Origin: Candidatus Coproplasma sp.
GTDB taxonomy: Bacteria > Bacillota > Clostridia > Christensenellales > Borkfalkiaceae
Length of the DNA: 64,000 nucleotides
NCBI GenBank assembly: GCA_051884135.1
Contig: JBJEVC010000003.1
Span: 272-64,271 of the forward strand
Reading direction: 5' to 3'
In this document: piece by piece, positions 1 through 64,000 of the stretch
Layout of the letters: every line of letters starts with the position of its first letter
Numbering within the stretch: position 1 is the first letter of the stretch
Position numbers and translations under genes: made by a program
Notes under the pieces: generated by a model
Seen by the model: the letters and a program-made list of their open reading frames with translations, nothing else
Database searches by the model: none
Told to the model about the DNA's origin: nothing

Positions 1-943
1 CCGTCAGTTCAATATGCCCGTACAGCAGGTATCACAGCAGTTTGCGGCTATCACAATGGCGCTTGCAGGTGCGGAGCGTATCTTCGATATGATGGACGAA
101 AAGCCCGAAGACGAAGGCGGCGATATAACCTTAACTCACGGCGAAAGTGCAGAGGGCGAATGGGCTTGGAAGAAGCCCAACGCAGACGGAACGAGCGAAT
201 ATATTCCCTTAAAGGGCGATATTCGCTTCAACCACGTAACCTTCGGGTATAACGAAGACAAGGTTATTTTACACGATATATCCCTTTTCGCAAAGCCCGG
301 TCAGAAGATTGCCTTCGTCGGCTCTACGGGTGCAGGCAAGACGACTATAACCAACCTTATCAACAGGTTCTACGATATACAGTCGGGTGAAATCACCTAT
401 GACGGAATAAATATCCGTGATATCAAAAAGCAGGATTTAAGGCGTTCGCTCGGCATAGTATTGCAGGATACGCACCTGTTCACGGGTACGGTTATGGACA
501 ATATCCGCTACGGCAGGTTGGACGCTACCGACGAAGAGTGTATTAACGCAGCCCGTCTTGCAAATGCGCACAGCTTTATAGAGCATTTGCCCGAAGGCTA
601 TAACACCGTAATCAAGGGCGACGGCTCCAACCTTTCACAAGGTCAAAGGCAGTTGCTCGCCATTGCAAGGGCAATGGTCTCCCAGTGTCCCGTACTCATT
701 TTGGACGAAGCTACTTCTTCAATCGATACCCGTACCGAAAAGCTCATCGAGCAGGGCATGGATAAACTCATGGAGGGCAGAACGGTATTCGTAATCGCCC
801 ACAGACTATCCACCGTCCGCAACAGCCACGCAATAATGGTACTCGAACACGGCGTGATTATCGAAAGGGGCGACCACGAGCAGCTGTTGGAGCAGAAGGG
901 TAAGTACTACCAGCTCTATACAGGCGCATTCGAGCTTGATTAA
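1..943 (+). CDS. ABC transporter permease/ATP-binding protein, C-terminal part (5' end lies outside window)
   Basis: Frame is open from the window edge. Walker A GSTGAGKTT, ABC signature LSQGQRQLLAIARA, Walker B ILDEATSSID, H-loop IAHRLST. Confidence 0.9.
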   Translation, partial: RQFNMPVQQVSQQFAAITMALAGAERIFDMMDEKPEDEGGDITLTHGESAEGEWAWKKPNADGTSEYIPLKGDIRFNHVTFGYNEDKVILHDISLFAKPGQKIAFVGSTGAGKTTITNLINRFYDIQSGEITYDGINIRDIKKQDLRRSLGIVLQDTHLFTGTVMDNIRYGRLDATDEECINAARLANAHSFIEHLPEGYNTVIKGDGSNLSQGQRQLLAIARAMVSQCPVLILDEATSSIDTRTEKLIEQGMDKLMEGRTVFVIAHRLSTVRNSHAIMVLEHGVIIERGDHEQLLEQKGKYYQLYTGAFELD

Positions 944-963
944 TTTAAGAAAAGAAAAAAATT

Positions 964-1596
964 ATGAAAGACTACGACGGGCTTGTTGAGAGAGTAAGCA
1001 AGTTTATGTTCAGCGAAGAGACGTTTGCCCTTTATAAAAAGGCAAAGTCTATAGCCAATAAAGCAGTTGAATACGACCTGCCTACTTATTACACAAGGCA
1101 AACCGATTCTGCCTATATAATTGAAGGTATAAGTTCGCCTAAAAGGGATATCGAGATTATTGAATGTGACAGGGAAGATGCGGTTGTAGACGAAGGGATA
1201 GGGGCGTTTAGTTCTTTCCCTATGCTTATTCTCAACGTCCCCTTCGTGCCTACGAGAGTGCTTGACGAAACTTCAGTTCGTGGTCTGTTTATCGGTGAAA
1301 AGGTTAAAACAATTCAGTTGGATAGCCTTGCCCAACAGTGCAGGTTCTTGTACGTTGTAAGCTCTAATCCCAACTATTGTTCGGACAACAACGTAATTTA
1401 TACAAAGAATAAGAGCAGAATCGTTGCCTACGCAGGCTATAAACCCGAAGAGACTTTTGAAGTCGACGACTGCGTTAAGTCTATAGGCCGTTACGCTTTC
1501 TGGTTTACACCTTATTTAAAGAAGCTGATAATAGGCAAAAATATAGATTTGTCAGGCGTCCTTATAGACAAATACGTTGAAGTTATAAGAAAATAA
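964..1596 (+). CDS. hypothetical protein with a weak BspA-type leucine-rich-repeat-like C-terminus
   Basis: 210-aa ORF directly after the ABC gene. The IGRYAFWFTPYLKKLIIGKNI segment resembles the IGxxAF...L..I LRR unit. A terminator follows. Confidence 0.5.
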   Translation: MKDYDGLVERVSKFMFSEETFALYKKAKSIANKAVEYDLPTYYTRQTDSAYIIEGISSPKRDIEIIECDREDAVVDEGIGAFSSFPMLILNVPFVPTRVLDETSVRGLFIGEKVKTIQLDSLAQQCRFLYVVSSNPNYCSDNNVIYTKNKSRIVAYAGYKPEETFEVDDCVKSIGRYAFWFTPYLKKLIIGKNIDLSGVLIDKYVEVIRK

Positions 1597-1606
1597 TTTA
1601 TTAACC

Positions 1607-1637
1607 AAAGGGGTGTTCAATCACCCCTTTATTTTTT
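1607..1637 (+). terminator. Rho-independent terminator
   Basis: Stem aaaggggtg / caccccttt with a 6-nt loop, followed by a T-run. Confidence 0.8.
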
Positions 1638-1717
1638 ACTTAAATTATTAAATAAGTTATTAGACAACCTGTAAAAAACATACCTTATTAAACTGACTTG
1701 AAAGGAGCAAAACAGGT

Positions 1718-2422
1718 ATGATTTTTGACGTAGCGGGACTTTTACTTTCCAAAATTTTCTTCTTTACGGGGTTAGTTAAACCCAAGGGCAGCTTCCCCAA
1801 ACCGTTGGATGTGGAAGAAGAGAAAAAGTATCTTGCGCTTGCCAGACAGGGGGATAAAGAGGCAAAGGATATTTTAGTAAAGCACAATATGCGTCTGGTT
1901 GCCCACATAGTAAAAAAATACTCGGGTGCGGCTGACAACGACGATTTGATGTCGGTGGGGACGATAGGGCTTATTAAGGCAATAAACACCTATAACGAAG
2001 GCAAGGGCACCCAGCTTGCCACCTATACCGCAAGGTGTATAGAAAACGAAATATTAATGCTAATACGCTCCGGAAAGAAGCACCGCAACACGGTGTCCAT
2101 GAACGATGCGGTCGGCACAGACAAGGACGGTAACGAGCTTACCGTTATGGATTTGCTCGCCGAAAAGGAAGAGAGCGTCTTTTCTCAAGTGGAAAAGAAT
2201 ATGCAGAGGGAGAAGTTTGTCTACCTACTTAAGGGCTTTTTAAACTACAGGGAGTACACCATAATAAACCTGCGCTACGGGTTGGAAGACGGCTGCCCTA
2301 TGCCGCAGAGAGAAGTGGCGAAAAAGTTGGGTATTTCCCGTTCCTACGTCTCCAGAATAGAAAAAAAGGCTATAGAAAAGGCAAGGCAAAACCTGAATAA
2401 GCAAGATTTTTTCACCGATTGA
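1718..2422 (+). CDS. sigK: sporulation sigma factor SigK (pro-sigma-K, uninterrupted)
   Basis: AAGGAG RBS. Hydrophobic pro-sequence, then FPKPLDVEEEKKYL...HNMRLVAHIVKKY, ATYTARCIENEILM and GISRSYVSRIEKKA. This closely parallels the B. subtilis SigK motifs. Confidence 0.85.
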   Translation: MIFDVAGLLLSKIFFFTGLVKPKGSFPKPLDVEEEKKYLALARQGDKEAKDILVKHNMRLVAHIVKKYSGAADNDDLMSVGTIGLIKAINTYNEGKGTQLATYTARCIENEILMLIRSGKKHRNTVSMNDAVGTDKDGNELTVMDLLAEKEESVFSQVEKNMQREKFVYLLKGFLNYREYTIINLRYGLEDGCPMPQREVAKKLGISRSYVSRIEKKAIEKARQNLNKQDFFTD

Positions 2423-2492
2423 CTTTTTTTTATTGCCATTTTAATTGAATATTGTTATACTTAATCCGTTATCAATTTAATTTTGGTGGATT

Positions 2493-3680
2493 ATGGGAAT
2501 TTACGAAGAGTTAAGAGAAAGAGGTTTAATAGCACAGGTCACTGACGAAGAAGAGATAAGAGAGCTTATAAATAGGGGCGGTGCAAGGTTCTACATCGGC
2601 TTTGACCCCACGGCAGACAGTCTGCACGTCGGTCACTTTATGGCGCTCTGCCTTATGAAGAGATTGCAGATGGCTGGCAACAAGCCCATCGTTTTAATCG
2701 GCGGCGGCACCGGTTACGTCGGCGACCCTTCGGGCAGAACCGATTTAAGGGCAATGCTCACCCCTGAAATTATCGAGCATAACTGCCAGTGCTTCAAAAA
2801 GCAGATGGAGAGATTCATCGAGTTCGGCGAAGACAAGGCAATTATGGTCAACAACGCCGAGTGGCTTTTAAAACTCAACTATATAGAGCTGTTAAGGGAA
2901 GTGGGCGCTTGCTTCTCCGTCAATAATATGCTCCGTGCCGAGTGCTATAAACAGCGTATGGAGAAGGGGCTTTCCTTCCTTGAGTTCAACTATATGATAA
3001 TGCAGTCCTACGACTTCTATCACTTAAACGAAGCATACGGCTGTAACATGCAGTTCGGTGGTGACGACCAGTGGTCCAATATGCTCGGCGGTACCGAGCT
3101 TATCAGGAAGAAGACGGGTAAGGACGCATACGCAATGACCATCACGCTGCTACTCAACAGCGAAGGCAAGAAGATGGGCAAGACGGCAAAGGGTGCAGTC
3201 TGGCTTGACGAAAACAAGACTACCCCCTACGAGTTCTACCAGTATTGGCGTAACGTCGACGATGCGGACGTTGATAAGTGCTTAAAGATGTTGACCTTCA
3301 TCTCGCTTGAAGAGATTGCCGAAATGTCGAAGTGGGAGGACAGCCGTATTAACGAGAAGAAGGAAATTCTCGCATACGAGCTCACCAAGATGGTTCACGG
3401 CGAAGATAAGGCAAATGCGGCAAAGGCGCAGGCGAAAGCGGCGTTCGGCGGCAGCGTTGACGACTTGCCCGAAACCGAAATCAAGGTAGAAACGGCTACT
3501 ATTATTCCCGTATTGGTTGCGGCAAAAATCTGCTCTTCCAACGGCGAAGCCCGCAGGCTCATTCAGCAGGGCGGCGTGTCCATCAACAGCGATAAAGTAA
3601 CCGATATCAACGCCCCCGTTCAAAGCGGCGACGTCATTCACAAGGGCAAGAAGATTCACGTTAAAGTTAAGCTTGTATAA
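2493..3680 (+). CDS. tyrS: tyrosine--tRNA ligase
   Basis: Class I HIGH motif (LHVGH), KMSKS-type KMGKT, FYIGFDPTADSLH, C-terminal S4-like domain. Confidence 0.95.
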   Translation: MGIYEELRERGLIAQVTDEEEIRELINRGGARFYIGFDPTADSLHVGHFMALCLMKRLQMAGNKPIVLIGGGTGYVGDPSGRTDLRAMLTPEIIEHNCQCFKKQMERFIEFGEDKAIMVNNAEWLLKLNYIELLREVGACFSVNNMLRAECYKQRMEKGLSFLEFNYMIMQSYDFYHLNEAYGCNMQFGGDDQWSNMLGGTELIRKKTGKDAYAMTITLLLNSEGKKMGKTAKGAVWLDENKTTPYEFYQYWRNVDDADVDKCLKMLTFISLEEIAEMSKWEDSRINEKKEILAYELTKMVHGEDKANAAKAQAKAAFGGSVDDLPETEIKVETATIIPVLVAAKICSSNGEARRLIQQGGVSINSDKVTDINAPVQSGDVIHKGKKIHVKVKLV

Positions 3681-4310
3681 ATGGATAAATATTTATCGTT
3701 AAGCGGCAGGTACGTAACCGAAAAGGTAATTGAAAAATCACGCTTTATCGCAACTTCTTGTCACGTTGAAAGCGAAGAAGAAGCAAAGGCGTTCATCGAA
3801 GAGATGCGCAAGACCTACCGTGACGCAACCCACAACTGCTATGCCTATATTTCAGACGAAAAGGGCAACTTTATGCGCTTTTCGGACGACGGCGAACCGC
3901 AGGGAACGGCAGGTATGCCGATGCTCGAAGTGCTTAAAGCCAATGCTTTAAAGCAGACGGCAGTGGTGGTCACAAGGTACTTTGGCGGAATTAAGCTCGG
4001 CGCAGGCGGATTAGTCAGGGCATATTCAGGTGCCGTCGCCGAAAACGTAGCGCAGGCTAAAATGGTGTGCTATCAACCCTGCACGCAGAGCGAGTATATT
4101 GCCGACTACCCTGCAACCGACACTCTTTTAAGGTATTTTTCGGAGAACGACTGCTCGGTTGTGGATACAATCTATGCCGACAAGGTGCGTTTCATCGTCT
4201 CTGTCAAAACCGAGAACGTTCAAAGTTTTAATTCAGCTTTAGTCAACAAATTAAACGGCAGAATAGAAATCAACCCTTTAGGTGAATTTATTTTTCCGTT
4301 TGATATATAA
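3681..4310 (+). CDS. YigZ/IMPACT family protein
   Basis: KSRFIA, HNCYAY and DDGEPQGTAGMPML motifs typical of the IMPACT N-terminal domain. The start codon abuts the tyrS stop. Confidence 0.85.
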   Translation: MDKYLSLSGRYVTEKVIEKSRFIATSCHVESEEEAKAFIEEMRKTYRDATHNCYAYISDEKGNFMRFSDDGEPQGTAGMPMLEVLKANALKQTAVVVTRYFGGIKLGAGGLVRAYSGAVAENVAQAKMVCYQPCTQSEYIADYPATDTLLRYFSENDCSVVDTIYADKVRFIVSVKTENVQSFNSALVNKLNGRIEINPLGEFIFPFDI

Positions 4311-4330
4311 TTGAGATAGTAACAATAATA

Positions 4331-4367
4331 CCGCCGTGCGGCTTTGGCGCCGCACGGCGGTATTTTC
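4331..4367 (+). terminator. Rho-independent terminator
   Basis: 11-bp GC-rich stem ccgccgtgcgg / ccgcacggcgg followed by tattttc. Confidence 0.85.
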
Positions 4368-4446
4368 AATCCCTGTAATTATTTAAAAAAATCATTGACT
4401 AACAATCAATGAAATGTTAAACTTTATGTATTAAAGGGGTACACAA

Positions 4447-6051
4447 ATGGAAGAAAAATTGCGCTATCGCAACTATATAAAGGAAAATCGCACAGCAATC
4501 ATCGGGTTTTCTGTGTTGTCGTGCGTCGTTTCGATTTTGGCGGTTGCCTTTGCGTATATGACGAAATTTTTAATAGACTCGGCAACTCAAGGCAAGCCGT
4601 TCGTCATTTTTGCCGTAGTTACCGGCGTTTTAATAATAGCGGAAGTAGGTTTTAAATATCTCTATTCCTACCTTGTAAACCGCAAGATCTACCAAACCGA
4701 AAACGCCATAAAAAAGCAGGCCTTCCTTTCCTATCTTAAAAAGGATTACAGGGATGCGGAGAGAATAGAAGACGCAGACGTGTTAATGCGTTTAACGTCC
4801 GACTGCAGGATAATAGCGGAAGGAGTGATAACCTACGTTCCCGAATTCGTTGGCATGCTTACGAGAATAGTGGCGTCGCTTGCGATTTTATTTATAGTAG
4901 ACTGGCTGTTTGCAAGCTGTCTTTTAGGGGTGGGCATAATCGTCTATTTTGCCACGAAGCTACTCCGCCGCAGAAACAAAACGCTCCACAAAAATGCCCA
5001 GCAAGCAGAAGGGGAAGTACTTTCGTTCTATAAGGAAGGCATTTCCCACTCGTTTTTATTCAAGCTCTTCGGCAACGGCAAGTACGTCAACGAGCGTTGC
5101 GATGAAATACAGACAAAGTATCACACCGCCCGTATGCGCTATGCAAGCTTCAATATTTTCGTAAACACGGGCTTTCTGTTCTTTATGAGGGCTTCGTATC
5201 TCATTGCAATAATCTGGGCGGTATTAGTCATCGTTCAAGGCGGCAGTTGGGGCAACCTGTTTTTAATGGTTCAGCTCATTGCCCAAATCGAAGGTCCATT
5301 CAGCTCCATATCTGGTTTAATTCCCCAATACTACCGCACGTTAGGCAGTATAGAGCGTATTTTTGCGTTAGAAGGCAAGGAAGAAGCAACTCCCATTTCG
5401 ATAACGGAATTTAACTCACCTATAATAGTTGATAATATTTCGTTTTCTTACGATGACGGTCAAACCCCTTTGCAGAACCTTTCGCTCACGATAAACCCCC
5501 ACGATTTTATTGCGATAGTCGGCGGAAGCGGTTGCGGCAAATCGACCCTTTTAAAATGCATAATGGGAATGTACAAGCCATCGCAAGGCAGTGTAACTTT
5601 CGAAGGCAAGGACGTCAGCCTATGCAGTACCCTGTTCTCATACGTCCCCCAGGGCAACTTTTTAATTCCGGGCACGATTAAAGAAAATCTCTGCCTTTTC
5701 TCCCCCGAAGCTACCGATGACGAGATAGAAAAGGTATTGTCTTTAACGATGTTAACCGAAAAGATATCTTCACTCCCTGCGGGGCTAAACAGCTCGGTTT
5801 CCGACTTTGGCGCAGGTCTTTCGGAGGGTGAAGGTCAAAGGCTTTCAATCGCCCGTGCCCTGCTTGTCGACCGCCCCGTTCTAGTGTTGGACGAATGTAC
5901 TTCTGCCCTTGACGAAGTGACCGAAAAGGCGATAATCGAGAATATAGTTTCACTCGGCAAGACGGTGCTTCTCGTTTCGCATAAGTCGGGTGCAATAAGG
6001 TATGCAAGCAAAGTTTTCCGTCTTAAGAAAGAGCAAACGGAGGAACTATGA
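4447..6051 (+). CDS. fused TMD-NBD ABC exporter (no C39 peptidase domain)
   Basis: AAGGGG RBS. N-terminal half has multiple hydrophobic helices. Walker A GGSGCGKST, signature LSEGEGQRLSIARA, Walker B VLVLDECTSALD, H-loop LVSHK. Confidence 0.9.
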   Translation: MEEKLRYRNYIKENRTAIIGFSVLSCVVSILAVAFAYMTKFLIDSATQGKPFVIFAVVTGVLIIAEVGFKYLYSYLVNRKIYQTENAIKKQAFLSYLKKDYRDAERIEDADVLMRLTSDCRIIAEGVITYVPEFVGMLTRIVASLAILFIVDWLFASCLLGVGIIVYFATKLLRRRNKTLHKNAQQAEGEVLSFYKEGISHSFLFKLFGNGKYVNERCDEIQTKYHTARMRYASFNIFVNTGFLFFMRASYLIAIIWAVLVIVQGGSWGNLFLMVQLIAQIEGPFSSISGLIPQYYRTLGSIERIFALEGKEEATPISITEFNSPIIVDNISFSYDDGQTPLQNLSLTINPHDFIAIVGGSGCGKSTLLKCIMGMYKPSQGSVTFEGKDVSLCSTLFSYVPQGNFLIPGTIKENLCLFSPEATDDEIEKVLSLTMLTEKISSLPAGLNSSVSDFGAGLSEGEGQRLSIARALLVDRPVLVLDECTSALDEVTEKAIIENIVSLGKTVLLVSHKSGAIRYASKVFRLKKEQTEEL

Positions 6052-7130
6052 ATTTATTAATAAAAATCATTCGCTCCGTGTTAAACGGCGAAAAGCTCTC
6101 GGTAAAGATAGATAAAGAGCTTCTTGAGATAGCGAAATATCACAGCGTATCGGTATATTTATACCCCTGTATGGATCAGACCGTAACCGAAAAAGAAGTT
6201 GCGGATGAAGTAACGCAAATATATTTCACGGCGTTAAAGCGAGATTTGATTCAGCAGACCGAAAGGGCGGCAATTGAGGCACAGTTTGAAAAAGAGCAAG
6301 TGCCTTTCCTTGCGTTAAAGGGAATGGTAATGAAGTCTTTTTATCCCCAAACGCACCTGCGTACAATGGGCGATATGGACTATCTGATTCCGCCTGAAAG
6401 CTTTTCAAAGGCGTGTAAAATTCTGCACGAACAGGGCTATAAGGCTGAAGAGAATTGTGAACATCATTTAGGCTTCACCAAACCGCCGATAATGCTTATA
6501 GAACTGCACAGGCTTTTAATCACGCAGGACGATATGGGCAGGGCGCTACTTGAAAACGTGTTGACCCGTTGTACTCCCAAGCAGGGGTCGTCTTTCGCCC
6601 TTGAGATGACTGACGAAGATTTTTATCTTCACTTAATGCTCCATTTAATTAAGCATTACGTCTACGGCGGTACGGGCTTGCGCTCGTTTATCGACGTATA
6701 TATCTATTTAAAGGCAAAACCCAACCTTGACAGAGATTATCTTTCTGCTGCGTTTGAGCAAACGGTTTACGCAGACGTCATAGCCCTTGTAGAGCGGTTT
6801 GCAATAGACTTGTTCGACGGCAATCCTTTGGATGAAGAAGAGAAAGAGATGTGTGAAAGGGTAATTATGTCAGGCACATACGGCGTAATATCAAACACGT
6901 CTGAAAAGGAGCTTGCCCAATCGGGAAACTCCACGTTTAAAATAGTAATGCGCAAGCTCTTCCCCACGGTCAGGACGATGAAGGGGTGGTACCCGATACT
7001 TGGCAAGGGTGCAGGCATAATGCTTTTGCCCGTCTTCTATATTTGGCACCCTGTTTCAAGGGTGTTCAGGGTTAACAGCTACCGCCGCACCAAAGAGCTT
7101 ATGAAAGCAAAAAAGAAGAACAAAAAATAA
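6048..7130 (+). CDS. nucleotidyltransferase family protein (uncharacterised NTP_transf_5-like type)
   Basis: ATGA overlap with the ABC gene. Pol-beta-like motif LKGMVMKSFYPQTHLRTMGDMDYLI (G...D-x-D). Lys-rich C-terminus. Confidence 0.75.
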   Translation: MNLLIKIIRSVLNGEKLSVKIDKELLEIAKYHSVSVYLYPCMDQTVTEKEVADEVTQIYFTALKRDLIQQTERAAIEAQFEKEQVPFLALKGMVMKSFYPQTHLRTMGDMDYLIPPESFSKACKILHEQGYKAEENCEHHLGFTKPPIMLIELHRLLITQDDMGRALLENVLTRCTPKQGSSFALEMTDEDFYLHLMLHLIKHYVYGGTGLRSFIDVYIYLKAKPNLDRDYLSAAFEQTVYADVIALVERFAIDLFDGNPLDEEEKEMCERVIMSGTYGVISNTSEKELAQSGNSTFKIVMRKLFPTVRTMKGWYPILGKGAGIMLLPVFYIWHPVSRVFRVNSYRRTKELMKAKKKNKK

Positions 7131-7167
7131 ATTCCCTGCCGTTGTTGCGTAGGGGAATAATTAATCA

Positions 7168-7206
7168 CCGCCGCAGGGGCGAAAGGTCGCCCCTGCGGCG
7201 GTTTCT
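7168..7206 (+). terminator. Rho-independent terminator
   Basis: 15-bp stem ccgccgcaggggcga / tcgcccctgcggcgg with a 4-nt loop, then tttct. Confidence 0.85.
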
Positions 7207-7284
7207 GGTTAAAATTAACCACCGTAAAGAATTGATATTAATGCCAAAATAATTAATATATTTACAAAAATTTTACAAAAATTG

Positions 7285-7313
7285 TTGACATTATTCATCA
7301 ATAGTGTTAATAT
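7285..7313 (+). promoter_or_regulatory. sigma-A-type promoter upstream of the small peptide gene
   Basis: TTGACA (7285-7290), 17-nt spacer, TAATAT (7308-7313) preceded by TGT (extended -10-like). A direct repeat tttacaaaaa x2 lies at 7261-7281 just upstream. Confidence 0.65.
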
Positions 7314-7358
7314 GTTACATAATAATAATTTATAGTATGGGAAAGTAATGGCATATGC

Positions 7359-7412
7359 CATTGCACGGTTGCTGGCGCAACCGTGCAATGCCTTCTATTT
7401 GTTTTTATTTTT
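7359..7412 (+). terminator. intrinsic-terminator-like hairpin in the 5' leader of the peptide gene (possible attenuator or end of a short RNA)
   Basis: 14-bp stem cattgcacggttgc / gcaaccgtgcaatg, loop tggc, then a T-rich tract ccttctatttgtttttattttt. Preceded by the perfect palindrome aatggcatatgccatt (7347-7362), which shares 4 nt with the stem. Confidence 0.6.
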
Positions 7413-7438
7413 CCCAAAAATATGATAAGGAGAATGTT

Positions 7439-7588
7439 ATGGAAAAGAAAAAACTCTTTGTTGAGCCCGAAGTGGAAGTCGTTCGTTTTGACGAAAAGGA
7501 CGTCATTACTTACAGTGGGGAACCTTTCACGTCATCAGCTTCCTACGCCATTGACAGCATAAAGGATTTCTTTAATATAGGTGTTTAA
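7439..7588 (+). CDS. 49-aa peptide, candidate RiPP precursor (MEKKKLFVEPEVEVVRFDEKDVITYSGEPFTSSASYAIDSIKDFFNIGV)
   Basis: AAGGAGA RBS 5 nt upstream of the ATG at 7439. N-terminus has an F-x-x-P-x-V pattern like the Y-x-x-P-x-L leader motif bound by PqqD-like RREs. Located between the two enzyme arms. Confidence 0.6.
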   Translation: MEKKKLFVEPEVEVVRFDEKDVITYSGEPFTSSASYAIDSIKDFFNIGV

Positions 7589-7606
7589 TTATTAAGGATA
7601 TTTGCA

Positions 7607-7972
7607 ATGAGAAAAGGTAACTTAAAACGACTGCTTGTAATTGCGCTTGCACTCGCCCCTATGGCTTTTGCGGCGGCATGCGGTCAGCCAAACAATTCCA
7701 CTGCAGACGGTAACCCTTCAGACATAGTGGATGTTCCTACCGAAGAACCTTCTCAAGAACCTTCCGAAGGTGATCCGACTGAAGAAGATCCGACCGAGGA
7801 AGATCCTTCTCAAGATCCTTCCGAAGGAGATCCTGCTGAAGAAGAACCTTCTCAAGATCCTTCCGAAGGAGATCCTGCTGAAGAAGATTCTTCCGGTGAT
7901 ACGTCTGAAGATAAACCTACAAAACCGTCCCTTCCCGGCGGCTTGGTAGACGGTGGAAATTACGAGTTTTAA
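7607..7972 (+). CDS. acidic Pro/Glu/Asp/Ser-repeat lipoprotein
   Basis: Signal peptide with lipobox (LALAPMAFAAAC), then about three 14-aa EEPSQ[DE]PSEGDP[AT]E repeats. Confidence 0.75.
   Translation: MRKGNLKRLLVIALALAPMAFAAACGQPNNSTADGNPSDIVDVPTEEPSQEPSEGDPTEEDPTEEDPSQDPSEGDPAEEEPSQDPSEGDPAEEDSSGDTSEDKPTKPSLPGGLVDGGNYEF
7742..7890 (+). repeat. tandem ~42-bp coding repeats (about 3 units)
   Basis: The ccttctcaagatccttccgaaggagatcctgctgaagaagaa unit recurs with few changes. It generates spurious ORFs in other frames. Confidence 0.85.
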
Positions 7973-8013
7973 CGGGGAGCTTAACAAACTATAAATATTT
8001 GAGGGAAAATTAT

Positions 8014-10224
8014 ATGAAAACAAAGACAAGGAAATTAATAGCCGCAGTTGCGGCAACCGCCTTGCTCGGCACTGCTGTCGGCGTAGGCGTTTATGCATTA
8101 AACAATTCTACTGAAAACGACTTCGGCTTTAAGGGCACATATTCCCTTAACGCTTTAGCGGATAACGCAGCCGCTTCAACTGTTACTGTTGCAGGTAAAT
8201 CCATTGATACAACTACAACTTTAACTCTTAAATCTTCGGATGCTGAACAGGCTTATACGCTTTTCGTTACAATTGTAGATACCGACGATATGACTGAACT
8301 TGCTGATATTAACGTTGGTTATACTGTTGGCGGAAATACTTATAATGCTCAGGCTTCGGGCTTATCCAACGTTGTTTACAGTTCTCTTACAGTTAATACG
8401 GGTAATGAAGAAGAGCCTACGGCAACAGTTACTGCAGCAGAGCTTGCAACAAGCTTTACTTCAACAATTACAAGCCCTAAACTTGTAATTGCAGAAGTTG
8501 AAGGTGATTTGAGTGCATCAACTTCTGAACTTACAATTACAGCTGCATTAAGCGCAAGCAATGTTAATGTTAAAGTAACTGGTCAGTGTGATGCTACAGC
8601 AGGCACGGATACCATAAAAGATGCTTTTGGTCAGGAATTAACTATAGCTAGCAGTAATGCAACTTTAGGTGCAGATCCTTTCTATGTAAATACAGCAAAG
8701 ACCGTTTATTTTGAAGGTGAAGGCAAAACCTTCCGTATTCCTGCTAGTGGATATCTTCAGACAACCGGTGCAGAAGCTCCTTTATATGTTGACTTAACCG
8801 ACTATGAAGAGGGTGTTGATATGTTGCTTACTATTAATGCAAGTTCAACCGGTAGTTCAAATGTAGGTCATTTGAATAGATATCTAATAATAAAGGGCAA
8901 TGGTCAGGATTTAGAATCCCAGTCATTAAACGTATCGGGTAGTGGAATAGATTGTAAGTTTATCGTTAAATCTGGTTATAAGTATCAAATTGACAATAGT
9001 AACGGTTTGAGAATATACAGCATTAGCTATGCTACAGCAACTGAAACTGATGCTGCTGACGTTTTAACCCAAGTAACCGTTACCGTAAAGGATAAGTTAG
9101 GTAATACTATTGCAACCATTACGGAAGATTCAACTCTTACCCGTCCTACGTTATACGTTGGTAGTGCATTGACTTCTGCTGGCGCAACTGCCACAATTAC
9201 TGCCGCATTGCCTGAAAACGCTACTTGGGACAAAAATATTTATACCGATGAAGCTTGTACAAAGCCATATAGTGAAATGACTCGTTTGACTGGCGACATA
9301 ACACTTTATGTTGACGTTGCTTATCCTACCGACGTTGTTGTAAATTACGGTGGTGGAGCAAAAACTATAACAAAGACTATTGGCTCCGAGCTTACGTTAG
9401 ACGAAATTGTAGCTGCCCTTGCAATTACTGTTGCAGATAATCAAAAGCTCGTATGCAAAGTTGAGAGCGCTGAAGTAACGTTGCCCATTACAGTTGTTGC
9501 AGGTTTAACTATAGATGCAGAATTAGTTACAGCTACAACAATCACTATAACCTATACTGATGCTGATGAAGTTGTTACAAACGTTGGCGAAGTAAAGATT
9601 ACTGCCCAAACTGACATGACCTATGCTGAATTAGCCGCTTGCGTTACGACTATTCCTTCAGGTATGGAGCTTTCAGCTATTACTGTAGATGGTAAAAAAT
9701 ATGAATCAGGTTATGCTGAATTAATAACAATTGATGCAGAATGTATCATAACCGCAACGTTTGTTGCTGCTTCGGCAAAGACTGATACGATAGATATAAG
9801 TACATTAGAAAGTTCTTATGCTGCAGATTCTACAGTATATGACGGTACACTCTTCACGATGTCAACCAAGATTAAACTAACGAAAAAGAGCGATTATATT
9901 GTTACCAATTCAGGTAAAACAGATAGTAGTAGTACTCCCATAGTCTTCACAGCTAAACAAAATATTACATTATCTTTAAAGGCTAATGTGGGTAATTCAG
10001 GTTTGACTGGCAGTTTTACTGATACTAACAATGTTATCTATCAAGTCTATAATAGTGATGGAACAGCGAGTGGAGATGCAGTGTCAACGGTTACAACAAA
10101 AACCTCAACATTTATTGATCTTAATATTACTTTGGAAGCAGGGCAGTATGTAAATCTGTATTTTACAACTAGTTCATCTTCTACTCGTTATTTAGGTTTC
10201 TCATCAATTTCTGCAACAACCTAA
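8014..10224 (+). CDS. large Thr/Ala/Ser/Val-rich secreted or membrane-anchored protein of unknown function
   Basis: GAGGGA RBS before the ATG at 8014 (the track start at 7999 is TTG). N-terminal signal/anchor KLIAAVAATALLGTAVGVGVYA. Two related beta-rich modules, ending ...LRIYSISYA and ...RYLGFSSISATT. No LPXTG motif. Confidence 0.8.
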   Translation: MKTKTRKLIAAVAATALLGTAVGVGVYALNNSTENDFGFKGTYSLNALADNAAASTVTVAGKSIDTTTTLTLKSSDAEQAYTLFVTIVDTDDMTELADINVGYTVGGNTYNAQASGLSNVVYSSLTVNTGNEEEPTATVTAAELATSFTSTITSPKLVIAEVEGDLSASTSELTITAALSASNVNVKVTGQCDATAGTDTIKDAFGQELTIASSNATLGADPFYVNTAKTVYFEGEGKTFRIPASGYLQTTGAEAPLYVDLTDYEEGVDMLLTINASSTGSSNVGHLNRYLIIKGNGQDLESQSLNVSGSGIDCKFIVKSGYKYQIDNSNGLRIYSISYATATETDAADVLTQVTVTVKDKLGNTIATITEDSTLTRPTLYVGSALTSAGATATITAALPENATWDKNIYTDEACTKPYSEMTRLTGDITLYVDVAYPTDVVVNYGGGAKTITKTIGSELTLDEIVAALAITVADNQKLVCKVESAEVTLPITVVAGLTIDAELVTATTITITYTDADEVVTNVGEVKITAQTDMTYAELAACVTTIPSGMELSAITVDGKKYESGYAELITIDAECIITATFVAASAKTDTIDISTLESSYAADSTVYDGTLFTMSTKIKLTKKSDYIVTNSGKTDSSSTPIVFTAKQNITLSLKANVGNSGLTGSFTDTNNVIYQVYNSDGTASGDAVSTVTTKTSTFIDLNITLEAGQYVNLYFTTSSSSTRYLGFSSISATT

Positions 10225-10253
10225 TTTAATAATTTTATTAGATTGAGCTATGA

Positions 10254-10287
10254 AACGGCGGTGCTTCGGCACCGCCGTCTTATTTTG
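10254..10287 (+). terminator. Rho-independent terminator
   Basis: Stem aacggcggtgc / gcaccgccgt(c)t around loop ttcg, then tattttg. Confidence 0.85.
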
Positions 10288-10310
10288 CCCCAACACAACC
10301 CGTCATTGCG

Positions 10311-10527
10311 CCCGTCCCCCCCAACCGTCATTGCGAAGCGGCTTATAGCCGCTGCGGCAATCCCAGACTCCCAACCACCTAACCAATTCTTAAATATTCT
10401 CACCACATTTATTATTTATTCATTTTTCTTTATTCTTTATTCTTTTAGCATATTGCTCCGCCCAAAACCCCGACGAGATTGCCACGCACTCCTTGCAGTC
10501 GTGTCTCGCAATGACGGTGGGGGGGGG
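10311..10527. repeat. MITE/REP-like element with imperfect ~50-bp inverted termini and an AT-rich core
   Basis: Left end is cccccccaaccgtcattgcgaagcggc..gcggcaatccc. The right end, reverse-complemented, reads cccccccaccgtcattgcgagac..gtggcaatctc. Core atttattatttattcatttttctttattctttattctttta (10407-10447). Confidence 0.7.
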
Positions 10528-10557
10528 TAGATAAAGAAATCGGTTTGAAAAATTTTT

Positions 10558-11016
10558 TCAAACCGATTTCTTCTTAAATATTCTTTTAACCTTATTTATA
10601 ACCTTCTTGAACGGAATTCGTATAAACGCCGTCAGCTTCCAAAAAAGGGAGTAGGACTTATAGCCGAAACTATTTTTAACTTCAATCTCCTTTCCGTTGC
10701 GCCAGATTCGCTCTAAAACGCCCAAAATCTTGTCCTTTGGTACATACTCTTTAGCAACGCAATTATCGCCCCTGATGACGTAAATATCGCCTTTAATCTT
10801 AAGCACTCGGTGCAGAACGCACACTCTGCCGTCTGCGCCTTCATACAGTGCAACGTCGCCCTTTTTCGGCAAGCCTTTAACAATCATCACGGTGTCCTTG
10901 CCCTGCCGAAGCAGTGGGAGCATGCTCACGCCCGTAACTTTGGTTATGTGGTAGCCGTATTTCTCCAGATCTTCTCTCGGGGATAAGGCTATAATTTCGT
11001 CCATATCACTCATCAA
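10558..11016 (-). CDS. S24/S26 family Ser-Lys peptidase (signal-peptidase/LexA-like fold)
   Basis: VTGVSMLPLL nucleophile motif and a downstream LHRVLKIKGD Lys motif. 11-nt overlap with the upstream PqqD-like gene. Confidence 0.75.
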   Translation of the reverse strand: MMSDMDEIIALSPREDLEKYGYHITKVTGVSMLPLLRQGKDTVMIVKGLPKKGDVALYEGADGRVCVLHRVLKIKGDIYVIRGDNCVAKEYVPKDKILGVLERIWRNGKEIEVKNSFGYKSYSLFWKLTAFIRIPFKKVINKVKRIFKKKSV

Positions 11017-11263
11017 TAAAGCCGTTCTTCTTTAAAAGTTCCACCGTATTTTTTACAGCTTGCGTTGCCTGCTCATTTGTAGCTTCATATTCGCTCAAAA
11101 CTGCCGCAACGAGCTCTTCTTCGGTTGCGCCGTTTTCAAGTTTCTTCCAAAGATAAGCGGCAATTTCGTTCATTTTAATTACGCCTGAAAAGTCGCTCCC
11201 TACAGGAATAGCAACAACCTGACCGTCAAGTTCTTTTAAGATAAAACCCTTTTTAATTTTCAT
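11006..11263 (-). CDS. PqqD family protein (RiPP recognition element-like)
   Basis: 85 aa from the ATG at 11263, with a GAAGGGGG RBS. Small winged-helix-like protein: ...LNEIAAYLWKKLENGATEEELVAAVLSEYEA...AVKNTVELLKKNGFI. 4-nt ATGA overlap with the kinase-like gene. Confidence 0.75.
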   Translation of the reverse strand: MKIKKGFILKELDGQVVAIPVGSDFSGVIKMNEIAAYLWKKLENGATEEELVAAVLSEYEATNEQATQAVKNTVELLKKNGFIDE

Positions 11264-11958
11264 AATTTTAACCCCCTTCTCGCCACGATAGCCGCTTCGT
11301 CGCTGATAGTACAGCTCATCTCGTAGCACTTAACCTTTTTTGAAAGTTCATTCAATAACTCTGTTAGCCTTAATCTATGCTCGGTTTCTTTAGGGAAGGA
11401 AACCTGTAAAAAGGTTTTCATAAACGCTTCATCAGCCGAAATTTGCCTGATTTCGTTTTTCTCTCCCCGTTTTAAAAAAACTATTGCCTTTAGCGGTGCT
11501 TTGCCGTTATAGCCTGCGTTTTCCTTGCCCTGCCAGGGCGAACCGTATGCGGTAAATTCCTGCCCGTCATAGTGCAAAATCGGCTTATCACCGTTTAAAA
11601 CCTTGCAGTCTTTAAAATTTTTAAGCCAAAGCGCAATGTGTGTGCTCTTGCCGACGCCGCTCTTTGCCGCAAACGCAACCGCCTTGCCGCCCACTTCCAA
11701 AGTGGCAGAGTGGAACAAAAAACGGTCGAAGTCTATCATCTTTTCCGCAACGTTCCTGCATACGCAGGCATTTTCGCAGTACTGCTCAACCCTTAATTCG
11801 GAAAGTTCCATCTCTTTGGCAATTTCTTCATCGGTGCATTTTGCCGTAAATGCCGCCTTACCTTCCGAAAGATACCCTTCAACGAACCTGTCGTTTATCT
11901 CATAGCGGAAGTCAAGGTCAATTAATAAATCTGCAATTTTTACAGTAACCATATTCAA
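11260..11958 (-). CDS. HPr kinase C-terminal-domain-like P-loop protein
   Basis: FHSATLEVGGKAVAFAAKSGVGKSTHIALWL...LNGDKPIL matches the hHAs..v.G.avl..G.SG.GKST ... DD pattern of HprK-related kinases. Confidence 0.7.
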   Translation of the reverse strand: MNMVTVKIADLLIDLDFRYEINDRFVEGYLSEGKAAFTAKCTDEEIAKEMELSELRVEQYCENACVCRNVAEKMIDFDRFLFHSATLEVGGKAVAFAAKSGVGKSTHIALWLKNFKDCKVLNGDKPILHYDGQEFTAYGSPWQGKENAGYNGKAPLKAIVFLKRGEKNEIRQISADEAFMKTFLQVSFPKETEHRLRLTELLNELSKKVKCYEMSCTISDEAAIVARRGLKL

Positions 11959-12087
11959 CTTTTATTATATAACATTACCCCTTAAAAGTCAATTCCCTAC
12001 TCTGTCCGCCGCAACAATTTTGCCACTTAATTAACAAAACCCGTCAATAACAAATAAGACCCTGACGATAAGTCAAAGTCTTATTTG

Positions 12088-12172
12088 TGGTGGGAGGAGG
12101 TGGATTCGAACCACCGAAGTCGGAGACGTCAGATTTACAGTCTGATGCATTTGGCCACTCTGCAATCCGCCC
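12088..12172 (-). tRNA. tRNA-Tyr (GTA)
   Basis: Cloverleaf read by eye: anticodon loop ctGTAaa, long variable arm, T-arm ggtgg-ttcgaat-ccacc, encoded CCA. One C4:U69 acceptor mismatch. Confidence 0.8.
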
Positions 12173-12209
12173 AAAATATTAAGTTTACCGATAAACGGGG
12201 GTAGGTGTG

Positions 12210-12285
12210 TGGAGCTGGTGACTGGACTTGAACCCGCGACCGGCTGATTACAAATCAGCTGCTCTACCAACTGAGCTACACCAGC
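12210..12285 (-). tRNA. tRNA-Thr (TGT)
   Basis: Acceptor gctggtg/caccagc, D-arm tagctcagttggtagagc, anticodon loop ttTGTaa, encoded CCA. Confidence 0.85.
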
Positions 12286-12307
12286 AAAACCGCTTAATAA
12301 TTTTAAG

Positions 12308-12383
12308 TGGTGCCTTGGGGTGGAATCGAACCGCCGACATAAGGATTTTCAGTCCTCCGCTCTACCAACTGAGCTACCAAGGC
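12308..12383 (-). tRNA. tRNA-Phe (GAA)
   Basis: Acceptor gccttgg/ccaaggc, anticodon loop ctGAAaa, T-loop ttcgatt, encoded CCA. Confidence 0.85.
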
Positions 12384-12418
12384 GTATTTAAGCACCTTTT
12401 AAAGGTGCTTAAGAAGTT

Positions 12419-12495
12419 TGGCGACCCGAAACGGGCTCGAACCGTCGACCTCCAGCGTGACAGGCTGGCGCTCTAACCAACTGAGCTATCGGGCC
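12419..12495 (-). tRNA. tRNA-Asp (GTC)
   Basis: Acceptor ggcccga/tcgggtc, anticodon loop ctGTCac, T-arm gacgg-ttcgagc-ccgtt, encoded CCA. Confidence 0.9.
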
Positions 12496-12539
12496 AAATA
12501 TTTTAAAACGTTGTCGTTATAAAAACTATTAAATTTAAT

Positions 12540-12558
12540 TGGTGGGCCTTCACGGACT
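12540..12558 (-). repeat. 19-nt duplicate of the 3' end of the adjacent tRNA(CAT) gene (T-loop end, T-stem, acceptor, CCA)
   Basis: tggtgggccttcacggact is identical to 12658-12676. The upstream sequence does not form a tRNA. Confidence 0.85.
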
Positions 12559-12657
12559 ACTTCGCACTTTCGTGCTCGTGCCACTGCAAGCAGTGGGGCG
12601 AACCTGCGCTTCGAGTCAATCTATGTGCCGACAAAAGCTAAACACAAATAATTTAAG

Positions 12658-12734
12658 TGGTGGGCCTTCACGGACTCGAACCGCGGACCAATCGGTTATG
12701 AGCCGACCGCTCTAACCAACTGAGCTAAAGGCCC
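12658..12734 (-). tRNA. tRNA with CAT anticodon (elongator Met or Ile2; not initiator-like)
   Basis: Acceptor gggcctt/aaggccc with G1-C72, anticodon loop ctCATaa, no GGG/CCC anticodon stem, encoded CCA. Confidence 0.85.
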
Positions 12735-12954
12735 TCATCAACGCAAAGTGATTTCCACACAACGCTTGTATATAATAATATAACCAGCATTTTTTGTCAA
12801 GTGTTTTTTAAACGTATTTATTTAATTTTTAAAAAATTTTTGTCTTGTTAAAAATAGACCTTTTCGACCAAAAAAGAGTTAAAAACCCATATTTAACTAA
12901 AATATTCGTTTCTTGCAAATGTATTATAAAGAAAAACTTCAGGGGCGTAGGTCA

Positions 12955-13266
12955 ATGAAAATAATTGAAGGTATCGCAGGCGGAGCGCTTTATATAAAGC
13001 TCGTCGGTGAGATGGACGAATACTCTGCCCAAGCCGTACGCATACGGTGCGACAAACTAATCGAGAGCAATGCAACCGTTAAAAAGATAGTAATCAATCT
13101 TTCGGAAGTTGAGTTTATGGATTCTACGGGAATAGGCTTTCTTATTGGCAGGTATAAAAAGGCTTCAAGGCTTAATATTCCCTTATACGTTGAATCACCC
13201 AACGTTGCTGCGGACAAAATTTTAAATTTAAGCGGTATATATTCGCTTATACCGAAGGCGGAATAA
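12955..13266 (+). CDS. spoIIAA: anti-sigma F factor antagonist SpoIIAA (STAS domain)
   Basis: ATG at 12955 after AGGGG. The EFMDSTGIGFLIGRY phospho-Ser motif region. Followed by spoIIAB and sigF. Confidence 0.9.
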   Translation: MKIIEGIAGGALYIKLVGEMDEYSAQAVRIRCDKLIESNATVKKIVINLSEVEFMDSTGIGFLIGRYKKASRLNIPLYVESPNVAADKILNLSGIYSLIPKAE

Positions 13267-13268
13267 AG

Positions 13269-13706
13269 ATGACGAAGAACTATTTAAAGCTACAATTTTA
13301 TTCTCTTCCGCAAAATCAAGCGTTTGCAAGGGATGCTGTCGCTGCGTTTTGCCTTGAATTAAACCCCACCATCTCCGACTTGTCCGACGTAAAAACCGCC
13401 GTATCCGAAGCTGTGACAAACTGCACCGTGCATGCGTACAGGGGCAATTTAGGCATAATTACCATTGAATGCGAAGTTCAAGAGGAATGTGTACATATAA
13501 AGATAAGCGATACGGGTAAGGGCATACCGGACGTTGAAAAAGCCGTTCAGCCCTTCTATACCACGCTACCTGAAGATGAACGTTCCGGCATGGGCTTTAC
13601 TATTATGCAGACGTTTATGGACGAGTTCAGAGTCAGTTCGGTTCAGGGCGAAGGTACCGTAGTCTATATGGTTAAATGCTTTAAACCGGAAGTAGAGAAT
13701 GCTTGA
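13269..13706 (+). CDS. spoIIAB: anti-sigma F factor SpoIIAB (Ser kinase)
   Basis: HATPase motifs EAVTNCTVHAY, DTGKGIPD, ERSGMGFTIM. Operon position supports the call. Confidence 0.9.
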   Translation: MTKNYLKLQFYSLPQNQAFARDAVAAFCLELNPTISDLSDVKTAVSEAVTNCTVHAYRGNLGIITIECEVQEECVHIKISDTGKGIPDVEKAVQPFYTTLPEDERSGMGFTIMQTFMDEFRVSSVQGEGTVVYMVKCFKPEVENA

Positions 13707-14424
13707 CCAAACAACTTGTAATAAACTGATACGCAAGGCAAAGGCAGGGGACAACGACGCAAAGGAACGCCTGCTCTGTGAAAACACAAATCTTATCAAA
13801 TCAATCGTTAAGCGTTACCTTAATAAGGGGGTAGAGTACGACGATTTGTTTCAGCTTGCTTCAATGGGGCTTTTAAAGGCGATAGCAGGCTTTGACGAGA
13901 GTTATAACGTCAGGTTCTCGACCTATGCCGTACCTATGATTTCGGGTGAGATTAAACGCTTTATGCGTGACGACGGGAGCATCAAGGTATCCCGTGCGAT
14001 AAAGGCGCAGGCGAAGCAGATTAATGAGTTCGTTGAGCAATATACGGCAGCTAACGGCGTTCAGCCGTCTATAAAAGCGATATCCGAAAAATTCGGTATG
14101 CCGCAGAGCGAAGTGGTATTCACTATGGGTTCGTCAAGAATGCCAGTATCGATTTATGCGCAGGGAGATTATAAGGACGAGAAGTCCAAACTACTGCTGG
14201 ACAAGCTCCCCGTAGACGACAAGCAGGAAGAGCTTTTAGACGTGTTAGAGCTCCGTTCGGCAATAGCAGACTTGCCCGACAGGGACAAAAAGGTCATAAT
14301 GCTGCGCTACTTCAGGGATATGACGCAGGCGGAAGTGGCAGAAAGTCTTGGCGTTTCGCAGGTTCAGGTGTCACGCATCGAGAGCAGGATAATGCAGACG
14401 TTCCGCAACAAATTGACGGGTTAA
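13699..14424 (+). CDS. sigF: sporulation sigma factor SigF
   Basis: FSTYAVPMISGEIKRFMRDDGSIKVSR and TQAEVAESLGVSQVQVSRIESRI. Overlaps the spoIIAB stop. Confidence 0.9.
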   Translation: MLDQTTCNKLIRKAKAGDNDAKERLLCENTNLIKSIVKRYLNKGVEYDDLFQLASMGLLKAIAGFDESYNVRFSTYAVPMISGEIKRFMRDDGSIKVSRAIKAQAKQINEFVEQYTAANGVQPSIKAISEKFGMPQSEVVFTMGSSRMPVSIYAQGDYKDEKSKLLLDKLPVDDKQEELLDVLELRSAIADLPDRDKKVIMLRYFRDMTQAEVAESLGVSQVQVSRIESRIMQTFRNKLTG

Positions 14425-14475
14425 AGTCTAACGGGTTGATAAAGCCGCAAAAGCTCTGTCAACCCGTTTTTATAA

Positions 14476-16005
14476 TTAAAGCATAGGCGTAAGTACGGCT
14501 AAAAGACTGTTAATAGCCCTTACAAAACCGTTCTGTTTATAATTTTCTTTTGTGATTAAAGTGGAAATCGCTATTGAGTGTTCTAAATCTTCTTTAATAT
14601 CCTTAATGCAGGGAGTTTTGTACATAACCACGCCGTCTTCAAAGTGGTGAACAAGGCTTCTGTAATCGAAGTTAATTGTGCCGACGAAGGCTATTTCGTC
14701 GTCGATCAAAACGCTCTTTGCGTGCATAAAGCCGGGAGTGTACTCATAGACCTTGACGCCAGCCTTCATCAGTGCGGGGAATTTGGAGCGTGTGATATTG
14801 AAAATAATCTTTTTGTCGGGAACGTGCGGTACGATAATCCTAACGTCAACGCCCCTGTATGCGGCATTTTTGATTGCTGACGTCAAATTGTAATCGGTGA
14901 TGAAATACGGCGTTGTTATATAGACGTATTTCTTTGCGGAGTTAATCATATTGATAAAGTTGTTTTCACCGATAAGCTCCGAATAGTAGGGCTTCGGACC
15001 GTCGCCGAAGGGGAAGACGTAACCGCCGTCTTCAAACCTTTGACAATCACTGTCGAGATATTTAGAATAATCGGACAGCTTCTTTGAAGTCAAATCGTAG
15101 AGCTGTAAAAACATAACGGTTAGATTTACGGCGGCAGGACCTTCGATTTTAACCGCAGTATCCTTCCAATAACCGTACTTATAGACAATGTTTGCGTATT
15201 CGTCGCCTACGTTAATGCCGCCCGTGTAGCCGACCTTGCCGTCGATAACAGTTATTTTTCGGTGGTCTCGGTAGTTGTAAACGCCCGAAACGAAGGGGCG
15301 GAAGGAATTGAACTTATAACAATCGATACCTTCTTTTCTTAAAGTTCGGTAGTACTCCGTTCTCTGCAGACCGGAATTGCCTATGTCGTCATAGAGAATT
15401 TTAACTTCAACGCCTTGCGAAACCTTGCGTTTTAATATTTCGTGAATACTATCCCAGATTTTCCCTTCGGATAAGATAAAGTATTCCATAAAAATATATT
15501 TTTCAGCTTTTTCGAGTTGTGCCAACAGGTCAGGGAAGAATTCTTCTCCGCACTTAAAGTAGGTAACCCTGCTATCGAAGTGTCCGCACATAAAGGTGTT
15601 TTTGTTTAAATACCTGTCTATACCGCAAATATCGGGACATTCGCTTGTAAGCCTTTCCGATTCGTCGAACGTATGGGTGACGTAATGCTTGGTGTGTTCA
15701 TATATGGTTTTTAAGCGTCTGTCCTGTTTTTTAGTTAATCTGGGGTTGGCGAATAACAGATAGCAGATAATACCGAAAAGCGGAAATATGAATATGAGTA
15801 TGAGCCAGGGTACTTTAAACTCCGGCAACTCGTCTTTGTTTATAATATACAGCACTACCAAAAAGCCTGCTATCACCTCTAAAACCATAAACGGAGTGAA
15901 CAGGACGTTTAAAAGGAAAAATAATGTAACCATTATAGTAACCTGAAGCAAAAGCAACAGGGCTACAAGGAAATATTTACTGAATAACTGTTTTAAAAAT
16001 CTCAA
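14476..16005 (-). CDS. cls: cardiolipin synthase
   Basis: N-terminal TM helices and two PLD HKD motifs (HRKITVIDG, HAKSVLIDD). TTG start with an AGGGGG RBS. Confidence 0.9.
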   Translation of the reverse strand: MRFLKQLFSKYFLVALLLLLQVTIMVTLFFLLNVLFTPFMVLEVIAGFLVVLYIINKDELPEFKVPWLILIFIFPLFGIICYLLFANPRLTKKQDRRLKTIYEHTKHYVTHTFDESERLTSECPDICGIDRYLNKNTFMCGHFDSRVTYFKCGEEFFPDLLAQLEKAEKYIFMEYFILSEGKIWDSIHEILKRKVSQGVEVKILYDDIGNSGLQRTEYYRTLRKEGIDCYKFNSFRPFVSGVYNYRDHRKITVIDGKVGYTGGINVGDEYANIVYKYGYWKDTAVKIEGPAAVNLTVMFLQLYDLTSKKLSDYSKYLDSDCQRFEDGGYVFPFGDGPKPYYSELIGENNFINMINSAKKYVYITTPYFITDYNLTSAIKNAAYRGVDVRIIVPHVPDKKIIFNITRSKFPALMKAGVKVYEYTPGFMHAKSVLIDDEIAFVGTINFDYRSLVHHFEDGVVMYKTPCIKDIKEDLEHSIAISTLITKENYKQNGFVRAINSLLAVLTPML

Positions 16006-16178
16006 GTGCGCCCCCTGAAGACAGTTTAAAATATATATAATATTATACCATCAACAAAAGTTCATTTCAAGTTATGGAGTTGTTTAAATTGTGAAATCTG
16101 TATGACCTGCCCTGAACTTGCTTTTTAACCCAAAATGTGGTATAATATATAAAGAGAAAATGTGAAAGGTGGAAACTT

Positions 16179-17093
16179 ATGATTGAAAATAAGGCAAGTT
16201 TAACTTCGCTTATGTCGGCGTTTGCAAGGGCATACCATACAGAAAAAGCAAGCGAACCCGTGTTTGCGGACGGGTTTGCAAAAAGGTTGTTCGGCGAAGA
16301 AGAATACAAGGCTATGTGCGGCTACGTCGTGGGCGGACTTGATTTTTTTGCTCCCGATAAGAAGGGCGAGTTTGCGGGAAGTGACGAAGCCTTGAATTAC
16401 CTTGTAAATACCCAGCTTGCGCCCACGCCCGTTGCAAGGGCAAAGTATTGCGAAGACGCTTTAAAAACCGCCGTATTGACGGGGACGACGCAGTATGTAA
16501 TTTTAGGTGCAGGGCTGGATACCTTTGCTTTAAGGGAAAGGGAATTTTTGAACAGGTTTAAAGTGTTCGAGGTTGACCACCCTGCGACCCAAAGCGATAA
16601 AAGGGCAAGGATAGAGAGAGCTGATTTATCTTTACCCGACAACCTTCTTTTCGTGCCTGTGGATTTTTCCAGGGACGACTTGAAAGATAAGCTCTTATCA
16701 TCGGGTTTCGACCCAAAGAAGAAGACCTTTTTCTCCTGGCTGGGCGTAAGCTATTATTTAAGCGAAGAGCAGATTATAAAGACCTTGAAAAGTATTGCCC
16801 AAATCTCGGCGGACGGCAGTACGGTAGTATTTGACTATGCAGATGAAAACCTGTTTACTTCCAAGGTGAGAAGGGTTAAAAATATGCTGGCAATGGCGGC
16901 GGCAGGCGGAGAGAAAATGAAGTCCTGCTTTAGTTATGAACAGCTTGAAAAACTTTTAGAGCAACAGGGCTTTTTAATCTATGAGCTCATGTGCGAGCAG
17001 GACATTCAAAGCACGTATTTTCAAGGAAAGAACGACGACGAAATGTCGGCTTTTGAACATATAAATTACGTCATGGCGGTATATAAGCGGTAA
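16179..17093 (+). CDS. class I SAM-dependent methyltransferase (Ppm1/LCMT-like O-methyltransferase family)
   Basis: AAGGTGGA RBS. SLMSAFARAYH..., VILGAGLDTF and FEVDHP motifs. Confidence 0.8.
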   Translation: MIENKASLTSLMSAFARAYHTEKASEPVFADGFAKRLFGEEEYKAMCGYVVGGLDFFAPDKKGEFAGSDEALNYLVNTQLAPTPVARAKYCEDALKTAVLTGTTQYVILGAGLDTFALREREFLNRFKVFEVDHPATQSDKRARIERADLSLPDNLLFVPVDFSRDDLKDKLLSSGFDPKKKTFFSWLGVSYYLSEEQIIKTLKSIAQISADGSTVVFDYADENLFTSKVRRVKNMLAMAAAGGEKMKSCFSYEQLEKLLEQQGFLIYELMCEQDIQSTYFQGKNDDEMSAFEHINYVMAVYKR

Positions 17094-17186
17094 TAGCAAT
17101 AAAAATACCTTAATCTTGCTTTCCCTAAAGAATTGGGAAAGTGTCACGAGCCTTAAGCAAGTGACGATAGAGTTTGATATTTATAA

Positions 17187-17202
17187 CGCAGAGAAGAGGA
17201 TT
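17187..17202 (-). repeat. 16-nt duplicate of the 3' end of the adjacent tRNA-Ser gene
   Basis: cgcagagaagaggatt is identical to 17349-17364. As at 12559, it is followed by acttcgc. Confidence 0.8.
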
Positions 17203-17305
17203 ACTTCGCCGAAGAATTATTACACCTTAATCAAGCATTATCAATCGGCTCGTGCTACCGCAAGCGGTGGGGCGAACCTGACGGAGGTTCTCACTTTTCA
17301 GTACA

Positions 17306-17345
17306 TCAAAAAACGCCGTAACGGATAAACCGTCACGGCGCTTTT
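17306..17345 (-). terminator. Rho-independent terminator downstream of tRNA-Ser
   Basis: Minus-strand hairpin gcgccgtgacgg / ccgttacggcg followed by tttttt. Confidence 0.75.
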
Positions 17346-17435
17346 TGGCGCAGAGAAGAGGATTCGAACCTCCGTACGTATTCCTACGTAACACGATTTC
17401 GAGTCGTGCGCATTCGACCACTCTGCCATCTCTGC
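17346..17435 (-). tRNA. tRNA-Ser (CGA)
   Basis: Acceptor gcagaga/tctctgc, anticodon loop ctCGAaa, long variable arm, T-arm ggagg-ttcgaat-cctct, encoded CCA. Confidence 0.9.
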
Positions 17436-17531
17436 AACAGCAACATTGATTTTATATCAAATACGTCTAAATTACAAGCGTTTTTGCCTGTGTTGAAGTA
17501 AATTTTTTAGCAATTATTTATAATTCAACTC

Positions 17532-17590
17532 TTGACATATACCCCATACGGGTATATAATACTGATAAAACAAATACCCGTCGGGGGTAT
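17532..17590 (+). promoter_or_regulatory. cop operon promoter with two CsoR-type operators
   Basis: TTGACA (17532-17537), 17-nt spacer, TATAAT (17555-17560). The spacer holds the palindrome ATACCCcatacGGGTAT (17539-17555). A second copy ATACCCgtcggGGGTAT lies at 17574-17590. Confidence 0.75.
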
Positions 17591-17603
17591 ACGAGGTTGA
17601 GAT

Positions 17604-17921
17604 ATGTCAGAAAATTGTTGTGTACATTGTTCGGAATGCGAAACCAAGGTTAAAGTCAGGTCGCCCGAAGAGCTTAAGGATTTGCTAAACAGATTAAAGC
17701 GTGTGGAAGGTCAGATTCGTGGCATTCAGAATATGGTGGAAAACAACGCCTATTGCGCCGACATTTTAATTCAGGTTGCGGCGGCAAACGCTGCGTTAAA
17801 CAGCTTTAATAAGGTGTTGCTCGCAAATCACGTTCGCACCTGCGTGGCGGAGAATATCCGCCAAGGCAACGACGAAGTGGTCGATGAACTCGTAGACTTA
17901 ATGCAAAAATTAATGAAATAG
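17604..17921 (+). CDS. csoR: CsoR family metal-sensing repressor
   Basis: RLKRVEGQIRGIQNMVENNAYCADILIQ...HVRTC (C-H-C ligand pattern). Cys-rich N-terminal extension NCCVHCSEC. Confidence 0.9.
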   Translation: MSENCCVHCSECETKVKVRSPEELKDLLNRLKRVEGQIRGIQNMVENNAYCADILIQVAAANAALNSFNKVLLANHVRTCVAENIRQGNDEVVDELVDLMQKLMK

Positions 17922-17929
17922 AAAAAACT

Positions 17930-20410
17930 ATGATTAAAAATTATGATATAACGGGCATGACGTGTTCGGCATGCTCATCAGGAATTGAAAGGTCGGTTGC
18001 AAAGCTTAACGGGGTTAACTGTGTTGAAGTCAGTTTAATGGGTAAGTCGATGCAGGTTGACTTTGACGAAACGCTTTTATGTGAAGACGATATCTTTGCA
18101 ACGGTTGAAGATCTCGGTTACGGCATCTACTATGAGGGGGAGGCGCCTGTTGAAAACGGGGCTGCAAGCGATAAAAATTTATTAATCCGCTTTATAATAT
18201 CGCTGTGTCTGCTCGTGCCGATAATGTTCCTTGCAATGGTTCTTCCCCACATTGTGGAGCTGGGCGAAAATGCAAAGTGGACTAATTTAGTGCAATGTAT
18301 ACTCTCTGCGGCGGTGCTTGGTATAAATTATAAGTACTTTACAAAGGGATTTATGGCGCTCGTCAAAAAAGTGCCTAATATGGATACGCTTGTGTCTTTA
18401 GGCTCGGGTATATCCTTTATCTATTCGCTCGTCTTAACAGTACTTGCGTTCTTCAATATAAAGCTTGGGGGTTCTCACCTCTATTTCGAGAGTGCGGCGA
18501 TGATTTTAACGCTTGTCGATATCGGCAAATGGTTGGAAGAAAAGTCCAAGAAGAAGACGGGGCAGGAGATAGAAATGCTCTTACGCCTTGCCCCTGATAC
18601 CGTAACCGTAGAAGTCAACGGTGAACGTCAAAGCGTACCCGCAAAGAGCGTTAAGTGCGGGGATATAGTGGTGGTAATGCAGGGCGATTACGTCCCTGTA
18701 GACGGCGAAGTAGTGGAAGGACACACCTTTTTGGATAAATCTGCAATCACGGGCGAGAGCATGCCTGTGGAAGTTTCGGTAGGCGATTTTGTAACCACCG
18801 CATCGGTCAATACAGACGGTCCTATAAAGGTGCGTGCAAGCAAGGTGGGAAGGGATACGACCCTATCACAGATAATTAAATTAGTAAGGCAGGCAGGTGC
18901 GTCTAAAGCCCCCATTCAAAAGTTTGCGGATAAGGTTGCAGGCGTTTTCGTACCGTTAGTTGTAGCCATTTCCCTGATAACCTTTTTGGTATGGATGATT
19001 ATCGATAAGGGCTTTAACGCCGACCACTGCGTAACGTATGCAATCTCGGTTTTGGTTGTATCCTGTCCTTGCGCTCTGGGGCTTGCAACGCCTGTCGCCA
19101 TTATGACTGCTACGGGCAAAGCCGCATCGCTCGGCGTGTTGTACAAGGATGCGGAAGCTCTTCAAAAGACAAGGGATATCAACTGTGTTCTGTTGGATAA
19201 AACGGCAACGCTCACCGAAGGCAAACCCACCGTGTCCGATGTCGTATTTTTCGGTGCGGAAAGGAGTAGCGTTTTAAAGATTGCGGGTGCGATAGAGAAT
19301 AACTCAAACCACCCCTTGGCAAAGTGCATTTCAGCCTACTGCAATTCGTCCGAAGATACGGAAGGGTTTGAATATACCGTAGGCAAGGGCGCAAGCGCAA
19401 CCTATAAAGGTGTGCGCTACAGGCTGGGCAACGTTTCGCTGATTTCCGATTTAAAGCTTTCAAAGGAAGTCAAAGATACAGCCAAACAGCTCTCAAAACA
19501 GGGCAAGACGGTAGTCTACTTTGCAGACGGGAAAAAGGTTTTAGCTCTCTTTGCAGTCATTGACGAGATTAAAAAGACAAGTGCGGAAGCGGTAGCCCTT
19601 CTCAAAGACAGGAACGTAAAGATTGCAATGCTTACGGGAGATAACGAGATTACCGCAAAGGCGGTAGCGGACAGTGTGGGTATAGACGACTTTATTGCCG
19701 AAGTTCTGCCCGAAGATAAGCTGCGTATGGTTGAAAATATGCAGAAAATCGGCGGAACGGTTGCAATGGTGGGCGACGGCATAAACGACAGCCCTGCCTT
19801 AAAGAAGGCGGACGTGGGCATAGCGATAGGCGACGGCAGCGACGTAGCAATCGACAGTGCAGGCGTGGTTTTAATCGGCGGTGACTTGCGTGCGCTCGAT
19901 ACGGCAATAGACTTAAGCAGGGTAACGGTTAGAAACATTAAGCAAAACCTGTTCTGGGCGTTCTTCTATAACGTAATTATGATACCTGTTGCAGCAGGTG
20001 CGCTATCGTTTATAGGGGTGGCATTCAACCCTATGTGGGGTGCGCTGTGTATGTCTTTAAGCTCACTCTTCGTCGTAGGCAATGCGTTAAGACTGCTATT
20101 ATATAAAAACAAAAAGTTAGGCGTTAACCAAAATAACGCAGACAATAATCAAACAGACAGTAATCAAACAGAAATTTCGAAGGAGAATAACTGTATGAAA
20201 AAATTAATCAGCGTAGAAGGTATGTGTTGCGAGCACTGCGCCGCAAGGGTAGAAAAGGCGCTTTCGGCGGTTGAAGGCGTGGTTTCGGCAGACGTAAAAT
20301 TAAAGAAACAACTTGCCGTCGTCAGGAGCCGTGAAGAGCTTTCGGACGAAGTTTTAACCAAAGTCATCACCGATGCGGGCTATACGGTTACGGGTATCGT
20401 GACTAAATAA
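17930..20410 (+). CDS. copA: copper-translocating P1B-type ATPase with N- and C-terminal HMA domains
   Basis: GMTCSACSSGIE, TGES, SCPCALGLATP, DKTATLT, GDGINDSPAL, and a C-terminal VEGMCCEHCAARVEKAL domain. Confidence 0.9.
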   Translation: MIKNYDITGMTCSACSSGIERSVAKLNGVNCVEVSLMGKSMQVDFDETLLCEDDIFATVEDLGYGIYYEGEAPVENGAASDKNLLIRFIISLCLLVPIMFLAMVLPHIVELGENAKWTNLVQCILSAAVLGINYKYFTKGFMALVKKVPNMDTLVSLGSGISFIYSLVLTVLAFFNIKLGGSHLYFESAAMILTLVDIGKWLEEKSKKKTGQEIEMLLRLAPDTVTVEVNGERQSVPAKSVKCGDIVVVMQGDYVPVDGEVVEGHTFLDKSAITGESMPVEVSVGDFVTTASVNTDGPIKVRASKVGRDTTLSQIIKLVRQAGASKAPIQKFADKVAGVFVPLVVAISLITFLVWMIIDKGFNADHCVTYAISVLVVSCPCALGLATPVAIMTATGKAASLGVLYKDAEALQKTRDINCVLLDKTATLTEGKPTVSDVVFFGAERSSVLKIAGAIENNSNHPLAKCISAYCNSSEDTEGFEYTVGKGASATYKGVRYRLGNVSLISDLKLSKEVKDTAKQLSKQGKTVVYFADGKKVLALFAVIDEIKKTSAEAVALLKDRNVKIAMLTGDNEITAKAVADSVGIDDFIAEVLPEDKLRMVENMQKIGGTVAMVGDGINDSPALKKADVGIAIGDGSDVAIDSAGVVLIGGDLRALDTAIDLSRVTVRNIKQNLFWAFFYNVIMIPVAAGALSFIGVAFNPMWGALCMSLSSLFVVGNALRLLLYKNKKLGVNQNNADNNQTDSNQTEISKENNCMKKLISVEGMCCEHCAARVEKALSAVEGVVSADVKLKKQLAVVRSREELSDEVLTKVITDAGYTVTGIVTK

Positions 20411-20504
20411 GCTTTTAAGCTAAATAATGACAAAACAAGCTAAAAACTCATATTGACGTACGCTCATATCACCCTATATAATATTGCTGTAGGAGGATTA
20501 GCAT

Positions 20505-20843
20505 ATGCGTGAAATGATGCTTTTGGACAGACGTACTAAAGAGTTGGTGGAAGAATACGTTCCGCAGGGGGACGTGCTTGACGGTATAACCTGCTTTTTC
20601 GGTGTGTTTGCAGATGCAACACGAGTGCGTATGCTCTCCGCTTTAGCGATTTCAGAGATGTGCGTGACCGATTTGTCGAGAGTGTTGGACATCAATCAGA
20701 CAACCGTCTCCCATCAGTTGCGGCTGCTCAAAAATTTAGGTATAGTCAAGTCCGTCAGAAACGGCAAGATCATAACCTATTCGCTTGTAAACGATACGGT
20801 TAACGACGTAATGTTAAAAGGGGTAGAGTTTTTAGGCAATTAA
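20505..20843 (+). CDS. ArsR/SmtB family transcriptional regulator
   Basis: AGGAGG RBS. FADATRVRMLSALAISEMCVTDLSRVLDINQTTVSHQLRLLK wHTH signature. Confidence 0.85.
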   Translation: MREMMLLDRRTKELVEEYVPQGDVLDGITCFFGVFADATRVRMLSALAISEMCVTDLSRVLDINQTTVSHQLRLLKNLGIVKSVRNGKIITYSLVNDTVNDVMLKGVEFLGN

Positions 20844-20877
20844 TTGCAGCTAAAAATGCTTGCGGAAACGTTCATGG

Positions 20878-20906
20878 TTGACTAAACTGCGTTGACGTGA
20901 TATAAT
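20878..20906 (+). promoter_or_regulatory. sigma-A-type promoter upstream of comEC
   Basis: TTGACT, 17-nt spacer, TATAAT. Confidence 0.55.
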
Positions 20907-20920
20907 CAACGGATAAGAAT

Positions 20921-22981
20921 ATGAAAAAGCCGTTCAATATCCGTCTGCCGTTATTGTACGCAAGTATGCTCGTTGCAGGTATAATCTTTGCAACTATAGC
21001 TCAATATTTTAAATTCAGCTCTGTCTTTGGGTTAATACCCGTAGCGATGTCGCTATGCGTATGTGTCTTTATCGGCGTAAAATTTAAAAATGTCAAGCTC
21101 GTATTATTGTTGTTTTCCGCTATAGCCGTCTTTGTCATTGGCGTGTTGTATACGAGCATTTTAATATTTAACTACTGCAATAGCGAGCTCTGCGTCGACG
21201 GTGCCGTAATGATTTACGGAAAGGTGGACGAAGTGGGGCTGACTTCCAAAGGTACCCGTTTCATCGTTTTAGACGACGTCCGCTTTGGCGAAACGCAAAT
21301 TAGCGGGAAGATAGTCGCCTACTTTTTAGAAGACGCAGGCGAATACTGCAGAAGGGGATACAGCGTAAGCTTTTATTCCCAGCCGGAGACTTTGTCGTTC
21401 TTTTCTCAAGGTTCGGTAAACTATTACGCCGCAAAAGGTGTTAAATACTCCTGCGTCGTTGCAGGCGGTCTTCAGGCAAAGTATTCCTTTTCGCTGTTTG
21501 GAGAGATAGCTTATAAATTAGAGGAGCTTCTCTATTCTAATTTAGACACGGAGACGGCTTCGGTTGCGCTTGCGCTTTTAACGGGCAATGCGGACATGAT
21601 ATCGGAAGGTACGATTTCAGCCTTCAGGGGCGGCGGCATAGCCCACGTCTTCGCCGTGTCGGGTCTGCACATAGGTGTGATTTATGCGGCTATCACGGCA
21701 CTGTTTAAAAAACTGCCGTTAAACCGCTTTCTATCTGCGGCATTGCGCATAATTTTCATATTTATATTTGCAGGTGTGTGCAATTTTACACCGTCGTCTG
21801 TCCGAGCGGCGATAATGTGTTCGGTCATAGCTGTGGCAAGTTGCCTGAACCGCAGATACGATGCTTTGAACGGCTTTTCGATAGCGGCGATAATTATACT
21901 TTTAATCAATCCGCTTTCGCTGTTCGAAGTGGGGTTTGCCCTGTCGTTTTCGGCAGTATTAGGCGTACTCCTGTTAAATAAAAACTTAAGCTCTCTGCTT
22001 GCGTTTTTACCGCAAAAAATAAGGAACGGTATTGCTACGGGTTGGTCAGCGCAGTTTGCCACTATCCCCGTATTAATGTCGTCTTTCGGCTATATCTCGT
22101 GGGCAGGTCTGATACTTAATCTTATATTTATACCGCTTATTTCCATATTTTACACGGCGTTGTTTGCGGTTACGCTGATCTGCCTTATCCTGCCGTTCAG
22201 CGCACCCGTACTTTTAAACTGCGTAACGGTTCCGCTGCAATTTGTTTTAAATCTCGTTGTCTCAAGCGGGGTGGAGAATGCGGTTATCTACGGCAATTTC
22301 GGGTGGTGGATATACATACCGTTTATTGTGGTTACCCTTGCTTGCACCGATAAGCTTAATTTAAAAAGAGCGGTGCGCTTCGTGATTGTCGGCGTTACGG
22401 CAGCCGTTGTTTTGTGCGTTGTCCTGACGCAGACGTTTGCTAAAGGCAGTTCGGTAGTATTTGCACCCGCTACGGACGGCGGCTATGCCTTTATAAAAAA
22501 CGGTAGCGGCTGCGTGCTTATCGTCCTGCCAAATACCGACGGCGTACCCAAGTACGTTACCCAAAGTGCGGACGTGCTCGTCATAGTGGGCGGCGACGAA
22601 GCATTGAACCAGATGATCAATATAGACGGGGACTTTGACAGGGTATATCTGAAAGGCTCTTCGGCGACCTTGCCGCCGCTCGGTGGTTACGAAGTAATCT
22701 GTACGGACAGCTTTTCGGAGTGCGGAATAGAGTTTGAGTATAACGGCGACGTGCTGTATATGAACTGCGACGGGGTTAACGTGGCGTTCGCCTATGACGA
22801 AAAGGGCGAGATTTATAGCGCCATTCCCGACGACTGTTCGCTATATCTCTACGGTTATGCAAACAACGATACGGTTCTATTTACCCGTCAGGGGAGTTAT
22901 AATTTATCCTATTGCGGAAAGATGAAGTTTAAAGTCAGCGATGGAAGTTTAACTCCGCAGTATGTCATACCAAAGGAATAA
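20921..22981 (+). CDS. comEC: ComEC/Rec2 family DNA internalisation channel protein
   Basis: Polytopic membrane protein with GGGIAHVFAVSGLHIGV competence-domain motif. The C-terminal ~200 aa contain no His residues. Confidence 0.85.
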   Translation: MKKPFNIRLPLLYASMLVAGIIFATIAQYFKFSSVFGLIPVAMSLCVCVFIGVKFKNVKLVLLLFSAIAVFVIGVLYTSILIFNYCNSELCVDGAVMIYGKVDEVGLTSKGTRFIVLDDVRFGETQISGKIVAYFLEDAGEYCRRGYSVSFYSQPETLSFFSQGSVNYYAAKGVKYSCVVAGGLQAKYSFSLFGEIAYKLEELLYSNLDTETASVALALLTGNADMISEGTISAFRGGGIAHVFAVSGLHIGVIYAAITALFKKLPLNRFLSAALRIIFIFIFAGVCNFTPSSVRAAIMCSVIAVASCLNRRYDALNGFSIAAIIILLINPLSLFEVGFALSFSAVLGVLLLNKNLSSLLAFLPQKIRNGIATGWSAQFATIPVLMSSFGYISWAGLILNLIFIPLISIFYTALFAVTLICLILPFSAPVLLNCVTVPLQFVLNLVVSSGVENAVIYGNFGWWIYIPFIVVTLACTDKLNLKRAVRFVIVGVTAAVVLCVVLTQTFAKGSSVVFAPATDGGYAFIKNGSGCVLIVLPNTDGVPKYVTQSADVLVIVGGDEALNQMINIDGDFDRVYLKGSSATLPPLGGYEVICTDSFSECGIEFEYNGDVLYMNCDGVNVAFAYDEKGEIYSAIPDDCSLYLYGYANNDTVLFTRQGSYNLSYCGKMKFKVSDGSLTPQYVIPKE

Positions 22982-22984
22982 AAT

Positions 22985-23959
22985 ATGAAATTTACCGAGC
23001 TTAAAGACGATATCAAAAACGGCAGGAGAGAAATTTATCTCTTCGAGGGCGACGACGCCTATTTCCGCACGTCTGCGGAAAATATGGTAAAAAATGCCTT
23101 TTTGGAGATGCCCGAACTAAACTATATCTCCTTTGACGGCGAAAGCAAAAAGGGGAGTGCGATGGAGGATATTGTCTCTGCAATTTCCGTATTCCCCTTT
23201 ATGGCGCCCTGCAGGTTGATTAAGGTTTCGGAATTCTATCCCACCGAAGACGACTATGAAAAATATTTAAAAACTACGTTTGAAAGCTTCCCCGATACGG
23301 CAACCTTGATAATTGTCAATTCTCAATCTAAAAAAGGTTGCGATTTAAAGAGAAAGAAAGCGGTAAGCTACTTCGACTGCAACAAAGCCGACAGGGAGAC
23401 GGTTGCTCGTTGGGCGTATTTAACCATGAAAAAAGCAGGCGTCTCTTCTTCCGTAGAGGCGTGCGAAGCCATTGCCGACTACTGTGTAATGGATATGGCA
23501 AGGGTATCTAAAGAAGTGGAAAAGCTCATCGAGTGGGGCAAGGACGGTTTAGTAACCAAAGCCGACGTAGACGAGCTGGTCTATAAGGATGCGGACTACA
23601 GAGTGTACCAGATGACGGGTGCCGTAGCAAGGGGAGATTATTCCACCTTTACCGAAATCTGTAAAGATCTTCTCTCAAAAGGCTATGACTCAAACGCAGT
23701 TATAGCGTCGCTTCTCAACTACTTTAAAAATCTCTTGACGGTGCTTGTGTCCGATAAACCGCAGGAAGAGCTCTGCGCAATGCTCAAGATGAAGGATTTT
23801 GCTCTGAATAAAACCCGTCAACAGGCAAAGGCGATGGGCAAGGACAGACTGATAAGACTTATAGACGGATTATATAACGCCGCTTCTTCCACAAAGAGCG
23901 GTCTTATCACCCCTGCAGGTTCGCTTGAAAGTGTGTATGCGCAGGTGTTCTTCGGGTAA
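22985..23959 (+). CDS. holA: DNA polymerase III delta subunit
   Basis: IYLFEGDDAYF N-terminus, appropriate size, and the conserved comEC-holA position. Confidence 0.8.
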   Translation: MKFTELKDDIKNGRREIYLFEGDDAYFRTSAENMVKNAFLEMPELNYISFDGESKKGSAMEDIVSAISVFPFMAPCRLIKVSEFYPTEDDYEKYLKTTFESFPDTATLIIVNSQSKKGCDLKRKKAVSYFDCNKADRETVARWAYLTMKKAGVSSSVEACEAIADYCVMDMARVSKEVEKLIEWGKDGLVTKADVDELVYKDADYRVYQMTGAVARGDYSTFTEICKDLLSKGYDSNAVIASLLNYFKNLLTVLVSDKPQEELCAMLKMKDFALNKTRQQAKAMGKDRLIRLIDGLYNAASSTKSGLITPAGSLESVYAQVFFG

Positions 23960-24091
23960 GGCAAGCACTTTACCATAATAAAACAAAATATATAACGATA
24001 AAGCGCTTAAAAACGCTTTATTTTTTTGTCTAAAATAAGTATAATAATATGTAAAGTTATAATTATTTACGCAATCTTGGCGGAGAAAATT

Positions 24092-24943
24092 ATGTTTGGA
24101 AATATACTTGCTGATAATTGGGGCGGAGAGTTTTGGTCAAACTACGGCGAAAAACTCAAAACCATGTTTATGAATTTCGATATAAGCTATATATTGGAAT
24201 TAATCGTCTTTGCCGCAACCTTCTACATTGTCTTTAAAATTTTAAAGGACAATAAGTGCGAAAAGGTAATTGCTTTTGTCTGTGCATTGATAGTTCTGTG
24301 CGGTTTTACATTCAGCCTTTCCGAGACGTTGGATTCGACTACGCTGACTATCGTTATCGTATTAATCGATTTAACAGTGCTCTCCATATTTAATACCGAG
24401 CTTAAGCGTTCGCTGTTCGGTACCGGCGGTAAAAAGCACGTTAAAAAGGAGACGGATACGGCGACGGTAAGGGAAGTAGAGCTCGTTATGGAAGAGATTA
24501 TTCGTGCCGTACAGCATATGTCTAAAAACGACATAGGTGCGCTCATAGTCCTTTCTAACAAGAATCTCCCCGAAGGCATTATCTCAAGCGGTACCGTAAT
24601 CAATGCGGATATCAACTCGTCAATGATAGAAGCAGTCTTCTACCCCAAAGCACCCCTGCACGACGGCGCTATGGTAATCGAAGGGCAGAAGATTCATGCG
24701 GCAGGCTGTTTCTTACCCATAATCGAAAACGACGCTCTTCCACAGGAAATAGGTTCCCGTCACCGTGCGGCGCTCGGCGTAACCAACGTTGCGGAAGTTA
24801 CGGCAATCGTTGTATCTGAAGAGACGGGCGTAATCTCCATTATGAAGAAGGGCGAAATTGTTAAGCGTTATGCCAGCGACGCCGACTTGAAACTCGTTTT
24901 GACAGAGTATTACTGGTCCGATATATCGGGCAAGGAGGCTTGA
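24092..24943 (+). CDS. cdaA: diadenylate cyclase CdaA
   Basis: GGAGAA RBS before the ATG at 24092. Three N-terminal TM helices. DAC domain motifs GALIVL, LHDGAMVI, GSRHRAALG. Confidence 0.9.
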   Translation: MFGNILADNWGGEFWSNYGEKLKTMFMNFDISYILELIVFAATFYIVFKILKDNKCEKVIAFVCALIVLCGFTFSLSETLDSTTLTIVIVLIDLTVLSIFNTELKRSLFGTGGKKHVKKETDTATVREVELVMEEIIRAVQHMSKNDIGALIVLSNKNLPEGIISSGTVINADINSSMIEAVFYPKAPLHDGAMVIEGQKIHAAGCFLPIIENDALPQEIGSRHRAALGVTNVAEVTAIVVSEETGVISIMKKGEIVKRYASDADLKLVLTEYYWSDISGKEA

Positions 24944-24947
24944 AAAC

Positions 24948-25058
24948 ATGAAGAAATTCAGTAAAATATTAAAAGAATTTTTCACAACGAATATATGGAT
25001 AAAGGTACTTGCGGTCGTGCTTGCGGCGTTTGTCGTTCTGGCTATCAACGTGCCCTAA
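24948..25058 (+). CDS. 36-aa remnant of CdaR/YbbR (transmembrane helix only)
   Basis: MKKFSKILKEFFTTNIWIKVLAVVLAAFVVLAINVP parallels the CdaR N-terminus (N-x-W-x-x-K-I/V-hydrophobic helix). It stops before any YbbR repeat. Confidence 0.55.
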   Translation: MKKFSKILKEFFTTNIWIKVLAVVLAAFVVLAINVP

Positions 25059-25067
25059 AAAAGAAAT

Positions 25068-26252
25068 ATGAAAGCAATTAAAACCCCTAAAATTTTATTA
25101 CCCGACAATGAGAATATGTCCGTATGGGCGGTAAACGCCTGCGACCAGTTCACTTCCGATAACGCTTATTGGGAGCAAGTGGAAAGCTTGGTAGGTGAAA
25201 AACCTTCCACGCTAAGGCTCATTTACCCCGAAATATATTTAAAGGACAACCCCGAAAAGCGTATTGAAGATATCAACGCAAATATGAAAAGTTATCTTTC
25301 AAACGGCGTTTTTAAGGAGCTTAAAGAAGGCTTTATTCTCGTTGAACGCACTACGCAGTCGGGAACGAGAACGGGTATCGTCCTTTCAATCGACTTGGAA
25401 TCATACGACTTCAAAGTCGGCTCAAAGGCGCTGATCCGCTCTACCGAAGCAACCATACTTGAAAGAATTCCGCCCAGAGTTAAGATCAGGGAAAACGCTC
25501 CTATCGAGCTTCCTCACGTTATGCTTTTATACAACGATAAGCAAAACGCCGTTCTTTCAAAGGTAAAAAGGGGTGAAGTTATGTACGACTTCGACTTAAA
25601 TATGGGCGGCGGACACGCTAAAGGCACCTATATAGATAACTCCGAAGAGATAATAGATGAGTTCTATTCGCTTATGGAAAATACCGACTACGGCAACGGC
25701 GAAAAGCTGCTTTTTGCCGTGGGTGACGGCAACCATTCGCTTGCAACGGCAAAGACCTGTTGGGAGAATATTAAAAAGGGATTAACCGAAGAAGAACAGC
25801 AAAACCACCCTGCACGCTTTGCTCTTTGCGAAGCGGTCAATATCTACGATAGCGCACTTTTCTTCGAGCCCATTCACAGACTTATTAAAACCGATAAGGC
25901 TCAAGAGTTTGTAAACGGCTATAAACCGCAGGGCGACAAAAAGGCATATATAGTAGTAAACGGCAAAAAAACGCAGATCGGGTTTAACGCAGACGTTCCC
26001 CAAGGCATCAGGGAATTGGATAAATACGTTTCGCAGTTTATTAGCGATAACGGCGGCGAAGTCGACTATATTCACGGCGAAGAGGAGATAACCGCTTTTT
26101 CTTCTATGGGCGTAGGCGTAATTCTCCCTGCAATCGGCAAGGACGACTTCTTCCGTTTAATAGTTACAGGTGGCAATCTTCCCCGTAAGACTTTCTCTAT
26201 GGGTGAGGGAAATGAAAAAAGATATTATATTGAAGCAAAGGCGATAAGATAA
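25068..26252 (+). CDS. DUF1015 family protein
   Basis: 394-aa ORF with the layout and motifs I associate with DUF1015 (PEIYLKD..., GDGNHSLATAK). Confidence 0.7.
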   Translation: MKAIKTPKILLPDNENMSVWAVNACDQFTSDNAYWEQVESLVGEKPSTLRLIYPEIYLKDNPEKRIEDINANMKSYLSNGVFKELKEGFILVERTTQSGTRTGIVLSIDLESYDFKVGSKALIRSTEATILERIPPRVKIRENAPIELPHVMLLYNDKQNAVLSKVKRGEVMYDFDLNMGGGHAKGTYIDNSEEIIDEFYSLMENTDYGNGEKLLFAVGDGNHSLATAKTCWENIKKGLTEEEQQNHPARFALCEAVNIYDSALFFEPIHRLIKTDKAQEFVNGYKPQGDKKAYIVVNGKKTQIGFNADVPQGIRELDKYVSQFISDNGGEVDYIHGEEEITAFSSMGVGVILPAIGKDDFFRLIVTGGNLPRKTFSMGEGNEKRYYIEAKAIR

Positions 26253-27571
26253 TGGCATTAAAGGTATGTAAATTCGGCGGCACGTCAATGGCTGACGGCA
26301 ACGTAATGAAGGCTGTAAAAAAGATAATCGAGGCGGAGAGCTCAAGGCGTTTTGTGGTTGTTTCTGCCCCCGGCAAGAGATTCAGCGGTGACATTAAAGT
26401 TACCGATCTGTTGTATTCCTGCTATGACGAAATTGAAAGCAAGGGTACCTGCAAGGAAGCGTTCAAGGCAGTAAGGGCAAGGTTTGAGAGTATTGCAAAA
26501 GAGCTCAACATGGATATCGATATCGCTTCCGCTCTCGATGAAACTCAAAGGAGAATGGACGAAGAGAATAGCAGGGATTTCTGCGCATCAAGGGGTGAAT
26601 ATCTCTCCGCAAAGGTTATGGCGCAGGTGCTCGGCGCAAAGTTTATCGACAGTGAAGACGTGGTATTCTTCAACGAATATGGCGTTATGGACGATAAAAA
26701 GACGTATAAGGCCATTGCCGACGCCGTTGAGAACTGCGATAAGGCGGTTTTCCCCGGCTTCTACGGCAAGGATATAGAAGGTAAAATCAAGACCTTCTCC
26801 AGGGGCGGTTCGGATATCACGGGCGCAATCGTGGCAAGGGCAGTCAATGCTTCCGAGTACGAAAACTGGACTGACGTTTCGGGCTTCTTGGCTTGCGACC
26901 CCAGAATAGTTAAAAACCCCAAGCGCATCAACACCCTTTCCTATAAAGAGCTTCGTGAGCTTTCGTATATGGGTGCAAACGTACTCCACACCGAAAGCGT
27001 GTTCCCTGTGCGCAAGGCGAATATCCCCATCATAATCAAAAACACGTTCCGCCCTGAAGACGAAGGTACGAGAATTTTGCCCGTATCGCAGTACGTTCCC
27101 GACGGCAACACGGTAACGGGTATTGCCGGAAAGAAGAATTTTACCGTAATTCTGATTGAAAAGAACCATATGAACAACGAAGTGGGCTTCATCCGCAAGG
27201 TTCTTTCCGTACTTGAAAGAAAGGGTATCAATATAGAGCATATTCCTTCTGGAATAGATACGATGTCCGTCGTTGTTGAGTCGAGCGAGATTCAGGGATA
27301 TAAGCTTGAACAAGTAATCGAAGAGATTAAAAACGATGTCGAGCCCGACGTAATAAGGGTTATGGAAAACGTAGCATTAATTGCAACCGTAGGTCACGGA
27401 ATGTCGTCTTCTATCGGTACTTCCGCAAGGCTTTTTAAGGCTATGGCTGAAGCGAATATTAATGCAAAGCTTATCGATCAGGGCTCTTCCGAGCTCAATA
27501 TAATAGTCGGCGTGAAGGATGAAGATTGCGAACGCTGCATCTCGGCAATCTATCACGAATTCTTCGACTGA
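26252..27571 (+). CDS. aspartate kinase
   Basis: VCKFGGTSMADG amino-acid-kinase N-terminus and C-terminal ACT-type region. 1-nt overlap with the preceding stop. Confidence 0.9.
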   Translation: MALKVCKFGGTSMADGNVMKAVKKIIEAESSRRFVVVSAPGKRFSGDIKVTDLLYSCYDEIESKGTCKEAFKAVRARFESIAKELNMDIDIASALDETQRRMDEENSRDFCASRGEYLSAKVMAQVLGAKFIDSEDVVFFNEYGVMDDKKTYKAIADAVENCDKAVFPGFYGKDIEGKIKTFSRGGSDITGAIVARAVNASEYENWTDVSGFLACDPRIVKNPKRINTLSYKELRELSYMGANVLHTESVFPVRKANIPIIIKNTFRPEDEGTRILPVSQYVPDGNTVTGIAGKKNFTVILIEKNHMNNEVGFIRKVLSVLERKGINIEHIPSGIDTMSVVVESSEIQGYKLEQVIEEIKNDVEPDVIRVMENVALIATVGHGMSSSIGTSARLFKAMAEANINAKLIDQGSSELNIIVGVKDEDCERCISAIYHEFFD

Positions 27572-27643
27572 TTTAATCAACCTGCCCTGAAAGATTTTTC
27601 TTTCGGGGTATTAAATTATAAAAAACAGTAAAGGGGTTAGGAT

Positions 27644-28831
27644 ATGTACAATCAAACCAACGTTGGGCTTGGTAAAGTCCGTTCGGTTATAAGGGAGCTG
27701 TTTGAATACGGTAAAAAACGCAAGGCGGAGATAGGGGAAGAGAACGTCTTTGACTTCTCGCTTGGCAACCCTTCGGTGCCTGCCCCTAAAGAAGTAAACG
27801 AAGAGCTTGTTAAACTTATAAACAATACAAACCCCGTTTTGCTGCACGGCTACACTTCGGCGCAGGGCGACGCAGGCGTTCGCACTGCCATTGCGCAAGA
27901 TTTAAAAAACCGTTTTAACGCCCCCGTACAGGCAGATTTAATCTATATGACTTGCGGTGCGGCGGCTTCGCTGTGCATAACCTTAAACGCCCTTTTAAAC
28001 GAAGGTGAAGAAGTTATAACCTTTGCCCCTTTCTTCCCCGAATACTCGGTATTTACGGCACATGCAGGGGGTAAGCTTATCGCTTGCGAAAGTTTAGAAG
28101 GCTCCTTCCAACCCGATATTGAGAAGTTTAAGACGCTTTTAAATGAAAAGACAAGGGCGGTTATAATCAACTCGCCCAACAATCCCAGCGGCGTGGTCTA
28201 TACCGAACAGTCGATTAAAGATCTATGTAAGGCGCTTGAAGAGCACGAAAAGAAGACGGGAAGCAGAGTGTTTTTAATCTCCGACGAGCCCTACAGGGAA
28301 CTCGTGTTCGGGGATACTAAAGTGCCGTTCGTTATGAACTATTATACGGATAGCGTAGTGTGCTATTCGTTTTCCAAGAGCCTTTCGCTCCCCGGTGAGA
28401 GAATAGGATATATTGCAGTCAACGCAGATATGCAGGACAGTAGCGAGCTTTATGCAGGCGTATGCGGAGCAGGCAGGGCGTTGGGCTACGTCTGCGCCCC
28501 CAACCTGTTTCAACAGCTCGTTTCAAAGGTTCTCGGCAAGACGGCTGACATCTCCGTTTACAAGCAAAACAGGGATATGCTGTACAACGCTTTGACTGAT
28601 TACGGCTATACGGCAATCAAGCCCGACGGCGCATTCTATCTCTTCGTCAAAGCCTTGGAAGACGACGCTTTCCGCTTTGCAGAAAGGGCTAAAGAGTACG
28701 AGCTTTTGGTGGTCCCTGCCGACAGCTTCGGGGTTAAGGGGTATGTGCGCATAGCCTACTGTGTTTCCCCCGAAACGGTTAAAAATTCTCTCCCTGCATT
28801 TAAGGCGTTGGCGGATAGCTATAAAAAATAA
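27644..28831 (+). CDS. pyridoxal-phosphate-dependent aminotransferase (class I, AspC-like)
   Basis: NSPNNPSG and YSFSKSLSLPGERIGY (PLP Lys) motifs. Confidence 0.9.
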   Translation: MYNQTNVGLGKVRSVIRELFEYGKKRKAEIGEENVFDFSLGNPSVPAPKEVNEELVKLINNTNPVLLHGYTSAQGDAGVRTAIAQDLKNRFNAPVQADLIYMTCGAAASLCITLNALLNEGEEVITFAPFFPEYSVFTAHAGGKLIACESLEGSFQPDIEKFKTLLNEKTRAVIINSPNNPSGVVYTEQSIKDLCKALEEHEKKTGSRVFLISDEPYRELVFGDTKVPFVMNYYTDSVVCYSFSKSLSLPGERIGYIAVNADMQDSSELYAGVCGAGRALGYVCAPNLFQQLVSKVLGKTADISVYKQNRDMLYNALTDYGYTAIKPDGAFYLFVKALEDDAFRFAERAKEYELLVVPADSFGVKGYVRIAYCVSPETVKNSLPAFKALADSYKK

Positions 28832-28893
28832 GGCTAAAATCTTTTAATAATCTATACCTTATTTATTATTTATTCTTTATTCTTTTATATATT

Positions 28894-28938
28894 AAACGGG
28901 CTGTGCGCTTTTCAGAAAAAGCGCACAGCCCGTTTTAA
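28894..28938. terminator. bidirectional terminator between convergent aminotransferase and argH
   Basis: 15-bp stem aaacgggctgtgcgc / gcgcacagcccgttt with A/T runs on both sides. Confidence 0.8.
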
Positions 28939-28948
28939 ATCTACAAAA

Positions 28949-30328
28949 TCACCAGGTATACTGTTTTAATCTCTTTTTAATGCTCTTAATCTCTGCCTTA
29001 ACGTTTGCGGTAGAAGCTCCGCCGTAGCTCGTCCTTGCGTCAGCGCAGGCACGCCCCTTGACAATTTGGGTTATGTCGTCGCCGAAAACGGGGTCGAATG
29101 AGCGGTATTCTTCAGCCGTCATATTCTGCAAAGTGCGGTTGTTTTCAATGCACCAACGCACGATCTTGCCCGTAACCGAATGTGCCGTGCGGAAGGGTAC
29201 GCCCTTTTTTGCCATATAGTCGGCAACGTCGGTAGCGCAGCAGAACTCCATCTCGGAAGCCTTTGCCATCTTTTTTGGCTTAAAGGAGATTGCTCCAAGC
29301 ATTTCAGCCATAATATTAAGGCAATTATTAACAGTCTTTTCTGCGTCGAAAAAGCCTTCCTTATCTTCCTGCAAATCCTTGTTGTAGGCAAGGGGAATAC
29401 CCTTAATTACCGTTAAAAGTCCCATCAAATGCCCGTACACACGCCCCGTCTTGCCACGGATTAATTCCGCAATATCGGGGTTTTTCTTTTGGGGCATAAT
29501 GGACGAACCCGTTGAGTATTCGTCGGATATTTCAAGATAGCCGAACTCCTCGGTCGTATAGAGAATAATATCTTCACAAAGACGGGAGAGATGCGCCATA
29601 ATCAATGAAGCGTCGAATAAGTACTCTGCCACAAAGTCACGGTCGGAAACGCCGTCCAACGAGTTCTCGCAGGGGCGGTCAAACTCCAACATTTCGCAGG
29701 TTATATTTCTGTCGATGGGGTAGGAAGTGCCTGCCAACGCACCCGAGCCTAAAGGCATTACGTTTGCCCTTTCCCTGCTTGCGCTGACTCTGTCCAAATC
29801 CCTTAAGAACATCTCGCTGTATGCGTTGAAAACGTGACCTGCACACATGGGCTGCGCTTTGCGGAGATGGGTGTAGCCGGGGATAACGTATTTAACGCCT
29901 TCGCTCGCCTTTTCGAGTAAAGCTTCGATAATGCCCACCAAACTCTCGGTAAGGTTGTCGAAAGCCCCACGAACGTACAAGCGGAAGTCGGTTGCAACCT
30001 GGTCGTTACGGCTCCTTGCCGTGTGTAGCTTCTTGCCTGCGTCGCCGATACGGGATACGAGCTCGTTTTCAACAAAGGAGTGAATGTCTTCCGCACCCGC
30101 AATCTCTAACTTTCCGTTCTCGATATCGGCGGCAATGCTCTCCAAGCCTTCGCAAATTTTCTTTGCTTCGTCAAGGGTGATGACGCCGCAGTGCCCAAGC
30201 ATAGCGGAATGGGCTAAAGAAGCGGATATATCCACAGCCCAAAGCTGTTTATCGAAGGGGAGCGAGTCGCCGAATAGGTCTGCATTTTTGGCGGTGGGGT
30301 TATCAAACCTGCCTTCCCAAAGTTTCAT
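28949..30328 (-). CDS. argH: argininosuccinate lyase
   Basis: MKLWEGRF start at 30328. GYTHLRKAQP and GSSIMPQKKNPD signature. Confidence 0.95.
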   Translation of the reverse strand: MKLWEGRFDNPTAKNADLFGDSLPFDKQLWAVDISASLAHSAMLGHCGVITLDEAKKICEGLESIAADIENGKLEIAGAEDIHSFVENELVSRIGDAGKKLHTARSRNDQVATDFRLYVRGAFDNLTESLVGIIEALLEKASEGVKYVIPGYTHLRKAQPMCAGHVFNAYSEMFLRDLDRVSASRERANVMPLGSGALAGTSYPIDRNITCEMLEFDRPCENSLDGVSDRDFVAEYLFDASLIMAHLSRLCEDIILYTTEEFGYLEISDEYSTGSSIMPQKKNPDIAELIRGKTGRVYGHLMGLLTVIKGIPLAYNKDLQEDKEGFFDAEKTVNNCLNIMAEMLGAISFKPKKMAKASEMEFCCATDVADYMAKKGVPFRTAHSVTGKIVRWCIENNRTLQNMTAEEYRSFDPVFGDDITQIVKGRACADARTSYGGASTANVKAEIKSIKKRLKQYTW

Positions 30329-30527
30329 AGTTTTTTTCGTCCTTAAAAGTTTAATTTCTACCATTATAGCCGATCTTAAGCCCATTATCAACTGTTTTTG
30401 GTTTAAAAAAGTTAAAAGCAATGCTTACAGGATAGTTAGTATATAAAATAATCGTTTATTAAATTGACTTATTTCCGCTTTTGCTTTACAATATTAAAGA
30501 TATAATAAAAGGCAAAAGCAAGGTTAA

Positions 30528-31025
30528 ATGATAATTTTAGGTATTGACCCTGGTTTCGGCACGATGGGGTACGGCGTAATTGAAAAAAAGGACAACGGAG
30601 ATTGTATCCCCGTAGATTACGGCGTAATCAAAACCCCTGCAGACGAGACCTTTCCCGTCCGCCTTGCTATATTAGAGCAGGGGCTGAATAAGCTTTACGA
30701 AAAGTTTAGCCCTAACGAGATCGCCATTGAAGAGTTGTTCTTTTCAAAGAATATCACAACGGGTATTCAGGTTGCGGAAGCGAGGGGGGTAATACTTCTC
30801 TCTGCAATCAAGTACTGCGGAAGGCTGTACGAGTACACGCCCAACCAGATTAAACAGGCGTTAACCGGTTACGGCAAGGCAGATAAGGTGCAGATGATGC
30901 ACGTCGTGCAGTCGCTTTTAAAGTTAAAGCAAATTCCCCGCCCTGACGACGCCGCCGACGCTTTGGCGGTTGCGCTCTGCCATGCGCATACGTCCCGTTT
31001 CGGGCTAATGTTCGGTATTAAGTAA
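30528..31025 (+). CDS. ruvC: Holliday junction resolvase RuvC
   Basis: MIILGIDPG..., IEELFF, DAADALAVALCH. Confidence 0.95.
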   Translation: MIILGIDPGFGTMGYGVIEKKDNGDCIPVDYGVIKTPADETFPVRLAILEQGLNKLYEKFSPNEIAIEELFFSKNITTGIQVAEARGVILLSAIKYCGRLYEYTPNQIKQALTGYGKADKVQMMHVVQSLLKLKQIPRPDDAADALAVALCHAHTSRFGLMFGIK

Positions 31026-31034
31026 AGGTTAATT

Positions 31035-31634
31035 ATGATAGGCTATTTAAAAGGTAAAGTTATAAATATAACGGCTGAAACCGCCCTTATTTTGGTGGGC
31101 GGCGTGGGCTACGAAGTATACTGCTCCGGCTCTGCGTTTTCCAAAATGACTCAAGGGCAGGAGTGCGAGATATACACCTACTTGCAGGTGAGCGAGCAAA
31201 ACGGCGTAACGCTCTTCGGCTTTTCCGACATAAAGGAAAAGGAGATTTTCTTAAAGCTTATCTCCGTTTCGGGCGTAGGCCCTAAAATAGGGCTTGCCGT
31301 CCTGACGTATATGGACTTCTCGCAGGTAGCTTCGGCTATTGCAACAGGGGACGTCAAGGCGCTTTCAAGCGTAAAGGGCTTGGGTAAAAAGACGGCTGAA
31401 AGGCTTATTTTAGAGCTTAAGGACAGCATCGGCGCTATGCCCGTTATGCCCATAGTTGAAGGCAATTCCGCCCCTGTAACTTCAAAGGGTTCAAGCGGAG
31501 ACGAAGACGCAATCGTTGCGCTGACTTCTTTAGGGTTCAGCCGTGCGGAAGCGGAAAGGGCGGTATTAAGGGCAAAGAGTAACGGTGCAAATACCGTGGA
31601 AGAAGTTATTATGGCTGCATTAAAGAGCATGTAA
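31035..31634 (+). CDS. ruvA: Holliday junction branch migration protein RuvA
   Basis: MIGYLKGKV, GVGYEV, SVSGVGPK and GLGKKTAERL HhH motifs. Confidence 0.95.
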   Translation: MIGYLKGKVINITAETALILVGGVGYEVYCSGSAFSKMTQGQECEIYTYLQVSEQNGVTLFGFSDIKEKEIFLKLISVSGVGPKIGLAVLTYMDFSQVASAIATGDVKALSSVKGLGKKTAERLILELKDSIGAMPVMPIVEGNSAPVTSKGSSGDEDAIVALTSLGFSRAEAERAVLRAKSNGANTVEEVIMAALKSM

Positions 31635-31652
31635 GGTTAAAGGGAAGATAAA

Positions 31653-32717
31653 ATGTTTGACGAGCAAGACGAGTACGGCGTAGAAGAGAGATTGATTCAA
31701 AGCACAAAGGGGGAGTACGATGCGGAAGAAAACGCACTGCGCCCCAAGACGCTTGACGCCTACGTTGGTCAAAGCAAGGTTAAGGAAAACTTAACCGTAT
31801 ATATGAACGCCGCAAAAAAGCGTGGGGAAGTACTTGAACACGTTCTCTTGTACGGTGCTCCCGGTTTAGGTAAAACCACTCTTGCGCACATCATAGCTAA
31901 CGAGATGGGCGGTCAGCTCAAGATGACAAGCGCCCCCGCCATAGAGCGCAGCGGTGATTTAGCGGCTCTGCTCACCAATTTGAACGACGGCGACGTGCTC
32001 TTTATCGATGAAATTCACAGGCTTAATCACAGCGTTGAGGAGATTTTGTATTCAGCAATGGAGGACTATGCTCTCGATATAATCGTAGGCAAGGGTCCGA
32101 GTGCAAGGAATATCCGCTTTTCATTAAAGAAGTTTACGCTTATAGGCGCAACTACAAGGGCTGGTATGATTGCCAACCCCTTAAGGGACAGGTTCGGCAT
32201 TATCTGCCGTCTTGAGATGTACACCCCTTCGGAGCTTGAAGAGATTATAACCCGCAGTGCAAACACCTTGGGCATTGCCATTGATAAGGACGCCGCAAAG
32301 GAAATTTCCACCCGTTCAAGGGGAACGCCCCGAATTGCAAACAGGCTTTTAAAGAGAGTGCGTGATTTCTCTACGGTGAACGACAGCGAAAAGGTTACCC
32401 TTTCCGATGCTAAATTCGCCCTTGAGAAAATGGAGATTGACTCTTTAGGTTTAGACGAAACCGACCGTGCAATACTGCGTGCTATGGCGGAAAAGTTCGA
32501 CGGTAAGCCCGTCGGCTTGGAAACGCTTGCCGCAACCGTCAACGAAGACGCTGGCACGATCGAAGACGTGTACGAGCCCTATCTTCTTCAGCTTGGCTTC
32601 ATTGCAAGAACGCCCAGGGGCAGGGTTATCTTAAAAGGCGGTTACGAGCATTTGGGAATAAAAGTAACCGAAAAGCAGAAAAAACAGTTATCGCTGTTTG
32701 ATAAATCACAGGATTAA
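31653..32717 (+). CDS. ruvB: Holliday junction DNA helicase RuvB
   Basis: [21 protein letters not shown]-type [29 protein letters not shown]. Confidence 0.95.
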
Positions 32718-32731
32718 TACGATTAATAATT

Positions 32732-33757
32732 ATGCAATATAAAAAATCTGACTTTTACTATGAGTTGCCGCCCGAGCTGATTGCGCAGACGCCTGCACAA
32801 CCGAGAGACAGCTCCCGCATGCTGGTGTATAACAGGGCAACCGACACCATAGAACACAGAATTTTCAGTGACGTTACCGACTATTTAAAAAAGGGCGACG
32901 TGCTTGTCATCAATAATACCAAGGTTTTGCCTGCAAGAATGTACGCCCACACCGAGCACGGCGGTTTAGTGGAAATTCTCCTTTTAAAGCGGAAGGATAA
33001 AGACGTGTGGGAAGTGCTTGCTAAACCGGGCAAAAAGTGTACCGTCGGCAAAAAATTAACAATTAACGGTAAGCTTTCCCTTACCGTCGAAGGCATAACC
33101 GACAGCGGCGAAAGGATTGTTCGCTTTGCCTACGAAGGCGTGTTTGAAAATATTTTAGAAGAAGTGGGTTCAATGCCCCTTCCGCCGTATATCAAGGAAA
33201 AATTGCAGGATAAAAACAGGTATCAGACGGTATACGCCAAGACGGACGGCTCTGCCGCCGCACCTACTGCGGGCTTGCATTTCACTCCCGAGCTTCTCGC
33301 AAAAATTAAAGATATGGGCGTAGAAGTGGTGGAAGTTTTACTCCACGTAGGGCTCGGAACCTTCCGCCCCGTAAAGGAAGAGATAATAACCGACCACAAG
33401 ATGCACAGCGAGTACTTTGAAGTGTCCGAACAGGCGGCTGAAACTATCAACAAAGCCAAGTCGGAAGGGCGCAGAATAATAGCCGTAGGCACGACTTCCG
33501 TCCGCACTTTAGAGAGTGCGACAGGGGAAGACGGCAAAATAAAGGCCGGTCACGGCGATACCTGTATCTTCATCTATCCCCCTTACAAATTCAAGTGCGT
33601 GGACGCTTTGATAACCAACTTCCATCTCCCCGAAAGCACTTTGGTTATGTTGGTTGCCGCTCTCGTTGGCAGGGAAAAGGTTTTGGAAGTATACAAAACG
33701 GCGGTGGAGAATAAGTACCGTTTCTTCTCATTCGGTGATGCTTGTTTCTTCCTATAA
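32732..33757 (+). CDS. queA: S-adenosylmethionine:tRNA ribosyltransferase-isomerase
   Basis: [32 protein letters not shown]. Confidence 0.95.
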
Positions 33758-33763
33758 TCAAAG

Positions 33764-33800
33764 CCCGTCATTGCGAGGAGTGAAACGACGTGGCAATCCC
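33764..33800. repeat. solo GTCATTGCGA...GGCAATCCC repeat unit
   Basis: cccgtcattgcgaggagtgaaacgacgtggcaatccc shares both conserved ends with the inverted termini of the 10.3-10.5 kb element. Confidence 0.7.
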
Positions 33801-33928
33801 AGTGGGTATTTAATTACTATTTCTAATAAGGTTTTTCTCGCTCTCCTGCTCTTGCTCGTATCAAGAAAGAAACACGGTTTATACTTGCTTGTTTCTTCCT
33901 GTAAACTTCGCAATATACATTAAGGTAA

Positions 33929-35053
<1,125 letters not shown>

Positions 35054-35141
35054 ATTCACATTATTTTCTTAAAAAACACTTGCCAAACTTAAGTAAAGTA
35101 GTTTATAATTATTGGGTAAATTTTTTAAACGGAGTAAAAAA

Positions 35142-35684
35142 ATGTTATTTTCTTTATTAGAAACATCTTCAGAAACCACCACTAGTACTAACGCTTGGCC
35201 TGATTGGGTAATGTGGGTGCTTGTCTGCGTGTTTGCCGCAATTTTAATCGTTTCAATGGTTTTAATGAACCGCCGCAACAAGAAGCGTGAAAAGGAAGCG
35301 AAGGATCTCATCGATGCCGTTAAGCCCGGAAACAAGGTTACCACAATCGGCGGTATCGTCGGTATAGTCGTTGAAGTAAATGCCGAAGACAACACCTTTG
35401 TCCTTGAAACCGGCAGTGAAGATCACGGCAAGAGCTATATTAAATTCATTCGTCAGGCAATATACGAGAGCGATGCGGTAGTCGACAAGAAAGAGACGGA
35501 AGCAAAGGTTGAAGAGATTGCACAGGAAGCTGAAACCCCTGCTGAAGAAGTTAAGGAAGAAGCTAAAGAAGCTCCTGTTGAAACGCCTGTAGTAGAAGAA
35601 GCTGCTCCCGAAGCGGAAGCAAAAGAAGAAGTTAAGGCGGAAGCTAAACATAAAAAATCTTCCAAAAAGTCAAAGAAAAATTAA
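35142..35684 (+). CDS. yajC: preprotein translocase subunit YajC with a long acidic/Lys-rich C-terminal extension
   Basis: GGAG RBS before the ATG at 35142. TM helix, then VKPGNKVTTIGGIVGIVVEV core. About 80 aa of E/A/K/P low-complexity tail. Confidence 0.8.
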   Translation: MLFSLLETSSETTTSTNAWPDWVMWVLVCVFAAILIVSMVLMNRRNKKREKEAKDLIDAVKPGNKVTTIGGIVGIVVEVNAEDNTFVLETGSEDHGKSYIKFIRQAIYESDAVVDKKETEAKVEEIAQEAETPAEEVKEEAKEAPVETPVVEEAAPEAEAKEEVKAEAKHKKSSKKSKKN

Positions 35685-35743
35685 AATTTAAAAGTTCTTA
35701 AAACAAAACCCCGGCATATCTTAAGATTGTCGGGGGTATTTTT

Positions 35744-36112
35744 ATGCTTAAAGAAAGCTTTTTTCAAATTGCAAAGGCAACGCTGGTTGCCATAGTGTTT
35801 TCGCTTGTGTACGTCCTTGTGTTCACGCTTATTATTCAGCTCACTCAACTAAATTCAGCCGTAATTAAACCCGTAAACCAAGTGTTCAAAATAATTGCAG
35901 TCGTACTTTCGTCGCTGCTTTTTATAAGGGGGCAAAAGGGGTACATAAAGGGTGCGCTAACAGGGCTTACTACGGTATTGGCAGAGTATCTTCTCTTTTC
36001 GGCAATAGGCGGTTCTTTCAGCATAAGCTGGATGTTTTTAGTTGAAATATTAATTTCCGTAGTTGCAGGTCTCATTTCAGGAATTATAGCCGTAAACTTA
36101 AAAAAATCATAG
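35744..36112 (+). CDS. small polytopic membrane protein (TIGR04086-like by context)
   Basis: 122-aa ORF with four hydrophobic segments, lying between yajC and the SCIFF gene. Confidence 0.6.
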   Translation: MLKESFFQIAKATLVAIVFSLVYVLVFTLIIQLTQLNSAVIKPVNQVFKIIAVVLSSLLFIRGQKGYIKGALTGLTTVLAEYLLFSAIGGSFSISWMFLVEILISVVAGLISGIIAVNLKKS

Positions 36113-36184
36113 AAAACACTTGATTTTTACTTTGATATACTATATAATTTCAGTATACGAATTAATTCCTTAAGGAGAATAATT

Positions 36185-36343
36185 ATGATTAAGACTATTG
36201 CTAAACCTGCAGAAAAGAAAGTAACCGCTTGCGGCGAGTGCAGAAGCACCTGCCAGTCCGCTTGCAAGACCAGCTGCACAGTCGGCAACCAGAGCTGCGA
36301 AAGAATTACCAGGGAAGAGAATCCCGAAAAGTTCAACAAGTAA
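36185..36343 (+). CDS. SCIFF (six-cysteines-in-forty-five) radical SAM-modified peptide precursor
   Basis: AAGGAGA RBS. MIKTIAKPAEKKVTACGECRSTCQSACKTSCTVGNQSCERITREENPEKFNK carries the GECxxxCQSACKTSCTVxNQxCE signature. It is too short for the supplied ORF track. Confidence 0.9.
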   Translation: MIKTIAKPAEKKVTACGECRSTCQSACKTSCTVGNQSCERITREENPEKFNK

Positions 36344-36487
36344 TTTAAGCAACAACTTTTTTAAGGAGCAGACTATAATTCTGCTCCTTAATATTATGTA
36401 ATTTACAGGGCTGTCCGTTTTTGCGGCGTGCCCAATCTTTATTTTTAAGGCGTAGGCTTTTGCGCCCATTTACGGTTGATAAATAAT

Positions 36488-37819
36488 ATGGTTCACGTTT
36501 TCAAGTATAAAAATTACAATTATATATTCGATTCGGGTAGCGGCAGTTTACACGAATGTGACGATAAGACCTACGACTATCTTGCAAATACTTTGGGTCA
36601 AAGCGTCGATATTTCCTATCTTTCGGAAGATGAAAAAAAGGATATTGAAAAGGATATTTCGGCTTTAAAGTCGCAGGGGCTTTTATTTGCGCAGGAGACA
36701 AAATCCCGCCCTGTAAAGTCAAACGAAGTCAAGGCGCTTTGCATTCACATCTGCCACGACTGTAATCTTCGTTGCCGCTATTGCTTTGCCGATGAAGGCG
36801 CTTACCACTCCGCCCGTGAGTTTATGAGCGAAGAAACCGCCAAAAAGGCAATCGACTTTTTAATTGAAAACAGCGGTCATAGAAAGGTGTTGGAAGTCGA
36901 TTTCTTCGGCGGTGAGCCTTTAATGTGTCTTCAGACCATTAAAAACGTCGTCGCTTACGCCAAGGAGAAGGCGGCTCAAAAGGGCAAAAAGTTCCTGTTT
37001 ACCACGACTACTAACGCCCTGCTTTTGAACGATGATGCGATTGAATTTTTCAACCAAGAGATGGAGAACGTCGTTCTCTCGCTCGACGGAAGAAAGGAAG
37101 TTCACGACGCTATAAGAAAGACTGTAAACGGCAAGGGGAGCTTCGATTTAGTCATCGACAATATCAAGAAGTTTGTCGCTTCAAGGGGCGATAAGCACTA
37201 CTACGTCAGGGGTACTTACACGGCTAAAAATCTCGACTTTGCAAAGGACGTATTATTCCTTGCCGATAACGGTTTCGATTCCATTTCAATGGAACCTGTC
37301 GTAACCGACATCGACGATCTGGCAATAAAGGAAGAGCATCTGCCCGCTATTTTAGCCGAATATGAGAATCTCTGCGACGAATATCTCAAGAGATACGAAG
37401 AGGGGAACGGATTCAACTTTTTCCACTTCAACGTCGACTTGGAAGGCGGACCCTGTCTTTCAAAGAGAGTATCGGCGTGCGGTGCGGGCAACGAATATTT
37501 CTCGGTTGCGCCCAACGGCGATTTATATCCCTGCCACCAGTTCGTTGGCGACGAAAAATTTAAGATGGGCAACGTATTCGAAGGAAAGCTCAACTCCGAC
37601 ATTCGCTGCGTATTTGCCGAGAATTGCCTGTTCACGAGAAAGAAGTGTGAGGACTGCTTTGCAAAGTACATCTGCAGCGGCGGTTGCAGCGCAAACAACT
37701 ACCACTTTATGGGCGATTTAAACGAACCGTATACCATCACCTGCGAGATGATGAAAAAGAGAGTGGAGTGCGGTATGCACGTTCTTGCCCGTAAAAAAGA
37801 GTTGACAAGCAAAGAATAA
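36488..37819 (+). CDS. SCIFF peptide maturase (radical SAM/SPASM thioether-forming enzyme)
   Basis: CNLRCRYC radical SAM cluster motif. SPASM Cys clusters CGAGNEYFSVAPNGDLYPCHQF and CEDCFAKYICSGGCSANN. Start may instead be TTG at 36476. Confidence 0.9.
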   Translation: MVHVFKYKNYNYIFDSGSGSLHECDDKTYDYLANTLGQSVDISYLSEDEKKDIEKDISALKSQGLLFAQETKSRPVKSNEVKALCIHICHDCNLRCRYCFADEGAYHSAREFMSEETAKKAIDFLIENSGHRKVLEVDFFGGEPLMCLQTIKNVVAYAKEKAAQKGKKFLFTTTTNALLLNDDAIEFFNQEMENVVLSLDGRKEVHDAIRKTVNGKGSFDLVIDNIKKFVASRGDKHYYVRGTYTAKNLDFAKDVLFLADNGFDSISMEPVVTDIDDLAIKEEHLPAILAEYENLCDEYLKRYEEGNGFNFFHFNVDLEGGPCLSKRVSACGAGNEYFSVAPNGDLYPCHQFVGDEKFKMGNVFEGKLNSDIRCVFAENCLFTRKKCEDCFAKYICSGGCSANNYHFMGDLNEPYTITCEMMKKRVECGMHVLARKKELTSKE

Positions 37820-37882
37820 GTTCGTCTGTTAAAAAAATAAAGACAGTAGCGGAGTAAAAATAGTTTTCAATAAGAAAATTAT

Positions 37883-37911
37883 TTGACTACTCCGCCATTT
37901 TTCTATATAAT
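37883..37911 (+). promoter_or_regulatory. sigma-A-type promoter upstream of secD
   Basis: TTGACT, 17-nt spacer, TATAAT. Confidence 0.6.
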
Positions 37912-37985
37912 TATAAAGGTTAAAAAGTTTATTTTCGCAAGCATTATAAAAAATAGTGTTTTGCGGTTACTGAAGGAGAGCTTCA

Positions 37986-39572
37986 ATGGGTAAGACAAAA
38001 TCGATTGTCATAACCGTTTTATTGGCGATAGTAATGGCTGTTGCATCATTTTTTGCGTTGGTCTCGATTGATAACGGTTCAACGAGAGTATACAACTCTA
38101 TATTGAGCAACATTAGTCTCGGCGCAGATTTTACGGGCTATGCCTATACTACCGTATGTCCCGAAGGCGTTATCACCCAAGCGGATTATGACGGTCTTGT
38201 TGACGCATATACGAATGCTGATGATGAAGAGAAGGCCAAAATGGACGACCCTGCAATATATGTACAGAGCGGTAATTACTACGTTAATACGGAAGAGTAT
38301 TCCGATATTGACGAGCTTAAAGCTTTGGTTGCGGCAGACGCTAAAATCGTCAATGCAAGATTTGGCGAAAAGGGTTATTCTTCCTACTCTGTAGCAGTAG
38401 AGGACGGTTTGGCTATAAAAGTATCCGTTCCCACCTATTTCACGTCGGCACAGTATAAGTTAAATGCAGACGGTGAGTATTACGATGCGGACGGCAGAGA
38501 AGAACGTATTTCCGCTGCGAAGGACGCTTTGAGCAAGCTTACTTTAGGCGGTGAACTCACGTTGAGAACCTCCGACACTTCTATTTCAACGACGGATTCA
38601 GACGGCAATTCAAGTACTTACGATATGACCAAATACGGTGCTGACGAGTTGGTTGGTAAGGCTCTTGTCGATGATGCAAAGACCTATTCGCTTTCCAAAG
38701 AAGACGTTGCGCCTTATTTCAAATCGGTAACGGGCGGTCAAGTCGGCTCTACGCCTGTGTTGACTTTCAACTTCACGTCGGAAGGCAGGGAGAAGATTAA
38801 AGAAATTTCAACTTTGGTTGTAAGTTCTTCCAGCCAGACTTTATATTTCTTCATCGGTGAAGATTTGCTTTTAAGCTTTAACTGTACTTCGGTTATCGAA
38901 TCCGGTTCGTTGAGCTTACAGACTTCCGATGCAGAAATGGCAAGGAATATTGCCATAACTATGGATTCTGCCGTTAAAGGCAATGCGCTTTCGTTAAAGT
39001 ATAGCGACGTCAGCGTTTCGACACAGCAGTCAAACGTATCGCTTGCGGCGATTTTAGCTTTGGTTGCTTGTCTTCTCTTGCTTGTAGGTCTTGCTACGTT
39101 GCTTATAATTAAGTATAAAAAGCTCGGTGCGGTTACGGCAACGATAGCCGTATTGATGGCGATTGTATTGGCTTACGCACTTCAGCTTCTCTCAATCACT
39201 GTAACCTTCGCAGTTCTGTTCACGTGTGCGATTACCATTGCATTGTTTGCAGTTAGCTGTGCGGTTGTGTTTGCAGAAGTTAAACGCCTTACCCTTACGG
39301 GTAGGACAATTCAGGCTTCCATAGTCGAAGCGTACAAAAACGTGCTTATGACCGTAACCGACATTCATATTGTGTTGGTAGTTGTTTCGATTCTGCTTGC
39401 GACGGTAGCCGTTGGCGAAGTTGCCGCTTGCGGATTCATTGCTTTGGTCGGCGTTGTGGCAAGCTACGTTCTTTACTGGTTCACGAGGTTTATGTGGTAT
39501 GTAACTTCCTCCCCTGAAAAGGACAAATTTAAATTTGCAGGCTTAAAGAGGGTGGTGTACGAAGATGACTAA
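37986..39572 (+). CDS. secD: divergent protein translocase subunit SecD
   Basis: N-terminal TM helix, a large periplasmic-type domain and a C-terminal 5-TM bundle, with gene order yajC...secD-secF. The usual LTLPGIAG / DANVLIFERI motifs are only faintly recognisable (VVFAEVKRL). Confidence 0.6.
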   Translation: MGKTKSIVITVLLAIVMAVASFFALVSIDNGSTRVYNSILSNISLGADFTGYAYTTVCPEGVITQADYDGLVDAYTNADDEEKAKMDDPAIYVQSGNYYVNTEEYSDIDELKALVAADAKIVNARFGEKGYSSYSVAVEDGLAIKVSVPTYFTSAQYKLNADGEYYDADGREERISAAKDALSKLTLGGELTLRTSDTSISTTDSDGNSSTYDMTKYGADELVGKALVDDAKTYSLSKEDVAPYFKSVTGGQVGSTPVLTFNFTSEGREKIKEISTLVVSSSSQTLYFFIGEDLLLSFNCTSVIESGSLSLQTSDAEMARNIAITMDSAVKGNALSLKYSDVSVSTQQSNVSLAAILALVACLLLLVGLATLLIIKYKKLGAVTATIAVLMAIVLAYALQLLSITVTFAVLFTCAITIALFAVSCAVVFAEVKRLTLTGRTIQASIVEAYKNVLMTVTDIHIVLVVVSILLATVAVGEVAACGFIALVGVVASYVLYWFTRFMWYVTSSPEKDKFKFAGLKRVVYEDD

Positions 39573-40587
39573 TTTAAAGGTTTGCAAAAAGCTTCACATA
39601 TTCATTTTTATCAGTGTAATTTTCATTACAATCGGTATGGCGGTCGGCACAATCTGCCACTTCGTAGCTAACGGCTTTTTCAACTATGGCGGCGAGTTCG
39701 CTTCTTATAAGAGCATAACGGCAACCTATTATTATTCCGAGAATAATTCCGATACCGATTTCAAGGCAATCTGCAACGATGCAATTTCAGGTATTAACCC
39801 TACGGAAGTTACCTATGCTATTAATAGTGATTTAGGTTACGAAGAAATTGTCTATAAATTTTCTGTAAATACAGATAATGCAAAGCTTCAGGCTGCGGTT
39901 GACGACATTAATTCAAACTTTAACGATTTAAGCGGTGCCGTATTACACGAAGGTGTAGTTGACGAAGGCGGTTCGAGAAACATCGTTTACGCTTCTATTG
40001 CTCTTGCTTCTGCCGCAGCGTTCCAATTCATCTATTACATCATTCGTTATAAGCTCCGTGGTGCGTTCTCCGCATTGCTTGCAGGTGTTCATAATCTCGG
40101 CGTATATGCGGCGTTGCTTGCAATAACAAGAATTCCCGTCGGCACAGAAGCCGTTGCGCTCGGTGCGGCAGTCGTAGTTGTTACGATGATTTTAAGCGGC
40201 TTGCTCTTTGACAGGACGAGAAAGAACTTCAAAAACGAGAAGTATGTAAAGACAGACAGGCTTGACGTGGTTGAAATTTCTGCTTCCGAAACGAGAAAAA
40301 TCACCGTAACGTCTCTCGTTTCGCTTGCGGTAGTCGCCGTCGTTTTGGGCGTGTTTGCAACCATCTCCGCAATGTATATCGGTGCGTTTGCGCCTTTCAT
40401 AGTTGCATTGCTCGGCGTTGTCGCTTGCTTCTACGGTTCGATATTCTTTACCCCTGCTGTGCATAGTGCAATCGACGCTACCTGCGAAAAGGTTAAAAAT
40501 TCTGTAAAGACTTCTTCTCCTAAAAAGCAGAAAGAAGATGTAAAAGAAGTTAAGCAAGCAGAAGAGAATAATCAAGAAAAAGAATAA
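39565..40587 (+). CDS. secF: divergent protein translocase subunit SecF
   Basis: Overlaps the secD stop. TM bundle with LLFDRTRKNFK (compare VFDRIRENL). Lys/Glu-rich tail. Confidence 0.6.
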   Translation: MTNLKVCKKLHIFIFISVIFITIGMAVGTICHFVANGFFNYGGEFASYKSITATYYYSENNSDTDFKAICNDAISGINPTEVTYAINSDLGYEEIVYKFSVNTDNAKLQAAVDDINSNFNDLSGAVLHEGVVDEGGSRNIVYASIALASAAAFQFIYYIIRYKLRGAFSALLAGVHNLGVYAALLAITRIPVGTEAVALGAAVVVVTMILSGLLFDRTRKNFKNEKYVKTDRLDVVEISASETRKITVTSLVSLAVVAVVLGVFATISAMYIGAFAPFIVALLGVVACFYGSIFFTPAVHSAIDATCEKVKNSVKTSSPKKQKEDVKEVKQAEENNQEKE

Positions 40588-40599
40588 TTATGAGTGAGG

Positions 40600-40629
40600 G
40601 GGCGGGATTATCCCGCCCTTTTGTTTTTT
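40600..40629 (+). terminator. Rho-independent terminator
   Basis: gggcggga / tcccgccc hairpin followed by ttttgtttttt. Confidence 0.85.
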
Positions 40630-40678
40630 AGAACGTAGATTAATAACGTAGTATTAAATTTTTAAAGGAGGTGCCGAT

Positions 40679-42982
40679 ATGAAAAAGGTAGTAAACGAAT
40701 TTGAGTTTTCCCATGAGCAAATTGCCGATATATCGGCGCTTGCCCTATCCTGCGGTTTATGCCGACAGACTGTAGAAATTCTCTACGGAAGGGGGGTGGA
40801 TACAGCCGATAAAATCAAAGCGTATCTTCACCCTTCGAAAGAACAGTTTTTAAGCCCTTATTTAATGAAGGGTATGAAAGAAGCTGTATCGCTCATCACT
40901 CTCGCTAAAGAGGAGAGCTGGGCTGTCGTCGTCTTCGGCGATTACGATGCGGACGGCATATGCGCAACGACCATTATGTGCAGGGCTCTCGCCGATTTCG
41001 GAATAGAAGCGTATGCGTACATTCCCGAACGGAAGGACGGTTACGGTATGTGCATACAGGCTATCGACAACATTTTTGACGAGTACTGTCCACAGCTGAT
41101 AATTACCGTTGACTGCGGTATATCTAACGCAAAAGAAGTGGAGTACGTCAAGGAACAGGGTGCGGAAATTATTGTAACCGACCACCACGAGCTTGCCGAA
41201 GTTCTCCCCGATTGCATATGCATTAACCCTAAAATCGAAGACGATTACCCCTATGATAATCTTTGCGGAGCGGGAGTTGCGTTTAAGGTGGCATGTGCGT
41301 TAAACGGCAAAGATTCATATAAATACCTTGATTTTGCGGCTATCGCAACGGTTGCGGACAGCGTTCCGTTGACGGGAGAAAACCGCTCGCTCGTTGCGGA
41401 AGGACTGAAGCTTATAAACGGCAATCCCCGCAAAAATTATTCATGGTTTTACCGCCCCGGCGAAAAGGTGACGGCTCAAACGCTTGCATTCTCGGTTGCG
41501 CCCAAGATTAATGCGGCAGGCAGAATGGGAGATGCGGCAGCTGCGCTTGCGCTCTTTTTGTCCGATTCGGAAAAGGATATATACGACCATTCGGTTCGTC
41601 TTTCGGCTTATAATTCCGAAAGACAGTCGAGCTGTGAAGAGCTGTATCTCTCGGCAAAACTCAAGTTAAAGCAAAAGGGTGCCGACGGAAGGGTTATTGT
41701 CCTTTGGGACGAGAGCTGGAACGCAGGCTTCGTTGGCATCATTGCCGCACGTCTTGCGGAAGAATATTGCCGCCCTACTCTGTTGTTCGTTAAAAACGGC
41801 GGAATGTTAAAAGGTAGCGCAAGGAGTATTGACGGTGTTAACGTGTTTGAAGCGTTAAAGTCCTGTTCATCGTTGATTGCAGAATTCGGCGGTCACTCGC
41901 AGGCGGCTGGCGTTAACATTGCGGAAGAGAATTTAGTTGAGCTTGAAAGGCAGTTAAACGACTACTTTCACGCAAACTATCCAGTATCAGCGTTTACGCC
42001 TACATACTATGTAAACGGTACGTTTGGCGGTCAACCCGACAGAAAGTTCATCTCCGAGTTGGAGCTTATGGAGCCCTGCGGAGTGGGCAACCGCAAACCG
42101 CAGTTCGTTGCGCAAGTCAGCGCTTGCCAGACGAGAGCTTTGAAGTTCGGTTCACCCCATCTCTCCGTCAAGTGCGGCGGACTCGATATGATTTGGTTTT
42201 CAGGTGTTAAGCACGAAAAATTGTTAAAAAGTGCCGTACCTAAACAGCTAATCTTTGAATACAATCTTTCGAACTATCACGGTAGGGAGCAGATTCAAGG
42301 CTATCTTAAAGACGTAGTCTATATGCCCGAAAGCTGTGCTTTAGCAACCGATTCGGTCTATTTGAACGATTTAAATTTGTTCTCTTTGCCCGAAGCGGAC
42401 TGCGAAATCGAGAAGATTTCTCTCCAGACGGCGCAAAATATTTTGGATACGTGCGGTGAATACGGCACTGTATTTATAGCATACAGCTACGATACTATAA
42501 AAAAATTTAAGCACGAAGGTATAGAGATTAATGTATTTAATCTGTCTTCAGGCAGTCTTTCGGCGGTTATTCTCCTCTCGCCTTCACAAAATTGCGACCT
42601 GTCTGCCTTTGAAAACGTAGTGTTTTTAGACGACCCCGTAAAGGTTACGCTGCCGTCTTTAAGCGGTAAAAAGGTGGAAGTATGCTCTGAAGTGAGCGGA
42701 GTGAGCCCGTTTAAATCTTTGTGCGTAAACAGGGAGGAGTTGCTCTCTGTGTTCAAGCAAATCAGTACGAACTTCTTCAGGTTTACCGCAAGCAGTGCCG
42801 AAGAGCTTGCCGTATCCTGTGATTTCGGCGTAAGCACCCTTCAGGCGTTATTTGCTATCAAGGTGTTCGAACAGCTTAAACTTCTTTCATTTGAAGGCGG
42901 TAAATTAACCGTATTCAAGGGTGTAAAGACCCAGCTTACTAATTCCGATTTATATAATTTTATTTGTTCTTTGGCAGAGTGA
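40679..42982 (+). CDS. recJ: single-stranded-DNA-specific exonuclease RecJ
   Basis: AGGAGG RBS. DHH family motifs VVVFGDYDADGICAT, ITVDCG, IVTDHHE, and DHHA1 GGHSQAAG. Confidence 0.9.
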   Translation: MKKVVNEFEFSHEQIADISALALSCGLCRQTVEILYGRGVDTADKIKAYLHPSKEQFLSPYLMKGMKEAVSLITLAKEESWAVVVFGDYDADGICATTIMCRALADFGIEAYAYIPERKDGYGMCIQAIDNIFDEYCPQLIITVDCGISNAKEVEYVKEQGAEIIVTDHHELAEVLPDCICINPKIEDDYPYDNLCGAGVAFKVACALNGKDSYKYLDFAAIATVADSVPLTGENRSLVAEGLKLINGNPRKNYSWFYRPGEKVTAQTLAFSVAPKINAAGRMGDAAAALALFLSDSEKDIYDHSVRLSAYNSERQSSCEELYLSAKLKLKQKGADGRVIVLWDESWNAGFVGIIAARLAEEYCRPTLLFVKNGGMLKGSARSIDGVNVFEALKSCSSLIAEFGGHSQAAGVNIAEENLVELERQLNDYFHANYPVSAFTPTYYVNGTFGGQPDRKFISELELMEPCGVGNRKPQFVAQVSACQTRALKFGSPHLSVKCGGLDMIWFSGVKHEKLLKSAVPKQLIFEYNLSNYHGREQIQGYLKDVVYMPESCALATDSVYLNDLNLFSLPEADCEIEKISLQTAQNILDTCGEYGTVFIAYSYDTIKKFKHEGIEINVFNLSSGSLSAVILLSPSQNCDLSAFENVVFLDDPVKVTLPSLSGKKVEVCSEVSGVSPFKSLCVNREELLSVFKQISTNFFRFTASSAEELAVSCDFGVSTLQALFAIKVFEQLKLLSFEGGKLTVFKGVKTQLTNSDLYNFICSLAE

Positions 42983-42984
42983 AT

Positions 42985-45120
42985 ATGAGAACGGTTATTG
43001 ATAAAATTAACGACAATTATACAGATGAAGAGCGTGAGCTTTTGATAAAAGCCTACCGCTATGCCGAAAAGATGCACGAAAATCAAAAACGTGCGTCGGG
43101 CGAACCCTATTTCACGCACCCCTGTGCGGTTGCGGAAATACTCATAGATTTAGGGTTGGACTCACCTACGGTAGCGGCTGCCTTTTTGCATGACGTAATA
43201 GAAGATACGCCTGCCACCCCCGATGACGTAAAAAGGGAGTTCGGCGAAGAAGTCTATCACCTTGTAGACGGCGTTACCAAGTTAGATAAAATTAAATTCC
43301 AATCACACGAAGAGGAAGATGCGGAAAACTTCAGGAAAATCTTCGTTGCGATGGCTAAAGACGTAAGGGTAATCATAATTAAACTTGCCGACAGACTGCA
43401 CAATATGCGTTCGCTCAACTTCCTTTCGAACGAGCGTCAGCAGAGAATTGCAAGGGAGACTCTGGATATCTTTACCCCCCTTGCAGGAAGGCTGGGTATT
43501 TCGCAGGTCAAGTGTGAGCTGGAAGATTTGTGTTTAAAATACCTCGACCCCGAAGCGTATGAATACCTTGTAACCAATATTCACCAGAAGTTGGAAGAGC
43601 GTCAGCAGTTCGTAGACACCGTTGTCGTCCAGCTTAAGAGAATGTTGGAAGAGCACAATATTTCAGGCGACGTCGTGGGTAGACCCAAGCACTTCTATTC
43701 CATCTACAGAAAGATGAAGAATAAGGGTTTGACCTTGGATCAGATTTACGACTTAACGGCAGTAAGGGTAATAGTTAATGAAATCGAAGAGTGCTATGAA
43801 GTGCTCGGCGTTATTCACAAGCAGTGGAAGCCCGTACCCGGAAGAATAAAGGATTATATTGCAACGCCCAAGCGCAATATGTATCAGTCGCTCCATACTA
43901 CGGTAGTAACCGACTTCGGTCAGTATTTCGAAATTCAGATAAGAACGGTAGAAATGCACAAGATGGCTGAATACGGTATTGCCGCTCATTGGAAGTATAA
44001 AGAGCATAAGACTTCAAGCGAAACGTCTTTCGACCAGCGTTTAAGCTGGATAAGGGACGTCATGGATTGGCAGGGCAGTTTAGATACGTCTAAAGAGTTT
44101 GTGGACTCGTTGAAGAACGATTTGTACTCTTCCGAACTGCTCGTCTTCACTCCCCACGGCAAGGTTATATCACTCCCTGTGGAAGCGACGCCAGTCGACT
44201 TTGCGTACGCAATTCACTCCGAAGTGGGCAATAAGTGCGTAGGTGCAAAGGTCAACGGCAAAATCGTCCCTTTAAACAGTGCGCTTAAGACGGCAGACGT
44301 GGTAGAAATACTCACTTCTCCGAACTCTAAAGGACCTTCGTGGGACTGGTTAAAGTTCGTTAAATCGGGTTCTGCAAAGGCAAAGATAAGGCAGTTCTTC
44401 AAACACGCAATGAAGGAGGAGAACGTCAAGACGGGTAGGGCTATGCTTGAAGCCGAAGCTAAACGCCGTGGCTATACGCTTGCCGACCTTTTAACCGACG
44501 AGTCCTTTGCCAAGCTATCGGAAAAATTAGTTTTCGCATCTGTCGACGAGATGATGGCGTCCGTTGGCTACGGCGCAGTCAGCGTCAATCAGATTTTATT
44601 TAAGCTTATCGATTTCTATCGCAGGGAACAGCCCCTGCAGATGCCTGCAACAGAAGTAGAAAAGTTAAAGCATACTCCTGCAGGCAGCGTATCCGTCAAG
44701 GGTATGGAAGGGCTTTTGGTCAAGTTTGCACACTGTTGCAATCCTGTGCCCGGCGACCCCATTGTAGGCTTTGTCTCAAGGGGTAGGGGTGTTATCGTCC
44801 ACCGTAAGGACTGCCCTAATTTAAAGGACTATGAAGCGGATAGAATTCAGCCTGCAAAGTGGACGGGCGAAGTTGAAAACGGCTTCCTTGCAGGTATTAA
44901 AATTTTAGCAACCGACGATGCAGGTTTAACGGCTTTCGTCACGGCAGAAATTTCGGCTATGCGCCTATATATGACCCAGATAAACGGCAGAATAGGCAAG
45001 GACGGCAAGGCGGTTTTTGACATTATGGTCAAGCTCAACAAACTCTCCGATCTCGATTTGCTAATTAAGCATCTTAAGAAAGATAACCGTATTATCGACG
45101 TATTCAGGACAACTAATTAA
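42985..45120 (+). CDS. relA: bifunctional (p)ppGpp synthetase/hydrolase (RelA/SpoT homologue)
   Basis: HD domain HDVIEDT, synthetase core YKSLHTTV-like YQSLHTTV, plus TGS and C-terminal ACT-like regions. Confidence 0.95.
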   Translation: MRTVIDKINDNYTDEERELLIKAYRYAEKMHENQKRASGEPYFTHPCAVAEILIDLGLDSPTVAAAFLHDVIEDTPATPDDVKREFGEEVYHLVDGVTKLDKIKFQSHEEEDAENFRKIFVAMAKDVRVIIIKLADRLHNMRSLNFLSNERQQRIARETLDIFTPLAGRLGISQVKCELEDLCLKYLDPEAYEYLVTNIHQKLEERQQFVDTVVVQLKRMLEEHNISGDVVGRPKHFYSIYRKMKNKGLTLDQIYDLTAVRVIVNEIEECYEVLGVIHKQWKPVPGRIKDYIATPKRNMYQSLHTTVVTDFGQYFEIQIRTVEMHKMAEYGIAAHWKYKEHKTSSETSFDQRLSWIRDVMDWQGSLDTSKEFVDSLKNDLYSSELLVFTPHGKVISLPVEATPVDFAYAIHSEVGNKCVGAKVNGKIVPLNSALKTADVVEILTSPNSKGPSWDWLKFVKSGSAKAKIRQFFKHAMKEENVKTGRAMLEAEAKRRGYTLADLLTDESFAKLSEKLVFASVDEMMASVGYGAVSVNQILFKLIDFYRREQPLQMPATEVEKLKHTPAGSVSVKGMEGLLVKFAHCCNPVPGDPIVGFVSRGRGVIVHRKDCPNLKDYEADRIQPAKWTGEVENGFLAGIKILATDDAGLTAFVTAEISAMRLYMTQINGRIGKDGKAVFDIMVKLNKLSDLDLLIKHLKKDNRIIDVFRTTN

Positions 45121-45725
45121 TGAAGGTAAATAAGATATATCCCGTGGGCTTTGCAAGCAACAGCTTTGCCGTAACAGCCGACGGAAAGAACTGTATATTA
45201 ATCGACTGCGCTCAAGAAAGGGTGTTGGATAAGTGCAGGGAGATGGGCTTAACGCCTAAAGCGGTGCTGTTGACTCACGCCCACCTTGACCATATAGGCG
45301 GCTGCGGCGTGTTGTACGCAAACGGTGCGGATATATACTGTGGCAAGGGCGAAGAAGAGCTTATCTATTCTGCGGGCTACAGGGAGATTTTCTACGGGGA
45401 AAGCATACCTGAATTCAAAATTAAAAGGGCTCTTTCCGACGGGGAAGAGATAGAGCTTTTCGGCTTAAAGATTAAAGTAATTGCAACTCCCGGGCACACC
45501 GCAGGGGGAGTGAGCTATTTAATCGGAGACTGTCTTTTTACCGGCGATACGCTGTTTTTAGAGAGTATTGGGCGTTGGGACTTTTATACGGGTGACGGAA
45601 AGGCGTTGTGCGCTTCTGTCAAAAAACTGTACTCTTTAGACGGCGATTTTAAAGTTTATACGGGTCACGGCGACGATACTACTTTAGCTCACGAACGCCG
45701 TTTTAATGCGTATGTAAGGGTTTGA
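45120..45725 (+). CDS. MBL-fold metallo-hydrolase
   Basis: THAHLDHIGG (HxHxDH), TPGHTAGG, GHG. Confidence 0.85.
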   Translation: MKVNKIYPVGFASNSFAVTADGKNCILIDCAQERVLDKCREMGLTPKAVLLTHAHLDHIGGCGVLYANGADIYCGKGEEELIYSAGYREIFYGESIPEFKIKRALSDGEEIELFGLKIKVIATPGHTAGGVSYLIGDCLFTGDTLFLESIGRWDFYTGDGKALCASVKKLYSLDGDFKVYTGHGDDTTLAHERRFNAYVRV

Positions 45726-45731
45726 TTAAAT

Positions 45732-47105
45732 ATGTTTGAATACTACAACTGTGAATGGCTTCTGCCCGAGATTATGGACGTTATTCGTCTGTTCGATGCG
45801 GAAGACGAAGTCTTTGGCTATCACTTTGAATATTCCGCCGGAAACTACTTTAACTGTATAGAGTACGGCGGAAATTTTTACGACTACAAAAATACCGTTT
45901 TTACGGAAGATGAGATAGAGTTTAAACGCTACGCAAAGCGGTTTGCAAAGCTTTCGTTTTATAATCTTCTCTCTGAAATAAAGGGGATAAAAATGCCCTA
46001 CGGTGCCCTTACGGGTATACGTCCTACAAAGCTTGCGTATATGGAAAAGGAAGCGGGCAGGGACTTTAAACAGCTTTTTACGGAGTGTGGCGTGGATAGA
46101 CAGAACACCGCTCAAGTCGAAAGAATTTTGCAGGTTCAACAGCCCTATTACGATAATAAAGGCGGTCAGGATTTGTTCGTATCGCTGCCTTTTTGCCCCA
46201 CTAAATGTGAATACTGTTCGTTTATAACGGCACCCATTTCTTCCACAAAAAAGTACATTGACGACTACGTTTCGAGCGTTGAAAAGGAGCTTATTTCCGT
46301 CAAGCCTTTTCTTTCAAATATCAAGAGTATTTATATCGGGGGCGGAACGCCTTTTGCGGTCGAGATCAGGCATTTGGAGCGTATATATGCCGCAATTAAC
46401 GCACTTTCGCTGCCTGAATGCGAGTACACCGTAGAGGCCGGCAGACCCGACACCTTCACCGAAGAAAAATTAAAGTTAACCAAAGATTTCGGTGTTACGA
46501 GAATTTGTATTAACCCCCAATCGTTTAAGAATGAAACGCTCGTCAAAATCGGCAGAAAGCACACCTGTGCCGATATATACAAAGCCTTCGATATGTCCCA
46601 TAAATACGGCTTTGATATAAACGTCGATTTAATAGCGGGGCTTGCGGACGAATCGAAAGACGACTTTGCTCAATCGCTCAAAAAGGCAATCGAGCTCAAT
46701 CCTGCAAATATTACGGTGCATACGCTCTCGCTCAAGGCAGGTGCAAAACTGAAAGAGAATTGCACAAGGCTGTACGTCGACGGGATAGGGGAGATGATTA
46801 AGCTCTCCCGTCAGATGCTCTCTCAAGCAGGGTACAGACCGTACTATATGTACAGGCAAAAGTATCAGGCAGGCGGCTGGGAGAACTGCGGCTGGGCAAA
46901 AGAAGGGAAGGAGTGCGTCTACAACATCGACGTTATGGAAGAAATTGCCGATAACGTTGCGGTGGGCGCAAACGCCATTTCCAAAAAGCTGTTCGACGGC
47001 GGAGAGAGATTGGAGAGGTGCGCATCTCCCAAGGATATACCAACCTATATTCAGAAGGTTGATAAAATAATAGCGGATAGAAACGGGCTGTTCGGTAAAG
47101 AATAA
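45732..47105 (+). CDS. HemN-like radical SAM protein (HemZ type)
   Basis: FCPTKCEYCSF CxxxCxxC motif and an N-terminal extension typical of HemZ-annotated proteins. Confidence 0.75.
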   Translation: MFEYYNCEWLLPEIMDVIRLFDAEDEVFGYHFEYSAGNYFNCIEYGGNFYDYKNTVFTEDEIEFKRYAKRFAKLSFYNLLSEIKGIKMPYGALTGIRPTKLAYMEKEAGRDFKQLFTECGVDRQNTAQVERILQVQQPYYDNKGGQDLFVSLPFCPTKCEYCSFITAPISSTKKYIDDYVSSVEKELISVKPFLSNIKSIYIGGGTPFAVEIRHLERIYAAINALSLPECEYTVEAGRPDTFTEEKLKLTKDFGVTRICINPQSFKNETLVKIGRKHTCADIYKAFDMSHKYGFDINVDLIAGLADESKDDFAQSLKKAIELNPANITVHTLSLKAGAKLKENCTRLYVDGIGEMIKLSRQMLSQAGYRPYYMYRQKYQAGGWENCGWAKEGKECVYNIDVMEEIADNVAVGANAISKKLFDGGERLERCASPKDIPTYIQKVDKIIADRNGLFGKE

Positions 47106-47287
47106 TTAGCGACGGCATTGTTAAGCCTATAAGTTAATATTTCTTTATGAAAAAGACCGTTAAATCAGTTGCTATTTATAATAGTATGTGCTAAAATACT
47201 ACTGTTACGGCTACAAAGCGGTGCGATTACTCTACGCCTACCTTTGTTGACCGCAAATACAAAGTTCCATATGGAGGATAAATTAAA

Positions 47288-47542
47288 ATGGAAAAGCAGG
47301 AAATTATTGCAAAGTACGCAACAAAAGAAGGTGACACCGGTTCACCCGAAGTGCAGATCGCACTTTTGACCGAAAGAATCAATCACCTTAACGAGCATCT
47401 TAAGACACACATTCACGACAACCACTCACGTCGTGGTCTTTTAAAGATGGTTGGTCGCCGTAGAGGTCTTTTGGACTATCTCAAGGAAAAGGATATCGAA
47501 AGATATCGTGCGATAGTCGCTGCTCTCGGTTTGAGAAAGTAA
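47288..47542 (+). CDS. rpsO: 30S ribosomal protein S15
   Basis: [44 protein letters not shown]-like motif. Confidence 0.95.
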
Positions 47543-47549
47543 TTTAAAA

Positions 47550-47591
47550 AAGGGCGGGCAGGCAAGTTTTAAGCTTTGTGCGCCCTTTTTC
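47550..47591 (+). terminator. probable terminator after rpsO
   Basis: aagggcg ... cgccctt stem enclosing a partly paired loop, then ttttc. Confidence 0.55.
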
Positions 47592-47678
47592 TTATGATAT
47601 ATGCATTTACGGTGCATAAGCGTGCAAGCGGCATGAGTGAAATTGAAAGAAAGATAGAAGGAGAGTAAAATTTAAACA

Positions 47679-49787
47679 ATGGCAAACGCAGAAAATTTCA
47701 GGCAGTTTTCCTTTACCGTCGGCGGTAGGGAAGTTATTATCGAAACCGGCAAGTATGCAGAACAGGCTAACGGTGCGTGCGTAGTACGCTGCGGCGACAC
47801 GGCAGTTCTGGTTTCCGTATGTATGTCGGCTTCGCCTAGAGAGGGAATGGATTTCTTCCCCCTTCAGGTAGACTATGAAGAGAAAATGTACGCTATCGGC
47901 AAAATCCCCGGAGGATTTAAAAAGCGTGAGGGCAGGGCAAGCGACAAGGCAATCTTAACTTCCCGTCTTATCGACAGACCCTTACGTCCCCTTTTCCCCA
48001 AGGGATTATACAACGACGTAGTTGTAATCGCACAGGCTATCTCGGTTGAGCCCGACGTATCGCCCGAACCCCTTGCAATGATAGGTTCGTCTATTGCTAT
48101 TGCAATTTCCGACATTCCTTGGGACGGCCCCACTGGTTCTGTAGTAGTAGGTATGGTAGACGGCAAATACGTCATCAACCCCGACCTTGCTCAAAGGGAA
48201 GCGAGCGACATTCACTTAAACCTTGCAGGTACCAAGGACGCAATCTTAATGATTGAAGCAGGCGCAAACGAAGTAACCAACGATCAGATGGTCGGCGCAA
48301 TAATGTTCGGTCACGAAGAGATTAAGAAGATTTGCGCTTACATTTCCGACGTTATCGTTCCCGCAGTTGGCAAGAAGAAGTTGGAGATGGAGCTCTATCA
48401 CATTCCCGAAGAGCTTGACAAAGAAGTTCGTGCTTACGCATCTGAAAAGGTTGAATGGGCGATCGACACCTTCGACAGGAAGGAGAGAGAGACCCGTCAG
48501 GCACAGGTTGAAAAGGAAGTTCAGGAACACTTTACAGAAATCTATCCCGAGAGCAAGAGAGAGGTTGGCGACAGCCTTTACTACTTGACTAAGGAAAAGG
48601 TTCGTGCAAAGATATTCGACAAGGGTATCCGCCCCGACGGCAGAAGCTTGAAGGAAGTTCGTCCCATTTGGTGCGAACGCCACATTCTTCCCCGTGCACA
48701 CGGTTCTGCAATCTTCACCAGAGGTCAGACGCAGACTATGACTACCTGTACTTTAGCAATGATGGGCGAAGCGCAGAAGCTTGAAGGACTTGATGAAGAG
48801 ACCTGCAAGAGATATATGCATCAGTACAACTTCCCCGGCTACTGCACAGGCGAAGCAAAGGCAATCCGTTCACCCGGCAGGCGTGAGATAGGTCACGGCG
48901 CACTTGCAGAAAGGGCGTTGGTTCCCGTTATCCCTTCGGAAGACGAGTTCCCCTATGCTATAAGGGTGGTTAACGATATCTTATCTTCCAACGGCTCCAG
49001 CTCAATGGCTTCGGTCTGCGGCTCAACTATGGCGTTGATGGACGCAGGCGTTCCCATTAAGGCACCCGTTGCGGGCGTTGCTATGGGCTTAATCAAGAAT
49101 CAGGAGACGGGTGAATTCCGTGTTATGACCGATATTCAGGGCTTAGAAGACTTCCTTGGCGATATGGACTTCAAGGTAGCAGGTACTGTCAACGGTATCA
49201 CCGCCATTCAGATGGATATAAAGATTAAGGGTATTTCCGAAGAGATTATGCACACCGCAATCGAACAGGCAAACGAAGGCAGACAGTTTATCTTAAACAA
49301 GATGCTTGAGTGCGTTCCTGCAGTTGAACCCAGACTCTCCGACTATGCTCCCAAGATTATCGGCTTTGAAATCAATCCTGAAAGAATAGGCGACGTCATC
49401 GGTAAACAGGGTTGCGTAATCAAGAAGATTATGGAAGAAACCCAGACCCAGATTGAGTTCAACGAAGACGATTCCGGCAGAGGTTATATCTCGTGCGTTG
49501 GCCCTATCGAGAACGCAGAAAAGGCAAAGGCAATCGTTCTTTCAATTGCTCACGAGCCTGAAGTCGGCGATATGTTCATCGGTTCCGTAACCAAGATCTT
49601 CAGCGATAAGGGTGCGGTAGTTGAATTTGCTCCAGGCAAGACCGGCTTTATCCACATCTCCAAGCTCTCGAACAAGAGAGTAAACAAGGTTGACGACGTG
49701 CTTTCAATCGGCGATAACGTAAAGGTTGAAATTATCAAAATCGGCGACAAGGGCGTTGACTTCAAACTTTTGGAAAAGTTGGTTTAA
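47679..49787 (+). CDS. pnp: polyribonucleotide nucleotidyltransferase (PNPase)
   Basis: Two RNase PH domains (FPLQVDYEEKMYAIGKIPGGF, GRREIGHGALAERAL), a KH domain and a C-terminal S1 domain. Confidence 0.95.
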   Translation: MANAENFRQFSFTVGGREVIIETGKYAEQANGACVVRCGDTAVLVSVCMSASPREGMDFFPLQVDYEEKMYAIGKIPGGFKKREGRASDKAILTSRLIDRPLRPLFPKGLYNDVVVIAQAISVEPDVSPEPLAMIGSSIAIAISDIPWDGPTGSVVVGMVDGKYVINPDLAQREASDIHLNLAGTKDAILMIEAGANEVTNDQMVGAIMFGHEEIKKICAYISDVIVPAVGKKKLEMELYHIPEELDKEVRAYASEKVEWAIDTFDRKERETRQAQVEKEVQEHFTEIYPESKREVGDSLYYLTKEKVRAKIFDKGIRPDGRSLKEVRPIWCERHILPRAHGSAIFTRGQTQTMTTCTLAMMGEAQKLEGLDEETCKRYMHQYNFPGYCTGEAKAIRSPGRREIGHGALAERALVPVIPSEDEFPYAIRVVNDILSSNGSSSMASVCGSTMALMDAGVPIKAPVAGVAMGLIKNQETGEFRVMTDIQGLEDFLGDMDFKVAGTVNGITAIQMDIKIKGISEEIMHTAIEQANEGRQFILNKMLECVPAVEPRLSDYAPKIIGFEINPERIGDVIGKQGCVIKKIMEETQTQIEFNEDDSGRGYISCVGPIENAEKAKAIVLSIAHEPEVGDMFIGSVTKIFSDKGAVVEFAPGKTGFIHISKLSNKRVNKVDDVLSIGDNVKVEIIKIGDKGVDFKLLEKLV

Positions 49788-49869
49788 TTCGTTGAGTAAT
49801 TAATAACGGAATATAAAAAAATACAGACTCGCCCGTAAAGCAATTTGCGGGCGGTCTTTAATTGTGTAG

Positions 49870-50575
49870 TAAAACCACGCCATAGTGGCGTGGTTCAATA
49901 TAGGTTTACCGTTGAGTATAGACAAAAATACTCCGATTTTGTATAATAAGGTTGTGACCTGGCAGTTACAACAAAACAAAATCGGAGGACAATTAAATGA
50001 AAGATTCAAATAACGTCACAAAAAGTATAGCACACACAACTTGGAATTGCAAGTACCACATAGTGTTCGCACCTAAGTACAGGAGAAAAGTATTTTTCGA
50101 AGAGAAAAGGTTAGAAATAAGAGAAATCCTGCGAACGCTATGTGCGTGGAAAGGGGTGGAAATAATTGAAGGTGAAATATGCCCTGACCACGTGCATCTG
50201 CTGTTAAGTATACCGCCCAAGTATAGTATATCGTCGTTTATGGGATACCTGAAAGGCAAAAGCGCAACAATGATATACCAAAAATGGGGAAACATGAAAT
50301 TTGCATACCGCAACAGAGAATTTTAGTGTACAGGATATTACGTAGATACAGTAGGCAAAAATACTCAGGCAATAAAGGAATACATAGAAAATCAGTTAAA
50401 GTTAGATAAGGAAGCAGACCAACTGAGTATTTTTGACCCCAATGATCCTTTTAAGGGTGGCAAGTAAAATTAAAGCACGCTGCCAGGCACCCCGAAAGGG
50501 CACTTGTGCCCCGCTGGTAGTATTAGGGCTATGCCCGAAAAGTAAAAACCACTGGCTATGCCAGTGGATATTTAT
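49870..50575 (+). mobile_element. IS200/IS605-family insertion sequence (tnpA only)
   Basis: Y1 transposase gene flanked by sub-terminal hairpins: aaccacgcca/tggcgtggtt (49873-49895) and ccactgg/ccagtgg (50549-50567). The boundaries are approximate. Confidence 0.65.
49997..50467 (+). pseudogene. tnpA: IS200-type Y1 transposase TnpA interrupted by an in-frame TAG at 50324-50326
   Basis: HUH motif region CPDHVHLLLSIP is intact. NREF-TAG-CTGYYVDTVGKN...IKEYIENQ continues in the same frame. The stop sits where the family has Trp (TGG). Confidence 0.8.
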
Positions 50576-50581
50576 TCTATT

Positions 50582-51286
50582 TCAGGTTACCGAAGCTAAA
50601 TACTCAACCGAGCCTTTAAAAATAGCATAGGCAATAGCTTTTCGGTACTGCGAAGTGTTTAAAAGTTTGTCTTCTTCTTCGTTGGATAAAAATCCGCACT
50701 CAACTATAACAGACGGATTTTCGGTGCATTTAAGCATAAAATAATCGCCGTACAGTGCTTCGTTGGGTTTTACGCTCTGCGGTAATGTGTTTAATTCCTG
50801 CTGAATTTTTTGTGCGAGAGCACAGCTTTCCGGACTGTTCTTATCAAAAAAGACGATGCCGCCACGTTTGGAAGGCAGGGGGCAATAGTTTTGATGGATT
50901 GAAATTACAAGGTCAGGGTTGCTCTCCTGAATAATCTGTTTACGCTTTTGCATATCCCTTGCCTTAAAACCCTTTTGAGTGGTGCCGTAGAGTCCTGCTT
51001 CGGTAGACCTTGTCATAACGCAGTTAAAACCGGCGTTTACAAAGTTGCCTTTAACAAGTTTTGCAATGGCGAGGTTTATATCCGATTCGTCTACTCCGCT
51101 TACAACGCCCTGAACGCCGTTGTCTATTCCGCCGTGACCTGCGTCTATTACGACGGTGGGCATTTTAGGGTTGATTTTTGAAGCTTGATTTGCACCGAAG
51201 CCCACCAAAACACCTAAAGAAACTCCCACGCATAAAATAAGAGCAATCGCTATGATAAAACTTTTTTTTATAAACAAGGTTTTCAC
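50582..51286 (-). CDS. cwlD: N-acetylmuramoyl-L-alanine amidase, CwlD-like
   Basis: N-terminal TM/signal segment, VVIDAGHGGIDNG, ISIHQN. GTG start without a clear RBS. Confidence 0.8.
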   Translation of the reverse strand: MKTLFIKKSFIIAIALILCVGVSLGVLVGFGANQASKINPKMPTVVIDAGHGGIDNGVQGVVSGVDESDINLAIAKLVKGNFVNAGFNCVMTRSTEAGLYGTTQKGFKARDMQKRKQIIQESNPDLVISIHQNYCPLPSKRGGIVFFDKNSPESCALAQKIQQELNTLPQSVKPNEALYGDYFMLKCTENPSVIVECGFLSNEEEDKLLNTSQYRKAIAYAIFKGSVEYLASVT

Positions 51287-51470
51287 GCTATATAGTACTG
51301 ATTTGTTGCTTTTTTTATGCTATTGTGGTAAAATAAATTAGTATAAACGGGTAGTGTAAAATTTAATTATTTAGCCGACAGTCGGCGGCAAACACATCTT
51401 GTTTTACAGGCGATATCGCAGCAAAAAAAATAACGTTTGGTATAGATAAGTGTCGGAATTTTTTGGTTCA

Positions 51471-51851
51471 ATGAGTGCGGAAAAAGTAAAACAGTTAAGC
51501 CCGATAACGCTTGCGTTTGTGGGCGATGCGGTGTACTCGCTTTACGTTCGTGAAGACGAAGTACTATCTTGCGATGCGAAGCTTATCGAACTGCAAAAGA
51601 GGACTTCCCAAAGGGTTTCTGCGGTGGGGCAGAGCGAGTTGCTCAAAAGTATAGAAAAACTCTTCACTGAAGAAGAAGAGGAGATATACCACCGTGGCAG
51701 GAACGCCAAGAAGACGACGAGAAGCAAGAGTGCTTCCGTAACAGATTACAACCGTTCAACGGGTTTCGAAGCCGTTTTAGGCTTTTTATATCTTTGTGGA
51801 AGAACGGACAGAATTACGCAATTATTAGGCGGTGAAAGGAATGAAAACTGA
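51471..51851 (+). CDS. mrnC: Mini-ribonuclease 3
   Basis: LAFVGDAVYSLYVRE RNase III signature. Start uncertain (ATG 51471 or GTG 51450). Confidence 0.8.
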   Translation: MSAEKVKQLSPITLAFVGDAVYSLYVREDEVLSCDAKLIELQKRTSQRVSAVGQSELLKSIEKLFTEEEEEIYHRGRNAKKTTRSKSASVTDYNRSTGFEAVLGFLYLCGRTDRITQLLGGERNEN

Positions 51852-52554
51852 AGGCAGAAACGCCGTACTGGAACTTTTAAAAACCGATAAAACGGTCGAT
51901 AAGCTGTTGATAGAAAAGAACCCACAAGGTTCGTTAAACAAAGTGTTTGCCGAAGCAAGGGCAAAGGGCATCAGGGTACAGTTTGTCGACAAGCGTGTGC
52001 TCGATAAGGAGAGTGTAACGGGTAAACACCAAGGGTGCATTGCCTTTGCCACCGACTATAAGTACAGCTCTTTGGACGAGATTATTGCATCAAAAGGTGA
52101 AAAGGGCGGTTTTATTATTCTTTGCGATTGCATAGAAGACGTGCATAATTTAGGTGCAATTATAAGGGTTGCGGAAGTCGTCGGTGCCGACGGCGTCGTC
52201 ATTCAGTCTACGAATTCTGCTTCTGTAACCGAAGCGGTTATCCGCATTTCGGCGGGGGCAGCAAACCACGTTAAGGTTGCAAAGGTCAACTCCATCAACA
52301 GGGCTGTCGACGAGCTCAAGAAAAAGGGCTATTGGCTGTATGCGTTAGAAGCGGACGGAACCGACATCTACTCTGCAGATTTAACGGGCAACGTCGCCTT
52401 GGTTATCGGCGGTGAAGACAGCGGCGTTAAAAAGCTCACAAGGGAGAAGTGTGACTTCGTGGTTGCCCTTCCCGTGTGCGGAAAGGTAAACTCGTTAAAC
52501 GCATCGGTTGCTTTGGGCGTTGCCGCCTACGAAGTTTTGAGAAAAAGGCTTTAA
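51841..52554 (+). CDS. rlmB: 23S rRNA (guanosine-2'-O)-methyltransferase RlmB (SpoU/TrmH family)
   Basis: EGRNAVLELL N-terminus, HNLGAIIRVAE, LVIGGEDSGV, SLNASVALGV. Overlaps the mrnC stop. Confidence 0.85.
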   Translation: MKTEGRNAVLELLKTDKTVDKLLIEKNPQGSLNKVFAEARAKGIRVQFVDKRVLDKESVTGKHQGCIAFATDYKYSSLDEIIASKGEKGGFIILCDCIEDVHNLGAIIRVAEVVGADGVVIQSTNSASVTEAVIRISAGAANHVKVAKVNSINRAVDELKKKGYWLYALEADGTDIYSADLTGNVALVIGGEDSGVKKLTREKCDFVVALPVCGKVNSLNASVALGVAAYEVLRKRL

Positions 52555-52557
52555 CAG

Positions 52558-53118
52558 ATGACGGACAAGAAACTCACTGACGAACAGCTCATCGCACAAT
52601 TTAAAAGCGGCGACGGCAGTGCGTGCGAAGAAATTCTGCTTCGGTATAAAAACAAGGTTCTCGCCATAGCCCGTGGCTATATCTTATCGGGCGGCGATAC
52701 CGAAGATTTGGTTCAGGAAGGTATGTGCGGTCTGTATTCCGCCATAACGGCGTTTAACGGAGAAGGCAGTTTTGCGCCCTTTGCCTACGCCTGTATACGC
52801 AACAGAATCGTTGATTGCTTCAAGCATACTCAAGGCAGTGTTCCTGCTTTAGTTTTGCAGTCTTTTTCCGAAGAGGAAGAGGGCGGAGTGAGTTTAGCGT
52901 TCAGCCCTGAAGACGCACTAATAAACAGCGAAGAGAGTAAGGAGCTGAATGAGCTTATGGTATCTTCGCTGTCAAAGTTGGAGCTTAAGGCAATAGAGAT
53001 GTACGTCGAAGGCGCAACTATGAACGAGATTGCTACGGCGTTAAAAATAACCTATAAACAGCTTGACAATGCACTTTCTCGTGCAAAGAGAAAGCTTAAA
53101 AATATCCGTACTAATTAA
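52558..53118 (+). CDS. sigH: sigma factor SigH-like (sigma-70 family)
   Basis: EDLVQEGMCGLYSAITAFN region 2 and the conserved mrnC-rlmB-sigH order. Confidence 0.75.
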   Translation: MTDKKLTDEQLIAQFKSGDGSACEEILLRYKNKVLAIARGYILSGGDTEDLVQEGMCGLYSAITAFNGEGSFAPFAYACIRNRIVDCFKHTQGSVPALVLQSFSEEEEGGVSLAFSPEDALINSEESKELNELMVSSLSKLELKAIEMYVEGATMNEIATALKITYKQLDNALSRAKRKLKNIRTN

Positions 53119-53129
53119 AAGGGGGTAAT

Positions 53130-54872
53130 ATGGCGTACCTTGCGTTTTACCGTGCATTCCGCCCCACGACGTTCGATACGGTCGTTCGGCAGGAGCACAT
53201 AGTTAAAATTTTAAAAAACCAGATAGAGACGGGAAAGGTTGGTCACGCCTATCTCTTTTGCGGACCTAGGGGAACGGGCAAGACTACCCTTGCAAAAATC
53301 TTTGCAAAGGCAATCAACTGTGAAAGTCCTGTAAACGGCTCTCCTTGCGGCAAATGCGCAACGTGTAAGGCGCTTGCAAGCGGAGCTTCACTCGATATTT
53401 CGGAAATCGACGCCGCTTCAAACAACGGCGTTGACGAGATGAGAGATTTAAGGGAAAAGGTACAGTATCCCCCCGTAAACGGTAAATATAAAGTATATAT
53501 AATAGACGAAGTGCATATGCTTTCAACTTCGGCGTTCAATGCGGTGTTAAAGACGTTGGAGGAACCCCCTGCTCACGCAGTATTCATTCTTGCGACCACC
53601 GAACCGCAAAAAATTCCTGCAACCATACTTTCACGCTGTATGCGCTTTGACTTCAAACTCATTCCCCAATCCGATTTGGAAGGGCTTATTAAAAGCGTAT
53701 TCGACAGGACGGAAAAGCAGTATGAGCAGGAAGCTGTTGCGGCAATCGCAAGGGCAGGCAACGGCAGTGCGAGAGACAGTCTGTCCATTGCCGATATGTG
53801 TGCTTCCTACTCGCAAGGCAAGCTGACATATGAAGACGTCAATACGGTATTAGGCAAAGCCGACTTCTATTCAGTTGCAGATATCGTGTCTGCGATTATG
53901 GAGCACGACGGCGGTAAGACGCTCTCTGACGCAGAAGGCGTTTTGGCGACGGGCAAGGGCGTAGGTGTACTGTTAAGGGATTTGTTGAACTTTGTAAACA
54001 ACCTTGCAATCGTAAAGATGTGCAGGGACGCCGATAAAATTCTCAATATCCCCAAAGTGCAGTATGATAGAATTAAGGCTATCGCAGATACTGCCGACGG
54101 TCATACCATTTTACGCACTACGGAACTTCTTGCCAAGGCAGAAGGCGATATGCGCTATGCGGTAGACTCACGCATAACGTTGGAAACCGCACTTTTAAAG
54201 GCGGCAATGCCTTCTTCCGACTACGATATAGAAGCATTGCTTGCCCGTATAGAAAAGCTTGAAAGGCAGGTTAAAGACGGAGTAAAGGTTACACTTCAGA
54301 CTCAACCTGCGCCTTCAAACGTTCAACCCGACCAAACAAAGGTCTATAAAAAACCCGTTGCGCCTGAAGAAAATATTGAGAAAGCAGCACCCAAACAGAG
54401 TTTAACTTCTTTTGAAGACAGCTCTCCTTTTGAAGCTCCTGCAGCCGAAGCTCCCCAAGAGACGGCACCTGAAGAGATGTCAAACGGGCAGGAGCAGGGT
54501 TCGCTTTTCGACGGCGGACACACGCCAGCGCCTGCAAACGTAGGCTCTCTCTCGGATGCGGATAAGGCTACAATGTTCGGAAGATTTATAAAGCTCTTCC
54601 GCACCACCAAGCGAAACGCAGTGCTGTTTACCCTTTGTATGGATTTAGAGAGCTTTTTCGAAGGCGACACTTTCGTGCTTGTAACCGAAGTCGAAGCGGT
54701 ATACAAATCTCTCTGCAGGGAAGATAACAAGCAGTACGTTGCGGAAGCCTTGCAAAGTCTCGGCGTGTTCTCGTTTGATATCCGCTTAAAGGCAAAGGGC
54801 GTTGATAAGTACGAAACGTCAATAAACGAATTGCGAAACAATTTCGATGGGATTGATATTGAAATAAAATAA
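53130..54872 (+). CDS. dnaX: DNA polymerase III subunits gamma/tau
   Basis: GPRGTGKTT, a CGKCATC zinc module, YIIDEVHML, SRC sensor. Confidence 0.95.
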   Translation: MAYLAFYRAFRPTTFDTVVRQEHIVKILKNQIETGKVGHAYLFCGPRGTGKTTLAKIFAKAINCESPVNGSPCGKCATCKALASGASLDISEIDAASNNGVDEMRDLREKVQYPPVNGKYKVYIIDEVHMLSTSAFNAVLKTLEEPPAHAVFILATTEPQKIPATILSRCMRFDFKLIPQSDLEGLIKSVFDRTEKQYEQEAVAAIARAGNGSARDSLSIADMCASYSQGKLTYEDVNTVLGKADFYSVADIVSAIMEHDGGKTLSDAEGVLATGKGVGVLLRDLLNFVNNLAIVKMCRDADKILNIPKVQYDRIKAIADTADGHTILRTTELLAKAEGDMRYAVDSRITLETALLKAAMPSSDYDIEALLARIEKLERQVKDGVKVTLQTQPAPSNVQPDQTKVYKKPVAPEENIEKAAPKQSLTSFEDSSPFEAPAAEAPQETAPEEMSNGQEQGSLFDGGHTPAPANVGSLSDADKATMFGRFIKLFRTTKRNAVLFTLCMDLESFFEGDTFVLVTEVEAVYKSLCREDNKQYVAEALQSLGVFSFDIRLKAKGVDKYETSINELRNNFDGIDIEIK

Positions 54873-54895
54873 GCAAATATTAGGGAGGAAATAAT

Positions 54896-55261
54896 ATGGC
54901 TTACAGAGGCGGCAATAACGCTGGTATGCAAAATATGATGAAGCAGGCTCAAAAGATTCAGGAGCAGATGCAACAGGCGGAGCAGGAATTAGACGAGATG
55001 GAAATTCTCGGCTTTTCGGGCGGCGGAGATGAAGGCGACGAGACCGTCTGCGTGTATATGAACGGTAAAAAGGTCATAAACGGCATAGAGTTCGGCAGTA
55101 AAATTTCCGAAATGGTAGACCTTTCCGATGAAGACGACGTTGAAATGCTTGAAGACCTTATCATGGCTGCAATCAACGACGGCTATAAAAAGGCAGACTC
55201 CGCATACGACGAAAAGATGGGTCCTTTGGGTGTAAATTCTTCGCTTAAGGGCTTATTATAA
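54896..55261 (+). CDS. YbaB/EbfC family nucleoid-associated protein
   Basis: MMKQAQKIQEQMQQAEQEL N-terminus and the dnaX-ybaB-recR order. Confidence 0.9.
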   Translation: MAYRGGNNAGMQNMMKQAQKIQEQMQQAEQELDEMEILGFSGGGDEGDETVCVYMNGKKVINGIEFGSKISEMVDLSDEDDVEMLEDLIMAAINDGYKKADSAYDEKMGPLGVNSSLKGLL

Positions 55262-55277
55262 TCAATAGGGGTAGTCA

Positions 55278-55868
55278 ATGGACGCATTTATAGAACCTAT
55301 CGGAAGATTGATTAACGAGTTTACAAAGCTCCCCGGCGTTGGCAAAAAGACGGCGCAAAGGTATGCTTATAAAATAATCGATATGTCCGAAAATGAAGCA
55401 AAGCTCTTTGCGGAGAGTATTATAGAGTGCAAGAAAAAGGTGCGCTATTGCAAAGTGTGCGGAAACTTTTCCGAAGAAGACACCTGCGAGATTTGTAAGC
55501 GTAGGGAAAAGTCGGTAATCTGTGTGGTTAAGGAACCCAAGGACGTTATAGCTTTAGAAAAGCTCCGTGAATATAAGGGTGTTTATCACGTTCTGCACGG
55601 CGTTATCTCCCCTATGGACGGCATAGGGCCTAACGATATTAAGATTAAGGAATTGCTCGCAAGGGTAGGCGAAGGCGTAAGCGAAGTTATAATTGCCACC
55701 AATCCCGACGTGGAAGGCGACGCAACCGCAATGTACATTGCCAAGCTTTTAAAGCCGCTCGGCGTTAAAGTTACAAGGCTTGCACACGGCATTCCCATCG
55801 GGGGAGAGATAGAGTATACCGACGAAGTTACTCTCTCACGGGCATTTCTTGAAAGAAAACAGATCTAA
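55278..55868 (+). CDS. recR: recombination protein RecR
   Basis: [11 protein letters not shown] HhH, a CxxC...CxxC zinc finger, and a Toprim region. Confidence 0.95.
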
Positions 55869-55877
55869 AGGAAAATT

Positions 55878-56870
55878 ATGAAAATTTCAGTTTTAGGTTG
55901 CGGAAGATGGGGTAGCTTTATTGCTTGGTACCAGGCAACTGTATTAAAAAATCAAGTAATACTGTATGGCGAAGAGGGCAGGGAGTCCTTTGACGTTTTA
56001 AAAAGGGAAGGCAAGAACGAATACGTTGCCTTGGATAAATCCATAAATCTCGTCTCCGATTTGCAGTATGCGCTTGATAACAGCGATTATATAATAATCT
56101 CCATAAGCTCCCAAGCCTTAAGGGAATTTATGGCAAAGGTTACGAAATACCTCGTGGAGAATAAGACCTTTATTCTCTGTATGAAGGGGATTGAAGTGTC
56201 GACCGGCAAACGCTTATCGCAGGTTATGTGTGAAAGCGGAATAGCCCCCGAAAACATCGCCGTTTGGGTGGGACCCGGGCATATCCAATCCTTTGTCGCA
56301 GGCATACCCAACTGTATGATTATCGACAGTGTAAACGTGGACTTGAAGAAAGAGCTTGCGGAAAAGTTCAGCTCCAATCTCATTCGCTTTTATTACGGCG
56401 ACGATTTGATAGGTACCGAAGTAGGTGCGGCTGCAAAGAACGTCTTGGGCATTGCCGCAGGGCTTTTGGACGGAACGGGATACACCACTTTAAAGGGTCC
56501 TTTGATGGCAAGGGGCGGTTTTGAAGTTGCAAGATTGATTAAAGCTTTAGGCGGTAACACCACTTCAGCATATGGGCTTGCGCATTTGGGCGATTACGAA
56601 ACGACGCTCTTTTCGCCCTATTCCCACAACCGTGCATACGGCGAAGCGTTGGCTAAAGGCGAAAAGTTTGAAAAGCTTGCAGAAGGTGTAATGACTTCGA
56701 AGGCGATGGTGCTTTTGGGTGAGAAGCTTGGTGTGGAATTGCCCATAACCCGTGCTGTGTACGAAGTATGCTTCAACTCACACGGCTTCAATTCGGACGG
56801 ATTGTTCGACGGTATGGATATAATTTTACAGCTTTTCGACAGGAAGATTAAACCCGAATTTTACGATTAA
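55878..56870 (+). CDS. gpsA: NAD(P)H-dependent glycerol-3-phosphate dehydrogenase-like protein
   Basis: VLGCGRWGS Rossmann motif, GPGHIQSF, AAKNVLGIAAGLLDG. Confidence 0.75.
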   Translation: MKISVLGCGRWGSFIAWYQATVLKNQVILYGEEGRESFDVLKREGKNEYVALDKSINLVSDLQYALDNSDYIIISISSQALREFMAKVTKYLVENKTFILCMKGIEVSTGKRLSQVMCESGIAPENIAVWVGPGHIQSFVAGIPNCMIIDSVNVDLKKELAEKFSSNLIRFYYGDDLIGTEVGAAAKNVLGIAAGLLDGTGYTTLKGPLMARGGFEVARLIKALGGNTTSAYGLAHLGDYETTLFSPYSHNRAYGEALAKGEKFEKLAEGVMTSKAMVLLGEKLGVELPITRAVYEVCFNSHGFNSDGLFDGMDIILQLFDRKIKPEFYD

Positions 56871-56905
56871 TTACAGACAATAAACTTTATTCAAAAGGAA
56901 GATAT

Positions 56906-58738
56906 ATGTTAAGAAATGATTTAAGAAACGTAGCTATTATTGCACACGTTGACCACGGTAAAACTACGCTCGTAGACGCAATGTTAAAGCAGAGCCATAC
57001 CTTCAGGGAAAACCAGGCGGTTGAAGAGAGGGTTATGGACTCCGGCGATATAGAGAGGGAGAGAGGTATAACCATTCTCGCAAAGAACACTTCGCTCCAC
57101 TATAACGGCGTTAAAATAAACGTCGTAGACACTCCGGGTCACGCAGACTTTTCTGGTGAAGTTGAAAGAGTTATGATGATGGTTAACGGTGTTTTGGTGC
57201 TCGTGGATGCGGCTGAAGGCCCCATGCCACAGACCCGTTTCGTTATGCAAAAGGCACTTGAAATGGGGCATAGACTGATTATCGTCGTCAACAAAATCGA
57301 CCGCCCCGACGCACGTTTAAACGAAGTTCAGGACGAAATTTTAGAGCTACTTTTAGAGCTTGATGCTTCCGACGACCAGTTGGATTCCCCCGTTGTCTGG
57401 TGCTCGGGCAGGGACGGAACAGCCACTTTGGATTTAAACACACCCGGTAAGGACTTAACTCCCTTATTTGAAACGATTTTATCCCACATTCAGCCTATGG
57501 AAGTCGACGCTGACGGCGAAACGCAGCTTCTCTGCTCTTCGATCGACTATAACGAGTATGTAGGCAGAATAGGTATCGGCCGTATCGAAAGGGGTAGCGT
57601 TAAGGCAGGCTCTGCGGTTACCGTAACCAACTATAATAACCCCGATTACAAACAGCAGGGAAAGATTGTAAACCTCTATCAGATTGAAGGACTTGAAAGG
57701 GTTCCCGTAGAAGAAGCGAAAGCGGGCGACATCGTCTGCTTCAGCGGACTTGAAAAGATTAATATCGGCGATACGGTCTGCTCGCTCACCTGTCCCGAAC
57801 CCCATAAATTCGTAAAGATTACCGAGCCTACGGTTGAAATGACATTCTCTGTAAACGATTCTCCGTTTGCAGGTAAGGAGGGTAAGTTTGTAACCACACG
57901 TCACTTAAGGGACAGGCTGTTTAAGGAGCTTTTGCGTGACGTATCATTAAGAGTTGAAGAGACGGGGTCCGCCGATTCATACCGTGTCTGCGGCAGGGGC
58001 GAAATGCATCTCTCTATTCTTATCGAAGAGATGAGACGTGACGGCTATGAATTCCAGGTTTCCACGCCTAAAGTTATGTACAAGGTAATCGACGGCGTTA
58101 AGTGCGAGCCTGTAGAAAGACTTATCGTAGACGTTCCCGATGATGCGACGGGTGCCGTGTTCCAGAGTATGGGCAACCGCAAGGGCGAGCTTCTGCATAT
58201 GTCGGCAATCGGTTCCCGTACCCGTCTTGAGTTCTTAATTCCTGCAAGGGGACTTTTCGGCTACAAGTCGGAGTTCCTTACATCAACCAAGGGTGAAGGC
58301 ATTATGAGCAGCGTATTCTTCGAATACCAGCCTTATAAGGGCGATTTAAGCAGGCGTAACACGGGCTCTCTCGTTGCGTTTGAAACGGGCGAAGCGGTAA
58401 CATACGGTCTTTTCAATGCGCAGGGCAGGGGCATGCTCTTCATCGGCGCAGGCACTCCCGTTTACGAAGGTATGGTAATAGGTGAAAGCCCCAAGTCGGA
58501 CGACATCAACGTTAACGTCTGCAAGACAAAGCACTTGACTAACACCCGTTCGTCTTCTTCCGACGATGCGTTAAGGCTTATCACCCCCAAGCGTATGAGC
58601 TTGGAAGAATGTCTTGAATTCATCGCCGACGACGAGCTTTTGGAGATCACTCCCAAGAATATCCGTATCCGTAAGAGAATACTCGACAGCGAGCTTCGTG
58701 CAAAGGCAAACGCTAAACTTAAAAAGGGATTAGAGTAA
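56906..58738 (+). CDS. typA: translational GTPase TypA/BipA
   Basis: [21 protein letters not shown]. Domain order and length match BipA. Confidence 0.95.
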
Positions 58739-58757
58739 TTTTTTTACAGGGGTTAAA

Positions 58758-59396
58758 ATGAGTAAACAACGTGTGTTAAACTACTATAAAGAACTCCCCG
58801 AAGGCTATAAGGAAGTGTATTGCATAGACGCAAAAAAGACTTCGGTAGGCGTAATTATGAATATAATAGGGTTTGCCATTGGTGCGATTGCAATAGTTGG
58901 CATTACTCTTGCTAAATTCAAACTCTCTCTTGATATTAAGCTTGAATTGCAAACCCTTCTTGCTCTGTTGGCATTTTGCGGTTCGACATTTGCGTATTTG
59001 GTAATTCACGAATTAACTCACGGTTTATTCTATAAAATTATGACAAAGCAACAATTGCGCTTTGGGCTTACTTTGACCGTTGCATATTGCGGATTGAAAG
59101 AAGGGTACGTCAACAAAAAGACCTGTCTTTTGTCGGTACTTGCACCCCTTGTACTACATAGCATCTGGATGATTTTACTCATTATTTTTCTGCCTGCAAA
59201 TATTTGGGTATTAGTGGTAATTGCCCTTTTCGGCGTACACTTCGGCGGTTGCGTGGGTGATATGTGGGTTGCTTTTATGCTAATTTTCCGATTAAACAAC
59301 ACCGTGCTCACCTGCGATGACGGACCCTGCCAACATTTTTACGAATACCGCCCAGACGAATTGATACAAACCGAAACACAAACCGCAGAGGAATAA
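58758..59396 (+). CDS. membrane protein with HExxH motif (DUF3267-like putative zincin)
   Basis: YLVIHELTHGLFY between TM helices. Confidence 0.65.
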   Translation: MSKQRVLNYYKELPEGYKEVYCIDAKKTSVGVIMNIIGFAIGAIAIVGITLAKFKLSLDIKLELQTLLALLAFCGSTFAYLVIHELTHGLFYKIMTKQQLRFGLTLTVAYCGLKEGYVNKKTCLLSVLAPLVLHSIWMILLIIFLPANIWVLVVIALFGVHFGGCVGDMWVAFMLIFRLNNTVLTCDDGPCQHFYEYRPDELIQTETQTAEE

Positions 59397-59399
59397 TTA

Positions 59400-59714
59400 A
59401 TGGCTACAGATTTAAGCTACGTTCAATTTGTCTGCGATTGTTTGAAAGGCGAAAGCCCGACCTATAAAAAGATGTTCGGTGAGTATATGATATATATTGA
59501 CGGCAAACCGGTACTGTTGGTTTGCGACAATACGGTCTTCGTTAAAAAATATGCCGAACTTGCAGACCTTTTGCATGATGCGGACTGCGGTTATCCCTAC
59601 GACGGTGCAAAGGAACACTATATTTTGGACGTGGAAGACGAGGAATTAACGCAAGAAGTTTTAGCAATTTTAAAGCGTGTCGCACAACTGCCCAAGCAGA
59701 GAAAGAGAAAGTAA
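59400..59714 (+). CDS. TfoX N-terminal domain family protein
   Basis: KKMFGEYMIYIDGKPVLLVCDNTVFVK pattern. Confidence 0.65.
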   Translation: MATDLSYVQFVCDCLKGESPTYKKMFGEYMIYIDGKPVLLVCDNTVFVKKYAELADLLHDADCGYPYDGAKEHYILDVEDEELTQEVLAILKRVAQLPKQRKRK

Positions 59715-60130
59715 TGAATAATTTTACCGTTAAGCACAACCAACTTACCGCTAAAGAGTTTATCGAACTCTGGCAGACTGTATGGGAAGGTTCACCAAGC
59801 CTTGAGCAAACCGAGTTTGCAATGAAAAACACGCTGTTTCGTGTGTCGGTATATGACGGCGAAAAGGTTATAGCAATGGCGAGGCTGATTGGCGATCTGG
59901 GGCTGTGCTGCTATATCAAAGACGTGGTGGTAAGACCTGAATACCAAAGCAGTGGTTTAGGTAAACTGCTCATTGAAGAGATAAAAAAATTTGTAAAATC
60001 TCAAGCATTAAAAGGCACGTCCGTCTTTATCGAAGTCTGTGCAAGGCCTGAAAAAGACGGTTTTTATAAAAAGCTCGGCTTTGAAAAAAACAACGGTCAG
60101 AGTATGATTACAATTATAAAAGCCGATTAA
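59714..60130 (+). CDS. GNAT family N-acetyltransferase
   Basis: VVVRPEYQSSGLGKLLIEE acetyl-CoA binding motif (R/Q-x-x-G-x-G/A). Confidence 0.85.
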   Translation: MNNFTVKHNQLTAKEFIELWQTVWEGSPSLEQTEFAMKNTLFRVSVYDGEKVIAMARLIGDLGLCCYIKDVVVRPEYQSSGLGKLLIEEIKKFVKSQALKGTSVFIEVCARPEKDGFYKKLGFEKNNGQSMITIIKAD

Positions 60131-60190
60131 ATGTAATTCATATTAACCATCTTCTCCGCATATGATATTAAAAAATCAAGGCGGTGGATT

Positions 60191-60445
60191 ATGGAACAGG
60201 TTGAAGGGCATACTCTCACGGTTGAAAACAGAAAAAAGGTCACGGCAACACAAATAGAGTCGGTTAATTCCTTTTCGGCGTCGCAGATAGTCTTGCAGTA
60301 TCACGGCGGGAAGATAGTAGTGGGCGGAAGCGATATGAAGATAACCGCCTTTTCCAAGACGAGCGGTCAGTTTACCGCACAGGGCAATATTGACAGCGTA
60401 AAGTATGCGCATAGCGGTTCGGGGATAAAAGGGCTGTTTAAATAA
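60191..60445 (+). CDS. yabP: sporulation protein YabP
   Basis: HTLTVENRKKVTATQIESVNSF...IVVGGSDMKITAF pattern, followed by yabQ. Confidence 0.85.
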   Translation: MEQVEGHTLTVENRKKVTATQIESVNSFSASQIVLQYHGGKIVVGGSDMKITAFSKTSGQFTAQGNIDSVKYAHSGSGIKGLFK

Positions 60446-60801
60446 TGCAGGCTTTTATTCTGTTAACCTGCATATTGTGCGGGGCGGCAAGCGGTGTATT
60501 GTACGACGTTTTGTATATAGCCCGCACGATAGTGTGCGGTGTGGATAAGCAGAAATACACTTTAAAGGATAAGATTTTTACTTTAATTTGCGATTTAATC
60601 TACTTTGCCGTTTTTGCCGCAGCGTTCATATATTTGTGCGTTTGCTTTGATTTTTATCAATTAAGGGCGTACATGCTGGTGGGTTTAGCGCTCGGAGTGC
60701 TTATTTATTTAAAAAGTTTTCATTTATGTATTGCTTTTTTGATAAAGACAGTGTATAATAAAATAACCAAAGGTATAAGGAGTAAAAGGTTCAAACGATG
60801 A
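60445..60801 (+). CDS. yabQ: spore cortex biosynthesis protein YabQ
   Basis: Small polytopic membrane protein immediately after yabP, overlapping its stop. Confidence 0.75.
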   Translation: MQAFILLTCILCGAASGVLYDVLYIARTIVCGVDKQKYTLKDKIFTLICDLIYFAVFAAAFIYLCVCFDFYQLRAYMLVGLALGVLIYLKSFHLCIAFLIKTVYNKITKGIRSKRFKR

Positions 60802-61079
60802 AAGAAGCGAAGCGCAACAAAATCATAGCGGCACTTGTCGTTAATGCTGTGTTGTTTGTCTTTATTCTTATAGCTGTTGTCATCGCCCAGATAGCTTGTA
60901 TTTGGTCCGGTACCAATACCAAAGCTGATTTACAGGCAGAGTATAATCTTTTGGTGGAAAAGAGAGATAACGCTATAGAAATTGAAGAAAGGCTTGAAGC
61001 TGACGAAGAGTTGGAACAATGGCTTCTTAAGTACGTTAATGAAAACGGTAAACTTCCCGATTGGGTGGTTAGCGAATGA
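60798..61079 (+). CDS. FtsB/DivIC-like septum formation protein
   Basis: Single TM helix plus a coiled-coil-like segment, in the position held by divIC after yabQ in other Firmicutes. Confidence 0.55.
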   Translation: MKEAKRNKIIAALVVNAVLFVFILIAVVIAQIACIWSGTNTKADLQAEYNLLVEKRDNAIEIEERLEADEELEQWLLKYVNENGKLPDWVVSE

Positions 61080-61939
61080 AAATAGGTGTAATTGATATTG
61101 GTTCTAATTCCGTCCGCCTTATGTTATGGGCGGACGGAAAAACTTTATATAAAACACTGCATACGACTCGGCTTGGCGACGGGCTCTCCTTTTCAACAAG
61201 GCTTAAAAAAGAAGCGATAGACAGGACTGTAAAAGCCGTTTGCGACTTTAAGAATAAGGCTATAGTAGACGGTGCGGAGCAAGTTTTTGCCTATGCAACC
61301 GCCGCCGTCCGCTCATCTGAAAACGGCAGTGATTTTGTGGCTGAAGTTGCGCATAGTTGCGGCATAGTAGTGGACGTATTGAGCGGAGAGCAAGAAGCGG
61401 CGGTATCCCTTGCAGGTGCTTTAGGCGTAGGCGACGGCGGTATAATCGACGTGGGCGGCGCAAGCACCGAAGTAACCGTAAGATGCGGCGGAAAGGTTAT
61501 ATATACTCACAGTGCAAACGTAGGCACTGTGCGAATACTCGATGCGGCAGGGCGTGATTTAGAGAAGATTAAAGAGTTTATAGCGGGTAAGATTTCCGAA
61601 TACGGAGATGAAAAATTTTCCGCCGTTCAATTCTATGCGGTGGGCGGAACGGCTTCCCGTTTAGGTGCGGTAAAACACGGCTTAACGGAGTATCAGCCCA
61701 AGATTATAAACGGTACTCGTCTTTCCGCAACGGAGATTCATGGCTTTGCAAAAAGGCTTACGACCCTACCCGTTGAAGAGATTAAACGTACTACGATATG
61801 TCAAAACTCTGCCGATTTAATAGGCGGCGGCGCCTGCCTTATGGCAATGGTTATGGACAAGTTCGGTATAGAAAACATAACCGTATCGGAAAGCGATAAT
61901 TTAGAAGGATACTTATCTGAAAAAATTTTAAACCAATAA
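61076..61939 (+). CDS. Ppx/GppA family phosphatase (short form)
   Basis: IGVIDIGSNSVRLML and DVGGASTE ASKHA-fold motifs. Confidence 0.85.
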   Translation: MKIGVIDIGSNSVRLMLWADGKTLYKTLHTTRLGDGLSFSTRLKKEAIDRTVKAVCDFKNKAIVDGAEQVFAYATAAVRSSENGSDFVAEVAHSCGIVVDVLSGEQEAAVSLAGALGVGDGGIIDVGGASTEVTVRCGGKVIYTHSANVGTVRILDAAGRDLEKIKEFIAGKISEYGDEKFSAVQFYAVGGTASRLGAVKHGLTEYQPKIINGTRLSATEIHGFAKRLTTLPVEEIKRTTICQNSADLIGGGACLMAMVMDKFGIENITVSESDNLEGYLSEKILNQ

Positions 61940-61976
61940 ATGCACATAGCGTTTCATTGTTTTAAGGGGATATATA

Positions 61977-62738
61977 ATGAAAAGTAAATTGGTGACTGCC
62001 ATTGCCGCAGTTCTTGCAATTTTGTTTGCTGCTGCGGGGGGATACCTGTTCTGTGTACAGCCGAATATAGAAGCGGAGTTGTACACAACGATACCCGTCT
62101 ATCTCGTTTCCTTGATTTTAGGCGTGTTTGTCGAAAACATAATTCACGAAGGCGCACACTTTTTAGTCGGTGCAATCTGCCGTATGGGAGTAAAAGTGCC
62201 TAAAATTAGGCTGTTCAGAAGCTCTTCCGTCGAAATGTGCCCCAAGGGTGTAAAGGGTATGAAAGGCCGTCTGCTTGCAACCGTTCTTGCGGGTATAACC
62301 TTCGATTTAATGCTCATAGTTCTCGGCATAATAGCATTCGTGGTGCCTTCGGTACCCGTAATAGTTGGATTTGCCGCACCGTACGCCCTGTATTCTTTTA
62401 TTATAAACGCCGTTCCTTTAGAGTACGGCGAAGGTAAGACGGACGGCTTGGTTGCCTTGGAAGTGATTAAAAAAGAACCCACCGCTCAAGTTATGTTGAA
62501 TATCTTGAAAATTCAAGGTTATATGCGTAGCGGCGTGTTTTTAAAGGATATTGACGAAGGGCTTCTGCTCGACGTGCCTCAACTCCCCGAAGATGACATA
62601 AACTTTATAATTTTAACACAGTTAAGGTACGAGTACTACCTTGCAAAGGGGGACGACAGCGAAGCGTATAAATACTTTATGCGCTATCAACAGCTCATCG
62701 ACTATCTCCCTTCAGGATATAAAAACGGTAAAAAATAA
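61977..62738 (+). CDS. membrane protein with HExxH motif (putative intramembrane/M50-like metalloprotease)
   Basis: NIIHEGAHFLVG within a TM region, with further TM helices and a soluble C-terminal domain. Confidence 0.6.
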   Translation: MKSKLVTAIAAVLAILFAAAGGYLFCVQPNIEAELYTTIPVYLVSLILGVFVENIIHEGAHFLVGAICRMGVKVPKIRLFRSSSVEMCPKGVKGMKGRLLATVLAGITFDLMLIVLGIIAFVVPSVPVIVGFAAPYALYSFIINAVPLEYGEGKTDGLVALEVIKKEPTAQVMLNILKIQGYMRSGVFLKDIDEGLLLDVPQLPEDDINFIILTQLRYEYYLAKGDDSEAYKYFMRYQQLIDYLPSGYKNGKK

Positions 62739-62740
62739 TA

Positions 62741-62780
62741 TACAAGGCTTGCGGTCAATCCGCAAGCCTTGTATTTTTTA
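62741..62780. terminator. bidirectional Rho-independent terminator
   Basis: 14-bp stem tacaaggcttgcgg / ccgcaagccttgta, T-run downstream and A-run upstream. Confidence 0.85.
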
Positions 62781-62787
62781 ATGCGAT

Positions 62788-62943
62788 TCAGCTTATGCGA
62801 AGAAGCCTCCCAAAGCAATTTGGACATGCACCTTTTTGCCTGCAATAGCAATCCCTGCAAACGTGATTTCCGCATGCTTCGCACTCAAAAATCTCACCCA
62901 GACATCCTTCAAAAAAATCAATATTCTTTCCACAATTTCTCAT
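62788..62943 (-). CDS. Cys-rich 51-aa mini-protein (putative zinc ribbon)
   Basis: MRNCGKNIDFFEGCLGEIFECEACGNHVCRDCYCRQKGACPNCFGRLLRIS has nine Cys, including three CxxC pairs. It ends 8 nt before the bidirectional terminator. No obvious SD sequence. Confidence 0.45.
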   Translation of the reverse strand: MRNCGKNIDFFEGCLGEIFECEACGNHVCRDCYCRQKGACPNCFGRLLRIS

Positions 62944-63066
62944 AAAAACAGTATGAAAAAAAAGGCGATTTTTATGCTTATTATTTGTGCTAATATTGAT
63001 TCAAATAATTGCCTTATTTCTAATAATATGGTATAATATATAAAAGATTTTTGGCGAGGTGAAGTT

Positions 63067-64000
63067 ATGCCCGAAAAAGTACATTGCGATTACGATGCGA
63101 ACAGCCTTAAGGCGTTAAAGGGGTTGGAACCTGTAAGGGAACACCCCGGTATGTATATCGGACCGACTGATGAAAAGGGCTTGCATACACTCGTTCGTGA
63201 AGTTATCGATAACTCCATTGACGAAGCTTTAGCAGGCTATTGCGATAAAATTGACGTGATTATCTCCAAGGAGGGCTTCTGCACCGTTTCAGACAACGGC
63301 AGAGGTATTCCTACGGGTATAAACGAAGAAGAGGGTATTTCGGGCGTAGAGCTTGCGTTAACCAACTTAAACGCAGGCGGTAAGTTCGGCGGCGGCAACA
63401 AGGCAGGCGGATATAAGATTTCTTCGGGTTTGCACGGCGTAGGCGTTTCCTGCGTTAACGCACTCTCCGACACGCTCATTGCCGAAGTATGCCAAAGGGG
63501 GCACAAGTTCCGTCAGGTATATCACTGCGGCGTCCCCGAAGAGCCTTTGAAGATTATTGAAGATACCGAAGTTACGGGTACTTCAATCTGTTTCCACCCC
63601 GACCCTACTATGTTTGAAACGGTTGAGTTTAACTACGACACGTTAAAAACACTTTTAAGAGAGCTTTCCTACCTTAATAAGGGACTCACGCTTACCCTTA
63701 CCGACTATAGGGGCGAAAACGTAAGAAGCGATACGTTCTGCTACGAAGGCGGTGTAGTTCACTTTATTTCGGACATCAATGAAGGCAAAAACGTTCTGTT
63801 TGCCGCTCCCGTTTATTTTGAAGCGAGCGAAGGCGACGACAGGTTCTTGGAAGTTGCCATTCAGTATAACGACAGCTATATTGAGCAGATTTTCCCCTTC
63901 TCAAACAACATTCGCCAGCCTGACGGCGGCACCCACCTTGACGGCTTTAAAGCTGCTTTAACCAAGGTTATAAACGACGCAGGTCACAGGCTTAACGTGT
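63067..64000 (+). CDS. type IIA topoisomerase ATPase subunit (GyrB or ParE), N-terminal part, runs off the window
   Basis: GAGGTG RBS. GLEPVREHPGMYIG, EVIDNSIDEA, DNGRGIP, GLHGVGVSCVNALS GHKL motifs. Confidence 0.9.
   Translation, partial: MPEKVHCDYDANSLKALKGLEPVREHPGMYIGPTDEKGLHTLVREVIDNSIDEALAGYCDKIDVIISKEGFCTVSDNGRGIPTGINEEEGISGVELALTNLNAGGKFGGGNKAGGYKISSGLHGVGVSCVNALSDTLIAEVCQRGHKFRQVYHCGVPEEPLKIIEDTEVTGTSICFHPDPTMFETVEFNYDTLKTLLRELSYLNKGLTLTLTDYRGENVRSDTFCYEGGVVHFISDINEGKNVLFAAPVYFEASEGDDRFLEVAIQYNDSYIEQIFPFSNNIRQPDGGTHLDGFKAALTKVINDAGHRLNV

Follow-up and report, generated by a model that had tools for sequence, protein, structure and literature searches.

A putative LPP-type gene cluster of divergent Clostridial form, probably for an exported phosphorylated peptide, in Candidatus Coproplasma

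The region between positions 4447 and 11958 of a 64-kb stretch of DNA from Candidatus Coproplasma sp. (the window, i.e., the whole stretch analyzed) very likely holds a divergent, Clostridial form of an LPP-type biosynthetic gene cluster, and its product is probably a small, exported, linear peptide that is phosphorylated. LPP ("linear polyphosphorylated peptide") clusters, with the gene set lppA-K-B-S-D-N in Paenibacillus, belong to a family first described in Bacilli on 20 May 2026 (Popov et al., Nat Commun 2026, PMC13381572). The original prediction, that a peptide is phosphorylated, further decorated, freed of its leader, and exported by a self-contained system lacking a cyclase, is supported as a functional reading, because the LPP parts match part for part and no lasso cyclase/B2 pair was found in 206 related loci (86 genome and 120 metagenome loci). 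Its accompanying statement that the system falls outside the known RiPP classes no longer holds, as the LPP family covers the gene set (PMC13381572).

Architecture of the locus

The gene set and coordinates of both arms were as originally predicted, and the motifs MGDMDYLI, SGVGKSTH, and NGDKPIL were all present in the list of open reading frames (ORFs). On the plus strand, an LppD-like ABC exporter gene (4447 to 6051; 534 amino acids [aa]) is translationally coupled through a 4-bp ATGA overlap, as had been proposed, to an LppN-like NTP_transf_5 gene (6048 to 7130; 360 aa). A consensus scan placed a candidate promoter-like site for this operon at 4395 to 4423 on the plus strand (9 to 10 of 12 matches), with an alternative candidate at 4300 to 4329, and a strong hairpin terminator with a 16-bp stem (7167 to 7202) closes it. 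The minus strand carries genes for an LppK-like HprK-fold kinase (11260 to 11958; 232 aa), an LppB-like discrete recognition element of PqqD fold (RRE; 11006 to 11263; 85 aa), and an LppS-like soluble leader peptidase (10558 to 11016; 152 aa), with the overlapping stops and starts noted before. Relatives of the kinase start at the ATG at 11952, and a promoter-like site for the operon (TTGACT-17-TATAAT, 11 of 12 matches) lies at 11964 to 11992 on the minus strand.

The arms are 3.4 kb apart. Between them, as predicted, is the LppA-like precursor peptide gene (7439 to 7588, plus strand; 49 aa) with its own promoter-like site (TTGACA-17-TAATAT, TG-extended; 7285 to 7313, plus strand), but it is not the sole occupant: genes for a probable lipoprotein (7607 to 7972; 121 aa) and a secreted protein (7999 to 10224; 741 aa) follow on the same strand. 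No terminator precedes that at 10255 to 10278 (plus strand) behind this three-gene unit, and the lipoprotein and secreted-protein genes appear to be cotranscribed with the precursor gene. An 82%-identical relative (L001) served as reference for dN/dS and conservation. Conservation in L001 extends to the precursor promoter-like block and the ribosome-binding site but not to the flanking intergenic DNA, and dN/dS values of 0.04 to 0.16 across the six cluster genes indicate that all are under purifying selection. Lasso cyclase/B2 probes from a Paenibacillus lasso cluster had no match in the 64-kb window at an E value of ≤0.01.

Precursor peptide and neighboring genes

The precursor consists of MEKKKLFVEPEVEVVRFDEKDVITYS followed by GEPFTSSASYAIDSIKDFFNIGV; its leader contains F7-x-x-P10-x-V12, and Ser26 (codon at 7514 to 7516) is the family-invariant Ser. 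This ORF is the sole leader-profile match in the whole window, a Candidatus Coproplasma metagenome-assembled genome has an identical 49-aa protein among its annotations, 13 sequences obtained from relatives share the conserved leader, and dN/dS is 0.16 versus L001. Where precursors are found, they are short, with a highly conserved leader and a hypervariable core, which is what would be expected of RiPP precursors. The invariant Ser lies 19 residues past the leader aromatic residue, compared with 18 for Ser3, the phospho-acceptor of LppA, and 25 of 107 cores contain no further Ser, Thr, or Tyr. Because the half of the leader that holds the cleavage site (FxxEDVITTS here) is unlike that of the LPP motif (HQxIxFETxxS), the cleavage and phosphorylation sites are extrapolated.

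Both genes downstream of the precursor gene possibly encode accessories of the system. The 121-aa protein has a signal/lipobox-like N terminus and acidic tandem repeats (7755 to 7895) and is conserved in L001; of 66 distinct precursor/next-ORF pairs in related loci, 23 have a membrane-tethered low-complexity protein as the next ORF. The 741-aa protein had no match in Pfam or NCBIfam, and its L001 counterpart carries CBM77. A large secreted protein also adjoins the precursor in related loci, although the window protein lacks the C-terminal domain common to those proteins.

Maturation and export proteins

The PqqD and HprK-like assignments of the original prediction hold. The RRE matches Pfam PqqD (E = 2.4e-15), with weak matches to LppB (E of about 1 among PDB chains) and to the lasso B1 structures TbiB1 and PbaB1, and its nearest sequences in the data set of Popov et al. 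are the Clostridial "other RREs" (E = 2.5e-15). In PDB 9X8Z, Asp70 of LppB hydrogen-bonds the leader Tyr (PMC13381572). The aligned residue is Asp in all 28 loci with a YxxP leader and Ala (five) or Ser (one) in all six with an FxxP leader, the window included; at the position of LppB Asn33, 35 of 35 have Asn. The RRE thus covaries with the leader aromatic residue.

The kinase contains a Walker A motif, SGVGKST(H), and the motifs NGDKP(IL) and GSPWQGKE. It had no match in the Pfam copy searched, and its close homologues, like LppK, carry the newer family PF27840 ("ScmC"). Identity to LppK is 26% (E = 1.7e-8), and the structure model (pLDDT of 95) is best matched by HprK/P of L. casei (E = 4.8e-7). 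The family comprises 1,952 clusters at an E value of ≤1e-30 and includes fusion proteins that link the two arms (kinase with NTP_transf_5 in P0208 and P0292), as well as a fusion of kinase and peptidase (P0230).

The peptidase was correctly recognized from GVSMLP and HRVLKIKG, but the S24 Ser/Lys type proposed for it was rejected: His69 is invariant in 55 of 55 homologues, as are Ser31, Asp84, and Glu90, and no Lys is conserved among them (K73 in 25 and K75 in 15). It is instead a Ser/His, S26B-like enzyme of the SipW/archaeal signal peptidase type, with Ser31, His69, and Glu90 as putative catalytic residues. Its best family matches are of archaeal-type signal peptidase I (NCBIfam sigpep_I_arch, E = 6.8e-7, below the cutoff), its model (pLDDT of 81) matches folds of the LexA/signal peptidase clan, and no transmembrane segment was found. 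The invariant residues align with Ser29, His68, and Asp93 of LppS, which are essential by mutagenesis (PMC13381572); LppS itself was not detected by BLASTP as a match of the window peptidase.

In the exporter, transmembrane and ATPase domains are fused (Pfam ABC_membrane, 7e-24; ABC_tran, 7e-29), and the Pfam search revealed no C39 peptidase domain. The best NCBIfam matches are CydC/MsbA-type exporters, all below the cutoff, and identity to Paenibacillus LppD is 34% over the ATPase half (E = 1.7e-42). The transferase, which contains MGDMDYLI, matches PF14907 (NTP_transf_5; E = 1.1e-42) and is 27% identical to PbaN of a lasso cluster (E = 4e-10) and 21% identical to LppN (E = 2e-4).

Co-occurrence and alternative explanations

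The predicted co-occurrence of the genes in other genomes was seen from two directions. Among 82 nonredundant, kinase-centered genome loci, the peptidase is present in 66, the RRE in 65, an ABC gene in 31, and the transferase in 10, at fixed positions downstream of the kinase gene. About 26 loci have an ABC gene immediately behind kinase-RRE-peptidase, and 10 have the transferase gene right after that for the peptidase. A second set of 120 metagenome stretches was picked by the leader DNA pattern alone. Of these, 111 encode a leader-family small ORF, in which positions left free by the pattern are still conserved (Tyr in 99, Phe in 98, and Ser in 104 of 104), and genes for the kinase, RRE, peptidase, or transferase are found on 29 of 56 metagenome contigs of 6 to 20 kb. 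All six parts occur together on several single contigs (L092, L111, L132, L134, L144, L155, and L160). Leader-family ORFs adjoin kinase genes at other loci also, and a precursor is nearby in 6 of 10 transferase-bearing genome loci versus 3 of 72 others (Fisher P = 4e-5). This grouping is far beyond chance.

The alternative that survives best, although unlikely, is that the kinase-RRE-peptidase trio mainly matures, or regulates the proteolysis of, another, larger or distant substrate. The small peptides would then be one client among several, or nonphysiological, and phosphorylation would license cleavage instead of being a trait of a secreted natural product. A recognizable precursor lies within 10 kb in only about 10 of 82 kinase-centered loci, and the trio is often found amid housekeeping genes and is very widespread, compared with the patchy distribution reported for LPP in Bacilli; LPP precursors can be up to 200 aa long (PMC13381572). 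The core genes may have uncaptured substrates or roles, because most loci show no recognizable precursor within 10 kb, and the RRE or the peptidase is missing from about 15 of 82. Nevertheless, the precursors that are found are RiPP-like, a dedicated exporter is frequent, and no alternative substrate family recurs beside the trio; taxon synteny aside, no further gene family recurs at kinase-centered loci.

A chance neighborhood of two unrelated convergent operons, with the 49-aa ORF merely part of a lipoprotein/secreted-protein operon, is very improbable. The trio does stand alone amid housekeeping genes in many relatives (e.g., L003 and L005), and two unrelated-looking genes part the arms here, but the fixed gene order, the six-part contigs found via the leader pattern alone, the kinase-transferase fusions, and the RRE-leader covariation argue against it, as does the precursor gene directly upstream of the kinase gene in L054, L063, and L065. 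A decayed paeninodin-like lasso cluster, its cyclase and B2 lost and its tailoring genes nonfunctional remnants, would account for what is shared with paeninodin/pseudomycoidin-type clusters (leader motif, RRE, kinase, and transferase) and for a transferase slightly nearer the lasso paralogue PbaN than LppN, but is already close to refuted by the lack of a detected cyclase/B2 pair in the window and the 206 related loci, a different dedicated leader peptidase with invariant catalytic residues, purifying selection on all genes, the occurrence of no fewer than 575 related loci among species-representative genomes, the size of the kinase family, and cores that, where inspected, have no acidic residue at positions 7 to 9 (Ser-Ala-Ser in the window peptide, counted from Gly27).

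Proposed pathway

For an LPP-type cluster, the following route can be proposed; which Ser is the acceptor, where the leader is cut, what the transferase does, if anything, and what the product does biologically are inferences. The precursor would be expressed from its own promoter, and the RRE would add the leader segment F7-x-x-P10-x-V12 as a strand to its own β-sheet. The kinase would then place one or more phosphates on the Ser at the leader-core junction, with Ser26, the only family-invariant residue there, as the predicted site. The SipW-like peptidase (Ser31/His69/Glu90) would cut the leader 1 to 3 residues before Ser26 while the precursor is RRE bound. A sugar or nucleotide may be added to the phosphate by the NTP_transf_5 enzyme, and the linear product would be secreted by the ABC exporter.

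Comparison with LPP systems

Comparison with LPP was based on Popov et al. (PMC13381572) and the Paenibacillus locus L087. In Paenibacillus experiments, the kinase placed several phosphates on core Ser3 and the SipW-like peptidase removed the leader in an RRE-dependent manner, while no activity of the NTP transferase was detected (PMC13381572). The six window parts map one to one onto lppA-K-B-S-D-N of Paenibacillus, and both systems have an ScmC kinase, a discrete PqqD-type RRE, a soluble SipW-like peptidase, an MsbA-like ABC exporter, an NTP_transf_5 transferase, and a lasso-like [Y/F]xxP leader. By alignment, similarity to the characterized Paenibacillus proteins is low, and the window peptidase and RRE group with sequence similarity network (SSN) clusters 4 and 9 and "RRE others" rather than with LPP cluster 1, so that the window copy is judged to be a divergent version and not a close LPP member. 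The Clostridial sequences with which they group were left uncharacterized by Popov et al. (PMC13381572), and this Clostridial version of the cluster occurs very commonly among uncultured Clostridia of the gut.

Organization of the locus

All genes named in the original prediction were recovered in the ORF list, in two convergent arms. On the plus strand, the gene for an ABC exporter of 534 aa (4447 to 6051) overlaps by 4 bases that for an NTP_transf_5 protein of 360 aa (6048 to 7130; Pfam E value, 1e-42), and the transferase gene is followed by a strong hairpin terminator (7167 to 7202). On the minus strand, the genes for a P-loop kinase of 232 aa (11260 to 11958), a PqqD protein of 85 aa, the RRE (11006 to 11263; Pfam E value, 2.4e-15), and a peptidase of 152 aa (10558 to 11016) are joined by stop-to-start overlaps in the ORF list, with a promoter-like site of 11/12 matches ahead of them (11992 to 11964, minus strand). 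The precursor ORF of 49 aa (7439 to 7588, plus strand; ORF list) lies between the arms behind a near-consensus promoter-like site (7285 to 7313, plus strand). This gene was present as predicted, but the prediction did not mention the two plus-strand genes following it, which encode a lipoprotein-like protein of 121 aa with acidic tandem repeats (7607 to 7972) and a secreted protein of 741 aa (7999 to 10224). The first terminator downstream of the precursor ORF is at 10255 to 10278 (plus strand).

The local Pfam copy gave no match for the kinase, peptidase, 49-aa peptide, lipoprotein or 741-aa protein, and NCBIfam gave only below-cut-off matches for the proteins that Pfam missed. A Candidatus Coproplasma metagenome-assembled genome (MAG; Clostridia) includes, as an annotated protein, an exact match to the 49-aa peptide, and the closest named kinase homologues also belong to Candidatus Coproplasma. 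The cluster is flanked by a spoIIAA-spoIIAB-sigF-like operon (12913 to 14424, plus strand), a sporulation-type sigma factor (1718 to 2422, plus strand) and a tyrosyl-tRNA synthetase (2493 to 3680), all recognized by eye from translations alone, which points to a housekeeping region rather than an obvious mobile element. Five clustered tRNA genes (Tyr, Thr, Phe, Asp and Met; 12088 to 12734, minus strand) adjoin the promoter of the kinase operon on its upstream side, and an Rfam scan of the window found nothing beyond these tRNAs.

The 5' UTR of the precursor contains a perfect hairpin with a 14-bp stem and no Rfam match (7359 to 7390). It lies within an insertion of ~49 bp that is missing from L001, a close relative of the locus in which the stretch from promoter to ribosome binding site is otherwise conserved, and may act as an attenuator or represent a small inserted palindrome. 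In-frame tandem repeats in the lipoprotein gene (7755 to 7895; periods of 15, 27 and 42 nt) encode an acidic stalk rich in Pro, Ser, Glu and Asp; the repeat in the L001 homologue differs (about 11 copies of EENPS). The intergenic region between transferase and precursor is ~840 bp long in L001 (14286 to 15127), compared to ~310 bp in the window, and in L001 it holds several copies of an element of ~45 bp (TAGGGAAAGTGTC...GACGATAGAGTTTGAA).

Kinase and peptidase

The locus had been predicted to be a peptide phosphorylation/nucleotidylation-type maturation and export system outside any known RiPP class. The mechanism was largely right, but the class is already on record, described in May 2026 as the linear polyphosphorylated peptide (LPP) family (PMC13381572), defined from SipW-like peptidases beside RREs in Bacilli (Popov et al., Nat Commun 2026;17:6633, PMC13381572). 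Its gene set comprises a SipW-like peptidase, a stand-alone RRE, a kinase like HprK, an NTP transferase that is uncharacterized and a transporter like MsbA, and its precursor leader is YxxPxVLxHQxIxFETxxS (PMC13381572). When lppA-K-B-S-D-N of Paenibacillus alginolyticus DSM5050 was expressed in B. subtilis, the kinase LppK placed up to four phosphates on core Ser3, the peptidase LppS (Ser29, His68 and Asp93) cut the leader after Thr-1 only with the RRE LppB present, and no effect of the transferase LppN was detected (PMC13381572). For comparison, the locus of a 97%-identical LppS was taken from Paenibacillus frigoriresistens (L087), where the order A-K-B-S-D-N is followed by a lasso cluster, LppK belongs to the ScmC family and the lasso kinase to Hpr_kinase_C.

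Homologues of the window kinase bear PF27840 (“ScmC”), the Pfam family also found on LppK. Pairwise similarity to the L087 proteins is low but points the expected way: the kinase shares 26% identity with LppK (E = 1.7e-8), versus an E value of 1.5e-4 to the lasso kinase. It also gives weak NCBIfam matches to HprK-related kinases. The best PDB match of its AlphaFold model (pLDDT 95) is L. casei HprK/P, followed by PEP carboxykinase. The Pfam family, the similarity to LppK and the structural match all identify an HprK-like kinase of the LppK type. Literature on ScmC/SynChlorMet and on NTP_transf_5/PF14907 provided nothing useful.

Searched with a profile, 1.84 billion representative proteins yielded 1,952 clusters of the kinase family at 50% identity (E ≤ 1e-30). 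Two of the proteins found (P0208 and P0292) are fusions of kinase and NTP_transf_5 domains and a third (P0230) is a fusion of kinase and peptidase, which links the two arms of the window; a chance neighbourhood of the arms was rejected. Two further fusions, of the kinase with a Tyr-phosphatase-family domain (P0293) and with a radical SAM domain (P0286), suggest other variants of kinase-centred peptide systems.

The peptidase had been labelled an S24 (LexA-like) enzyme with a Ser/Lys dyad. This identity was rejected, as no Lys is conserved across 55 homologues and His69 is invariant. Ser31, Asp84 and Glu90 are likewise invariant (55/55); Ser31 and His69 align with Ser29 and His68 of LppS, and Glu90 with its Asp93. 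The model of the peptidase matches both LexA and signal-peptidase folds (clan SF), S24 and S26 being inseparable by fold alone, and the best family matches in NCBIfam are to archaeal-type signal peptidase I. The enzyme appears to be a SipW-like leader peptidase, as in LPP. An N-terminal membrane anchor is lacking (hydropathy peaks at 0.78), and the anchor region of SipW is missing from the alignment, which predicts that the enzyme is cytoplasmic and acts on an RRE-bound leader, not on a Sec signal peptide.

Co-occurrence of the genes in Clostridia

Species-representative genomes were scanned from the kinase alignment and yielded, among the matches listed, at least 575 confirmed kinase-family loci, all in Clostridia MAGs. 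The expected co-occurrence in other genomes was borne out: 82 non-redundant fetched loci contained a peptidase in 66 cases, an RRE in 65, an ABC gene in 31 and a transferase in 10, usually in the order kinase-RRE-peptidase(-exporter)(-transferase). Unbiased clustering of all neighbouring ORFs recovered no further recurrent family except taxon synteny. A precursor was nearby in 6/10 transferase-bearing loci versus 3/72 other genome loci (p = 4e-5), and in two loci (L003 and L005) kinase, RRE and peptidase stand alone amid housekeeping genes. Comparison of all six genes with L001 gave dN/dS values of 0.04 to 0.16, which are rough, with dS near saturation.

Reduced sets also occur. In nine genome loci (L007, L013, L015, L030, L031, L062, L064, L071 and L081) the peptidase gene comes directly after the kinase gene, with no RRE detected within 10 kb, and six (L040, L050, L051, L057, L067 and L070) have the kinase with neither RRE nor peptidase.

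The predicted absence of lasso enzymes also held. The cyclase PbaC and the B2 protease PbaB2 of L087, used as tblastn probes (E ≤ 0.01), found no match in the window, 86 genome loci or 120 metagenome loci, among the matches listed, and neither Asn-synthetase-like cyclase nor transglutaminase-like B2 families were among the recurrent neighbours. A decayed lasso cluster was rejected. In lacking cyclase and B2 homologues, like the related loci, the window agrees with the cyclase-free, linear products of LPP, and its product must, on this gene content, be linear.

Precursor family and leader recognition

A word-indexed protein search with the 49-aa peptide retrieved close Coproplasma relatives only, and wider relatives were obtained with a leader profile on the fetched loci and a DNA pattern scan. 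The window-peptide profile found similar small ORFs in ten genome loci. In L054, L063 and L065, the precursor ORF is directly upstream of the kinase gene, like lppA-K; among precursor-less loci, no convincing aromatic-x-x-P small ORF was found just upstream of the kinase.

In a reciprocal test, metagenome contigs were scanned with nothing but a degenerate DNA pattern that covered part of the leader. A small ORF of the family was present in 111/120 metagenome stretches among the matches listed, and the scan provided at least 107 distinct precursor sequences. At positions that the pattern left unconstrained, Tyr was found in 99/104 and Phe in 98/104 among the matches listed, and the equally unconstrained Thr-Thr-Ser at the leader end had Ser in 104/104. 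A kinase, RRE, peptidase or transferase was encoded on 29 of the 56 listed contigs of 6 to 20 kb, and several contigs found with the leader pattern carry all six parts.

The Clostridial leader is 23 residues long and very strongly conserved. Its first half reads FxxPxV in the window and YxxPE[MIV]E[IV] in relatives, and its second half, FxxEDVIT[TA]S, is unlike the HQxIxFETxxS of LPP. Cores after the invariant Ser have a median length of 14 aa and are acidic, with a high content of Gly, Asp, Pro and Glu, and 25/107 have no other hydroxyl residue (both among the matches listed). The invariant Ser follows the leader aromatic residue by 19 residues, versus 18 for the phosphorylated Ser3 of LppA, and from this near-equal spacing Ser26 is the predicted acceptor in the window, with cleavage predicted just before it.

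Tandem precursor arrays were found in two metagenome loci, with five genes in L122 (1366 to 2153, minus strand), directly upstream of the kinase gene, and three in L138 (39 to 362, plus strand); within these arrays the leaders are near-identical and the cores differ. In a third metagenome locus, L191, an ORF of 114 aa (1481 to 1825, minus strand) joins a lipoprotein signal, a low-complexity linker, a complete leader and a core, and is either a true fusion of tethered protein and precursor or an artefact of assembly or ORF calling.

In crystal structures 9X8Z and 9X90, the YxxP of the leader is docked in the RRE and Asp70 of LppB is hydrogen bonded to the Tyr (PMC13381572). The RREs of 35 precursor-holding loci were aligned to LppB. 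At the Asp70 position, Tyr-leader loci have Asp (28/28) but Phe-leader loci have Ala (5/6) or Ser (1/6); the window and L001 are among these six Phe-leader loci, whose RRE sequence backgrounds are clearly different. L122, scored for both Tyr and Phe leaders, has Asp, and the equivalent of LppB Asn33 is Asn in 35/35. This covariation is in line with the binding mode published for LPP and speaks for the 49-aa peptide as the client of the RRE; the natural switch from Tyr to Phe in the leader, with the change from Asp to Ala in the RRE, provides a test of the published recognition model.

Surface-protein genes beside precursors

A large secreted protein is encoded immediately upstream of the precursor, on the same strand, in 66/111 metagenome loci among the matches listed. 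Examples from metagenomes (L088, 2638 to 5853; L113, 158 to 3523) and genomes (L054, 3035 to 5359; L009, 301 to 3078; L074, 6788 to 8347) have variable N-terminal parts (GLUG, F5/8 type C, Big_2 or beta-helix). A C-terminal domain of ~300 aa is common to 43/71 upstream ORFs of at least 300 aa, among the matches listed, and is also present in L054, L009 and L074, the gene ending ~20 bp before the precursor start. This domain had no match in Pfam, NCBIfam or PDB sequences, and the 741-aa protein of the window lacks it.

In 23/66 distinct pairs, among the matches listed, the precursor is followed by a membrane-tethered low-complexity protein with a lipobox or transmembrane anchor, rich in Ser, Thr, Asp, Glu and Lys (e.g., L088, 6092 to 6907; L134, 3712 to 4317; L174, 2793 to 3236; L175, 4613 to 5206). 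At its C terminus the tethered protein is often similar to the precursor core encoded next to it, e.g., ...NEPIELPLVPLR versus ...DQPIELPLVPLR (permutation test, 14/500), copying the C-terminal motif of the core (such as ELPFVP or DGLDWSPLVPV). C termini include ELPFVPxx and DGLDWSPLVPVN, and a core-like N-proximal motif is sometimes present too. In the window, similarity between the core and the lipoprotein C terminus is too weak to claim. The window trio consists of the same kinds of gene (precursor, lipoprotein and secreted protein) but is not homologous to the metagenome counterparts, and the association with surface proteins is a lead from related loci, not a finding about the window.

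The coupling of precursors to secreted proteins, the core-mimicking tethers and the gene trio of the window point to a surface-module reading, which we nevertheless consider improbable: that the LPP-like machinery of gut and rumen Clostridia is a very widespread means of maturing short acidic peptides of cell-surface modules, and not a sporadic antibiotic-type pathway. The phospho-(glyco)peptide and its tethered mimic could then be alternative ligands of the secreted protein. If true, this would be a new peptide-based anchoring or release of surface proteins. The genomic tie to such proteins hints where function may be sought.

Comparison with known systems

Each of the six parts of LPP has a counterpart in the locus: a precursor whose leader reads aromatic-x-x-P-x-V, an HprK-like ScmC kinase, a discrete PqqD-type RRE encoded beside the peptidase, a soluble SipW-like Ser/His peptidase, an MsbA-like exporter and an NTP_transf_5 enzyme, with the cyclase absent from both. 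The window exporter has no peptidase domain (Pfam). The kinase-RRE-peptidase and exporter-transferase orders are the same, and the conserved Ser is at almost equal distance from the leader aromatic residue. The two differ in host (Clostridia, probably Candidatus Coproplasma, against Bacilli), in the arrangement of the window genes in two convergent arms, in the third catalytic residue of the peptidase (Glu in the window, Asp in LppS), in the leader Phe for Tyr, matched in the RRE by Ala for the Tyr-binding Asp, and in their neighbours, which in the window are a lipoprotein and a large secreted protein rather than capsule genes. Protein identity is only 21 to 34%, the exporter being 34% identical to LppD over the ATPase half and the transferase 21 to 27% identical to LppN and PbaN.

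Membership of the characterized LPP subgroup is a separate matter. SSN cluster 1 is delimited by edges at E ≤ 1e-23 to relatives of P. alginolyticus LppS, and the window peptidase lies outside it: its phmmer E value is 1.2e-3 to LppS versus 1e-11 to cluster 4/9 sequences, and BLASTP against LppS gave no match at E < 10. The RRE has E values of 2.5e-15 to the “RRE others” of cluster 4 versus 0.5 to 4 to four LPP RREs, which by similarity ranking only places it outside the LPP RRE clade. Both proteins are closest to Clostridial entries of clusters 4 and 9, left uncharacterized in the paper (Dehalobacter, Ruminococcus and Anaerocolumna), whose RREs are listed as “others” and not as LPP RREs in Supplementary Data 1, and are marginally similar to LppS and LppB of cluster 1. 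Since the architecture is the same but the proteins are nearest to clusters 4/9, the window holds a relative, not a member, of the characterized subgroup.

Among lasso peptides, the paeninodin and pseudomycoidin background given in the original prediction agrees with a review (PMC8498205). In these clusters of Bacillota a discrete PqqD-like B1 protein recognizes the [Y/W]xxP leader, a Ser receives its phosphate, or possibly several, from an HprK-like kinase, and the gene set includes an ABC exporter; the NTP_transf_5-type enzyme of pseudomycoidin puts one or two hexoses on the phosphate. The cyclase C and protease B2 that mark a lasso cluster, Asn-synthetase-like and transglutaminase-like, respectively, are absent from the window, whose leader peptidase is a serine enzyme, and the lasso kinase is of the Hpr_kinase_C type and acts on a C-terminal Ser, unlike the ScmC kinase of the window. 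SipW of Bacillus subtilis, an ER/archaeal-type signal peptidase (MEROPS S26B), shares with the window peptidase the SM-P, HR and GDN motifs, the Ser/His pair and the LexA/signal-peptidase clan fold, but the window enzyme lacks its N-terminal membrane anchor. The computationally defined SynChlorMet (ScmC/ScmD, TIGR04249/04248) and HPr-rel-A (HprK_rel_A/PqqD_rel_X, TIGR04352/04353) pairs likewise combine an HprK-fold P-loop protein with a PqqD-family peptide chaperone, but membership was rejected, with every score far under the curated cut-off (ScmC, 21 versus a cut-off of 125; ScmD, 28.7 versus 100; HprK_rel_A, 23.5 versus 200) and no radical SAM/SPASM partners of SynChlorMet in the window cluster or among recurrent neighbours.

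Description of the LPP family dates only from 2026 and drew on Bacilli, in an NCBI snapshot of February 2019 (the source of Supplementary Data 1); Clostridia are not mentioned in the main text (PMC13381572). Judged from its sequence, the window locus is a divergent Clostridial variant of LPP, with distinct leader, peptidase and RRE lineages. A distinct Clostridial branch of LPP-like systems exists, abundant in uncultured gut and rumen bacteria, and greatly widens the choice of natural precursor-enzyme pairs, in number and in diversity.

Follow-up and report, generated by a model that had tools for sequence, protein, structure and literature searches.

Background

Linear Polyphosphorylated Peptides (LPPs) were described by Popov et al. 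(Nat Commun, May 2026; PMC13381572) from approximately 126 gene clusters of Bacillota, mostly of Bacilli, among them the lppAKBSDN cluster of Paenibacillus alginolyticus DSM5050. The LppA precursors share the N-terminal consensus YxxPxVLxHQxIxFETxxS, which is followed by a variable C-terminus; LppK phosphorylates Ser3 of the core, and cleavage takes place two residues ahead of that serine (PMC13381572). The peptidase LppS was validated experimentally and tolerates substitutions at core positions 1-5, and for the few Clostridial peptidases in the LPP dataset the precursor was entered as "ND" (PMC13381572). In the crystal structure of LppB, residue D70 binds the hydroxyl of the leader tyrosine, and N33, an asparagine typical of LPP RREs, fixes the kink at the leader proline (PMC13381572).

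Related chemistry is found among phosphorylated lasso peptides. In the Bsf cluster of Bradymonas, BsfK phosphorylates core Ser3 of BsfA, which has Ile at position -2, and the cut is made two residues before the serine. Both LppK and BsfK are RRE-dependent or RRE-stimulated. In the pseudomycoidin pathway, PsmN adds hexoses to the phosphoserine (PMC6993621).

In this work, comparative genomics was applied to a stretch of 64,000 nucleotides from Candidatus Coproplasma sp., hereafter called the window, in which an earlier note had proposed the ORF at 7439-7588 as a candidate RiPP precursor, whose leader is of the lasso style and recognised by an RRE but whose core is not of the lasso type. This proposal is supported by the motif spacing of the leader, by leader-RRE co-variation, by the absence of a cyclase and B2, and by a gene set of the LPP type. 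We conclude, with a probability of roughly 0.8, that the ORF encodes an LppA-type precursor and that its product is a linear, phosphorylated RiPP from a Clostridial form of the LPP pathway.

Results

The precursor gene and its family

The following features were identified at the precursor gene:
7285-7313, plus strand: promoter-like site TTGACA, 17-nt spacer, TAATAT, with TG extension (consensus scan, 10/12; pattern match only)
7359-7412, plus strand: hairpin with U-tract in the peptide gene's 5' UTR, a possible attenuator or terminator (terminator scan)
7427-7433, plus strand: Shine-Dalgarno sequence AAGGAGA, 5 nt ahead of the ATG (direct reading; also in loci L001, L002 and L005)
7439-7588, plus strand: precursor peptide ORF, ATG at 7439, stop codon ending at 7588, 49-aa product MEKKKLFVEPEVEVVRFDEKDVITYSGEPFTSSASYAIDSIKDFFNIGV

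Four lines of evidence show that the ORF is a real gene: the Shine-Dalgarno sequence, which is as the earlier note described it, an identical protein in public data, a set of 18 close homologues and an excess of synonymous changes in the leader codons. The identical 49-aa protein has already been called in an NCBI Candidatus Coproplasma MAG, where it is labelled as a hypothetical protein, so the former view that the gene lies below typical annotation thresholds was wrong. The 17 further homologues are 67-82% identical to the window peptide; a hypervariable middle part separates the near-invariant residues 1-26 from a conserved C-terminus (Y..IKDFFNI). Across the 26 leader codons of four Coproplasma loci, 39 synonymous and 13 non-synonymous differences were counted (summed over pairwise comparisons), and judging from these codon changes the precursor leader is under purifying selection. 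The hairpin of the 5' UTR is shared by the window, L002 and L005, where 3 of its pairs show compensatory changes, and is absent in L001; an Rfam scan of this hairpin returned no family above threshold.

A leader HMM gave a single match within the window and, in line with the search for small ORFs beside homologous kinase operons that had been suggested previously, detected matches in 13 of 80 loci from other Clostridia, which were fetched via their kinase-like gene. The gap in E-values is clean, as the weakest match scored 1.9e-5 and the next candidate 5. Within 10 kb, just these 13 of the 80 kinase-centred loci have a recognisable precursor. An exhaustive profile search at E<=0.001 returned 8,957 peptide clusters at 50% identity (approximately 9,000), although the tail of this count may hold some noise, since the match P0242 is a 377-aa repeat protein (seven copies of PDEDVVTASGPP) and probably a false positive. 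The leader motif common to these clusters is F/YxxPx[LVI]...D-[VI]-I-x-x-S.

Pfam and NCBIfam scans of the window peptide returned no family, and no names or Pfam domains were found in public data among the listed or sampled members; the NCBIfam model lasso_cyano was weakly matched (E=0.02 in a scan at E<=10) by just two of 17 members. The long uncalled gaps of L001 and L002 were searched for extra precursor copies, which left one copy per locus, and in the fetched loci the leader was not matched at the N-terminus of, or within, ORFs longer than 200 aa.

Predicted modification, cleavage and export genes

The genes of the cluster are divided between two convergent operons, with the following further features:
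4447-6051, plus strand: MsbA-like ABC exporter, 534 aa, LppD-like (Pfam ABC_membrane and ABC_tran)
6048-7130, plus strand: PF14907 nucleotidyltransferase (NTase), 360 aa, LppN/PsmN-like (Pfam NTP_transf_5, E=1.1e-42)
7167-7202, no strand assigned: 16-bp G+C-rich hairpin (terminator scan)
10558-11016, minus strand: SpI-like SipW/Sec11-type Ser/His leader peptidase, 152 aa, LppS-like (NCBIfam sigpep_I_arch, E=6.8e-7, below the cut-off)
11006-11263, minus strand: discrete PqqD-type RRE, 85 aa, LppB-like (Pfam PqqD, E=5e-15)
11260-11958, minus strand: HprK-fold P-loop kinase, 230-232 aa, LppK-like (homologues carry a precomputed Pfam ScmC match, PF27840)
11964-11992, minus strand: promoter-like site TTGACT, 17-nt spacer, TATAAT, upstream of the kinase-RRE-peptidase operon (consensus scan, 11/12; pattern match only)

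The top NCBIfam matches of the ABC exporter are CydC and MsbA (E ~1e-58), all of them under the equivalog cut-offs. Its gene adjoins the NTase gene in Coproplasma loci, and the hairpin at 7167-7202 is the likely terminator of this ABC-NTase operon. The translated NTase carries a GDMD (DxD) motif.

The confident AF2 model of the kinase (pLDDT 95.5) has the HprK/P fold, and its best PDB matches are HprK/P (1kkm, E=4.7e-7) and PEPCK. NCBIfam matches to HprK_rel_A and ScmC are weak. Residue H83 and the SGxGKST P-loop are invariant, as is an N-G-D-K-P motif at the place where lasso kinases have the catalytic DD. At least 595 matches of the kinase gene were found in species-representative genomes. 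The RRE aligns to LppB by BLASTP (E=5e-5), and its homologues are also 85 aa long; its gene overlaps that of the peptidase.

The peptidase had been labelled as S24 in the earlier note. It is instead a SipW/Sec11-type enzyme (S26-like, with a Ser/His pair) and not one of the LexA-type S24 family: its catalytic motifs GxS31MxP, H69-R70 and G83-D84-N85 are invariant in 61 homologues. The profile of these homologues scores 64.8 bits against LppS, with S29 and H68 aligned, and 180 bits against a Ruminococcus SpI of SSN cluster 9 (PMC13381572); pairwise BLASTP of the window peptidase against LppS gave no alignment. The enzyme has no N-terminal transmembrane anchor before the catalytic serine, and thus is predicted to act in the cytoplasm. 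PDB sequence searches with the kinase profile and with the peptidase returned P-loop noise or nothing.

The cluster and the ten largest remaining ORFs of the 64-kb window were searched for a cyclase (Asn_synthase) and for a B2 protease (transglutaminase-type), and neither was found; the Ser/His leader peptidase takes the place of B2 in 57 of the 80 loci. Elsewhere, the peptide gene is situated directly upstream of or inside kinase-RRE-peptidase operons (L041, L056, L069, L051, L080 and L093). A complete operon is also present in Ruminococcus flavefaciens Y1, a cultured organism.

Leader, core and predicted phosphorylation register

The peptide was divided as follows:
7439-7507, plus strand: predicted leader, residues 1-23, MEKKKLFVEPEVEVVRFDEKDVI (register of 92 family members, LppA/BsfA analogy and RRE co-variation)
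7508-7588, plus strand: predicted core, residues 24-49, TYSGEPFTSSASYAIDSIKDFFNIGV, plus the stop codon; Ser26 codon at 7514-7516

The register of the leader is read directly from the alignment of 92 family members. The position equivalent to Ser26 is Ser in 91 peptides and Thr in the remaining one. When this serine is placed at +3, an F or Y, never W, stands at -17 (90 of 92 have F/Y there), P at -14 (82/92), an aliphatic residue at -12 (86/92), D at -3 and V or I at -2 (both 92/92). In the window peptide, the predicted RRE-binding residues are F7, P10 and V12, and the junction reads D21-V22-I23. The N-terminal half of the leader aligns to a paeninodin-type leader, MKKEWLKPELEVL.

The lasso-style YxxPxL pattern that had been recognised in the leader is borne out, as F7-x-x-P10-x-V12 has the same spacing as the [Y/W]xxPx[LVI] motif of lasso and LPP leaders, and these three positions are kept in the family. 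Two other assignments were revised. T24 had been proposed to be the conserved lasso Thr(-2); by analogy to LppA and BsfA it would be core position +1, with V22 at -2, as in the Ile/Val(-2) type. The TSSAS stretch, suggested earlier as a set of kinase targets, is hypervariable among homologues, and the invariant Ser26 is the likelier target. The view that the core is neither lasso- nor paeninodin-like holds: in neither register does the window core carry D/E at positions 7-9, just 21 of 92 family members have D/E there, and just one of 92 ends in Ser. Family cores are acidic, aromatic and Pro-rich, often with a (D/E)LPF(V/I)P-like motif, and no Ser or Thr other than the Ser26 equivalent is kept across the core subfamilies.

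On the basis of this alignment and of the studied relatives, the cut between leader and core most likely falls between I23 and T24, and Ser26, as core position 3, is a likely kinase target. An improbable variant of the same pathway would place the cut elsewhere, with Ser26 as the P1 residue of the cleavage site and another core residue as the kinase target. It would account for the glycine that follows the serine in 36 of 92 peptides and for the small residue (Thr, Cys or Ala) two positions before it in 83 of 92; a Ser-Gly pair resembles the sites cut in LexA and UmuD (Ala-Gly or Cys-Gly) or the small residue favoured at -1 by signal peptidases, the type to which the peptidase belongs, and the D-V-I junction is unlike the F-E-T of LppA. 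However, the residue after the serine is often E, P, N, L or D, and in both studied relatives Ser +3 is the phospho-acceptor and the cut lies two residues before it. The lack of an alternative conserved Ser/Thr in the core and the tolerance of LppS to substitutions at core positions 1-5 (PMC13381572) also speak against this variant.

Co-variation of leader and RRE

The residue of the RRE at the position of LppB D70 follows the aromatic residue of the leader: it is Ala in 7 of 7 loci with a Phe leader, and Asp or His in 8 of 8 loci with a Tyr leader. This pairing is observed without exception at all 15 loci, including those in which the peptide is encoded 5-9 kb from the RRE. The window RRE fits the rule, as it has Ala at the D70-equivalent position and the leader has Phe (F7). 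Of 61 RREs, 60 have asparagine at the position of LppB N33 (N32 in the window RRE). This natural Tyr/Asp to Phe/Ala co-variation provides independent support for the mechanism of leader recognition published from the crystal structure.

Secreted neighbours of the precursor gene

Two genes follow the precursor gene, which heads an operon with them:
7607-7972, plus strand: acidic low-complexity lipoprotein, 121 aa, conserved tail KPSLPGGLVDGGNYEF (lipobox AAAC, read from the translation)
7999-10224, plus strand: secreted or anchored protein, 741 aa, probable start 8014 (ORF list; an uncertain member of the system)

The lipoprotein gene begins 18 bp past the peptide gene, and its position and tail are conserved in Coproplasma. 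In many other loci, a similar small acidic lipoprotein is encoded by the gene just upstream of the kinase gene. Among homologues compared by BLASTP, only the N-terminal ~175 aa of the 741-aa protein are conserved in Coproplasma. In 13 non-Coproplasma loci (including L096), the peptide gene lies 1-29 bp behind a gene for a secreted protein with a length of 570 aa or more, in many cases above 1,000 aa. These giant proteins share an uncharacterised C-terminal domain of 200-340 aa. Pfam scans of this domain, of the lipoprotein and of the 741-aa protein returned no match. The association of the precursor with giant secreted proteins has not been reported previously. A similarity between the peptide core and the lipoprotein tail was considered as a general rule and rejected, as it is found in L069 only (GELPFVPAE vs IELPFVPAF).

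This gene order could also be explained by a peptide that is not a RiPP precursor at all but a small partner (a chaperone, anchor or regulator) of the co-transcribed large secreted proteins, with an incidental resemblance to RRE-binding leaders. The tight spacing in the 13 loci, the operon in the window and the absence of modification enzymes within ~10 kb in four long-flank peptide-centred loci (L087, L089, L091 and L092) would agree with this explanation; three further peptide-centred loci (L094, L095 and L097) are on contigs that are too short to show the gene context. Nevertheless, we consider it quite improbable: the motif spacing of the leader is exact, its co-variation with the RRE pocket is perfect even at a distance of 5-9 kb, and the peptide gene elsewhere adjoins kinase operons. 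Moreover, the large proteins are Sec substrates, but a Sec signal is absent from the peptide. The RiPP and partner ideas could both hold if the mature phosphopeptide were to act extracellularly on the large proteins.

In a tentative and rather improbable proposal, LPP-type phosphopeptides of gut and rumen Clostridia might be functional partners of giant cell-surface proteins. An exported core, phosphorylated and possibly glycosylated, would then bind or modify the shared C-terminal domain. A joint action with the small acidic lipoproteins encoded beside the enzymes might be added to this, the core serving for instance as an anchor or as a ligand for release or assembly. If true, this proposal would reveal the biological role of LPPs.

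Discussion

Probable assignment to the LPP pathway

An ABC exporter, an NTP_transf_5 protein, a PqqD-type RRE, an HprK-related kinase and a signal peptidase of archaeal type, without a cyclase or B2, make up the gene set of LPP clusters. As judged from gene content and sequence comparison, the window system is a deeply divergent Clostridial variant of LPP. Several observations speak against this assignment: the distant relationship to the characterised system of Bacilli, the longer Tyr-to-Ser spacing and the different junction, the N-G-D-K-P of the kinase, the small share of kinase-centred loci with a precursor close by, and the four long-flank peptide loci that have no enzymes within ~10 kb. 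It is highly improbable that the ORF encodes a lasso precursor served by a cyclase and B2 from another part of the genome: the N-terminal half of the leader does resemble paeninodin-type lasso leaders, kinase, NTase, RRE and ABC genes are accessory genes of the paeninodin, pseudomycoidin and Bsf clusters too, and two family members weakly match lasso_cyano, but neither missing enzyme is found in the cluster or in the largest remaining ORFs of the window, most loci have a dedicated Ser/His leader peptidase in place of B2, D/E is infrequent at core positions 7-9, and the RREs carry the LPP-typical Asn where paeninodin RREs have Gly.

For the LPP-type precursor, the following pathway is proposed. 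By means of F7, P10 and V12, the leader would dock onto the 85-aa RRE as an extra beta-strand. The RRE would present the peptide to the HprK-fold kinase, by which Ser26 (core Ser3) would be phosphorylated, possibly several times. The RRE would also present the peptide to the cytoplasmic SipW-type Ser/His peptidase, which would remove the leader, with I23/T24 as the likeliest site of the cut. The PF14907 NTase may add a group to the phosphate, in the way that PsmN attaches hexoses, and the MsbA-like ABC transporter would export the 26-residue core. Four elements of this scheme are predicted by analogy to the characterised systems: phosphorylation, the precise position of the cut, the reaction of the NTase, and export.

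With at least 595 kinase matches and approximately 9,000 precursor clusters, the analysis reveals a much larger, sequence-divergent LPP branch in uncultured gut and rumen Clostridia, and supplies the missing precursor family of this branch. Inclusion of the leader HMM in annotation pipelines would name thousands of hypothetical small ORFs. Giant secreted proteins and small acidic lipoproteins recur as its genomic neighbours, which provides a concrete and testable lead to function.

Comparison with known systems

The leader peptidase resembles the SipW/Sec11 (ER/archaeal) signal peptidases I in its GxSMxP serine box, its HR box with the histidine general base and its GDN box. Unlike them, the window enzyme has no N-terminal anchor, is encoded together with an RRE, and has as its predicted substrate a leader peptide rather than a Sec signal peptide.

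With lasso leaders in general, the family shares the spacing Y(-17)xxP(-14)xL(-12) when the serine is placed at +3, a feature that is common to LPPs and not diagnostic alone; lasso leaders have Thr at -2, whereas V or I occupies this position in all 92 peptides. The phosphorylated lasso systems (paeninodin, pseudomycoidin psm and Bsf) are closer, with an RRE-bound [Y/W]xxPxL leader, a PF14907 NTase, an ABC exporter and an HprK-type kinase that acts on the linear precursor and is RRE-stimulated; the register of BsfK is the same as here. The window system differs from them in having no macrolactam synthetase, no Cys protease B2 and no conserved core D/E at 7-9, in the Ser/His peptidase for leader removal, and in the N-G-D of the kinase compared with the lasso DD. 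Paeninodin differs further in its C-terminal Ser as phospho-acceptor, its WxxP leader and the Gly in its RRE pocket, in contrast to the Asn found here.

The closest likeness is to the LPPs. Both have no cyclase, a short precursor with a conserved YxxPx[V/L] leader, an x-x-S site and a variable core, and an RRE with the N33-equivalent Asn; the homology of their peptidases shows in the profile comparison, where the catalytic Ser and His line up. The Clostridial leaders, however, agree with the LppA consensus only in part: they have one extra residue between Y/F and Ser, and the junction is D-[VI]-I compared with F-E-T in LppA; given the longer spacing and the different junction, the cleavage site may differ from that of LppA. 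They often have Phe for Tyr, and the RRE then has Ala for Asp to match. With the Clostridial leader HMM, LppA leaders reach just -1.0 and 2.9 bits, so that the leaders of Bacilli go unrecognised. The Clostridial cores are acidic, aromatic and Pro-rich, whereas LppA-type cores are basic and rich in G, N, P and K. Finally, the characterised LPP host belongs to the Bacilli and LPPs are linked to capsular polysaccharide loci, whereas the precursors described here come from Clostridia, in uncultured gut and rumen lineages, and are usually linked to giant secreted proteins.

Precursor gene and genomic context

The candidate precursor is a 49-residue ORF with its ATG at 7439 and its stop codon ending at 7588, preceded by the strong Shine-Dalgarno sequence that the earlier note had described (AAGGAGA, 7427-7433); both were confirmed on re-reading the sequence. 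The gene had been thought to fall below annotation thresholds, which is incorrect: an NCBI Candidatus Coproplasma MAG (Clostridia) already contains an identical protein, labelled hypothetical. In 17 further homologues (67-82% identity), residues 1-26 are almost invariant, the middle is hypervariable and the C-terminal Y..IKDFFNI is conserved; versions of 75-79 aa are over-extended start calls running through an upstream hairpin. Codon comparison indicates that the ORF is translated and its leader under purifying selection, since the 26 leader codons of four Coproplasma loci show 39 synonymous versus 13 non-synonymous codon-position differences, summed over pairwise comparisons. The genes around the peptide are the following.

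4447-6051, + strand: MsbA-like ABC exporter
6048-7130, + strand: PF14907 nucleotidyltransferase (NTase)
between the NTase and peptide genes: terminator, then promoter-like site, then conserved hairpin
7439-7588, + strand: candidate precursor peptide
7607-7972, + strand: acidic lipoprotein, starting 18 bp 3' of the peptide gene
7999-10224, + strand: 741-aa secreted protein
10558-11016, - strand: signal-peptidase-like protein, 152 aa
11006-11263, - strand: PqqD-type leader-binding protein (RRE), 85 aa
11260-11958, - strand: HprK-related protein

The three minus-strand genes converge on the plus-strand genes. The hairpin and its U-tract (7359-7412) sit between the promoter-like site (7285-7313) and the Shine-Dalgarno sequence of the peptide gene. 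Two other Coproplasma loci (L002 and L005) preserve the structure, three of its pairs showing compensatory changes, and a third (L001) lacks it; an Rfam scan of the hairpin gave no family at threshold. A possible role is transcription attenuation of the precursor gene.

Neither an Asn-synthase-type lasso cyclase nor a transglutaminase-type B2 domain was found in the cluster genes or in the ten largest remaining ORFs of the window, which are housekeeping genes. The gene block was found again in other Coproplasma contigs, which taken alone is weak evidence because the contig flanks are syntenic. The spacer between the convergent operons (10279-10557) and a long uncalled gap in L002 (8900-9400) hold similar-looking artefactual ORFs, such as a 95-aa ORF at 10243-10530, and their sequences suggest a dispersed repetitive element and not genes. 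Two radical SAM proteins (36476-37819, which is followed by a 528-aa protein without a Pfam match, and 45732-47105) lie far from the cluster, and nothing evident connects them to the peptide genes.

Homologous loci and size of the precursor family

Hundreds of proteins from uncultured Clostridia are homologous to the kinase-like protein at 35-47% identity, and all of them have the Pfam ScmC domain (PF27840); in species-representative genomes, at least 595 matches were confirmed. We kept 80 kinase-centred loci from Oscillospiraceae, Acutalibacteraceae, Lachnospiraceae and others. The order kinase, RRE, peptidase forms their conserved operon core, with the peptidase detected in 57 of the 80, and an ABC exporter often and an NTase sometimes lies downstream. 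When all small ORFs of these loci were searched with a leader HMM, a check proposed in the earlier note, the same leader was recovered in 14 peptides from 13 loci, with a clear separation between the weakest accepted match (E=1.9e-5) and the one ranked after it (E=5). These peptides have in common MKKxYxxPEhEVhxFxxEDIIxxS, followed by unrelated sequences. In L041, L056, L069, L051, L073 and L080, peptide and kinase genes share a strand, the peptide gene being 5' by no more than about 1.5 kb and sometimes separated from the kinase gene by one other gene; in L093, from the peptide-first sample, the order is NTase, peptide, kinase.

A word-indexed search returned about 80 significant peptide clusters, none of them named or carrying Pfam domains, and 1.84 billion representatives searched exhaustively with a profile yielded 8,957 clusters at E<=0.001. 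Nearly all of the top 150 are 31-66 aa long and have the same motif, with one probable false positive. As judged from these matches, the precursor family is newly identified and very large. Three members of 105-120 aa (P0241, P0251, P0313) have the same leader and continue into a long linker rich in Thr, Gln and Asn and then a Tyr/Gly-rich C-terminal segment (e.g. ...GKTYYVDENGVYWDL...).

The cultured strain Ruminococcus flavefaciens Y1, included among the 80 loci, encodes a complete kinase-RRE-peptidase-ABC-NTase operon (L072, 9983-14298). No recognisable precursor occurs within 10 kb of it; precursors are presumably encoded elsewhere, and the strain is a possible experimental model.

Leader register and co-variation with the RRE

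Linear Polyphosphorylated Peptides (LPPs) were described by Popov et al. (Nat Commun, 20 May 2026; PMC13381572), who found them via archaeal-type SpI peptidases adjoining RREs in Bacillota. The conserved LPP core set comprises the SpI peptidase LppS, the discrete RRE LppB, the HprK-like kinase LppK, the NTP-transferase LppN and the MsbA-like pump LppD (PMC13381572). The precursors (LppA) are 35-200 aa long, a range with which the 105-120-aa members are consistent, and have the leader consensus YxxPxVLxHQxIxFETxxS and variable C-termini (PMC13381572). LppK polyphosphorylates core Ser3, LppS (catalytic S29, H68, D93) requires LppB and cuts after T(-1), and LppN had no activity in the heterologous host (PMC13381572). 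The Bsf lasso system follows the same logic: its B1 protein is bound by Y(-17), P(-14) and L(-12), Ile stands at -2, and the RRE stimulates a kinase that phosphorylates core Ser3 (PMC10368454).

With the invariant Ser placed at +3, F/Y occupies position -17 in 90 of 92 Clostridial peptides, P position -14 in 82 and L/V/I/M position -12 in 86, while D at -3 and V/I at -2 occur in all 92. In this register the window peptide has the predicted leader MEKKKLFVEPEVEVVRFDEKDVI and core TYSGEPF...IGV, with S26 as Ser3.

The crystal structure of LppB with LppA shows a hydrogen bond from D70 to the Tyr(-16) hydroxyl, and N33 fixing the kink at Pro (PMC13381572). Asn is found at the N33-equivalent position in 60 of 61 aligned RREs. 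The D70-equivalent column (D 44, A 13, H 2, G 1 over the 61 RREs) varies with the peptide: it is Ala in all seven loci with Phe(-17) (window, L001, L002, L005, L044, L079, L081), which represent at least three lineages, and Asp (7) or His (1) in all eight loci with a Tyr peptide. The pairing thus holds in 15/15 loci, counts that are phylogenetically non-independent, including peptides located 5-9 kb from the RRE. This co-variation is the strongest in-silico evidence for the peptides as ligands of the RRE, and the residue at the D70-equivalent position predicts which clusters use Phe leaders.

Predicted modifying enzymes

Across 61 homologues, the peptidase has invariant GxS31MxP, H69-R70 and G83-D84-N85, a Ser/His pattern characteristic of ER/archaeal (SipW/Sec11) signal peptidases; no transmembrane segment precedes the catalytic Ser. 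The structures nearest to an AlphaFold2 model of the kinase (pLDDT 95.5) are those of HPr kinase/phosphorylase (1kkm, E=4.7e-7) and PEPCK. His83 and the P-loop SGxGKST, both features of lasso and HPr kinases, are invariant in the window protein and 23 homologues, with a His-to-Lys spacing equal to that between H148 and K169 of the lasso kinase BsfK. The same ScmC-type kinases have an invariant N122-G-D124-K-P, whereas BsfK and HprK have a catalytic Asp-Asp, and this replacement may reflect an altered catalytic arrangement. For the PF14907 family, the enzyme PsmN adds hexoses to phosphoserine in pseudomycoidin (PMC6993621).

Association with secreted proteins

Outside Coproplasma, the peptide gene usually comes right after one for a large Sec-type protein. 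The gap is 1-29 bp in 13 such loci (L008, L044, L047, L051, L056, L068, L069, L079, L087, L089, L091, L092, L096), whose large proteins have at least 570 and up to 1,908 aa; in L073, a 2,676-aa protein ends 295 bp 5' of the peptide gene. Four peptide-first loci with long flanks (L087, L089, L091, L092) have no enzymes within about 10 kb, and their peptide genes start 17-22 bp downstream of the gene for a secreted protein 1,225-1,550 aa long (in L092, 578 aa are visible before the contig end). Enzymes, giant protein and peptide are contiguous or nearly so on one strand in L044, L079, L056 and L069. The order in the window is peptide, lipoprotein, 741-aa secreted protein (7439-10224).

Most giants have in common a C-terminal region of 200-340 aa that matched no Pfam family and forms two groups, each with a different peptide-core subfamily; the giants of L056, L051 and L047 have no detectable similarity to the others. 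Motifs like ALLxYG..QxYF mark one group, and an ALYxY-type helix forms the C-terminus of most related proteins. The association of precursors with giant proteins is absent from the LPP paper (PMC13381572), and this coupling is the most promising lead to function.

Small acidic low-complexity lipoproteins are encoded directly 5' of the kinase gene in L019, L028, L035, L036, L043, L047, L050, L053, L057, L069, L071 and L075, and the lipoprotein of the window (7607-7972) comes after the peptide. Their tails are short, conserved and aromatic, e.g. GG[ST]DPYVEDIF, or KPSLPGGLVDGGN[FY] in Coproplasma. The peptide core GELPFVPAE of L069 (9211-9312) almost matches IELPFVPAF, the sequence with which the lipoprotein of the next gene (9437-9943) ends, a likeness confined to L069 among the loci examined; (D/E)LPF(V/I)P-like motifs are found repeatedly in many unrelated cores (P0226, P0273, P0280, P0287).

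Comparison with LPP systems

The components, motifs, folds and co-variation established in this analysis support in substance the earlier reading of a RiPP precursor with an RRE-binding leader and a non-lasso core. The window system is a deeply divergent Clostridial variant of LPP, a kind known since May 2026. By analogy, S26 would be phosphorylated, the leader cleaved at I23/T24, the NTase would contribute its chemistry and the product would be exported.

Clostridia are not mentioned in PMC13381572, and its few Clostridial entries have the precursor given as 'ND'. Comparison with sequences from its supplement (LppS, LppB, LppA and SSN cluster members) gave no pairwise BLASTP alignment of the window peptidase with LppS, and 37% identity (E=3e-17) with a Ruminococcus SpI of the unanalysed SSN cluster 9. 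A profile of 61 Clostridial peptidases matched LppS with 64.8 bits and aligned catalytic residues, and the cluster 9 protein with 180 bits. The window RRE matched LppB (E=5e-5) and a Clostridial RRE of SSN cluster 4 (E=9e-16). LppA leaders were not recognised by the Clostridial leader HMM (-1.0 and 2.9 bits), the N-terminal half of which aligns to the paeninodin-type leader MKKEWLKPELEVL with 11.6 bits. The Clostridial peptides also differ from LppA in a Tyr-to-Ser spacing that is one residue longer, in the junction D-V-I in place of F-E-T, and in their cores, which are acidic, aromatic, Pro-rich and almost Cys-free, whereas those of LppA are basic and G/N/P/K-rich.
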